Below are positions 1 through 31,451 of a DNA stretch of 31,451 nucleotides, in pieces. The stretch is from Acidimicrobiia bacterium (GTDB lineage Bacteria > Actinomycetota > Acidimicrobiia > Acidimicrobiales > Iamiaceae). The notes beneath the pieces were generated by a model. That model searched no databases, was not told where the DNA came from, and was given only the letters and a program-made list of their open reading frames with translations. Location of the stretch: contig JAFBAD010000050.1 in assembly GCA_019247975.1 (NCBI GenBank), positions 1 to 31,451 of the forward strand, read 5' to 3'. Positions within the stretch are counted from its first letter, which is position 1; each line of letters starts with the position of its first letter. A program made the translations under genes and the position numbers.

Positions 1-239
1 GGTGAGACGACGGCGAACGGCGCGACGGTCAGCAGCAGGTAGAGGAGGACCTTCTGCTTCGCCTCCCCGGTGACCCCCTCGAAGAAGATCGTGCCGGCGA
101 GGGCGGTCGCGACCATGGCGTCGGCCGCGGTCGACAGCGCATGGGTCCGGGCGAGACGGGTGAACGGGCTGGCCACGAACGCGGCCTGCCCGCTGGGCTC
201 CGAGACCCGCGGTGCGGGCCGGGAACCGGAGGCGGTCAC
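1..239 (-). CDS. MFS-type membrane transporter, N-terminal part (runs off the window start)
   Basis: GTG at 239 translates MTASGSRPAP...FTRLARTHALSTAADAMVATALAGTIFF...KVLLYLLLTVAPFAVVS, resembling an actinobacterial MFS N-terminus. Not in the ORF track; begins 10 bp after the regX3 stop. Confidence 0.7.
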   Translation of the reverse strand, partial: MTASGSRPAPRVSEPSGQAAFVASPFTRLARTHALSTAADAMVATALAGTIFFEGVTGEAKQKVLLYLLLTVAPFAVVS

Positions 240-249
240 CCCGGTCAGA

Positions 250-984
250 CTAGGAGTCGGCCGTGGCCGGCCGTTGCGGGCTTCTCACCTCGTACTTGTA
301 CCCAAGCCCGCGGATCGTCACGATCCGCGTCGGCCGCGCCGGGTCGTCCTCGACCTTCGTGCGCAGCCGCTTGATGTGGACGTCGAGCGTCTTCGTGTCC
401 CCGACGTAGTCGTGGCCCCACACCCGGTCGATGAGGGTGTCCCGGGTGAGGACCCGCCCGGCGTTCTCGAGGAGCAGCGACAGCAGCTCGAACTCCTTGA
501 GCGGCAGGCTCACCTCCTCCCCCCGGATGACCACCTCGTGGCGCTCCGGATCGAGGCTCACGTCACCGACCTCGACCGCATCGATGCGGCTGGCGATCAC
601 CTGGACCTCCGATGGGGTCCGCCGCAGCACGGCCCGCATGCGGGCCACGAGCTCGCGCAGGCGGTACGGCTTGGTGACGTAGTCGTCCGCACCGACCTCC
701 AGGCCGACGACCGTGTCGATCTCCGAGCCCTTCGCGGTCACCATGATGATCGGGACCTTCGACTGCTTGCGGATCTCACGGCAGACGTCGATGCCCGAGA
801 CCTTCGGCAGCATCACGTCGAGCAGCACGAGGTCGGGGTCGACCGCGCCGAACAGCTCGAGCGCCTGCGCGCCGTCCTTGGCGACCTGCACCCGGAACCC
901 TTCACGCTTCAGACCGACCGTCAGGGCCTCGACGAAGGACTCCTCGTCCTCGACCACCAGCACCGTGGCCGACGGGTTGCTCAT
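250..984 (-). CDS. regX3: OmpR-family response regulator RegX3 (Streptomyces PhoP ortholog)
   Basis: VLVVEDEES, LLDVMLP, GADDYVTKP, and DYVGDTKTLDVHIKRLR...IVTIRGLGY. ATG at 984 overlaps the kinase stop (ATGA); the track start at 1239 is an over-extension. Confidence 0.95.
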   Translation of the reverse strand: MSNPSATVLVVEDEESFVEALTVGLKREGFRVQVAKDGAQALELFGAVDPDLVLLDVMLPKVSGIDVCREIRKQSKVPIIMVTAKGSEIDTVVGLEVGADDYVTKPYRLRELVARMRAVLRRTPSEVQVIASRIDAVEVGDVSLDPERHEVVIRGEEVSLPLKEFELLSLLLENAGRVLTRDTLIDRVWGHDYVGDTKTLDVHIKRLRTKVEDDPARPTRIVTIRGLGYKYEVRSPQRPATADS

Positions 985-2174
985 CCTGCCTGGGCCTCCT
1001 CGTTGGCCAGTGCGGCGGGCAGCCGCAACCGGAAGGTCGATCCCGAACCCTCTTGTGACTCCACGGACACGTCGCCGTGGTGGTTCCCGGCGACGTGCCG
1101 GACGATGGCGAGCCCGAGCCCGGTGCCGCCGGTGCCCCGGCTGCGGGCCCGGTCGACCCGGTAGAACCGCTCGAAGACCCGCTCGAGGTCGCGAGCCGGG
1201 ATGCCCATGCCCTGGTCGACCACGGCCAGCTCGGCCCACGCGGAACCGTCCTCGGCGCAGACCGCCGACGAGCGCAGGGTGACCACGTGGTCGGGCTCGG
1301 AGTACTTCACCGCGTTGTCGAGCAGGTTGAACATGGCGGAGACGAGCTGGCGGCGATCGCCCATCACCGTGAGCCCGAGGGGCCCGGGCTCGACCACCAC
1401 CTCGATCGAGCGGAGCGTCGCCGCGGGCCGGATGCGATCGGCCGCGCCGTCGAGCACCTGCTGCACGAGCACCGGCTGGCGGACCGGCGCCTCACCGGCC
1501 TCGATGCGGCTGAGCTCCAACAGGTCGTCGATCGTGCGGTTGACCCGGAACGCCTCGGCCACCATGCGCTCGGCGAGCGGGTGGGTCACCTCGGGGTCGT
1601 CCTCGCCGAGCAGGGTCTCGGCCAGCAGCCCGAGGGCGCCGACGGGCGTCTTGAGCTCGTGGCTGATGTTGGCCACGAAGTCGCGGCGGATCGCCTCGAG
1701 CCGCCGGCGATCCGACACGTCCTCGACCACGATCAAGCCGCCGGTGCCCGCGCCCGTGCCGGCGTCGCCGAGCGGGACGGCCTGCACCTCCAGCACGCGG
1801 CGGGGCGGGCCGAACAGCTCGAGGCTCCGGCTGGTGCGCTCGCCCTGGATCGCGTCGCCGATCAGCTCGCGGATGGCCACCTCGACGAGGGCCTCGCCGT
1901 GGCGCGCATCGAGGAACAGCGCAGCGGCCGGGTTGCGGTAGATGACCGTACCCGTGCGGTCCCCGATGATGACCCCGAGCGGGATCGCGTCGAGCGCCTC
2001 GCGCAGGGCGGTCGCGTGGGTGGCCGACGCGACGGCCCTGGCCCGCATCCGCTCGAGCTCGGTCTCGAGATCCGCGCACTGATCGGTGGCCGCGCGCCGG
2101 CGACGATCGAGCACGAGCAGGCCGACGACCGCAACGAGCAGCACGACCCCCACCGCCACGATCGCGACCGCCAT
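981..2174 (-). CDS. senX3: Sensor histidine kinase SenX3 (PhoR-like)
   Basis: N-terminal TM, PAS-like region, H-box FVANISHELKTPVGAL, N-box NLLDNAVKYS, G-boxes DQGMGIP, FYRVDRARSR and GTGLGLAIV. Confidence 0.93.
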   Translation of the reverse strand: MAVAIVAVGVVLLVAVVGLLVLDRRRRAATDQCADLETELERMRARAVASATHATALREALDAIPLGVIIGDRTGTVIYRNPAAALFLDARHGEALVEVAIRELIGDAIQGERTSRSLELFGPPRRVLEVQAVPLGDAGTGAGTGGLIVVEDVSDRRRLEAIRRDFVANISHELKTPVGALGLLAETLLGEDDPEVTHPLAERMVAEAFRVNRTIDDLLELSRIEAGEAPVRQPVLVQQVLDGAADRIRPAATLRSIEVVVEPGPLGLTVMGDRRQLVSAMFNLLDNAVKYSEPDHVVTLRSSAVCAEDGSAWAELAVVDQGMGIPARDLERVFERFYRVDRARSRGTGGTGLGLAIVRHVAGNHHGDVSVESQEGSGSTFRLRLPAALANEEAQAG

Positions 2175-2175
2175 T

Positions 2176-2970
2176 TCAGGCCGACTCTGCCTCGATGTCG
2201 ACCTCCAGCCGGTCGACGGTCCGCTCGATCGCCTCGGCCACCGGCTCCTCGTCGGCCGCCCTGATGCCGCTGAGCAACGTGACCGCGGCGTACCCGGCCT
2301 CGACCAGCGCGGTGTCGGTCTCCGGTGGCAGCACCTGGCCGGTCTCCCGGAGCTCGACCTGCAATCGACCTTCGACCGGCTCGCCGACGTGGATGCGCAC
2401 GGTGCCGAACGGCGCCAGCTCGGCCCAGCGCACGCCCTTCACCTGGTCGAGCGGGAGGTCGGGCAGGTTCAGGTTGACGACGGTCTTCGGCGGCGCGCCG
2501 GCGATCCAGTCGACCGCCGCGACCGCGTACGCGCCGGCGGTCTCCCAGTGCGGCTGGTCGGACCAGCCGATGCTCACCGCGACCGCGGAGCACCCGAAGT
2601 TCGAAGCGGTCAGCGCAGCACCGACCGTGCCGGAGTGGAGCGTGGCGCGACCGGTGTTGTTGCCGGGGTTGATGCCGGCGACGATCAGCTCGGGCACCGG
2701 GCCGAACGCACCGAGCCGGCCGGCCATCACCGCGAGCGCAGGCGGTCCGTCGACGCCGTACGCCGCGACCTCGGGCAGGCCGGGCAGGTCCCACGCCTCG
2801 GCGCGGATGTCGCCCCCCGGCTGCAGGTTGCCGATCGCCGCGCCGGAGCCGCTCCGGTCGCCGATCGGGGCCGCGACCACGATCTCGTGGCCGGCGGCGA
2901 CGAGTGCCGCGGCCAGCGCGTGCAAACCGGGCGCCTCCACCCCGTCGTCGTTCGTGACGAGGAGCGTCAT
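2176..2970 (-). CDS. surE: 5'/3'-nucleotidase SurE
   Basis: LLVTNDDG, SGSG and GINPGNNTG...SGTVGAA motifs. ATG at 2970 overlaps the phoU stop by 1 bp. Confidence 0.92.
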   Translation of the reverse strand: MTLLVTNDDGVEAPGLHALAAALVAAGHEIVVAAPIGDRSGSGAAIGNLQPGGDIRAEAWDLPGLPEVAAYGVDGPPALAVMAGRLGAFGPVPELIVAGINPGNNTGRATLHSGTVGAALTASNFGCSAVAVSIGWSDQPHWETAGAYAVAAVDWIAGAPPKTVVNLNLPDLPLDQVKGVRWAELAPFGTVRIHVGEPVEGRLQVELRETGQVLPPETDTALVEAGYAAVTLLSGIRAADEEPVAEAIERTVDRLEVDIEAESA

Positions 2971-3743
2971 CAGTCGGCCGGCTCGATGTGCGGCGGGTCG
3001 GTCTGGCGCCGCGCCGCTTCGCGCGCCGCACCGGTGTGTTCCGGCAGCCACCCGGTCACCATGTAGCGGACCCGCTCGCCGATGTTGACCGCGTGATCGC
3101 CGATGCGCTCGTAGTACCGACCGATCAGTGCGAGCTGCACACCGGCCCGGATCTCGAGCTCCTCGCGACCGTGGGTCTCGAAGATCTCCTGGATGTAGTC
3201 CTTGTGCAGCGCGTCGAGCCGGTCATCGAGGTCCGGCAGCGCCGCGGCCTTGCCGTCGTCGTGCTCGACGTACGCGTCGATCGCGATGCGGAAGAGCTTC
3301 GCCGACTCCTCGCCCATCTGTGTGATGAGCCCACGCATGCGGGGCGGGAAGGTCGTGCCGTAGATCCGCCTCGCGCCCTTCGCGATGTTGACGACGAGAT
3401 CGCCGGAACGCTCGATCTCCGAGACCATCCGCAGCGCGGTGACGATGCTGCGGAGGTCGCTCGCCATCGGCTGCTGCAGCGCGAGCAGCTGGTAGCAGCG
3501 CTCCTCGGTGTCGAGCGCGAGGGTGTCGAGCAGGTCGTCGGCCTCGATGAGCTCCTGCGCGCCGTGCAGGTCGCCGTCGAGCAGCACGGCGGTGCCCTGC
3601 GGCACCGCCTCGGTGACGATGGCGGCCATCCGCACGATGTCGTGCTTGATGTCGTCCAACTGCTGGTGGAACGACTTGCGGATGTCGGTGTCGGTCATGG
3701 CCGGCTGCATACCCATGTCCTCACCGTCCGCCGCGGTGGTCAC
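2970..3743 (-). CDS. phoU: Phosphate signalling protein PhoU (canonical copy)
   Basis: Two PhoU repeats with EADDLLD, QQPMASDLR, ERSGD, DDRLD and ERIGDHAVNI. GTG overlaps the upstream stop (GTGA); Met at 3716 or 3698 are alternative starts. Confidence 0.93.
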   Translation of the reverse strand: MTTAADGEDMGMQPAMTDTDIRKSFHQQLDDIKHDIVRMAAIVTEAVPQGTAVLLDGDLHGAQELIEADDLLDTLALDTEERCYQLLALQQPMASDLRSIVTALRMVSEIERSGDLVVNIAKGARRIYGTTFPPRMRGLITQMGEESAKLFRIAIDAYVEHDDGKAAALPDLDDRLDALHKDYIQEIFETHGREELEIRAGVQLALIGRYYERIGDHAVNIGERVRYMVTGWLPEHTGAAREAARRQTDPPHIEPAD

Positions 3744-4402
3744 CGGATCTCGGTGGCAAGGTGGTCTGGGTTCCCCGTGAGCAGGTAGCGGAGCCGGGCT
3801 CCGATGATCGCTGCGTGGTCAGCGATGCGGTCGAGGGCCTGGCCTGCCGTAAGGGTACGGACCGCGCAGGCAACCGCGTCGGGACCCTCCAACCGCAGCA
3901 GCTCGCGCATGAGCTGCTCGGTCGTCGGCTCCATCGCCCGCCCGGACCGCGCCAGCTCGTCGGCGAGGAACAGATCCTGCGCCGACCACGCCCGCAGGGC
4001 GGTGCGGAACTGACCGACCGCGAGGTCGGCCATCGACAGGAGGATGTCGTAGGTGTGCTCACCGGCGCGCAGCAGGTCCCACGCCGGGGCCAGCTTCGCC
4101 ACCCGCAGCGCGAGGTCGCCGACCCGCTCGAGCTCGCCGAGCACGCGGAGGACCGACACCACGAAGCGCAGGTCCGATGCGACCGGGGCCTCGCGCGCCA
4201 TCAGCTCGTAGCACCGCTCGGTCAGCGACACGTTCATCGCGTCGATGTCGTCGTCCGCGTTCACTGCGACCACCGCGACGTCGCCGTTGCCGGTGGCCAG
4301 GACCTCTCGCATCCGCTCGAGGTTCTGATCGACCCGCACGGCCATCACCTCGACCTGCAGCCGCAGCTGGTCGAGCTCGGCGGAGAACGAGTCGCGCACC
4401 AT
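3740..4402 (-). CDS. phoU: PhoU paralog (second copy, partly degenerate)
   Basis: DDDID, APVASDLR, LERVGD and DRIADH. The second acidic motif is replaced by GRAME. Confidence 0.85.
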   Translation of the reverse strand: MVRDSFSAELDQLRLQVEVMAVRVDQNLERMREVLATGNGDVAVVAVNADDDIDAMNVSLTERCYELMAREAPVASDLRFVVSVLRVLGELERVGDLALRVAKLAPAWDLLRAGEHTYDILLSMADLAVGQFRTALRAWSAQDLFLADELARSGRAMEPTTEQLMRELLRLEGPDAVACAVRTLTAGQALDRIADHAAIIGARLRYLLTGNPDHLATEIR

Positions 4403-4404
4403 CG

Positions 4405-5274
4405 CTACCCGAAGCGTCCGGTGACGTAGTTCTCGGTCCGTTCGTCGCTCGGGTTCGAGAACATCTTCTCGGTGGCGTCGAACTCCACCAGGATCCCGGT
4501 GCGGGTGTCGCTCTGCTCGTTCACCTCAGTTGTGAAGAACGCGCACCGGTCGCTCACGCGCGCGGCCTGCTGCATGTTGTGGGTGACGATGATGATCGTG
4601 TACTGCGCCTTGATCTCGTCCATGAGGTCCTCGATGCGTCCCGTGGCGATCGGGTCGAGCGCGGAGCACGGCTCGTCCATGAGGATGACCTCGGGCTCGA
4701 CCGCCACCGTCCGGGCGATGCAGAGCCGCTGCTGCTGGCCGCCCGAGAGCCCGAGGGCCGACTTCTTGAGGCGGTCCTTCACCTCGTCCCACAGCGCAGC
4801 CTGCTCGAGCGAGCGCTGCACGATGTCGTCGAGCTCGGAGCGCTTGGCGCCGGCGAGCTTCGGGCCGTAGGCCACGTTGTCGTAGATCGACTTCGGGAAC
4901 GGGTTCGGCTTCTGGAACACCATCCCGATGCGCCGCCGCACCTCGACCGCGTTGACGTCGGCGCCGTAGAGGTCGATGCCGTGGTAGTTCAGCGTGCCCT
5001 CGACCCGCGCCCCTTCGGTCAGGTCGTGCATGCGGTTGAACGAGCGCAGCACCGTCGTCTTGCCGCAGCCCGACGGGCCGATGAACGCGGTGACTTGGTG
5101 CTGGTGGATCTCGAAGTCGACGTTGCGCACGGCGCGGAACGAGCCGTAGAAGACCGAGAGGTCGCGCACGTCGAACACCACCGGCGCCTCGGGTTGTGCG
5201 GCGGGCGGCTGCTCCGATCCGGACGCGATGTCCCCGAGGCGGAGCAGGTCCTCGGTCGTGGTCTCTGGGGGCAC
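4405..5274 (-). CDS. pstB: Phosphate ABC transporter ATPase PstB (copy 1)
   Basis: Walker [50 protein letters not shown] and [10 protein letters not shown]. Start chosen at GTG 5274 behind a GGAGG RBS; GTG 5307 is an alternative. Confidence 0.95.
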
Positions 5275-5303
5275 GTCGTCTTCCTCCAACTTCTCGGACC
5301 CGG

Positions 5304-6290
5304 TCACCGGATGGACAGCCGGCTGCTGATGGCGCGGGCCACCAGGGTCAGGACCAGCACGATGACGATGAGCGTGAGCGCGGCGCCCCACGCGAGCCGC
5401 AGGGCGGTCGGCCCGGTGAGCGCGGCCTGGTTGTAGATGAACTGCGAGAGCGAGACGTTCCCGCCGTGGAAGCGCCAGTTGTAGTTGTACGCCGCGCCGA
5501 TGGTGAAGAGGACCGGTGCGGTCTCGCCGGCGGCGCGGGCGACGGCGAGCATCGAGCCGCTGGTGATGCCGGGCAGCGCCGCCGGCAGCACGACCTTGGT
5601 CGTTGTCCGCCACGTGCGCACGCCGAGCGCGGCGCTCGCCTCACGGAGGTGATCCGGCACGAGCCGCAGCATCTCCTCGCTCGACCGCACGACGATCGGC
5701 AGCATCAGGCACCCGAGCGCGAGCGACGCCGCGAACGCGGACTTGCCGTCGACGCCGTAGTGCACCACCCACACCGAGTAGATGAACACGCCCATCACGA
5801 CCGAGGGCACGCCCGTCATCACGTCGGTCATGAAGCGGATGAAGGAGGCGAGCCGCTTCTTGCGGCCGTACTCGTGGAGGTAGACCGCGCCGAGGATGCC
5901 CAGCGGGATGGCGAGCACGGCCGCGCCGAGCGTCGTGAGCAGGGTGCCGACGATCGCCGGGCCGATGCCCAGCTGGGTCGACGAGGTCTGCTGCGTGGTG
6001 GTCGGGGTGCCGCCGTACTTGGCCAGGACGTCGTTGGTGAGGTCGGCGGAGCCGGTGTCGGGCGGGATCTCGTTGGTGAAGAAGTCCTTCGTCACCACCT
6101 TCATGCCCTGCTGGGTCACGTTCACGAGCACGAAGCCCAGGGGGATGACGGCGACGAGGAACGCGCCGATCATCGCGATCGTCGCGAGCTTGTTGCGGAC
6201 CCGCCGGCGCATCGTGACCGTCGTGACCCGCACGTCCGACGACGGGTGGAGCGCGACGTCCGCGTCCTCACGGAGGTCGATCGTGGTCAT
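5304..6290 (-). CDS. pstA: Phosphate ABC transporter permease PstA (copy 1)
   Basis: [38 protein letters not shown]-type motif ([10 protein letters not shown]). ATG at 6290 overlaps the pstC stop. Confidence 0.93.
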
Positions 6291-7288
6291 CAGGCCCCCT
6301 TCAGCCTGCGGTCCATCACGACGACCAGGCGCCGTGCGGTGACGTTGACTGCGATCGTGATGATGAACAGGACGAAGCCGAGGCCGATGAGTGCGGACCG
6401 GAACAGCCCGTTCGCCTCGGAGAGCTGGCGGGCGATCTGGGCCGGGATCGTCTCCCCGGTGCCGAGCAGGTTGGCGCTGATCTGCGGGTTGGCCCCGATG
6501 AGCAGCGCGACGGCGATCGTCTCGCCCAACGCCCGGCCGAGGCCGAGCATCACCGCGCCGGTGATGCCACCGCTCGAGTGCGGTAACACGACGCCGCGGA
6601 TCATCTCCCACCGCGTCGCGCCGAGGGCCAGCGCGCCCTCCTTGTCGTTGCGAGGCACGGTCGCGAAGACCTCACGGGTCACCGAGGTGATGATCGGCGT
6701 GATCATCAGGGCCACGACGATCCCCGCCGTCATGAAGCCCCGGCCCGAGCTGTCCCCGAACAGGTTGCCGACGATCGGGATGTCGCCGAGGAACCTGAAG
6801 AAGCCGTTGCCGAAGATGTGGTCGAGCTTCGGGGCGAGGATGCGGATGCCCCAGAGCCCGAACACCACCGACGGCACCGCCGCGAGCAGGTCCACGATCG
6901 TGATCGCCCCGAAGCGGAAGCGACGAGGCACCACCTCGGTCATGAACATGGCGATGCCGAGGCTCACCGGGATGGCGAACACCACGGCGATCGCCGCCAC
7001 CACGAACGTGCCGTAGACGAGCGGCAGGATGCCGAACTGCCCGCTGCGGGGCTTCCACTGGGTGCCGAAGAAGTAGTCGGTCCCGAGCTTCGAGAAGGCC
7101 GGCCAACCCTTCTGGATCGTGCTGAACGCGATCAGCGCCAGGATCGCCAGGATGCTCAGGCCGGCGAGCAGCGCGAGCAGGCGGAACGCCTGGTCGGTGC
7201 GCCCGCCGCGGCCCCGCCCGCCGAGATCGGAACCGATCTCGGACGGGGCGGGGCGCTCGGCGAGCCCTTGCGGGCTGACGGCGGACAT
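6290..7288 (-). CDS. pstC: Phosphate ABC transporter permease PstC (copy 1)
   Basis: FGILPLVYGT, DLLAAVPSVVFGLWG, EGALALGATRWE and [13 protein letters not shown]. Confidence 0.93.
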   Translation of the reverse strand: MSAVSPQGLAERPAPSEIGSDLGGRGRGGRTDQAFRLLALLAGLSILAILALIAFSTIQKGWPAFSKLGTDYFFGTQWKPRSGQFGILPLVYGTFVVAAIAVVFAIPVSLGIAMFMTEVVPRRFRFGAITIVDLLAAVPSVVFGLWGIRILAPKLDHIFGNGFFRFLGDIPIVGNLFGDSSGRGFMTAGIVVALMITPIITSVTREVFATVPRNDKEGALALGATRWEMIRGVVLPHSSGGITGAVMLGLGRALGETIAVALLIGANPQISANLLGTGETIPAQIARQLSEANGLFRSALIGLGFVLFIITIAVNVTARRLVVVMDRRLKGA

Positions 7289-7304
7289 GGCCTCCGGGTT
7301 CCTG

Positions 7305-8399
7305 CTAGCTGCTGATCTGATCGAGCTGGTCGACCGCCTTCTGGGCGAGATCGGTCGGCAGCTTGGCGTAGAGGACCGACTCCGCAGCGCCCTGACCCGT
7401 CGTGAGGACGTACTTCAGGTAGTCCTTGAGCAGGTCGGCCTTCGCCGCGCTCGACTGCGTCTTCAGCACGAGGACGTAGGTCGGCGAGGTGATGGGGTAG
7501 GCGGCGTCGCCGTCGGCGTTGATCGGGTCGAACGTGAGGTCGTCGTTGACCGTGGCGTTCTCGGCCGCGGCTGCGGAGCCGGCCGGGGTTGGCTTCACGA
7601 ACTTGCCGGCCTTGTTCTTGATGGCCGCCACGTCGAGGCCCGCCTTGGCCGCGTCACCGAGGTCCACGTAGCCGACGGCGCCGTCGGTGCCCTGGATGGC
7701 GGTGGCGACACCCGAGTTCTTCTCGGCGCCCTGCGTCGAGCTGTCCCAGTTCACGGTCTCACCCGAGCCGAGCGTCCACGCGTCGGGAGCGGCGGCGGTG
7801 AGGTACTTGGTGAAGTTGCTCGTGGTGCCCGAGCCGTCCGAGCGGTGGACCACCGTGATCTTCGTCGACGGCAGGTTCGCGTCCGGGTTGTCCGCCTTGA
7901 TGGCGTCGTCGTCCCAGGTCTTGATGTCCGTGCTGAAGATCTTCGCCACGGTGTCCGGGCTCAGGTTGAGCTCCTTGACCCCGGAGAGGTTGAACGAGAT
8001 CGTGATCGGTGCGGTCACGAGCGGGAAGTAGAGGACGTCGTCCTTCTTCTTGGCCAGGTCCTCGTCGTCCTTGACCGGCGAGTCGCTGCCGGCGAAGTCG
8101 AGCGTGCCGTCCGACAGGCCCTGCTTGCCGTCCGACGAACCGGACTTCTGGTACACGACGTTCCCGTCAGGGTTGACCTTCTTGTAGTCGGCGATCATCC
8201 GCTGCTGGAAGCCGTCCTGGAAGGACGAGCCGCCACCGGTGACGCTGCCCTTGACGCTGCTGGAGCCGCCGGTGCCACCGGCGCCGGTCGTGGTGGTCTT
8301 GTCGCTGTCCTTGTTGTTGTCGTCGCCGCAGGCCGAGGCCAGCAGCGTGGCGACGGCGAGGATGGCGAGCACCCAGGTCCAGCGGCGCTTCGTGTGCAT
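7305..8399 (-). CDS. pstS: Phosphate-binding lipoprotein PstS (canonical copy)
   Basis: Lipobox LASAC; GGGSSF, SGSSDG, DFAGSD, RSDGSGTT and AYPIT motifs; AAGGAGG RBS upstream of ATG 8399. Confidence 0.93.
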   Translation of the reverse strand: MHTKRRWTWVLAILAVATLLASACGDDNNKDSDKTTTTGAGGTGGSSSVKGSVTGGGSSFQDGFQQRMIADYKKVNPDGNVVYQKSGSSDGKQGLSDGTLDFAGSDSPVKDDEDLAKKKDDVLYFPLVTAPITISFNLSGVKELNLSPDTVAKIFSTDIKTWDDDAIKADNPDANLPSTKITVVHRSDGSGTTSNFTKYLTAAAPDAWTLGSGETVNWDSSTQGAEKNSGVATAIQGTDGAVGYVDLGDAAKAGLDVAAIKNKAGKFVKPTPAGSAAAAENATVNDDLTFDPINADGDAAYPITSPTYVLVLKTQSSAAKADLLKDYLKYVLTTGQGAAESVLYAKLPTDLAQKAVDQLDQISS

Positions 8400-8481
8400 C
8401 AAGGGTTGCCCTCCTTGGGCGGGGTGTGGGGGTCCGCCCACGCGGGCGGATGTGATGCCATCGCGGACGGTACGGAGGACG

Positions 8482-8533
8482 GGTGAACGGCCAGAGGGGC
8501 ATCAGGTGAACGGAAGGGAAACGACGGGCGAAC
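8482..8533 (-). promoter_or_regulatory. PHO-box-like direct-repeat array upstream of pstS operon 1
   Basis: The minus strand reads GTTCGCC-n4-GTTTCCC-n4-GTTCACC, then a second GTTCACC 23 nt further on. Plus-strand unit positions are 8527, 8516, 8505 and 8482. Confidence 0.75.
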
Positions 8534-8577
8534 CCTGGGTCGCATCTGCACCGGACGCCCCCGGTCACCGCCCGCCA

Positions 8578-8595
8578 GTTCGCCTGTTGTTCACG
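8578..8595 (+). promoter_or_regulatory. PHO-box-like pair upstream of the DUF998-like gene
   Basis: GTTCGCC at 8578 and GTTCACG at 8589, 11 nt apart. Confidence 0.55.
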
Positions 8596-8679
8596 TCGCG
8601 GCCATGCGGCCGCCCCCACGGCGACCATGATCCTGCGTAGCTTCTGGCTGCTATCGCAGCCAGAACGCACGCAGAATCG

Positions 8680-9435
8680 ATGACGCTGACGACCAGGACC
8701 GCGGCGCGCGTGTCGCTGGTGGGCGCGATCGCGTTCGTGGGCTGCACGATCGCGGGCATCGTCGCCTACCCCGGCGGCACCCGGGACGACCTCGGGACCC
8801 ACCACTACCTCTTCTTCAAGAACTTCCTGAGCGACCTCGGCGGCACCTACACCGCATCGGGCCTGGCGAACGGGACGGCCCGCCGCTTCTTCATCGCGGC
8901 GATGATCGCGGTGGCGGTCGCGCTGGTCACCCTCGGGTTCGCGGCGCGTGCGTGGGCCCGCGGCCGGATCCGGTGGCTCGCCTGGTTCCCGCTCCTGGTC
9001 GCGGCCCTCAGCGGAGCTGCGTTCATCCGCGCCGGCACGATCCCCTGGAACGTCGACTACTACCGGCACATCGACTGGGTGCAGGCGGCGTTCGTCCTGC
9101 TCGGGGTGCTCGTCTTCTCGATCACCGTGCTGCAGCTGGTCGGCCGTGCCCCGGTCCGCTGGATCGCCGCGAACGCGGTGTTCCTCCTCGCGCTCGGCGC
9201 CTACGTTGTCTACGACCAGAAGGGGCCGAGCATCTTCACACCCGACGGCGTCCGGGCTCAGGCGACCGCGCAGAAGATCATCGTCCTCCTGGCCATCGCC
9301 GACCTCGTTGCGCAGGCCTGGGCGCTCGGCCGGCCACGCCGGGACCCTCAGTCGGACCGCCGCCGGCGCAGCGCTGCGCTCATCGCCGGAGGACCGAACA
9401 CGACGGCCAGCAGCAGCACGATGACCCCCACGTAG
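8680..9435 (+). CDS. Multi-pass membrane protein, DUF998-like
   Basis: About six hydrophobic segments and a YPGG...NFLSDLG motif. The 3' end overlaps the convergent pstS2 3' end by 88 bp. Confidence 0.6.
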   Translation: MTLTTRTAARVSLVGAIAFVGCTIAGIVAYPGGTRDDLGTHHYLFFKNFLSDLGGTYTASGLANGTARRFFIAAMIAVAVALVTLGFAARAWARGRIRWLAWFPLLVAALSGAAFIRAGTIPWNVDYYRHIDWVQAAFVLLGVLVFSITVLQLVGRAPVRWIAANAVFLLALGAYVVYDQKGPSIFTPDGVRAQATAQKIIVLLAIADLVAQAWALGRPRRDPQSDRRRRSAALIAGGPNTTASSSTMTPT

Positions 9436-10877
9436 ATCCCGGTCGGCACCTGGTCGTCGCCCGGGGCGACGCTGGCCGGTCCCACCGAGGCGACGTTCTG
9501 CTGGTTCAGCTCCTGCTGCGAACCGCCGGTGCCGGCAGCATCCGAGGACCCCTGGTCGGTCGGGCCGGTGCCGTTGTCGCTCGACGCCAGCGTCGTGGTG
9601 GTCGTGTCCCCGCCGCCGATCCGTCCGCCCTGGTTGGCGCTCGGCGGCTTGTAGCCCGGCGCGGTGTCGGCCGCCGGCGGAGGCGCCTTGTCCTTGTTGA
9701 ACGCTCCGGTGATCGTCGGGTTCGCGCACGAGTTGATCGGTGGCGGCTTCGGTGCCCCGGGGATCTGGCTCTCCGCGTCGAACCCGTACTGCACGAGGTT
9801 CTTCGGCAGCGGCGAGTAGCCGAGCTGCTCCGCCTTCTGCTGCCCGGTGCAGAGGAAGTAGAGGATGAACTTGCCGAGCACGTCGCCCTTGGCCTTGGTG
9901 AAGATGCCGGCTTCCGACGTCGGCACGATCATGTAGCTGTAGCTCGACACCGGATAGGTCCGGGGGTCGGGGTTCGTGTACACGCCGTCGAGCACCTGGG
10001 TGCGGTCCGACTTGATCTGCGCACGGGCCAGCGCGATGGCGACGTTGAGCGCGGTCGGCTGCGTGAAGTAGCCGGCCTGGTTCTGCACCGACGCCACCGG
10101 GAAGCCGCGCTGCTTGGCGTAGCCGTACTCGACGTAGGTGATGGCGCCGTCGTTGTACGGCGCGGCGACGGCGCTGGCGACACCGTCGGAGCCCGACTGC
10201 GCCTGGCTGCCCGGGAAGATCGGGTACAGCGACGTCGGGAGGCACGGGCTGAGGCCCATCTTCTTGTAGAAGGCGCAGTAGAGCGACGAGTAGCGCTTCG
10301 ACATGTAGAGGCTGAACTGCGCGGACGTGCCCGAGCCGTCGGAGCGCACGATCGGCTTGATCGTCTTGCTCGGGAAGGTCCGGCCGTTGTTGTCCTTGGT
10401 GATCGCCGGGTCGTTCCAGTTGGTGATGACGCCGGTGAAGATCTTGGTGACCGTCTCGCCGGAGAGCCGGAGGTCGGTCACCCGCTTGCCACCGACCTCG
10501 AGGTGGTACATGAACGAGGTGCCGCCCGCGACGATCGGCATGTACGCGTACGGCCGGGCCTTCGCCCGCTGGATCTCGTCGTAGAGGATGTTGCCGTCGC
10601 GGTCGCGCAGCTCCGGCTGGAACGGGATCTCGGACACGGCGAAGTCCGACTGGTTCTCGATGTAGAACTTCCGGCCGTTCGACGAGCCGTTCGGCGTGAA
10701 GTTGATGGAGAGGCCCTGGCGGGCGACATCGGTGGCCCACTGGGTCACCGCGATGGCGCTCCAGGTGGACCCGGACCCGTTGACCTGCGCGGCCGCGCCG
10801 GCCGGTCCGCCCGGCACGACGACCGCGCACACGGCGAACAGCGCGGCAAGGACCGCGAACAGCTTCCCTCGGAGCAT
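9348..10877 (-). CDS. pstS: PstS paralog 2: non-lipoprotein, with long low-complexity linker and C-terminal TM anchor
   Basis: Signal peptide without a lipobox; GSGSTW, NGSSNG, DFAVSE, RSDGSGTS, YPVSSYSY and GYSPLP; P/T/G/S linker followed by IYVGVIVLLLAVVFGPPAMSAALRRRRSD. Confidence 0.88.
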   Translation of the reverse strand: MLRGKLFAVLAALFAVCAVVVPGGPAGAAAQVNGSGSTWSAIAVTQWATDVARQGLSINFTPNGSSNGRKFYIENQSDFAVSEIPFQPELRDRDGNILYDEIQRAKARPYAYMPIVAGGTSFMYHLEVGGKRVTDLRLSGETVTKIFTGVITNWNDPAITKDNNGRTFPSKTIKPIVRSDGSGTSAQFSLYMSKRYSSLYCAFYKKMGLSPCLPTSLYPIFPGSQAQSGSDGVASAVAAPYNDGAITYVEYGYAKQRGFPVASVQNQAGYFTQPTALNVAIALARAQIKSDRTQVLDGVYTNPDPRTYPVSSYSYMIVPTSEAGIFTKAKGDVLGKFILYFLCTGQQKAEQLGYSPLPKNLVQYGFDAESQIPGAPKPPPINSCANPTITGAFNKDKAPPPAADTAPGYKPPSANQGGRIGGGDTTTTTLASSDNGTGPTDQGSSDAAGTGGSQQELNQQNVASVGPASVAPGDDQVPTGIYVGVIVLLLAVVFGPPAMSAALRRRRSD

Positions 10878-10890
10878 CGGTGACCTCTCT

Positions 10891-11706
10891 TCAGCCGAAG
10901 CGGCCCTGCACGTAGTCGAGCGTGCGGGGATCGGATGGGGTGGAGAACATCGCCTCGGTCGGCCCGGCCTCGACGATGCGTCCGGGCTCGTTCTCGGCGG
11001 CGAGGAAGAACGCGCAGTGGTGGGACACCCGCTGCGCCTGCTGCATGTTGTGGGTGACGATCACGATCGTCACCTCGTCGGAGATCTCGGCGATCGTCTC
11101 CTCGATGCGTCGCGTCGACGTGGGGTCGAGCGCGGAGCAGGGTTCGTCCATGAGCAGCACGCGCGGTTGCACCGCGAGCGCGCGTGCGATGCACAGCCGC
11201 TGCTGCTGGCCGCCCGACAGGGCGCCGCCCGCCTCGTCGAGGCGGTTGGCCACCTCCCGCCACAGTCCGGCCCGCTGCAGGCAGGACTCGACGATCTCGT
11301 CCGCCTTGTCGCCCCGGCGGACCTTGAGGCCGCAGAGCTTGAGGCCAGCGAGGACGTTGTCGGCGATGCTCATCGCCGGGAACGGGTTCGGCTTCTGGAA
11401 CACCATCCCGATCTGGCGGCGGGTCTCCGTCGACGTGCGCTTGCCGCGGTAGATGTCCTCGCCGTCGAGCTCGATCGATCCGGCGAGCGACGAACCGGGC
11501 ACGAGCTCGTGCATGCGGTTCAGGATGCGGAGGAACGTGGACTTGCCGCACCCGGACGGACCGATGAGCGCGGTCACGTCGCGGGAGCGGATGTCGATCG
11601 ACACCCGCTCGAGCACCTTGTGCGAACCGAACCACGCACTCACGTCGCGCGCCGCCATCGAAGCGGGAGTGCGGGTGAGGTCGACGAGGGTCTCTACGGC
11701 GGTCAC
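10891..11706 (-). CDS. pstB: Phosphate ABC transporter ATPase PstB (copy 2)
   Basis: [39 protein letters not shown] and YVQGRFG. GTG at 11706 has a GGAGGAGG RBS and overlaps the pstA2 stop. Confidence 0.93.
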
Positions 11707-12803
11707 GCGAACCTCCTCCGGGCGAGCCGGCGGGCGACGACGAACAGGACGAGCACGAGCAGGAGCAGCACGAGTGCGCCGGTCCACGCACGGGTGACCG
11801 ACGAGTCCGACGACGACCGGATCTGGTTGTAGACGAACACCGGCAGGGCCTCCTGCGGGCCCTTGAACGGGTTCCAGTTCATGTCGCTGTTGGTGCCGCT
11901 GGTCAGCAGCAGCGGTGCGGTCTCGCCCACCGCCCGGGCGACACCGAGGATCACGGCGGTCACGAGTCCCGCCCGGGCCGTGGGCAGGATCACCAGGCGG
12001 GCCATGCGCCACTCGCTCCCGCCCAGCGCCAGGGATCCTTCGCGGAGGCCGCCGGGCACGAGCCGCAGCACCACCTCGGCGGTGCGGGTGACGGTCGGCA
12101 GCATGAGCACGGTCAGGGCCAGGGCGGCCGGGAAGCCGGAGAAGTGCTGGTGCAGCCCGACGATGAAGAACGCGTAGATGAAGAGGCCGGCGACGATCGA
12201 CGGCACCGCGCTCATGGCGTCGACGATCAGGCGGACCGGTCGGGCCAGCCGACCGCCGATCTCGTTGAGGAACAGCGCGCAGGCGATGCCGAGCGGCACC
12301 GACACCAGCACCGCCAACCCGACCTGCTCGATGGTGCCGACGATCGCGTGCGCGCCACCGCCGTCGGTGGCCGGGGCCAGCGGGCCGGTGGTGTGGAGCG
12401 TCTGGGTGAAGAAGTGGGGGCGGAGCGCCTCGACGCCGCGGACGGTCGTGTACCCGACGATCAGGATGAGCGCCGCGACGACGAGCACCCCCGAGCTCGT
12501 GATGACGATGGAGGCCAGCTTGTCCTTGGCCGCGATCCAGCTGTGCCGGTCGCGCAGGACCAACGCCGCGAAGCCGATGAAGAGCACGTACCAGACGACG
12601 AAGAACCCGAGCCCCCCGCTGAGCGGGGTGAGGCGCTCGTAGCCGAGCCAGGCGAGGCAGAACGCAGCCAGCGCGCTGCCGACCACCGCGAAGAGGTCGT
12701 CGGGGTCGATCCGCCTGACGCGGATGCGGTGCCGCTCGTCGGCGTCGACGGGCTCGTCGACGTCCACCGGGCTGTCGATGCCGTCGCCTTGGAGGATCGT
12801 CAT
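11703..12803 (-). CDS. pstA: Phosphate ABC transporter permease PstA (copy 2) with extra N-terminal TM helices
   Basis: [29 protein letters not shown] and [15 protein letters not shown] at 12803 overlaps the pstC2 stop (ATGA). Confidence 0.9.
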
Positions 12804-13759
12804 ATCTCGGTCGCCGCCCCGGAGCGGGACCGGCTCACGATCGTCGACGCGATGGCGTTGACGACGAGGGTCATGATGAAGAGCGCGAGGCCGGCGGCCA
12901 TGAGCGCGTGGATCTCCTTGTCGCTCGACTCGCTGAAGCGCAGCGCGATCAGGGCCGAGATGGAGTTGCCGCCCCGGTCGAGGATCTGCCACATGTGGTC
13001 GTAGATGGGCGAGATGATCAGGGTCACCGCGATCGTCTCGCCGAGGGCGCGACCGAGGCCCAGCATGGAGCCGCCGATGATCCCGCCCCGGCCGAAGGGC
13101 AGCACGACCGAGCGGATCATCCCCCAGCGGGTGCCGCCCAGCGCGAGGGCGCCTTCCTTCTCACCCGGCGGCGCCTGCGAGAACACCTCGCGGACGACGG
13201 CGGTGGTGATCGGGATGGTCATCAGCGACACGACGACCCCGGCGGTGAACGCGGTGCCGCCGAAGAGGTCGGTCGTGGTGTGGAAGATCGGGACGAACCC
13301 GAGGTGCGAGGTGAGCCACTCCGACACCGGCACCAGCCGGGGCTGGAGGAAGAAGCGGCCCCACAGGCCGTAGATCAGGCTCGGCACCGCAGCGAGCACG
13401 TCGATCGTCGAGGTGAGCACGCCGCGCACCTTGCGGGGGGCGTACTCGGTGACGAACAGGGCGGCGGCGATCGACACCGGCACCGCGATCACTAGGGCAA
13501 CCAGGGCGATCATCACCGTGCCGAGGAGGATCGAGGCGATCCCGAACCTGCCCTCGTTCGGGTTCCACTTCTGCTCGGTGAGGAAGCTGAACCCGGCCTC
13601 CTTGAGCGCGGGCAGACCCTCGCTCAGGAGGAAGAGACCGATGAGCGCCATGATCACGAGCACGGCGATGCCCGCGCTCCGCACGACGCCGCGGTAGACG
13701 CGATCCGGGCGCGACCGCTCGACGCGGTACTCGACCCGCGTCTCGTCGCGCTGAACCAC
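12800..13759 (-). CDS. pstC: Phosphate ABC transporter permease PstC (copy 2)
   Basis: [34 protein letters not shown] and [14 protein letters not shown] at 13759 follows GGAGG; ATG at 13789 is an alternative. Confidence 0.9.
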
Positions 13760-13794
13760 CCCGGCCTCCACGGAGCGCCACCCAATCATCCGTA

Positions 13795-13823
13795 GATGTA
13801 CGGGCGGCGAAGTCCGGCTGAAC
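13795..13823 (-). promoter_or_regulatory. PHO-box-like array in the divergent pstC2 / PBP-Ig promoter
   Basis: The minus strand reads GTTCAGC-n4-CTTCGCC-n4-GTACATC in exact 11-nt phase. Confidence 0.6.
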
Positions 13824-13873
13824 AGTGGATGCCACCGACCCGACGTCTCGCGAACCCGTGTTAGGTAACCGCC

Positions 13874-15847
13874 GTGTTTCGGCGCGCCCTCGTTCTCGTG
13901 TTCGCGACGTGTGGGTGGCTGCTCGTCATTCCCGCCGCGTCGCCGCCGTCGAACGCCGCCGACGGCCGGACGCTCAGCGCGACACCTGCCGACGGGCTCG
14001 GCAACGAGGTGGTGGCCGTGTCGTGGACCGGCTTCCAACCGTCGGTCGACGGCGCCTACACAGTGACGATCATGCAGTGCAAGGGCGCGGTGCCCTCGTC
14101 GCTGGCCGACTGCTACCAGACGTTCCGGCCGCCGGCCACGAACGACGACAACGGCAGCGCGGTTCCCGACGGTGTGACCCAGGCCGACGGCACCGGCACC
14201 TCGTTCATCGAGGTGCGCCCTGCGCTGCAGCTCCCCTCGCTCGACTGCACGGCGACCAGTCCCTGCTCGCTCGTGGCGTTCGAGAACGACGGCAGCGAGT
14301 ACCCGGCGGTCGGTCTCCCGACGACCGCCGCGACCACGACGCTCCACTTCGCCCGCAGCCCGGCCGACTGCCCGCCGGTCGACACCTTCGACGTGACGAC
14401 CGCCGGTGAGGCGTCGGCCTCCCAAGCCCTCTACTCGTGGAGCGCGCAGACGTGCACCGGTGCTGACGCGCTGCACGTCGACTACACGGAGTCGAGCTCC
14501 GTCGACGGACGCGAGAACTTCCTCAACGGGCTGATCGACGTGGGCATCGCGTCCGGGCCCGCTGACGCGGCCGCGGCTGCTGCGTCGGGCCGGTCCCCCG
14601 AGTACGCCCCGATCGACCTCACCGGTGTCGTCGTCGCCTTCAACGTGTACGACGCGGTGACCGGTGAGCGCATCACCGACATGAACCTGACGCCCCGGCT
14701 CGTCGCCATCCTGATCGCCGGTGACCAGTTCGGCGGACCGGCCGAGACGCTCTTCTCCGACCCCGAGTTCCTCGCCATCAACCCGGGCCACAACTGGCCG
14801 TCGTCCACGGTGCCCCCGCTGCTCCGGGCCGAGCGCAACGACGACGCCACGCTCCTCACCCGCTGGCTGAACACCGACGGCGCGGCCCGCCAGTTCCTCG
14901 ACGGCAACGACTCGGTGGCCGAGGTCGACCCCTACTGGAAGGGCATCGACTACCCGACCGACACCTTCGAGGCCCGCGACCAGTCGACCCTCGGCAGCTA
15001 CAACCCCCGCTCAGGCACGATCACGAACGCCCGCCGGCTGTTCAACATGCAGGCGCCGGGCGACGGTCAGGTCGCGACACCGAGCTTCCAGGGCCTGCTC
15101 GGCGTGCTCGACGCGGTGACCGCCCGCAAGTTCGGCATCCCCACGGCCAAGCTGCGGCCCGCCTCGACGTCGACCTCCATGGCCACGGACACGACCGGCT
15201 TCGTCGCCGCCGACGGCATCGGCCTGACCTCGGGCCTCGCGGCGATGCAGAGCGACGACGCGACCGGCACGAAGGCGGCCGACGTGTCCGCCGCGGCTGC
15301 GTACCCGCTGACCAAGATCGACTACGCGATGGTGCCCACCACGGGCATGTCGGTCGAGAAGGCCGCGAAGATCGCGCAGTTCGTCGAGTACGCGAGCAAC
15401 CAGGGTCAGCAGCCCGACGTGCTCGCGGAGGGCTACCTGCCGCTGACGACCGACCTGCAGTCCGAGGCGGGCCAGGTGGCCGACGCGGTGAAGGCGGGCG
15501 GCAGCGACACGCCGCCTCCGCTCGGCGGTGGCGACACCCCGCCCGACACCGCCGACCCCGAGCTGCCGTTCGATCCCGGGGCGCTCGGCCCGACCGACTC
15601 GTCGGACAGCCCTTCGTTCGACGACGGTTCGACCCCGTCGGACCCGGCCACCGGCGGCTCGAGCAACCCGACCAAGACCTCGGACAAGGGCGGTAGCGGC
15701 AACGAGACCGCGGCGCCGTTGCCGATCAGCAAGTTCAAGGGTGGGGACGGCCAGGCGATCCTTCCGATCGTGCTGCTGATCGGGCTGGCAGCGCTCGTGT
15801 TCGGGCCCGGTCTGACCTGGTGGAGCGGGAGGAGGCGGCGGGTATGA
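13874..15847 (+). CDS. Exported protein: neocarzinostatin-like Ig domain + degenerate PstS-fold domain + linker + C-terminal TM anchor
   Basis: Signal peptide; TLSATPADGL..VAVSWTGF..IMQC..DC and LDC...C resemble the neocarzinostatin apoprotein fold. AYPLTKIDY and GQ..LAEGYLPL match the PstS C-lobe. Tail is AILPIVLLIGLAALVFGPGLTWWSGRRRRV. Confidence 0.75.
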   Translation: MFRRALVLVFATCGWLLVIPAASPPSNAADGRTLSATPADGLGNEVVAVSWTGFQPSVDGAYTVTIMQCKGAVPSSLADCYQTFRPPATNDDNGSAVPDGVTQADGTGTSFIEVRPALQLPSLDCTATSPCSLVAFENDGSEYPAVGLPTTAATTTLHFARSPADCPPVDTFDVTTAGEASASQALYSWSAQTCTGADALHVDYTESSSVDGRENFLNGLIDVGIASGPADAAAAAASGRSPEYAPIDLTGVVVAFNVYDAVTGERITDMNLTPRLVAILIAGDQFGGPAETLFSDPEFLAINPGHNWPSSTVPPLLRAERNDDATLLTRWLNTDGAARQFLDGNDSVAEVDPYWKGIDYPTDTFEARDQSTLGSYNPRSGTITNARRLFNMQAPGDGQVATPSFQGLLGVLDAVTARKFGIPTAKLRPASTSTSMATDTTGFVAADGIGLTSGLAAMQSDDATGTKAADVSAAAAYPLTKIDYAMVPTTGMSVEKAAKIAQFVEYASNQGQQPDVLAEGYLPLTTDLQSEAGQVADAVKAGGSDTPPPLGGGDTPPDTADPELPFDPGALGPTDSSDSPSFDDGSTPSDPATGGSSNPTKTSDKGGSGNETAAPLPISKFKGGDGQAILPIVLLIGLAALVFGPGLTWWSGRRRRV

Positions 15848-16782
15848 CCTCGATCATCGAGGACCGCGAGGACGACCTCCGACCGACCACCTCCACCCCC
15901 GAGCCCGACGCGGTCGCCACCGACGAGCCCTCCGCCGCGAGCAACGGCCCGCTCGGACCCGACGTCGTCCGCACGGTCGGGCGGGGCCTGACCGTGCTCG
16001 GCCTCCTGGTGCTCGCGTTCGTGGTGTACCTCGTCGCGATCACCCCGCTCATGCAGGGGCGTGACCAGCGCGGCCTCGATCGCCGGTTCCGCAGCTACGT
16101 CGAGACGCAGCAGACCTGGATCGGCGGCGAGATCCCCGAGGGCGAGCCGGTCGCGAAGCTGGAGATCCCGAGCATCGGCTTCCAGCAGATCGTCATCGAG
16201 GGAACCGACGGATCACAGCTCCGCAAGGGCCCGGGTCACGAGCGCACGTCCGCCCTCCCCGGGCAGGCGGGCAACGCGGTGATCGAGTGCCGCCGGGTCA
16301 CCTACGGCGCGCCCTGCCTCCACCTCGACCGGCTCGCCGAGGGCGACCTCATCGAGGCGACGACCGGACAGGCCATCACCCGCTACCTCGTGACGAAGGT
16401 GTTCGAGGTGTCCCGCAAGGGCGTGGACGTCATCGACCCGACGCGGGACAACCGGCTCACGTTGGTGACGTCCGCGCCGCTCCTGCGGGCCAGCCGCCGT
16501 CTCGTCGTCACCGCCGAGCTGCAGCGCAAGGAACCACTGCCGACCGAAGCGGCCCGACCGACCGACCTGCGCACCGACGAGCTCGGCCTGCACGGCGACC
16601 GCTCGGGCGGGTTCGGCGTGCTGCTGTGGCTCGAGGCGCTCGCGCTGGCTGCGGTCGGGGCGGTGCTCCTCCGCCGGCGCTGGTCGCGCTGGACGACCTG
16701 GTTGGTGATGGCGCCGATCATCGCCCTGCTCGTGGTGCTGGTGTTCGACAGCGTCGCCCCCGTCCTGCCCTCCACGCTCTGA
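15844..16782 (+). CDS. Class E sortase-like protein with substituted catalytic residues and extra C-terminal TM helices
   Basis: N-terminal TM, LEIPSIG..QIVIEG, LRKGPGH, LPGQAGNAVI, TYGAP..LD.L..GD and RLTLVTS. ATG at 15844 overlaps the upstream stop (ATGA). Confidence 0.85.
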   Translation: MTSIIEDREDDLRPTTSTPEPDAVATDEPSAASNGPLGPDVVRTVGRGLTVLGLLVLAFVVYLVAITPLMQGRDQRGLDRRFRSYVETQQTWIGGEIPEGEPVAKLEIPSIGFQQIVIEGTDGSQLRKGPGHERTSALPGQAGNAVIECRRVTYGAPCLHLDRLAEGDLIEATTGQAITRYLVTKVFEVSRKGVDVIDPTRDNRLTLVTSAPLLRASRRLVVTAELQRKEPLPTEAARPTDLRTDELGLHGDRSGGFGVLLWLEALALAAVGAVLLRRRWSRWTTWLVMAPIIALLVVLVFDSVAPVLPSTL

Positions 16783-16830
16783 GTGCGGCGCGCCGCGCGG
16801 TGCGCAAGCGGCGTCCATTCCTCCCCCGAT

Positions 16831-16870
16831 GTTCACCCTGACGTCGGGGAGAGGCCCCCTCCGTTTCACC
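16831..16870 (+). promoter_or_regulatory. PHO-box-like units upstream of the PstS-fold lipoprotein
   Basis: GTTCACC at 16831 and TTTCACC at 16864, 33 nt apart (3 x 11). The intervening units are poor. Confidence 0.5.
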
Positions 16871-16889
16871 TCCGAGGCGTAGTCGTTTC

Positions 16890-16912
16890 GTCGGCGAGAT
16901 CTTCTCGCCGAC
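16890..16912 (+). other. Perfect 10-bp hairpin in the presumed 5' leader
   Basis: GTCGGCGAGA-TCT-TCTCGCCGAC. Confidence 0.6.
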
Positions 16913-16957
16913 CACGGCGCCCGGAGGGGGCGCCCTGAGCACAATGGGAGTCAGAAC

Positions 16958-18082
16958 TTGAGGAAATCCTTCAAGGTGCTGGGTCTGCTGATCGCCGTCA
17001 TCGCCGGCGCAGCGACCCTCACCGGGTGTCAGAGCGGGGACTCGATCAACGGACCGGGGTCGGACACGATCTTCGACGTGATGAAGGTCCTCACCCAGCA
17101 GTACAACGACAGCGGCAACACCGGTGGCGACAAGGCGTTCGTGCCCGGCAACAAGCTGACCGGTGACCAGAGCTACACCGTGTCCGGTGACAGCCACTGC
17201 GGCAAGATCACCTACAACGCGAGCAACCAGCCCCCGGACGGCTCGTCGGCGGGCATCAACGCCCTCGTCGCCGACACCGACGGCTGCGTCGACTGGGCCC
17301 GGTCGTCCCGCGGCCGGAGCTCCAGCGATCCGTCGAACCTCGAGTTCTACGCGTTCGCGAAGGATGCCGTGAGCTGGGCCCGCTTCGGCGGCTCGTGCCC
17401 CGGCGGTGACGCCGGTCCCGCAGGCTGCGGACCGACCAACCTCACCACCGCGCAGCTCAAGGGCATCTTCATCTGCGACCAGCCCGGTGGCCTGCCCAAG
17501 TTCACCAACTGGGCCCAGGTCGGCGGCGACAACGAGCCCATCACGCGGTACCTCCCGCAGATCGGCTCGGGCACGCTGTCGTTCTTCGAGACCCGCATCC
17601 TCGGGCTCGCGAGCGCCCAGCAGGGCGTCGTCGACGACACGAGCTGCGCCCACCGGCCGACGCGGGCCCAGGAGAACTCCGGCAACCTCGTCGCCGACAG
17701 CGACAAGGTCCGGACGATCCTGCCGTACTCGTTCGCGCAGATCACCTCGCAGGGCAACGGAACCGTTCCCGACATCCGCGGTGGGGCCGTGATCGGCAAC
17801 ATCAACGGCGTCGCCCCGTCGAAGACGACGGTCGGCAACAACTCGTTCCTCGGTGTCCGCTACGTCTACAACGTGGCCAAGACGACCAGCCCGTCCTACG
17901 ACCGGGTGATCAACTACATCGGCGTCGCTCCCACCTCCGATGGTGGCAACGGCTTCCTGTGCGCCAACAACGGTGACGTGCAGAGCACGATCAGCAAGTA
18001 CGGCTTCGTGCCGCTGAGCCTCGCTCCGGCCGGCCCCGGCCTGCCGAGCAGCCGCTGCCGCAAGAACCCGCCGCCGCTGTAA
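16958..18082 (+). CDS. PstS-fold substrate-binding lipoprotein, Cys-rich (paralog 3)
   Basis: Lipobox LTGC; INGPGSDT, VDWARSSR, LPQIGSGT and VRYVYNV. GGGAG RBS 7 nt before TTG. Confidence 0.78.
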   Translation: MRKSFKVLGLLIAVIAGAATLTGCQSGDSINGPGSDTIFDVMKVLTQQYNDSGNTGGDKAFVPGNKLTGDQSYTVSGDSHCGKITYNASNQPPDGSSAGINALVADTDGCVDWARSSRGRSSSDPSNLEFYAFAKDAVSWARFGGSCPGGDAGPAGCGPTNLTTAQLKGIFICDQPGGLPKFTNWAQVGGDNEPITRYLPQIGSGTLSFFETRILGLASAQQGVVDDTSCAHRPTRAQENSGNLVADSDKVRTILPYSFAQITSQGNGTVPDIRGGAVIGNINGVAPSKTTVGNNSFLGVRYVYNVAKTTSPSYDRVINYIGVAPTSDGGNGFLCANNGDVQSTISKYGFVPLSLAPAGPGLPSSRCRKNPPPL

Positions 18083-18106
18083 CCGAACCCCAACCGAACC
18101 ACCACT

Positions 18107-18138
18107 GAGCGAGGGCCCGGTTCGCCGGGCCCTCGTTC
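18107..18138 (+). terminator. Strong hairpin after the PstS-fold lipoprotein gene
   Basis: GAGCGAGGGCCCGG-TTCG-CCGGGCCCTCGTTC: a 14-bp stem with one G-U pair and a UUCG loop. Confidence 0.7.
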
Positions 18139-18140
18139 GC

Positions 18141-18202
18141 GTTCCGGCGATGTCTCTCTGACCTTCACCCGCAGGACACCTGACGGCCATGGGCGGTTCG
18201 AC
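18141..18202 (+). promoter_or_regulatory. PHO-box-like array upstream of phoX
   Basis: Units in 11-nt phase: GTTCCGG 18141, CTTCACC 18163, GGACACC 18174 and GTTCGAC 18196. Confidence 0.55.
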
Positions 18203-18268
18203 GGGAGCTGCCAACGTGCGCCGCGAGCGCCGGCCACGGGGTTGGCGCCGAAGCTGGGAGGAGACCTG

Positions 18269-19861
18269 GTGCAGAAGAAGCGACTTCGACGACGGATGGC
18301 CGCGGCGGTCGCGGTGCCGGCGGCGGCAGCGGTGGTGTTCGGCGCCTGCTCGCCGTTGAGCGTCACCGGGCCGAACTCGGCGACGGCGCCGTACGTCCAT
18401 GGCGTGGCCAACGACACGATCGTGCGGTCGCTGCTCACCGTGAACGACGCCAAGTCCACCGACGACGGCTACGAGCTCGTCGGCATCCCCGACGGCCTCG
18501 GGGCCACGACGGACGACAACGGCAACATCGTGCTCGACATGAACCACGAGCTCACCTCGGACAAGGGCATCGCCCGGCTGCACGGTGAGCGGGGCGCGTT
18601 CGTGTCCCAGTTCGTGATCGACCCGAGCAACCGCCACGTCCTGAGCGGCCGCGACCTCATCGAGCCCGGCGTGGAGTACTGGGACTACCTCGACCACAGC
18701 TACGACGACACCGCGCCGGCCGCCGGCACCCGCACGTCCGACGGCAAGCAGTTCCCGGCCTACCTGAACGCCTTCGGCCGGTTCTGCTCGTCGAGCCTCA
18801 CGGCCCCAGGGCAGCTGTTCAACCCGCTGTCGGGTCGTGGCTACACCGGCCAGATCTACTTCGCCAACGAGGAGACCGGCGACGAGGGCCGGGTGTTCGG
18901 TGTCTCGGAGGACGGCCAGGCCCGGCAGCTGCCGCGGCTCGGGCTCGCGTCCTGGGAGAACACCAACGTGGCGTCCACGCCGAACTCGGACGCGACGGTC
19001 GTCGTCGGCGACGAGGACAGCGCGGACGGCCAGCTCTGGCTCTACGCGGGCCGCAAGGTCGCGGCCGGCGGTGCCTTCCAGCGGGCCGGGCTGCTCAACG
19101 GCACGCACTACGCGGTCACGCTGAACGACGGCAACGACGCCACGACCGACCCGGCGAACGACGCGCAGTTCCGGGCGGCGTACAACAAGGGTGACGCGGT
19201 TCCGTTCACGCTGACCACCGTGGGCTCGGACCAGTCCGGCGCCGACCAGAACGCCGAGGCGAAGAGCGAGGGCCTGAGCCTCAACCGCATCGAGGACGGC
19301 GCCTTCGATCCGTCGAACCCGAACGACTACTACTTCGTCACCACCGAAGGCGGCGAGGGAACGACGGACGGCGGAGGCGGCGGCCTGTGGCGGCTCCGCT
19401 TCACGGACGTGGCTCACCCGCAGCAGGGCGGCACGCTCACGTTGCTGCTCGACGGCACGGAGTCGATCGGCCTCAACAAGCCCGACAACATCGCCATCGA
19501 TGCGAACGGCAACATGATGATCCAGGAGGACCCGGGCGCGGACGACTCGGTCGCTCGCATCGTCGCCTACCGCATCAGCGATGGCGCAACCGGTGTCGTG
19601 GCCCAGTTCAACCTGGATCAGTTCGACCCGAGCGTCGGCAGCCCGAACTTCATCACCAACGACGAGGAGACGTCGGGCATCATCGACGCCAGCGACACCC
19701 TCGGCGACGGCAACTGGTTGTTCTCGGTGCAGGTGCACTCCACCAAGGGGCTCGCGTCCGGGAACGGCGAGGGCACGGTCGAGGAGTACGTCGAGAACGG
19801 GCAGCTCGACCAGCTCACGATCAACAACTACGACGAGGTCTACGGGTCCAACCCGACCTGA
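18269..19861 (+). CDS. phoX: PhoX-family (DUF839) alkaline phosphatase, predicted lipoprotein
   Basis: RFCSS, SWEN, RIEDG, KPDNI..D.NGNMMIQED, ETSGIID and VQVH motifs; lipobox VFGAC. GTG at 18269 follows GGGAGGAG. Confidence 0.8.
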   Translation: MQKKRLRRRMAAAVAVPAAAAVVFGACSPLSVTGPNSATAPYVHGVANDTIVRSLLTVNDAKSTDDGYELVGIPDGLGATTDDNGNIVLDMNHELTSDKGIARLHGERGAFVSQFVIDPSNRHVLSGRDLIEPGVEYWDYLDHSYDDTAPAAGTRTSDGKQFPAYLNAFGRFCSSSLTAPGQLFNPLSGRGYTGQIYFANEETGDEGRVFGVSEDGQARQLPRLGLASWENTNVASTPNSDATVVVGDEDSADGQLWLYAGRKVAAGGAFQRAGLLNGTHYAVTLNDGNDATTDPANDAQFRAAYNKGDAVPFTLTTVGSDQSGADQNAEAKSEGLSLNRIEDGAFDPSNPNDYYFVTTEGGEGTTDGGGGGLWRLRFTDVAHPQQGGTLTLLLDGTESIGLNKPDNIAIDANGNMMIQEDPGADDSVARIVAYRISDGATGVVAQFNLDQFDPSVGSPNFITNDEETSGIIDASDTLGDGNWLFSVQVHSTKGLASGNGEGTVEEYVENGQLDQLTINNYDEVYGSNPT

Positions 19862-19881
19862 CCTCGCCAGCAGCACACGGT

Positions 19882-19986
19882 CTCGGCCGGGCCACGCGGA
19901 AGGCCCGGCCGAGCACGGCTCCCGCACTCCCGTCGCCGGAGCCGAACCAGGAGCGAGGCCCGCGCCACGGACCGCGGGCCTCGCTT
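19882..19986. terminator. Tandem hairpins between convergent genes (probable bidirectional terminator)
   Basis: CTCGGCCGGGCC-n8-GGCCCGGCCGAG (19882-19913) and GAGCGAGGCCCGCG-n8-CGCGGGCCTCGCTT (19951-19986). Confidence 0.65.
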
Positions 19987-20011
19987 CGCGTCTGGGCCCG
20001 GTTCGGGGTGG

Positions 20012-20566
20012 TCAGCGTCCGACGGCGCGCCAGCCGTCGAACGCGAAGCCGGAGCTCTCGAGGGTCGAGAAGAACGCGAGCACCGGTTCGAGCACGCTGC
20101 CGAGCTCGTCCAGGCCGAGGCCCGCGACGCGGGTGCCCTCGGGGCCGAACGTGCAGCGGCGCGGGTCATCACGCAGATCGATCACCGCGGCCGACCGCCG
20201 GATCACGTCGCGCCGGCGTACGGCGCGACCCGTCGGGACGGCCTCGCGCAGCGTGGAGATGGCCTCGACGAGATCGACCGGCGCCTCGCCCGACGGCCAG
20301 CGTCCCGTCGCCGGAGTGAGCTCGTCGAGCACGCGCGCCAGGTTCGACAGGGCGAGCATGCACAGCTCTGCGTCGCTCCGCAGCGCGAGGAAGCGGGACC
20401 GACCACCGGGCTGCTCGTCCTCGTCACAGAGCAACGCCCGCTCGTGGTAGCGGAGCCGGCGCACCTGCTGCGAGGCGGCCCACGCCCACTGCAGCCCGGC
20501 GTCGACCGCTCCCATGCGACGTTCGACGTCGGCCGCTGTCGTCATCCCTCGTACCACTGCAACCAC
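20012..20566 (-). CDS. Hypothetical protein
   Basis: The only plausible ORF in this gap. It has a GGGGAG RBS-like sequence and a TAGCTT -10-like hexamer (20594-20599) upstream. ATG at 20545 is an alternative start. No family recognised. Confidence 0.55.
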   Translation of the reverse strand: MVAVVRGMTTAADVERRMGAVDAGLQWAWAASQQVRRLRYHERALLCDEDEQPGGRSRFLALRSDAELCMLALSNLARVLDELTPATGRWPSGEAPVDLVEAISTLREAVPTGRAVRRRDVIRRSAAVIDLRDDPRRCTFGPEGTRVAGLGLDELGSVLEPVLAFFSTLESSGFAFDGWRAVGR

Positions 20567-20626
20567 GACTCCCCGACCCCTCGGACCGGATCGAAGCTAC
20601 GCGGCCTCGCGGGGGCCACGGCCGGG

Positions 20627-20655
20627 GATCGCCGGAACTTCACCCGACGTTCACC
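20627..20655 (+). promoter_or_regulatory. PHO-box-like array with no convincing protein gene downstream on the same strand
   Basis: GATCGCC 20627, CTTCACC 20638 and GTTCACC 20649 in exact 11-nt phase. Confidence 0.7.
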
Positions 20656-20730
20656 GTCGCGCTGCGCTGGAGACGAACGGCTCCGGCAGCGTGGTCGCAC
20701 CGGGTGGTGCGGACCCCGCCCGATGGCGAT

Positions 20731-20766
20731 CGTGGCCCTTGCCTACTGGGGGAGGCAAGGGCCACG
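20731..20766. terminator. Perfect 14-bp hairpin overlapping the phnZ stop
   Basis: CGTGGCCCTTGCCT-ACTGGGGG-AGGCAAGGGCCACG. Confidence 0.65.
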
Positions 20767-21306
20767 GCGCGCTCGCTCCAGGAGCGGCACGTGGCGGTCG
20801 AAGGTCCCGACGTCGAGGCCGTCGACCTTGCCGAGGTCGTCCCAGCGCCGCAGCGACACCGCTTCGGCGAAGCCGGGGCGAGCCTCGAAGTCGCGGCACT
20901 CCGCAGCCGTCATCGGGCCACCCTGGAGCTCGAGGCTGCGGGTCGAGCCGGCCGAGAGCCCGCCCGCGTACGAGGCGTCGGTGGCGCAGAGGTACCGCTT
21001 GGCCTGGACGTGGAGCGAGATCGGCGCAGTGACCCCGTCGTCGAACATCTCGGACAGGTACGCCGCGCCGGTGCGCTCGTGGCGCCGGTCGACCGGGCCG
21101 GTCGCGTCGGCACCGGCCTGCAGCTCGAGCAGGTGCCCGACATCGTGCAGCAGCGCGGCCGCCACGAGCCCGTCCCCGGCACTCTCGCGCTCGGCGAGCG
21201 CGGCGGTCTGCAGCGCGTGGGCGAGCTGGCTCAGCTCCTCGTCGTAGTGCTCGGCTCCCCAGCGCTCGTACAGCGCGTGGATCTCCTCGATCGATCCTGC
21301 GGTCAC
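20743..21306 (-). CDS. phnZ: HD-domain oxygenase, PhnZ-like (oxidative C-P cleavage)
   Basis: SQLAHALQTA, AALLHDVGH, HERTG, LHVQAKRYL, S..SLELQGGPM and RRWDDLGK. GTGA overlap with phnY. Confidence 0.8.
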   Translation of the reverse strand: MTAGSIEEIHALYERWGAEHYDEELSQLAHALQTAALAERESAGDGLVAAALLHDVGHLLELQAGADATGPVDRRHERTGAAYLSEMFDDGVTAPISLHVQAKRYLCATDASYAGGLSAGSTRSLELQGGPMTAAECRDFEARPGFAEAVSLRRWDDLGKVDGLDVGTFDRHVPLLERARRGPCLPQ

Positions 21307-22067
21307 GTGACCGGCCGGCCCTGGAAGTCGCCGATCAACGAGACCCGGACGCCGTCGGCCGCGTCGCCGGCCGCCGCGAACTCGGCGAGCTTCTGGCGGT
21401 AGTACGACTCACGCAGGTCACCCTCGCGAGCGGCGTTGTACGTCGGGTACAGCGCCCGGCGCGGCACCGGGGACCGGTTGGGCCCGCTGCGGTGCGGCGT
21501 GCGGGAGTGGAACCACAGCGTGTCGCCGGCCTGCACCGGGACGGCGGTCCACTCCATCTCCTCGACCACGTCGGATGCGATGCACCCGGCCTCATCGGTG
21601 GGCAGCAGCTCCTGGTGGCGGCCCGACACCACCTCGAGGCAGCCGTTGTCGATCGACGCGTCGTCCACCGCGACCATGCACGAGACGTGGCTCTCGACGA
21701 ACCGGTAGGCCGGCGCGTCCTGGTGCGGCGCGTACCCTGCGCCACCGGCCAGCTTGTAGTTGATCTTCTCCTTGTAGAGCACCGCCGGCTCGCCGAGCAG
21801 CGCCGACGCGGTGTCCACCATGGGCCCGGTCGTGAGCAACGTGCGCAGCCCGTCCTGGAACGGCACGAAGTTCTCGCTGCGGCACAGCTTCGGGCCGTCG
21901 TCGGTCATCTCGCGGTACTGCAACCAGTCCCCGGCGCCTTCGGCCCACCCCGACACCTCGTCGACCCAGGAGCGGAGGTCCGTCACCCGCTCGGCGTCGT
22001 CGCCCCGCAGGAGCAGCCAGCCGTACCGCGCGAAGTGCTCGACGTCTGCTCGATCCACCGGTTGCAC
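21303..22067 (-). CDS. phnY: Fe(II)/2-oxoglutarate dioxygenase (PhyH family), PhnY*-like
   Basis: LYKEKINYKLAGGAGYAPHQD (HxD), NGCLEV, HSRTPHRSGPN (distal His) and RRALY. Coupled to the PhnZ-like gene. Confidence 0.78.
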   Translation of the reverse strand: MQPVDRADVEHFARYGWLLLRGDDAERVTDLRSWVDEVSGWAEGAGDWLQYREMTDDGPKLCRSENFVPFQDGLRTLLTTGPMVDTASALLGEPAVLYKEKINYKLAGGAGYAPHQDAPAYRFVESHVSCMVAVDDASIDNGCLEVVSGRHQELLPTDEAGCIASDVVEEMEWTAVPVQAGDTLWFHSRTPHRSGPNRSPVPRRALYPTYNAAREGDLRESYYRQKLAEFAAAGDAADGVRVSLIGDFQGRPVT

Positions 22068-22107
22068 CCGCTCAGGATGCCACCGGGCGGTCCGATCGTG
22101 GCGTGGC

Positions 22108-22147
22108 CGTCACCGAGCGTTCACCCGTCGTACACGCCGCCGTTCCC
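22108..22147 (+). promoter_or_regulatory. Four-unit PHO-box-like array between divergent phnY and the DUF1624/418 gene
   Basis: CGTCACC 22108, GTTCACC 22119, GTACACG 22130 and CGTTCCC 22141. A GATACT -10-like hexamer lies at 22168 before ATG 22182; on the minus strand CATCCT lies 6 nt before the phnY GTG. Confidence 0.75.
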
Positions 22148-22181
22148 CCCGCATCGCGTCGACTGTCGATACTGCGCGGCG

Positions 22182-23285
22182 ATGGGCTCACGAGCAGCGC
22201 CGACCCGGCTGGCAGGGGTCGACCTGGCGCGCGCGATCGCGATGCTCGGGATGCTGATCGTCCACACGCTGGTCACGCCGCGGTCCGCGGGCGACCGGGC
22301 ACTCATCTGGGTGAACGTGTGGGTCGCACCCCTGTTCGTGCTCGTCGCCGGCGTCGGCCTGAGCCTCGGCTGGCAGCACCGGCGGACCACCCGGACGGGC
22401 GCGCTGGTCGTGGTCCGCGCCGCCGCGCTCCTCGTCATCGGCCTGCTCCTCGCCACCCAGTTCTACGGGGCGATCCTCCAGTACTTCGCGCTCTACTTCG
22501 TGCTCGGCGTGGTTGCGCTGCGCCTCGGCCGCCGAGCCCTGGTCGCGCTGGCCGGTGCCTGCCTGGTGATCGGCCCGCTCGTCATCACGTTCCTCGTGCA
22601 CACGGGCTCGATCACGCTCGGCGGCCACGCCGACAAGGGCCTGGGCGCGTTGGCCCACCCCGTCGATCTCCTCCGCGCGCTCTCCGTCGACGGCGTGTAC
22701 CCGGCGGTCGTGTGGTCGGGCTTCTTCTTCGCGGGCATGGCCCTCGGCCGCCTCGACCTCGACGACCCGCGCCTGGCCCATCGCCTCGCGTGCGGCGGTG
22801 CGCTGGTCGGCGCAACCGGCAGCTTCGTGGGCTGGGCCGGAGCCCGCGCCTTCGGGACCCGGCCGCTGGGCTGGACCCACCACTGGAGCGGCGCCGCGCA
22901 CTCCGAGTCGCTGACGTGGGCGGTGACCGCGGCAGGCATCGCCATCGCGATCCTCGGCGTCTGCCTGTCGTTCGTCCGCGGGTCCCGAGGGCGATCGGCG
23001 TGGCTGGCTCCGCCGATCGCCATCGGCCAGCTCGCGCTGACCTTCTACCTGGTGCACCTCTGGTACGCCGACACGCTCTGGACCGACATCCAGCCCCACG
23101 TCGGTTCCACGCCTGCGTACGTCCTCTCCACGTGCGCCTTCTTCCTCCTCTTCGGCGGCGCTGCGTGGCTCTGGCGGCGCACGTTCCGGCGGGGACCGGT
23201 CGAGGGCCTCGTCGACGGCGCGGCCCGCGCGCTCGTCAGACCCGAACCGCTCGAGACGAGGTCGCTCCGCTCAGTCCCGGTCTGA
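22182..23285 (+). CDS. Multi-pass membrane protein, DUF1624 (HGSNAT-like) / DUF418 family
   Basis: RLAGVDLARAIAMLGMLIVH, APLFVLVAGVGL, ILQYFALY, YPAVVW, GQLALTFYLVH and RRGPVE. The true start is ATG 22182, not 21492. Confidence 0.75.
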   Translation: MGSRAAPTRLAGVDLARAIAMLGMLIVHTLVTPRSAGDRALIWVNVWVAPLFVLVAGVGLSLGWQHRRTTRTGALVVVRAAALLVIGLLLATQFYGAILQYFALYFVLGVVALRLGRRALVALAGACLVIGPLVITFLVHTGSITLGGHADKGLGALAHPVDLLRALSVDGVYPAVVWSGFFFAGMALGRLDLDDPRLAHRLACGGALVGATGSFVGWAGARAFGTRPLGWTHHWSGAAHSESLTWAVTAAGIAIAILGVCLSFVRGSRGRSAWLAPPIAIGQLALTFYLVHLWYADTLWTDIQPHVGSTPAYVLSTCAFFLLFGGAAWLWRRTFRRGPVEGLVDGAARALVRPEPLETRSLRSVPV

Positions 23286-25787
23286 GGCGGGCGAACCGAG
23301 GCCGCTCACGAGGCTGTCGAGCACGCTCACGTCGTGGCCGTAGGTCAGGACGTCACGCGCGTCGTCGACCGGCAGCCAGCGGATCTGGTCGACCTCGTCG
23401 ATGGGGGTGAAGTTCCCGGTGATCGGCCGCATGCTCCAGTAACGGACCCGCTTCGGCCGGCCGTGGCGATCGCGGTAGGCGGTCGACGCCAGCTCCTCGC
23501 CGAGCTCGCAGCGCAGGCCGGTCTCCTCCTCCACCTCGCGCAGCGCACACGCCTCGTCGGTCTCGCCCTCGTCGCACTTCCCCTTCGGGTGCGACCAGTC
23601 GTCGTAGCGCGGCCGGTGGACCAGCAGGACCTCGACGCCCTGTTCGCCCTCCCGCCACACGACGCCGCCGGCAGCGCGGACCTCGCCGTCGTGGCCCTGC
23701 CGCGGACCCGGGCGGTCGAGCGCGTTCGACTCCTGGCGCCGTGAGCGGATGAGCGCGAGCTGCTGCAGGCGGCGGTGCGTGTCGACCGTGCCGCCGGGGT
23801 CGACGTGGTGCCACGAGCCGTCCGGCTCGAGCACCCACGCGAGCGTGTCGTCGTCCAGGTTCACGTCGAGCACCTCGCGCAGTCGGCGCTGCAGACCGGT
23901 GTCGGCGATCGGCACCAGCGCCTCGACCCGGCGGTCGAGGTTGCGGGGCATGAGGTCGGCCGACCCGATGTACATCGCGGTCGCGCCCTCGCCGGCGCCG
24001 TTGCCGAACAGGTAGATGCGGGAGTGCTCGAGGTAGCGGCCGACGATCGACCGCACCCGGATGCGCTCGGAGAGGCCGGGAACGCCCGGGCGCAGGCAGC
24101 AGATCCCCCGGATGACGAGGTCGATCTCGACGCCCGCGGCCGAGGCCTCATAGAGCAGGTCGATCATCGCCGGGTCGACGAGCGCGTTCATCTTCATGAT
24201 GATCCGGCCCGTGCCGGGCGGCGCCGCCATCTCGTTGCGGATGAGGTCCTCGATCCGGTGGCGCAACGTGTGCGGCGCGACGAGCAGCTTCCGGTAGCGG
24301 ACGTTGCGGCCGTACCCGGTGAGGTAGTTGAACAGCTGCGTGAGGTCGCTGCCCACGTCGGGGTCGGCGCTCAGCAGGCCCAGATCCTCGTAGACCTTCG
24401 CCGTCTTCTCGTTGTAGTTGCCGGTGCCGAGGTGGAAGTAGCGACGCACGCCGTCGCCCTCCTCGCGCACGACGAGCGCCGTCTTGGTGTGGGTCTTCAG
24501 CCCGACGAGGCCGTAGGTGACGTGCACGCCCGCCTCTTCGAGCGCGCGGGCCCACTCGATGTTGTTGGCCTCGTCGAAGCGCGCCTTCAGCTCGACCAGC
24601 GTGGCCACCTGCTTGCCTCGCTCCGCGGCGCGGATCAGCGACGTGATGATGCTGCTGTCGCCGGAGGTGCGGTACAGCGTGAGCTTGATCGTCAGGACCT
24701 TCGGATCAGCTGCGGCCTGGCGGATGAACTCGTCGACCGACGACGTGAACGAGTCGTACGGCAGGTGCACGAGCACGTCGCGGTCGGCCAGCGTCGCGAA
24801 CAGGTCGACCCGCTCCCCCTCCGCGGCCTGCAGCCGGGGCTGGGTGACCGCGACCCAGGGCTCGTCCTTGAGGTCCGGCCGGTCGAGATCCTGCAGGGCC
24901 CAGAGGCCGCCGAGGTCGAGCGGACCGGCCTGCTCGTAGACCGCCTCGTCGTCGAGGTCGAGCTCGCGCAGCAGCAGCGTGCGCACCTCGTCGGTCGCGT
25001 CGGAGGCGATCTCGAGGCGGACCGCGCGCCCGAAGCGCCGGCGCCGCAGCTCGATCTCGACCGCGGCCAGCAGGTCGTCGGCCTCCTCCTCCTCGAGGGT
25101 GAGGTCCGCGTTGCGGGTCACCCGGAAGGCGAAGTGCTCCTCGACGATCATCCCCGGGAAGAGCTGGTCGAGGTGGGCGGCGATCACCTGCTCGAGCGGC
25201 ACGAACCGCTCGCCGTCGGGCATGACGACGAACCGGGGCAGCACCTGCGGCACCTTGACCCGCGCGAACCGGCGCTCCTCGGTCACCGGGTCGCGCACGA
25301 TGACCGCGAGGTTCAGCGACAGCGTCGAGATGTATGGGAACGGGTGGCCCGGGTCGACCGCGAGCGGGGTGAGCACCGGGAAGATCCGGTTCTCGAACTC
25401 CTCGTCCATGTGCTTGCGGTCGTCCTCGTCGAGCTCGTCCCAGGCGGACAGCCGGATGCCGACCCTGGACAGCTCGGGCACGACCTCCTCGAGGAACACC
25501 CGCTCCATCCGCCGGACCAGCGAGCGGGTGCGGTCGGCGATCTCGAGGAGCTGCTGGGCGGGGGTGCGACCGTCAGGCGAGGTGCTGGAGAGGCCGGCCG
25601 CCACCTGGTCCATGAGCCCGGCCACCCGCACCTGGAAGAACTCGTCGAGGTTCTGGCTGGCGATGGCCAGGAACTTGGCCCGCTCGATGATCGGGACGCT
25701 CGAATCGCAGGCCAGGGCGAGCACCCGCTCGTCGAAGTCGATCCATGAGAGCTCGCGGTTCAGCAGCCGATCGGGCCCGTGGTCCAC
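23271..25787 (-). CDS. ppk1: Polyphosphate kinase 1 with in-frame C-terminal Nudix hydrolase domain
   Basis: NRELSWIDF, NLDEFFQVRVAGL, HPFPYIS, ELKARFDEANN, LKTHTK, HLGTGNYN, RYLEHSR and SADLMPRNLDRRVE, followed by a full Nudix box GKCDEGETDEACALREVEEETGL. Confidence 0.95.
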   Translation of the reverse strand: MDHGPDRLLNRELSWIDFDERVLALACDSSVPIIERAKFLAIASQNLDEFFQVRVAGLMDQVAAGLSSTSPDGRTPAQQLLEIADRTRSLVRRMERVFLEEVVPELSRVGIRLSAWDELDEDDRKHMDEEFENRIFPVLTPLAVDPGHPFPYISTLSLNLAVIVRDPVTEERRFARVKVPQVLPRFVVMPDGERFVPLEQVIAAHLDQLFPGMIVEEHFAFRVTRNADLTLEEEEADDLLAAVEIELRRRRFGRAVRLEIASDATDEVRTLLLRELDLDDEAVYEQAGPLDLGGLWALQDLDRPDLKDEPWVAVTQPRLQAAEGERVDLFATLADRDVLVHLPYDSFTSSVDEFIRQAAADPKVLTIKLTLYRTSGDSSIITSLIRAAERGKQVATLVELKARFDEANNIEWARALEEAGVHVTYGLVGLKTHTKTALVVREEGDGVRRYFHLGTGNYNEKTAKVYEDLGLLSADPDVGSDLTQLFNYLTGYGRNVRYRKLLVAPHTLRHRIEDLIRNEMAAPPGTGRIIMKMNALVDPAMIDLLYEASAAGVEIDLVIRGICCLRPGVPGLSERIRVRSIVGRYLEHSRIYLFGNGAGEGATAMYIGSADLMPRNLDRRVEALVPIADTGLQRRLREVLDVNLDDDTLAWVLEPDGSWHHVDPGGTVDTHRRLQQLALIRSRRQESNALDRPGPRQGHDGEVRAAGGVVWREGEQGVEVLLVHRPRYDDWSHPKGKCDEGETDEACALREVEEETGLRCELGEELASTAYRDRHGRPKRVRYWSMRPITGNFTPIDEVDQIRWLPVDDARDVLTYGHDVSVLDSLVSGLGSPASDRD

Positions 25788-25826
25788 GGGGCCAACGGTA
25801 CCGGCCGGGTCAACGCCGTGGTCCGG

Positions 25827-26738
25827 TCAGTCGACCAGGGCTGCGGCCCCCACGACCCCGGCGTTGTCGCCGAGGGCGGCGGGCACCACCTCCACCGCGT
25901 CGTGGGTCACGAGGAGCTTGTTGGCCGCCCCTTCGATCCGCTTCGCGAAGTCGGCTCCCAGCCGTTCCGCCACGCCACCGCCGAGGACGACGAAGGTGAT
26001 GTCGACGAACATGACCGCGTTCGAGATGGCGACCGCGGCGGCGGCCACCGCCTCCTCGATGAGCTCTTCGGCCACCGCGTCGTGCTGCGCGAGCGCCTTC
26101 TCGAACACCGAGGATTTCATCCGCTGTTCACCCGAGATCTCCACGAGCGCGGTCGACTCGCCGGCCAGGTGGCGACGGCGCGCCTCGCGCTCCATGCCCA
26201 CGCGGCCCGCGTACGCCTCCACGTGGCCCTCGATCCCGCAGCCGCAGCGCCGTCCGCCCGGCTGGTACATCGTGTGGCCGATCTCGCCGCCGAGGCCGCG
26301 TGGCCCGCGGCGGACCTTGCCGTTCAGGATGACCCCACCGCCGACGCCGGTGCCCATGAACACCCCGAGGACGTCGTCGTGGCCGTCGGCCGCACCGTGG
26401 CGGTGCTCGGCCCACGTCGCCACGTTCACGTCGTTGTCGATGGTGATCCGCTTGCAGCCTGTCGCGTCACGGATGAGCTGTTGGAGGGGAACCGGGTCCT
26501 GCCAGCCGGCCAGGTTGGGCGCACCGACCACGACACCGTCGTCGTCGACCTGACCCGGCGTGCCGACGCCGATCGCGTGCGGCGACTTGTCGATGCGCGC
26601 GACGAGCTCGGCGATGGTGGACGCGACGTCGGCCGGACCCGTCGTCGGCGTGTCCGCCTTCTGCGTGTCGTGGACCTTCTTGCCCTCGACCCGCGCGACG
26701 AGGATCTTGGTTCCGCCGAGATCGACGCCGATCGCCAT
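25827..26738 (-). CDS. ROK-family sugar kinase (glucokinase-like)
   Basis: GVDLGGT, IDNDVN, GTGVGGG, GEIGH and CGCG..GHVEA. Confidence 0.88.
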   Translation of the reverse strand: MAIGVDLGGTKILVARVEGKKVHDTQKADTPTTGPADVASTIAELVARIDKSPHAIGVGTPGQVDDDGVVVGAPNLAGWQDPVPLQQLIRDATGCKRITIDNDVNVATWAEHRHGAADGHDDVLGVFMGTGVGGGVILNGKVRRGPRGLGGEIGHTMYQPGGRRCGCGIEGHVEAYAGRVGMEREARRRHLAGESTALVEISGEQRMKSSVFEKALAQHDAVAEELIEEAVAAAAVAISNAVMFVDITFVVLGGGVAERLGADFAKRIEGAANKLLVTHDAVEVVPAALGDNAGVVGAAALVD

Positions 26739-26743
26739 GCGGG

Positions 26744-27019
26744 TCAGGCGCCCTCGTCGGGGATGCCGAGGTCCCAGTCGAGGAGGAGGTTCTCCCGCTC
26801 GGCGTCGCGCACCACCCGCTCCCGGTTGCGCCGGAACTGGGGGTCGTGCGGGGGGACGAGGACCAGCCGGGCCATGACCCGGTCCCGGAAGGCGTCGATC
26901 ACCTTCGGGTCGCCGAAGTCCGAGTGCACCTCCCAGTGCGGTGCGACCGGTCCGAGGTAGACCACGCGGGCGTGGCCGACCGGCGGCTGCGGCGGTCCGT
27001 CCTGGTCGATCTGCGACAT
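26744..27019 (-). CDS. Small hypothetical protein (91 aa)
   Basis: AGGAG RBS, compact ORF with non-shadow composition, 5 bp from the ROK start. Confidence 0.7.
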   Translation of the reverse strand: MSQIDQDGPPQPPVGHARVVYLGPVAPHWEVHSDFGDPKVIDAFRDRVMARLVLVPPHDPQFRRNRERVVRDAERENLLLDWDLGIPDEGA

Positions 27020-27051
27020 CGTTGCTCCTGGTCGGGGTGGGGCGGGACAGC

Positions 27052-28350
27052 CTACCGCCGGCCGAGGGTGACCTCGATGGTGTGGGTCACGCCCCGCCGC
27101 TCGAAGGTCACCGAGATGCGCTCGCCGGCCACGTGCTTGCGGATCACCTTGGCCACGTCGTCGCTGTTGCGGATGTCGACCCCGTCGGCCTCGATGATCA
27201 CATCGCCCCGCTGGAGCCCGGCCTGCTCGGCCGCGGAGTCGGGGGTGACCTCGAGCACGAACGCTCCCGAGTCGCGGTCGACCTCGTAGGTGGCGAGCAG
27301 GGACGGGAGCACCCGGGGGTCGTCGACCGCCAGTGACTCGACCCCCAGGAAGCCGGTCTTCGCGTTGATCTCGCCGTGGCCGGCCCGCAGCTTGGCGATG
27401 AGCGGCCGCACCGCGTCGATCGAGAGCGCGAAGCCGATGTTCTGCGCGCCCGGGATGTTGGCGGTGTTGATGCCGACCACCTCGCCCTGCGCGTTGAGGA
27501 GCGGGCCGCCCGAGTTGCCGGGGTTGATCGCGGCGTCGGTCTGGATCAGGTGCTCACGCAGCCCTTCCTCGGTCTCGATGCTGCGGTCCTTGGCCGACAC
27601 GATGCCGAGCGTCACGCTCGGCTCGACCCCGAGGCCGAGGGCGTTGCCGATCGCGACGACGCTGTCGCCGACGTCGAGCGCGTCCGAGGAGCCGAGCTTC
27701 GCCGGGACGAGATCGTCGCGGTTCTTCACGCGGATCATCGCGACGTCGTCCTCGGGGAACGAACCGACCAGCTCAGCGTCGGCCGTCGTCCCGTCGACGA
27801 ACACGACGTCGAGCTTGCTGGCCCCCGAGATCACGTGATCGTTCGTCACGATGAGCCCGTTCGCGCTGATGACGAAGCCCGAGCCCGCGGCCGAGGCGCT
27901 CTCGATCGCCACCACCGACGGCTCCGATGCGTCGAGCAGCCGGCGGATGTCGAGCTGGTCGCGAGTGGTGGGCGGCGCGGTGGCCCGATCGGAGCCGTTG
28001 TCGTTCAGCGCGACGACCACGCCGGCGAGGAGCGCAGCTACCACCGCTCCCACCAGCGCGCCGATGAGCGCAGCACCCAGCCGGCCGTCGGGCTCACGGG
28101 GTGGGATGTAGGGCGGCAGCGGCGGCTCGTCGGGGTAGCCGTGGCCGCCGAAGGGTCCGCCGGTGATCGTCCCGGGCGGCCGGGGAGGGGTACCCGGTGG
28201 CGGGGCGCCGAAGGGCGGCGGCGCCGGTGCGGAGGGGGCGGGCGACGCAGCGTGAGGACCATCCTGACCGGGTCCACGGGGCGCCCACGGGCTCGGACCA
28301 GCAGGTCCGCTCGGTGCCGCGGCCCCGAAAGGACGCTCGGGATCGCTCAC
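27052..28350 (-). CDS. htrA: HtrA/DegP-like membrane serine protease with one PDZ domain
   Basis: Pro-rich N-terminus, TM helix, catalytic TNDHV, DDVAMI and QTDAAINPGNSGGPL, C-terminal PDZ (AAEQAGLQRGDVI). GTG at 28350 is the likely start. Confidence 0.88.
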   Translation of the reverse strand: MSDPERPFGAAAPSGPAGPSPWAPRGPGQDGPHAASPAPSAPAPPPFGAPPPGTPPRPPGTITGGPFGGHGYPDEPPLPPYIPPREPDGRLGAALIGALVGAVVAALLAGVVVALNDNGSDRATAPPTTRDQLDIRRLLDASEPSVVAIESASAAGSGFVISANGLIVTNDHVISGASKLDVVFVDGTTADAELVGSFPEDDVAMIRVKNRDDLVPAKLGSSDALDVGDSVVAIGNALGLGVEPSVTLGIVSAKDRSIETEEGLREHLIQTDAAINPGNSGGPLLNAQGEVVGINTANIPGAQNIGFALSIDAVRPLIAKLRAGHGEINAKTGFLGVESLAVDDPRVLPSLLATYEVDRDSGAFVLEVTPDSAAEQAGLQRGDVIIEADGVDIRNSDDVAKVIRKHVAGERISVTFERRGVTHTIEVTLGRR

Positions 28351-28469
28351 GGAAGGCCCATCGTCGCAGATGGAGGGGCCCCCTGTGGCCGCGTCCCCCG
28401 TTCGACATGACTGGGGCCGACGCGCCCCCTTTACCTCAGCTTTGTGCTGGTTGTGGTCGAAGGAGTGAC

Positions 28470-28718
28470 GTGAACGAACGAGCCGACTGGATGCGCCACG
28501 GCAACTGCGCCCACGAGCCCCCGGCTCGCTTCTTCCCGAGCGACGGCGTCGGCGTGGAGATCGCACGCCGGATCTGCGCGACCTGCCCGGTGCAGGAGCC
28601 CTGCCTCGAGTACGCCCTGGCCCAGCGGATCGACCACGGCGTGTGGGGCGGCTGCTCGGAACGAGAGCGCCGCCGCATCCTGAAGCGTCGTCGCCAGGCG
28701 GCCGCCGCCAGCGCCTGA
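28470..28718 (+). CDS. whiB: WhiB-family Fe-S transcriptional regulator
   Basis: C...CxxC.....C and GVWGG followed by a basic tail; AAGGAG RBS before GTG 28470. Confidence 0.9.
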   Translation: MNERADWMRHGNCAHEPPARFFPSDGVGVEIARRICATCPVQEPCLEYALAQRIDHGVWGGCSERERRRILKRRRQAAAASA

Positions 28719-28725
28719 CCTCGGG

Positions 28726-28887
28726 TCAGGCGGTCTTCTTGGTGTCGCTCTCGTCGTCCTTCGTGCTGGCCTCGAACTCCTTCTTGGCCTCGCCGAGGGA
28801 CCTGGCCAGCTTCGGGAGCTTGGCGCCTCCGAAGATCACGAGCACGATGATGAGCACGATGATGAGCTCTGGTGCGCCGATTCCCAC
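28726..28887 (-). CDS. tatA: Twin-arginine translocase subunit TatA (53 aa, missed by the ORF track)
   Basis: MGIGAPELIIVLIIVLVIFGGAKLPKLARSLGEAKKEF. TAGGGT -10-like hexamer lies 6 nt before the GTG, suggesting a leaderless transcript. Confidence 0.92.
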   Translation of the reverse strand: MGIGAPELIIVLIIVLVIFGGAKLPKLARSLGEAKKEFEASTKDDESDTKKTA

Positions 28888-28945
28888 GGGGTCACCCTAA
28901 CCCTCCTGGTCGCGACGCACACCGCGGGGTGCCAGCCTCTGCCTG

Positions 28946-29731
28946 GTGCTGGAGTGCGTGGTCAACGTGAGCGAGGGCCGCAGCGCGGCGATCCTCGACG
29001 AGGTCCGGCGCGTCGCAGGGCCCGACCTGCTCGACCTGCACACCGACGCGGACCACCACCGCAGCGTGCTGACCCTCGTCGGCACCGACGCTCCCCGGCG
29101 GGTGGCCGGCGCGGTGGTCGAGCGACTCGACCTGCGCGACCACCTCGGTGCCCACCCGCGCATCGGCGTGGTGGACGTCGTGCCGTTCATCCCCTACGGC
29201 GACGGCACGACGATGGCCGACGCGATCGTGGCGCGCGATCGGTTCGCCAGGTGGGCCGGATCGGAGCTCGGGGTGCCGTGCTTCCTCTACGGCCCCGAGC
29301 GCACGCTGCCCGACGTGCGCCGCGGCGCGTTCGGCGCGCTGCGCCCTGACACCGGCCCGGACCGTCCGCACCCGACCGCCGGTGCGATCGCGGTCGGCGC
29401 GCGCGACGTGCTCGTCGCCTACAACCTCTGGCTGGTCGAGCCGGACCTCCCGCGTGCGCGGCGCATCGCAGCCGAGGTGCGCGGTCCGGCGGTGCGCACG
29501 CTCGGGTTGGCCGTGGGCGACCAGGTGCAGGTGTCCTGCAACCTGATCGCCCCTGACCAGGTGGGCCCGGCCGAGGTGTACGACCGGGTGGCCGCACACG
29601 CGGCGATTGCGCGCGCCGAGCTCGTCGGGCTCGCACCGCGGGCGGTGCTCGACGTGATCGAGCCCGACCGCTGGCCGGAGCTCGACCTCGCGCCGGAGCG
29701 GACGATCGAAGCGCGCCTCGCCGCTCGCTGA
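28946..29731 (+). CDS. Glutamate formiminotransferase (FTCD N-terminal domain only)
   Basis: LECVVNVSEGR, DADHHRSVLTLVG, DLRDHLGAHPRIGVVDVVPF and QVSCNL. Confidence 0.85.
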   Translation: MLECVVNVSEGRSAAILDEVRRVAGPDLLDLHTDADHHRSVLTLVGTDAPRRVAGAVVERLDLRDHLGAHPRIGVVDVVPFIPYGDGTTMADAIVARDRFARWAGSELGVPCFLYGPERTLPDVRRGAFGALRPDTGPDRPHPTAGAIAVGARDVLVAYNLWLVEPDLPRARRIAAEVRGPAVRTLGLAVGDQVQVSCNLIAPDQVGPAEVYDRVAAHAAIARAELVGLAPRAVLDVIEPDRWPELDLAPERTIEARLAAR

Positions 29732-29732
29732 T

Positions 29733-29996
29733 CTACGCGCCGGCGCGGCGGGCGAGCGCACGCTGGCGCCGGATGCGGCGCCGCTCCCGCTCGCTCATGC
29801 CGCCCCAGATCCCGAACTTCTCGCTGTTGGTGAGCGCGTACTCCAAGCAGTCCTCTCGGACGACGCAGCCTCGGCAGACCTCCTTGGCCTCCCTGGTCGA
29901 GGCGCCCCGCTCCGGGAAGAACAGGTCAGGGTCGACGCCCAGGCAGTTCGCGAGCTCTTGCCACCCATCGGTGGTGCTCTCGTTGACGCTGTGCAT
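29733..29996 (-). CDS. whiB: WhiB-family regulator, WhiB2/WhmD-like
   Basis: WQELANCLGVDPDLFFPERGASTREAKEVCRGCVVREDCLEYAL...FGIWGGMSERERR. ATG at 29996 follows GGAAGGAAG. Confidence 0.92.
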   Translation of the reverse strand: MHSVNESTTDGWQELANCLGVDPDLFFPERGASTREAKEVCRGCVVREDCLEYALTNSEKFGIWGGMSERERRRIRRQRALARRAGA

Positions 29997-30167
29997 GAGA
30001 CTTCCTTCCCAACTCCGCCCTGCGGACGCTGAACCGACGTGCCCGAAAGCTCCCGACCGGGGGCCTACGATGCGATACGGCGGTGCCGCATACCACACGT
30101 GGAATTACAACGGTGTGATCTTGGCTCCTGCCGCTGGGGAACGCAAGAGGAACTTGGAGGACCGTTG

Positions 30168-31172
30168 GTGGCCGCCGTCTCGGAACCTGCTCTGCTGCCA
30201 GCCGCGCCCGGGTTCTGGGAGCCGGCACCGGGGTGCGACGACCACTACGCGGCGTTCCCGAAGGAGGCGCGCGTCGTCGTCAGCGACGGCACGCCGATCG
30301 TCTACGCGCGGCGGGAGCCGCGGCGCTCGGTCGCACCCGGCGCGGCGATGATCTTCGCGAGCAGCCTCTCGTGCAGCGACGTCTACTGGGCCGACGTCGT
30401 CCCCCGCCTGGTGGACGCGGGGCACGTGTGCATCGTCCCCGACACGCGCGGCCACGGCGGCTCGGGACTGCCCCGCCCACCCGGGCGCGGCGCGCGCAAC
30501 CTCACGTCCGAGGACCTGTCGGTGAAGCGGATGGCGCTCGACCTCGGGGAGGTGCTCGACGACGCCGGCATCGACGACGCGATCGTGGTCGGGCACTCGA
30601 TGGGCGCACAGGTCGCGTTCGAGCTCTACCGCCTCTGCCCCGAGCGCGTGAGCGGGCTCGTGCTCGTGGCCGGCGCGTGCGACAGCCCGCTCGACGCGGT
30701 GTACGGCCGCAGGGTCGTGAACGCGACGCTGCCCGTGAGCAAGGCGGTGATGACCCTGGCGCCGGAGATCGTGCAGCCGATCTGGCCGTGGCTCGGGAGC
30801 AAGCGGGCCGGCTACCTCGGCGCCCGCCTGTTCGGCGCGGCCGGGCCGAAGACCACCGCCGACGGGCTGCACCCGTACCTCCTCCACCTCGTGGAGTCCG
30901 ACCCGGCCGTGCTCGTGCGCGCGCTCGAGTCGATGCGCCGGCACTCCGCACGCGACCTGCTCCCCCGCGTGCAGGTGCCGGTCCTCCTGCTGGCCGCCGG
31001 CAAGGACGCGTTCACGCCACGCGCCTGCTCCGAGGAGCTGTTCGAGCGCATCCCGACCGCGGAGATCACCTGGTTCCCCGAGGCCGGCCACACGTTGCCG
31101 ATCGAGGAGCCGGCGGCGATCGTCGACGCCATCGAGGAGTGGAGTCAGCGGCGCGTAGCGTCGCCCGTGTGA
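30168..31172 (+). CDS. Alpha/beta-fold hydrolase
   Basis: DTRGHGGS, nucleophile elbow GHSMG, acid GKDAFTP and His [16 protein letters not shown] at 30156. Confidence 0.85.
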
Positions 31173-31451
31173 TCGAAGCCGTCCGCGCCGACATCACCAC
31201 GCTCGAGGTCGACGCGATCGTCAACGCCGCCAACTCGTCGCTGCTCGGCGGCGGCGGCGTCGACGGCGCCGTCCACCGCGCGGGCGGCCCGGCGATCCTC
31301 GAGGAGTGCCGCCGCCTCGGCGGCTGCGAGACCGGCGACGCGAAGGCGACGGGCGGGTACCGCCTGCCGGCGCGCTTCGTCATCCACACCGTCGGCCCCG
31401 TCTGGCGGGGTGGGGAGGGCGGAGAGCCCGAGCTGCTCGCGTCCTGCCATC
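31169..31451 (+). CDS. ymdB: Macro-domain O-acetyl-ADP-ribose deacetylase, YmdB-like (runs off the window end)
   Basis: [34 protein letters not shown]...[13 protein letters not shown] overlap with the hydrolase stop; not in the ORF track. Confidence 0.92.

Follow-up and report, generated by a model that had tools for sequence, protein, structure and literature searches.

We analyzed a 31,451-bp stretch of DNA from the genome of an uncultured Acidimicrobiia-type actinobacterium (family Iamiaceae; contig JAFBAD010000050.1), referred to here as the window, in which an earlier sequence-only reading had proposed a second Pst-type phosphate transport module with several surface proteins. Every gene claimed for that module was found where it had been placed. 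The set consists of seven genes, all present in the window, encoding PstC, PstA, PstB, a tail-anchored PstS (PstS2), a second tail-anchored protein that we call Big, a sortase homologue devoid of the catalytic Cys (the dead sortase, see below) and a further PstS-like protein, PBP3. Positions 9348-13759 of the minus strand form a translationally coupled pstC2-pstA2-pstB2-pstS2 operon. The permease gene pstC2 (12800-13759; TIGR02138, 276 bits, cut-off 196) begins at GTG 13759 behind GGAGG; the ATG of pstA2 (11703-12803), also encoding a permease subunit (TIGR00974, 240 bits, cut-off 193), overlaps the pstC2 stop codon (ATGA); and the GTG of the ATPase subunit gene pstB2 (10891-11706), whose best match was TIGR00972 with 331 bits (cut-off 343), lies behind GGAGGAGG and overlaps the pstA2 stop codon (GTGA). 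The receptor gene pstS2 (9348-10877) comes last. Big (13874-15847, plus strand) diverges from this operon across 114 bp (13760-13873), and the GTG start of pstC2 upholds the length claimed for this divergent spacer. Downstream of Big, on the same strand, lie the dead sortase gene (15844-16782), whose start overlaps the Big stop codon (ATGA) in agreement with the coupling claimed for the pair, and, after a spacer at 16783-16957, the PBP3 gene (16958-18082).

The divergent control region contains two PHO-box-like units at 13795-13823, in phase and oriented to pstC2, and the spacer before the PBP3 gene presents another PHO-box-like pair at 16820-16837, with 3 mismatches. A PHO-box promoter had been claimed for the divergent region; tandem GTTCACC-type units are indeed enriched in the window (28 observed vs 6.5 expected), but the two units of the divergent spacer are weak, with 3 mismatches each. 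The canonical Pst system that was said to adjoin the module is there, as pstSCAB with two phoU genes and phoR, and ppk, a PhoX-like gene and phnY/phnZ-like genes are also located nearby. Judged from this context and from the tandem units, the importer is probably Pho-regulated. The sequencing runs that contain the stretch are all DNA runs.

PstS2 (509 aa; PBP_like_2, 5e-38) is a PstS-type phosphate receptor with a type I signal peptide, the PstS domain, a P/T/G/S/D linker of ~83 aa, a TM helix that closes with VFGPP, and an RRRR tail. It retains seven of the eight phosphate-contact residues of E. coli PstS (T10, S38, R135, D137, S139, G140 and T141), which favours orthophosphate over the organophosphorus ligand that had been raised as an alternative, and every one of the closest solved structures is a phosphate-binding protein. 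E. coli PstS uses Asp56 to read the phosphate proton; PstS2 has Glu at this position, a change that is invariant in the subfamily (FAVSEIP), and the ligand could therefore differ. The module might then carry a different oxyanion or some small phosphorus compound instead of orthophosphate, its extra PstS-fold proteins widening or changing the substrate range. Such a role would be consistent with the scores of PstS2 (TIGR00975, 185 bits, cut-off 205) and PstB2, both below their NCBIfam equivalog cut-offs, with the canonical Pst system already present in the genome, and with the phnY/phnZ-like and PhoX-like genes near the module. We regard it as unlikely, given the retained contacts, the nearest structures, and the scores of PstC2 and PstA2, which exceed their equivalog cut-offs.

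Big (657 aa) matched PBP_like_2 weakly. Behind its signal peptide come a neocarzinostatin-like Ig domain in which six Cys are conserved, the PstS fold, a linker of 62 aa and the TM anchor; in the AlphaFold2 model (pLDDT 86.7) a beta-sandwich spans residues 30-160, the PstS fold 170-555, disorder 559-620 and the TM helix 626-654. Foldseek matched it to E. coli PstS (TM 0.82 at 16% identity) and also to neocarzinostatin (2cbq), its best structural matches being PstS-1 (1pc3) and PstS-3 (4lvq) of M. tuberculosis. Unlike PstS2, Big does not keep the phosphate-contact residues, and its anion-binding loops are degenerate, reading GEAS and RAExNADT where PstS has GSTL and RSDGSG. The beta-sandwich, the PstS fold and the altered loops bear out its previous description as an Ig-like/degenerate-PstS protein. 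PBP3 (374 aa; PBP_like_2, 5e-8; TIGR02136, 5e-14) is, as expected, a Cys-rich PstS-like lipoprotein, with the lipobox LTGC, 9 Cys and a conserved C-terminus; it is a member of a second PstS subfamily, keeps the GSGT loop and aligns with S. pneumoniae PstS1 around this motif.

Both PstS2 and Big end in a linker, TM helix and basic tail, as claimed for two non-lipoproteins with TM tails. The anchor of Big reads …AILP…VFGP…RRRR. On the evidence of their conserved motifs these C-terminal anchors are not generic, because Big tails have F.G[GS]…L.LP…GP…RR in common and the TM helices of PstS2-type tails end in xPP across classes. None of the three PstS-fold proteins (PstS2, Big, PBP3) has an LPXTG or LAXTG motif near a TM helix with a basic tail.

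Big, the dead sortase and PBP3 might be thought to stand outside the capture path, as a sensing or gating device that signals external phosphate to the transporter or to PhoR/PhoU. The ligand site of Big is rebuilt yet conserved (RAExNADT), as one would expect if this receptor had acquired another ligand or partner, and in some genomes the module adjoins phoU and phoR. Profile matches, on the other hand, revealed no signalling domain in any of the three proteins, whose cytoplasmic parts are short basic tails only, and in many lineages a single operon includes their genes, flanked by pstS and pstB. We consider such a device quite unlikely.

The dead sortase (312 aa) matched the sortase family PF04203 with 82 bits and the class E model NF033747 with 94 bits, below the cut-off of 160. 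It has a first TM helix (TM1), then the sortase domain and another two TM helices, and its C-terminal LPSTL is extracellular. The sortase beta-barrel fold is retained in its AlphaFold2 model (pLDDT 90.5), with sortases D and E as the closest matches in the PDB (Foldseek TM 0.79-0.86). It shares the fold and the N-terminal TM helix with the class E enzymes of S. avermitilis (SrtE, 5go5; 34% identity in the Foldseek alignment) and T. fusca (SrtE, 9iok), and canonical paralogues in Acidimicrobiia have the same additional pair of C-terminal TM helices and end in LLPxN/T-x. It differs from class E sortases in the replacement of His and Cys, and often of Arg, in having partners without LAXTG/LPXTG, and in being always found within a pst-type cluster. 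In the window's protein Arg stands in for the catalytic His and Ser for the Cys, the third catalytic Arg being kept; the class E motifs AGHR and TLxTC are represented by ECRR and TLVTS. The catalytic Cys is missing from all 61 pst-linked homologues, in which A, S, G, V, M or T takes its place, Ala most often; 58 of them have Arg instead of the catalytic His, and the third Arg is often lost. In the sortase tree, 167 Cys-less rows and 42 canonical rows fall on the two sides of one branch (SH-aLRT 98). Because the Cys position varies in this way across the family, the homologue descends from class E sortases and is catalytically dead. The proposed non-canonical sortase enzyme is thus not sustained, with the catalytic Cys absent in 61/61 cases, and the search rule TLVT[S/A] proved too narrow, since G, V, M or T also occur at that position.

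An enzyme using, e.g., a Ser nucleophile could still be imagined, cleaving the anchors of PstS2 and Big for wall attachment or release; the window's homologue has Ser at the Cys position together with the third Arg, and the linker, TM helix and basic tail of its would-be substrates have the layout of a sorting signal. The family-wide substitutions at the Cys position, the Arg in place of His and the frequent loss of the third Arg speak against catalysis, as do the anchors themselves, which have no LPXTG or LAXTG nearby and whose conserved motifs are confined to the TM helix and its cytoplasmic end instead of lying outside the helix. Activity of this kind is highly improbable.

A check of gene neighbourhoods showed that the seven genes form a unit across Actinomycetota. 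From a 400-genome sample of the phylum, 17 His-to-Arg sortase homologues were fetched, plus 3 other sortases as controls; all 17 lie in pst clusters, as opposed to none of the controls. Of the PstS2-type loci, 53 had full flanks; each of these encodes PstC, PstA, Big and PBP3, 52 also encode the sortase homologue and 51 encode PstB, and in the three misses the cluster appears to leave the fetched DNA. PstS2-type loci include those of Streptomyces, Frankia, Leifsonia, Microbacterium and Nocardioides, and further Acidimicrobiia contigs carry the same module. Three different gene orders were seen among the loci; Embleya and Arthrobacter present other orders, with the sortase gene within the pst operon. 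The tail-anchored PstS has at least 573 relatives in species-representative genomes, Streptomyces, Frankia, Micromonospora, Amycolatopsis, Leifsonia and Microbacterium being among the genera, and the Big family has 1112 representatives at E<=1e-30, the Big-type family counting more than 1000 at 50% identity. The module comes on top of the canonical Pst system, because exactly two PstC proteins above cut-off were found in 5/5 near-complete genomes that carry it. The earlier suggestion that it is not a simple duplicate agrees with these results: it is distinct from the canonical system, coexists with it, and its partner genes co-occur. Although Pst paralogues are common in Actinomycetota, e.g., in Mycobacterium, a plain duplicated pst operon placed by chance beside unrelated surface-protein genes can be dismissed, being contradicted by the near-complete co-occurrence in the 53 loci with full flanks and in the 17 found independently through the sortase homologue, and by the three gene orders and the overlapping start and stop codons. 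An auxiliary Pst-type importer with its own extracytoplasmic partners is, then, a package found across Actinomycetota. No published description of a Pst and dead-sortase package was found in the literature searched, and within that scope the term undescribed stands.

Big and the dead sortase were also co-folded. The pair scored 0.61 (runs 0.59-0.66), the best control 0.00, and it passed a mark that 58 of 80 solved complexes attained, against 2 of 110 mismatched pairs, a calibration that holds only roughly for a co-fold made with its own alignments; the controls were unrelated natural proteins, which may or may not have TM helices. The predicted interface joins residues 626-655 of Big with residues 39-60, 214-217, 249-251, 307-309 and 312 of the dead sortase, so placed that the C-terminal anchor of Big packs on TM1, on the loop by the dead active site and on the C-terminal tail. 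Most of the contact is helix-on-helix within the membrane and may reflect generic TM packing. Of the multi-protein complex claimed for the module, a membrane complex of Big and the dead sortase is thus predicted, and the prediction covers that pair.

On balance, we think it probable that the module is an auxiliary Pst importer for orthophosphate in which the dead sortase grips the receptor anchors without catalysis. Phosphate starvation would induce the module and PstC2A2B2 would import orthophosphate, with PstS2 as the working receptor on a flexible stalk of ~80 residues, its C-terminal membrane anchor replacing the lipid. Big would act as a second tail-anchored PstS-fold protein, with a rebuilt anion site and an Ig-like head, and PBP3 as the third, lipid-anchored one. 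The dead sortase would be a three-helix membrane receptor that works without catalysis, gripping the C-terminal anchor of Big where a real sortase grips the sorting signal, and probably that of PstS2 too; this grip would keep the tethered receptors together beside the permease. The stalks may extend into the cell wall, and the receptors might, as the earlier reading had it, capture phosphate at a distance from the membrane and pass it to PstC2A2 in a wall-spanning relay. More tentatively, the dead sortase and the conserved anchors (a TM helix with LP…GP or xPP, and a basic cluster) might constitute a new, non-covalent sorting and retention system, in which a former sortase captures anchors but leaves them uncut; stalked phosphate receptors would thereby be assembled into a complex that extends into the Gram-positive wall and feeds its own Pst permease.

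Few bacterial transport systems are as well studied as phosphate uptake by PstSCAB, and sortases are textbook enzymes; here a large family joins Pst uptake and the sortase fold in a combination that seems unexamined. We know of no earlier non-catalytic role for the sortase fold, and this would be the first if the dead sortase does hold membrane anchors. The proposed importer would also show how monoderms organise substrate-binding proteins around an ABC importer, across a thick wall, and may account for the way in which actinobacteria of soil and roots compete for phosphate where it is scarce. The module is present in culturable, genetically workable genera, which makes it directly testable.

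Compared with PstSCAB of E. coli (cryo-EM structures 9k3s and 9k3x were among the matches), the module has permeases and an ATPase whose best matches are the PstC, PstA and PstB models, and likewise a PstS-fold receptor with 7/8 ligand residues and a Pho-type context. Its receptor, however, is encoded last and has a C-terminal TM helix and a long stalk instead of being free or lipid-anchored; it carries the change of Asp56 to Glu, is accompanied by Big, the dead sortase and PBP3, and coexists with a canonical Pst system. M. tuberculosis, with PstS-1 and PstS-3, is also an actinobacterium with several PstS-fold surface proteins for phosphate uptake, but these are lipoproteins with intact phosphate sites, whereas two of the three in the module are tail-anchored, one has a rebuilt site and an Ig-like head, and a sortase-fold protein is their partner. 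Among rhomboid proteases, iRhoms are inactive-enzyme partners of membrane clients. By analogy, they have a membrane enzyme fold that lost catalysis and hold single-pass TM clients, as is proposed for the dead sortase; their fold is unrelated, they belong to another kingdom, and client binding by the dead sortase is a prediction. Modules of the Streptomyces and Microbacteriaceae type encode extra proteins similar to those of the WxL/WxL-interacting (Csc) complexes of Firmicutes: between PBP3 and the dead sortase they have two proteins absent from the window's version, one of them Ig-like and the other with a peptidoglycan-binding WxLIP domain, the WxLIP match being modest (29 bits, cut-off 27).

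Gene mapping of the window by codon-position G+C and family scans showed two pst operons in DNA of 70% G+C, whose nearest protein relatives came from Acidimicrobiales MAGs; the assembly was 67% complete. The canonical operon, pstS-pstC-pstA-pstB, occupies 8441 to 4405 (minus); 3' of its pstB lie two adjacent paralogous phoU genes (2970-3818 and 3740-4525, minus), and phoR was found by family scan at 981-2438 (minus). Between both operons is the gene of a 251-aa multi-pass membrane protein (8680-9435, plus) without Pfam or NCBIfam match. The second operon, on the minus strand, comprises pstC2 (13759 to 12800), pstA2 (12803 to 11703), pstB2 (11706 to 10891) and pstS2 (10877 to 9348). Opposite it, across a 114-bp spacer from pstC2, the plus strand encodes Big, a 657-aa tail-anchored protein with Ig-like and degenerate PstS parts (13874-15847), a sortase homologue (15844-16782) and, 175 bp further, PBP3, a 374-aa PstS-like lipoprotein (16958-18082). 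The pstC2/pstA2 and pstA2/pstB2 junctions overlap as ATGA and GTGA, pstC2 and pstB2 each stand behind a good Shine-Dalgarno sequence, and the ATG of the sortase homologue, preceded by GGGAGGAGG, overlaps the Big stop codon (ATGA). These genes and junctions therefore bear out the module layout described in the sequence-only reading. The best reading of the module is an auxiliary Pst-type phosphate importer in which a non-catalytic descendant of sortases organises receptors held by tail anchors on long stalks. The same phoU pair adjoins the module in L004, another fetched locus.

The three PstS-fold proteins differ in anchor and in binding site. PstS2 is, as had been proposed, no lipoprotein: its signal peptide is of type I and contains no lipobox, and its PstS domain is followed by a conserved Cys-x-Asn-Pro-Thr piece, an 83-residue linker (59% P/T/G/S/D), a TM helix and RRRR. 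Aligned with E. coli PstS, it retains T10, S38, R135, D137, S139, G140 and T141, and Asp56 is replaced by Glu; this Glu is invariant in the subfamily, within the motif FAVSEIP as against FGASD in canonical PstS. The AlphaFold2 model of Big (pLDDT 86.7, pTM 0.81) consists of a beta-sandwich (30-160), a PstS fold (170-555), a disordered stretch of 62 residues and a TM helix (626-654). Foldseek matched the large domain to PstS of E. coli and M. tuberculosis (TM by target 0.73-0.82, 13-16% identity) and the head to neocarzinostatin; PF00960 was matched by some Big homologues, and six Cys of the head are invariant or almost so. In a profile alignment to PstS-1, the anion loops of Big are replaced by GEAS and RAExNADT and, since these replacements are conserved in the family, the site has been rebuilt instead of decaying. 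PBP3 carries a lipobox plus eight further Cys, in agreement with the Cys-rich lipoprotein suggested earlier; its matches, centred on a kept GSGT loop, are to the second PstS subfamily (TIGR02136, S. pneumoniae PstS1).

The sortase homologue matched PF04203 with 82 bits and the class E model with 94 bits, short of its cut-off of 160. Its AlphaFold2 model (pLDDT 90.5) presents a sortase barrel with one TM helix on its N-terminal and two on its C-terminal side, and sortases D and E are the top PDB matches. The catalytic His is changed to Arg and the catalytic Cys to Ser. Without exception, the ~60 nearest of 120 database homologues have A-G-R-R and T-L-V-T-S/A, and the canonical A-G-H-R and T-L-T-T-C first appear at ~35% identity. 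In 61 homologues from pst clusters of named genomes, Cys never occupies its position, which is mostly Ala, else Ser, Gly, Val, Met or Thr; 58 of them have Arg for His, and loss of the third catalytic Arg is frequent. No conserved nucleophile can sit where Ala, Gly and Val are all accepted, and by its residues the protein, previously taken for a non-canonical sortase, is instead catalytically dead. A maximum-likelihood tree of 209 sequences placed a single branch (SH-aLRT 98) between 167 Cys-less and 42 canonical rows, groups that were set by the Cys trait itself, which fills few alignment columns. The layout of the dead form, one N-terminal and two C-terminal TM helices with a conserved extracellular end, is shared by the canonical Cys/His sortases of class E in Acidimicrobiia (homologues P0064-P0120); this end is LLP[AS]N[IVYF] in the latter and LLP[AS]TL or LLPNLL in dead forms. 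We considered the C-terminal LP[AS]TL as a self-binding LPXTG mimic and rejected it, because Cys-bearing three-TM paralogues end in LLP[AS]N[IVYF] and the tail is thus ancestral, no novelty of the dead form. A literature search returned no relevant paper on sortases with PstS, inactive or Cys-lacking sortases, or PstS with a C-terminal TM helix.

The seven genes recurred in the same order on contigs whose sortase homologues are 38-66% identical to that of the window. Three gene orders of the module recur; Embleya sp. AB8 has pstC-pstA-PstS(long)-Big-sortase-like-pstB, PstS(long) being the tail-anchored receptor, and Arthrobacter sp. Soil736 has Big-pstC-pstA-PstS(long)-sortase-like-pstB; in both, the dead sortase gene lies within the pst operon. 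In a sample of 400 genomes of the phylum, PstS(long)-like and Big-like genes share the cluster at all 17 fetched loci with the His-to-Arg change, and at 16 the DNA fetched also contains pstC, pstA and/or pstB; none of three control sortases (one canonical, two with His kept, Ser and no C-terminal TM helices) lay in a pst cluster. Starting from PstS2 (two peptides and a 6-row alignment, searched in species-representative genomes), we obtained at least 573 relatives, the best 80 of which include Frankia, Actinocorallia, many Streptomyces, Microbacterium, Cryobacterium, Leifsonia, Nocardioides, Micromonospora, Amycolatopsis and Embleya. Every one of the 53 loci with complete 10-kb flanks had PstC, PstA, Big and PBP3, while 52 had the sortase homologue and 51 had PstB; at the three misses the cluster apparently extends past the fetched DNA. 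Both searches, from the sortase (17/17) and from PstS (51-53 of 53), hence show the co-occurrence on which the sequence-only reading had made its proposal depend. A FAVSEIP[FY] DNA pattern was too strict to gauge prevalence, as it matched 6 genomes of the 400 and missed known carriers. Three unpublished genomes (G001, G048 and G336) enter only the 400-genome tallies (homologue sample and FAVSEIP pattern), G336 also giving one canonical-sortase row (L018) in the residue table and tree; no conclusion rests on them. A 778-aa PstS-like/sortase open frame in locus L014 was discarded as a fusion, for it seems to be a pair of genes sharing a frame, with junk-like sequence between them.

All five near-complete carriers had exactly two PstC above the cut-off, of which the module supplies one and another part of the genome the second; the module is thus added to the canonical Pst system and does not replace it. 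Searched against 1.84 billion representatives, a Big profile retrieved 1112 at E<=1e-30, the 150th best still full-length at 1e-107; ESM Atlas clusters of this shape have up to 3173 members, and the rows matching Big over its full length are named 'hypothetical protein' or similar. The MAG of the window (G000) holds a second, split module copy in another order, 50-65% identical to the first, which may reflect mixing of bins: Big, dead sortase, pstC and pstA at the end of contig C133 (L042, 1-4623), and pstA, pstB and a tail-anchored PstS at that of C21 (L142, 7871-10160). The assembly, 67% complete, gave two PF04203 matches, both Cys-less, and hence no canonical sortase.

Of the surface complex proposed earlier, co-folding covered Big with the dead sortase, from alignments made in this analysis. 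The full-length pair scored 0.61 (runs 0.59, 0.61 and 0.66) against 0.00 for the best control, the controls being unrelated natural proteins, not necessarily with TM helices; of 80 solved complexes 58 reached that mark, and of 110 mismatched pairs 2 did. Confident contacts fall in the Big anchor (626-655, GQAILP through the basic tail) and, in the sortase-like partner, at 39-60 (TM1), 214-217, 249-251, and 307-309 plus 312 (C-terminal VLP..L). Residues 214-217 form the loop right after the dead Cys position, before Arg219, and the predicted interface is where a membrane-bound sortase would meet its sorting signal. Generic helix packing may account for the score. Independently of the co-fold, the Big and PstS2 anchors are more conserved in sequence than would be expected of plain anchors: Big tails of Acidimicrobiia have the common motif F.G[GS]-x4-L.LP..L..G...A...GP, then Arg, and in PstS2-type tails of all classes the TM helix ends in xPP, then a basic cluster. 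In freshwater actinobacterial MAGs (L067-L069, L073 and L092) the dead sortase ends in LMYPSIG-type instead of LP.TL, and the Big tail is altered along with it to …GLLGLSGAALVGT.KPRKK; the two proteins may covary by lineage, an effect not separated from shared ancestry.

In an importer organised by the dead sortase, phosphate would be the substrate, the dead sortase would also bind the PstS2 anchor, and the receptor stalks, ~60-80 residues or about 20-28 nm fully extended, could reach into the wall. Modules of the Streptomyces and Microbacteriaceae types carry 2-5 kb of extra genes, including Ig-like and WxLIP peptidoglycan-binding-domain proteins. In L110 (15473-17155) and L115 (15414-18403), loci of Streptomyces and Propionicimonas type, the extra genes lie between PBP3 and the dead sortase and encode, among others, a secreted protein of ~560 aa that carries a TM anchor and a basic tail of its own, a Big_3_5 Ig-like protein and a WxL-interacting peptidoglycan-binding-domain protein (PF06030, 29 bits); they hint at a wall link.

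The module would be under Pho control. A consensus promoter and terminator scan gave nothing meaningful. Tandem GTTCACC-type units 11 nt apart numbered 28 in the window against 6.5 expected, mostly in spacers. In the 114-bp spacer, where a PHO-box promoter had been placed earlier, weak units lie at 13795-13823, before pstC2. Other units precede canonical pstS (8494-8533), PBP3 (16820) and a PhoX-like gene (unit 18163; gene 18242-19861), with more downstream, and one of the better pairs, with 2 mismatches, lies at 8578-8595 just upstream of the membrane protein gene. Looking for transcripts, we obtained three sequencing runs containing the stretch, all of them DNA metagenomes (root, rock and rhizosphere). 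A PPK1-Nudix fusion of 838 aa with a C-terminal NUDIX domain (23271-25787, minus) was also found in the related contig L003. PHO-like pairs at 20627-20655 and 22108-22136 lie near an HD-domain gene (20743-21306, minus) and the PhyH-family dioxygenase gene that it overlaps (21303-22067, minus), which are similar to the PhnZ/PhnY pair of oxidative phosphonate breakdown.

Follow-up and report, generated by a model that had tools for sequence, protein, structure and literature searches.

The question raised by this locus, a window of 31,451 nucleotides from an Acidimicrobiia bacterium, is whether the matching C-termini of two PstS-type proteins constitute a new kind of cell-wall sorting signal. 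In both proteins, a hydrophobic helix is followed by VFGP, seven residues, and RRRR at the C-terminus: PstS2 ends with VVFGP-PAMSAAL-RRRR-SD (VFGP at 9390-9401, minus strand), and a protein of 657 aa ends with LVFGP-GLTWWSG-RRRR-V (VFGP at 15797-15808, RRRR at 15830-15841). The translations agree, coordinates included, with a sequence-only reading of this DNA, which had regarded the ending as a possible shared sorting signal on two proteins with little else in common. In a six-frame scan of the 3.2-Mb assembly, FGP followed by 4-10 residues and RRR at the C-terminus is found only in these two proteins. The genome also contains 14 charge-free hydrophobic segments running directly into at least three basic residues, and [G/A/P]-P is located at -10 to -5 in three of them, namely PstS2, the 657-aa protein, and an unrelated multi-pass protein on contig C176 that ends with G-A-P-x6-RRR; the tail pattern is thus uncommon, yet not unique in the genome, and the C176 protein implies that the design may be generic. 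Within the same genome, a Pro residue lies 6-8 residues ahead of the Arg cluster on four PstS-type anchors and immediately before the Arg run in a 657 paralog on contig C133, and no such Pro is found in the LPKTG, LANTG, or C179 anchors.

PstS2 (9348..10877, minus strand) is by sequence a PstS-type phosphate-binding protein (PF12849, E 5e-38, 131.8 bits against a cutoff of 27; TIGR00975, 184.8 bits, below its cutoff of 205), and behind a signal peptide it has the binding-protein (PBP) domain, which a low-complexity stalk of ~100 aa joins to a C-terminal transmembrane (TM) anchor; it has no lipobox. The 657-aa protein (13874..15847, plus strand; 88 homologs) starts with a signal peptide and an extra N-terminal domain, followed by a degenerate, PstS-like PBP domain and then by a stalk that leads into the C-terminal TM anchor; it scores 22.5 bits with PF12849, below the cutoff of 27, and matches TIGR00975 in part (54.6 bits, E 9e-15). 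Contrary to the claim that the rest of the proteins share little, the two align collinearly in BLASTP, starting at the binding domain and running through to the tail (residues 173-656 of the 657-aa protein with 31-507 of PstS2; 21% identity, E 5e-10) and, judged by this alignment, are distant paralogs, so that the tail is most simply explained as inherited. Alignment of the tail-coding DNA of both genes reveals no excess DNA identity and no sign of recent gene conversion, and the RRRR codons differ between the genes.

Each family possesses its own version of the tail. The PstS2 tail module (9354..9464, minus strand; residues 472-508, delimited by family profile and HMM) begins with an outer [VL]-P and Y, continues with a hydrophobic helix of ~17 residues and V-F-G-P-P, and closes with six mostly hydrophobic residues and RRRR. 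It is present in 111 of the 120 PstS2 homologs listed, in the general form Y...F-[GA]-P-P-x6-R-[RK]-R, where Y (95/111), F (100/111), the second P of PP (104/111), and R/K at +8 (99/111) align without gaps. Y, F, and PP remain fixed in position among the 111 sequences at 50-76% overall identity, with a modified form in other orders, and this family-specific conservation stands against that of the stalks, which are gapped and 17-31% identical. The PstS2-tail HMM matches 9357-9464 with 61.8 bits, and its sole matches in its own genome are PstS2 paralogs. Weaker matches of this HMM in G052, G045, G046, and G009 (E 7e-4 to 1e-2) and in G432 (7e-5) were rejected as unrelated hydrophobic segments or as lacking a PstS context. 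The VPTG of PstS2 was likewise considered as a degenerate LPXTG and rejected, given that the family consensus at this site is [VL]-P-x-[G/L]-[ILV]-Y, lacking Thr and having G in just 31/111.

The 657-aa tail module (15728..15844, plus strand; residues 619-657, from family alignment and profile) consists of a pre-TM F-x-G-G, an L-P marking the outer helix boundary, the helix itself with its small residues G..A..AG, V-F-G-P, seven residues, and RRRR. Its family form is L-P...G...A-G-P, 4-7 residues, and then RR; P13 and G26 are invariant, the helix has a small-residue face, and P27 is found in 30/41, with F ahead of GP in 2/34. The spacing from Pro to Arg varies from 0 to 8 residues, Pro is lost in some members (G071, L025), and distant members lose A-G-P. 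When the 657-tail profile was searched against 1.84 billion proteins, 18 matches were returned; the nine that were read all belong to the 657 family, and three more are 657 homologs already listed. Neither tail profile detects the other family or an unrelated cargo protein, whether in its own genome or among the 1.84 billion proteins, and the two profiles align in register at Pro with a probability of only 59% (hhalign). Both families conserve the Pro, the Arg cluster, and an [LV]-P that marks the outer end of the helix. Since the family tails are separate and F precedes GP in only 2/34 of the 657 family, the exact four-residue match in this window is a coincidence on a shared design. The tails themselves proved to be conserved in orthologs, whereas the exact VFGP-x7-RRRR did not, being F-[GA]-P-P-x6-RRR in PstS2 and A-G-P with variable spacing in the 657 family.

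Both proteins are encoded in one module that comprises pstC, pstA, pstB, the tailed pstS2, the 657-like gene, and a pseudo-sortase gene, and pstS2 is the last gene of pstC2-pstA2-pstB2-pstS2. On the minus strand and as read from ORF translations, pstC2 (permease, 12800..13789) is divergent from the 657-aa gene and syntenic in all loci, and pstB2 (the module ATPase, 10891..11706) has 69-79% identical orthologs in all syntenic loci. The permease gene pstA2 (11703..12803, minus strand) encodes ~60 extra N-terminal residues, with two predicted TM helices, relative to PstA1 of the window (residues 93-363 of PstA2 align with 32-324 of PstA1 in BLASTP); PstA copies of the module measure 376-407 aa, as against 295 aa for a canonical copy in L024. 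The tailed PstS2 is accompanied by a 657-like gene and/or a sortase homolog in 14/14 loci examined, where the contig reaches, which agrees with the expected co-occurrence of tail and sortase subfamily, and all strong PstS2-type tails that were found lie within this one module. Of 127 further genomes from this family and order, only three have strong tail matches, and only the same three have 657 homologs, on the same contig. Synteny extends over G010, G071, G089, G201, four metagenome contigs, Nocardioides soli, an Actinomycetota MAG, Peterkaempfera, and Embleya, and the module occurs in Acidimicrobiia, Nocardioides, Peterkaempfera, and Embleya; a contig search with PstS2 gave three related loci, which were used as out-of-class examples, and P0070 (Yinghuangia) was traced to no contig. 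No description of the module was found in the searchable literature.

The pseudo-sortase gene (15844..16782, plus strand; PF04203, E 5e-23) starts within an ATGA overlap with the stop codon of the 657-aa gene. Its product has an N-terminal TM helix, the sortase fold, and two C-terminal TM helices, ends with LPSTL, and scores 94 bits with the class E model, below the cutoff of 160 bits; in alignment with solved class E sortases, R (in ECRR) takes the position of the catalytic His and S (TLVTS) that of the Cys, and these replacements recur throughout its clade. The catalytic Cys is missing in ~85 of the 120 sortase homologs listed, most of which also lack His, and in the linked homologs its position is filled by Ser, Ala, or Thr; it is also missing in the modules of Nocardioides, Peterkaempfera, Embleya, and G201. 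Both sortase-domain genes in the assembly, which is 67% complete, are of this pseudo-sortase kind and fall below the class E cutoff. A predicted complex of the pseudo-sortase and residues 586-657 of the 657-aa protein scored 0.04 against a mark of 0.32, a value that speaks neither for binding nor against it. Searches of the accessible literature for the pseudo-sortase, for Cys-less sortase-like proteins, and for sortase together with pstS returned nothing relevant.

Measured against sortase substrates, the tails resemble a cell-wall sorting signal in the signal peptide, the stalk, the C-terminal hydrophobic helix, the positively charged Arg-rich end (present in both proteins and both family profiles), and the adjacent sortase-fold gene. 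The resemblance ends at the pentapeptide: L[PA]xTG is missing from the last 70 aa of all 120 PstS2 homologs and all 61 homologs of the 657 family (0/181), as well as from both proteins of the window, as had been stated in the sequence-only reading. The inner position of the conserved element was also noted correctly there; it lies where the helix is predicted to meet the cytoplasm, and hence would be beyond the reach of an extracellular transpeptidase. No cognate sortase with His, Cys, and Arg was found in the 67%-complete assembly, the adjacent homolog having neither His nor Cys. An NCBIfam scan of both tails (E up to 10) left only a 7.3-bit trace of MYXO-CTERM (cutoff 15.85), exosortase PF09721 had no match in the same incomplete assembly, and the module loci contain no exosortase, archaeosortase, or rhombosortase gene and no conserved protease gene. 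Moreover, each tail occurs within a single protein family, and the same tail was not found on several unrelated cargo proteins. The tripartite layout, judged by its predicted parts, matches a type I membrane anchor, and VFGP-x7-RRRR as a portable sorting signal is not supported; the proposal of a signal common to both families gives way to two tails, each recognized by the profile of its own family.

The tails probably serve as uncleaved anchors, and possibly as helices for docking within the membrane, in an accessory Pst module that is as yet undescribed. An N-terminal signal peptide would export both proteins, a long disordered stalk would keep the binding domain off the membrane, and the helix of ~17 residues would span the bilayer; a small residue with Pro (G-P-P or G-P) would then break or kink the helix, 6-7 further apolar residues would rest at the inner interface, and the Arg cluster would set the topology. 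Topology follows the positive-inside rule, and small-xxx-small motifs are known in helix packing. Such an anchor architecture has probably been kept by descent in distant paralogs, each family later fixing its own version, with the identical VFGP being a coincidence over a shared design of small residue and Pro, 6-7 residues, and Arg. The near-invariant helix residues (Y, F, and PP in PstS2; LP and G..A..AGP in the 657 family) might be retained through packing on membrane helices of the module; candidate partners are the pseudo-sortase and the PstA extension, and contacts of this kind would keep the binding proteins tethered beside the permease. The drift of Pro-to-Arg spacing from 0 to 8 residues and the loss of Pro in the 657 family render the case for a precise docking site weak, and the tails may be cleaved by an unlinked protease. 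A tentative and rather doubtful extension holds that the dead sortase homolog has turned into a non-enzymatic membrane receptor or scaffold: the Pro-kinked anchors and the outer [LV]-P of both proteins would be bound by its three TM helices and perhaps also by its substrate groove, and a phosphate-capture complex with stalks, spanning the wall, would thereby be built on a dedicated PstCAB. If so, the pseudo-sortase would read the tails as a recognition code, and an enzyme-substrate pair would have become a stable complex.

Against these docking helices stands the unlikely alternative that the tails are generic stop-transfer anchors with no specific membrane partner, in which Pro and the Arg cluster reflect the constraints of insertion and topology together with shared ancestry. 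The paralogy of the two proteins, the drifting Pro position and spacing in the 657 family, the similar end of the unrelated C176 protein, and the hhalign probability of only 59% all speak for it; however, plain anchors usually conserve hydrophobicity alone, and the gap-free, position-fixed Y, F, and PP in 111 PstS2 tails, as well as the invariant LP and G with the small-residue face in the 657 tails, argue otherwise. That the match is pure chance and biologically meaningless is hardly credible and, going by the family profiles, already largely refuted: V and F before GP are indeed not conserved in the 657 family (2/34), the RRRR codons differ, and the DNA shows no similarity, but the only two such endings of the assembly are both on PstS-type proteins ~4.4 kb apart in one module, and both of these paralogous families conserve the Pro and the Arg cluster.

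A true new sorting signal is improbable; in this reading, the tail is recognized and processed, either with the pseudo-sortase as a recognition subunit for another enzyme or by an intramembrane protease that requires the helix-breaking Pro, and the binding domain is released or transferred to the wall. Intramembrane protease substrates typically hold helix-destabilizing residues, and such residues are present here, as are the tripartite layout, the strict linkage with a sortase-fold protein, and the [LV]-P conserved at the outer helix boundary in both families. A precedent is also provided by ZnuF of C. diphtheriae, which is wall-associated with neither a sortase motif nor a known sortase (PMC12445094). 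At the same time, the sortase homologs lack Cys and, for the most part, His (18 of them carry Ala in place of the Cys), the module has no conserved protease gene, the 67%-complete assembly yielded no exosortase, each tail is limited to one family with one or two copies per genome, and the best-conserved motif lies on the predicted cytoplasmic side.

Uncleaved anchors of this type have their nearest counterparts in ZnuE, ZnuF, and the Hta proteins (HtaA-type heme proteins) of C. diphtheriae, which carry a TM helix and a charged tail with no sortase motif, and of which ZnuF ends up bound to the wall by an unknown route despite its motif-less tail (PMC12445094). They are likewise actinobacterial secreted ligand-binding proteins of ABC-importer loci with a C-terminal TM helix and a positive tail, and all traits of the class (signal peptide, C-terminal TM helix with basic tail, no sortase motif, gene within a transporter locus) are present here, with pstCAB synteny in all loci; however, their folds and ligands differ, and neither a pseudo-sortase partner nor a conserved Pro-kink motif has been reported for them. 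The grouping is, on sequence grounds, an architectural class and not a homologous family. A membrane-helix interaction of SafA with SrtA is documented in Actinobacteria (PMC9282373); there too, a sortase-family protein engages a single-pass protein by way of membrane helices that bear short, conserved Pro-containing motifs at their ends, but SafA has 52 aa and the opposite topology and shields a catalytic sortase from signal peptidase; a tie to its FPW/PGP motifs was rejected because of the opposite topology and the lack of homology. PEP-CTERM, GlyGly-CTERM, PGF-CTERM, and MYXO-CTERM also combine a short C-terminal motif, a TM helix, and a basic cluster, but in any one genome they are found on many unrelated cargo proteins, with the motif at the outer boundary and a dedicated processing enzyme, whereas no model match, no exosortase (in the 67%-complete assembly), and one cargo family per tail were found here.

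Binding proteins of monoderm ABC importers are thought to be tethered by an N-terminal lipid. The Gram-positive lipoprotein PstS, exemplified in the window at 7305-8441, has the same binding-protein fold and transporter type, but canonical PstS is held by a lipid on its N-terminal Cys and PstS2 presumably by its C-terminal helix through the ~100-aa stalk, so that an entire PstS lineage would instead be anchored through a long stalk and a conserved, Pro-kinked C-terminal helix. The module may explain phosphate capture across a thick wall in starvation, and it offers a tractable case for pseudo-sortase function, with culturable carriers in Nocardioides, Peterkaempfera, and Embleya. For annotation, such tails should not be entered as sortase substrates, nor the neighboring genes as class D or class E sortases. 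The pseudo-sortase gene is followed by that of a PstS-like lipoprotein (16958..18082, plus strand; PF12849, E 5e-8; lipobox LTGC) that belongs to several, not all, versions of the module, with orthologs after the sortase homolog in G010, G071, L024, and G201.

Two proteins encoded in the window end alike. In the PstS-type phosphate-binding protein PstS2 (9348-10877, minus strand), a C-terminal hydrophobic stretch leads into VFGP (9390-9401), and seven more residues separate this from RRRR and the final SD; in a degenerate PstS-like product, the 657-aa protein (13874-15847, plus strand), the hydrophobic stretch leads into VFGP (15797-15808), again with seven residues before RRRR and a final V. 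The identity of motif and spacing pointed out in the sequence-only reading holds in the translations, and a six-frame scan of the whole source assembly (3.2 Mb, 390 contigs, 67% complete) for C-terminal FGP followed by 4-10 residues and RRR returned these two endings only. Canonical LPxTG and LAxTG are absent from both proteins, as had been stated; the accompanying claim that their remainders share little is wrong, since BLASTP aligns them collinearly from binding domain through stalk to tail (21% identity, E 5e-10), and the two are best regarded as distant paralogs of the same architecture. The shared ending is real and non-random, and comparison of the tail-coding DNA of the two genes revealed no trace of recent exchange. 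Facing pstS2 on the plus strand is a 251-aa multi-TM ORF (8680-9435; GC3 0.92) without a Pfam match, which runs convergently into the last 88 nt of that gene. The tail-coding DNA would then be read on both strands, the antisense translation of the PstS2 tail forming the end of the ORF.

Each protein family keeps its own version of the tail. Among the 120 listed PstS2 homologs (50-76% identical), 111 have a gap-free tail with D-P-[VL]-P at the outer boundary, then Y (95 of 111), V-F (F in 100 of 111), [G/A], P and P (second P in 104 of 111) at the helix end, and six mostly apolar residues before R-[RK]-R. Close homologs of the 657-aa protein have in common a different tail, in which F-x-G-[GS] precedes the helix, the outer boundary has an invariant L-P, small residues (G..A..A) come next, followed by an invariant G and then P (30 of 41), and 4-7 residues lead to RR, often with a longer cytoplasmic extension after it. 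Only 2 of 34 close homologs have phenylalanine before GP; the 657-aa protein falls in a GPGL[TS] subgroup with F, L, L or V at that position, and distant members show YP, VPP, AP, CP or no proline at all. Aligned with the window protein, tails are 38-40% identical without gaps and stalks 17-31% identical with gaps; the tails are much more conserved than the stalks. Conservation in orthologs thus applies to each family's tail and not to VFGP-x7-RRRR itself, and, because each family retains its own version and F before GP is so rare in the 657 family, the identical motif and spacing in this genome are a coincidence on a common design of helix, small residue plus proline, about 6-7 residues and an arginine cluster.

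In the form proposed, the idea that both proteins carry one new sorting signal finds no support. Usual sorting signals occur on many unrelated proteins per genome; each tail type here is confined to one protein family, in one or two copies per genome. In the source genome, an HMM of the PstS2 tail matched PstS2 and its paralog on contig C21, and neither the tail of the 657-aa protein nor that of the 657 paralog on contig C133. Profile-profile comparison brought the two tails into register at the proline with a probability of only 59%. A profile of the 657 tail retrieved 18 proteins at E up to 0.001 among 1.84 billion representative proteins, of which nine, upon inspection, belonged to the 657 family, some as fragments, and another three stood on the list of 657 homologs already, with no PstS2 and no unrelated cargo among the identified matches. 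No curated sorting-domain model matches either tail, and the 67%-complete assembly contains no exosortase. The layout of the tails is similar to that of sortase cell-wall sorting signals, but both defining marks, motif and enzyme, are missing, and the tails likewise fall short of portable CTERM sorting domains. An unrelated multi-pass membrane protein on contig C176 (346-aa stop-to-stop frame) ends in LLGAP-x6-RRR; the ending of small residue plus proline, six residues and arginines is therefore not exclusive to PstS-type anchors.

The tails belong to a compact gene module. A search that covered, besides the source genome, 66 genomes of its family and 60 of its order gave strong tail hits in three of them (G071, G089, G010) and 657-family hits in those three and no others; in each, the two lie on a single contig about 5 kb apart. 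Sampling 400 genomes across the phylum yielded one further carrier, G201, which is complete and belongs to the same class. Gene maps place pstC, pstA, pstB and tailed pstS2 on one side and, divergently, a 657-like gene, a sortase homolog without catalytic residues (pseudo-sortase) and often a PstS-like lipoprotein on the other; four metagenome contigs picked solely for a tailed PstS2 have the same layout. The module extends beyond the class: Nocardioides soli, an Actinomycetota MAG, Peterkaempfera sp. and Embleya sp. AB8 carry a tailed PstS and a sortase homolog likewise without Cys and His, in some cases with a 657-like gene, within the pst operon before pstB, and their PstS tails are variants of the theme (LLPG-x6-RRRR, AVPP-x6-RRRRR, AIPP-x7-RNRR, VFGAP). 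Compared with PstA1 (5307-6290), PstA2 (11703-12803, minus strand) is extended at its N-terminus by about 60 residues, in which two TM helices are predicted; module PstA proteins elsewhere measure 376-407 aa versus 295 aa for a canonical copy. No paper describing the tailed PstS proteins, the module or the pseudo-sortases was found in literature outside subscription journals, and the module is apparently undescribed. Strict synteny strongly supports the suspected link of the tails to the adjoining sortase subfamily, but that subfamily is catalytically dead.

The pseudo-sortase gene (15844-16782, plus strand) overlaps the stop of the 657-aa gene by ATGA (15842-15847), and overlaps of 1-4 nt between the two genes recur at loci L025-L027, which suggests translational coupling. 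Its product has a clear sortase fold (PF04203) and scores under every curated sortase-class cutoff; aligned with solved class E sortases, it reads ECRR with Arg at the His position of the GHR motif and Ser for the Cys of TLxTC. About 85 of the 120 best database homologs (P0209-P0328) have no Cys (65 Ser, 18 Ala, 4 Thr, 1 Met), His being replaced by Arg in most of these, and genuine Cys/His enzymes appear only lower in the list. That alanine can stand in the nucleophile's place speaks against catalysis by Ser, and the gene, judged by these residues, is not expected to encode a working sortase. Whether or not they keep the catalytic residues, all these homologs add two TM helices at the C-terminal end and finish in a short LLP motif, LLP[SA]TL where the residues are lost and LLP[AS]N plus one residue in live Cys/His relatives; the C-terminus is predicted to be extracellular, and this LPXT-like peptide might sit in the groove of the same protein. 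Canonical sortase-type anchors are present in the source genome, LPKTG on C29:2497-6258 and LANTG on C306:17392-18228 (both plus strand), and no sortase with catalytic residues was found in the 67%-complete assembly; the housekeeping enzyme is presumably encoded in the unassembled part.

The tails are read as C-terminal TM anchors on transporter binding proteins. The positive-inside rule, together with the signal peptides, makes the C-terminal helix a probable type I anchor, which would place the small-Pro motif and arginine cluster at the cytoplasmic face, out of reach of an extracellular sortase fold. Most simply, the tails would be uncleaved anchors that descend from a tailed PstS ancestor and carry the binding domains on stalks about 90-100 residues long. 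Among the nearest described likenesses are Corynebacterium diphtheriae ZnuE/ZnuF and heme-binding proteins of ABC-importer loci, which have C-terminal TM plus charged-tail anchors (PMC12445094). That the C. diphtheriae ZnuF tail, devoid of a sortase motif, reaches the wall by an unknown route (PMC12445094) lends something to a genuinely processed signal, which is nevertheless quite improbable here, as the module offers no enzyme candidate and each tail is restricted to one family. Pure chance is scarcely credible, being largely ruled out by family conservation and paralogy.

A plain anchor with no specific partner is a better contender, albeit still an unlikely one: the proline position drifts in the 657 family and the C176 protein has a similar ending, yet the near-invariant Y, F and PP of PstS2 and the LP and small-residue face of the 657 family appear to exceed the needs of hydrophobic anchoring. 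For this reason, docking of the tail helices against partners within the module is considered the likelier case. One candidate partner would be the three TM helices of the pseudo-sortase, to which the putative translational coupling with the 657-like gene and the retention of this pair outside pst loci point; another would be the two extra N-terminal helices of module PstA. The SafA-SrtA pair (PMC9282373), in which a sortase-family protein engages a single-pass partner in the membrane, is a precedent for contact of this kind.

Related arrangements recur. The source genome has a second module copy split over C133:1-3951, with a 657 paralog (tail VVGG...SPRRRRR), a pseudo-sortase paralog (GRR and TLVTS) and pstC, and C21:11519-14164, with pstB and a PstS2 paralog (tail IFLPP-x7-RRR). 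A tailed PstS-like protein of yet another kind, the third in this genome (PF12849, E 6e-26; C114:17671-19308, minus strand; L059:8672-10309), combines a Gly-rich stalk with a C-terminal anchor that closes in LP-x6-RRRR, and its gene adjoins neither pst nor sortase genes; none of the genome's other C-terminal anchors (LPKTG on C29, LANTG on C306, C179) has a proline at that position. The pairing of a binding protein with a pseudo-sortase also exists as an independent cassette: in L031-L035 (G082, G074, G085, G106, G111), a further pseudo-sortase subclade (GSR and TLVTS, end LLP[SA]TF) is preceded by a distant PBP-like protein with the anchor end ...AGP-VLQ..., next to sulfotransferase-like genes rather than pst genes. 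Another Cys-less subclade (L037, L040, L042 and L043; G103, G109, G084 and G102), with GRRSGWGGP, TLVTSAS and an LLPAW end plus one residue, has an upstream partner ending GGRRR, in which R-L-P-G-P-L-G just before the TM helix may be a different partner motif.
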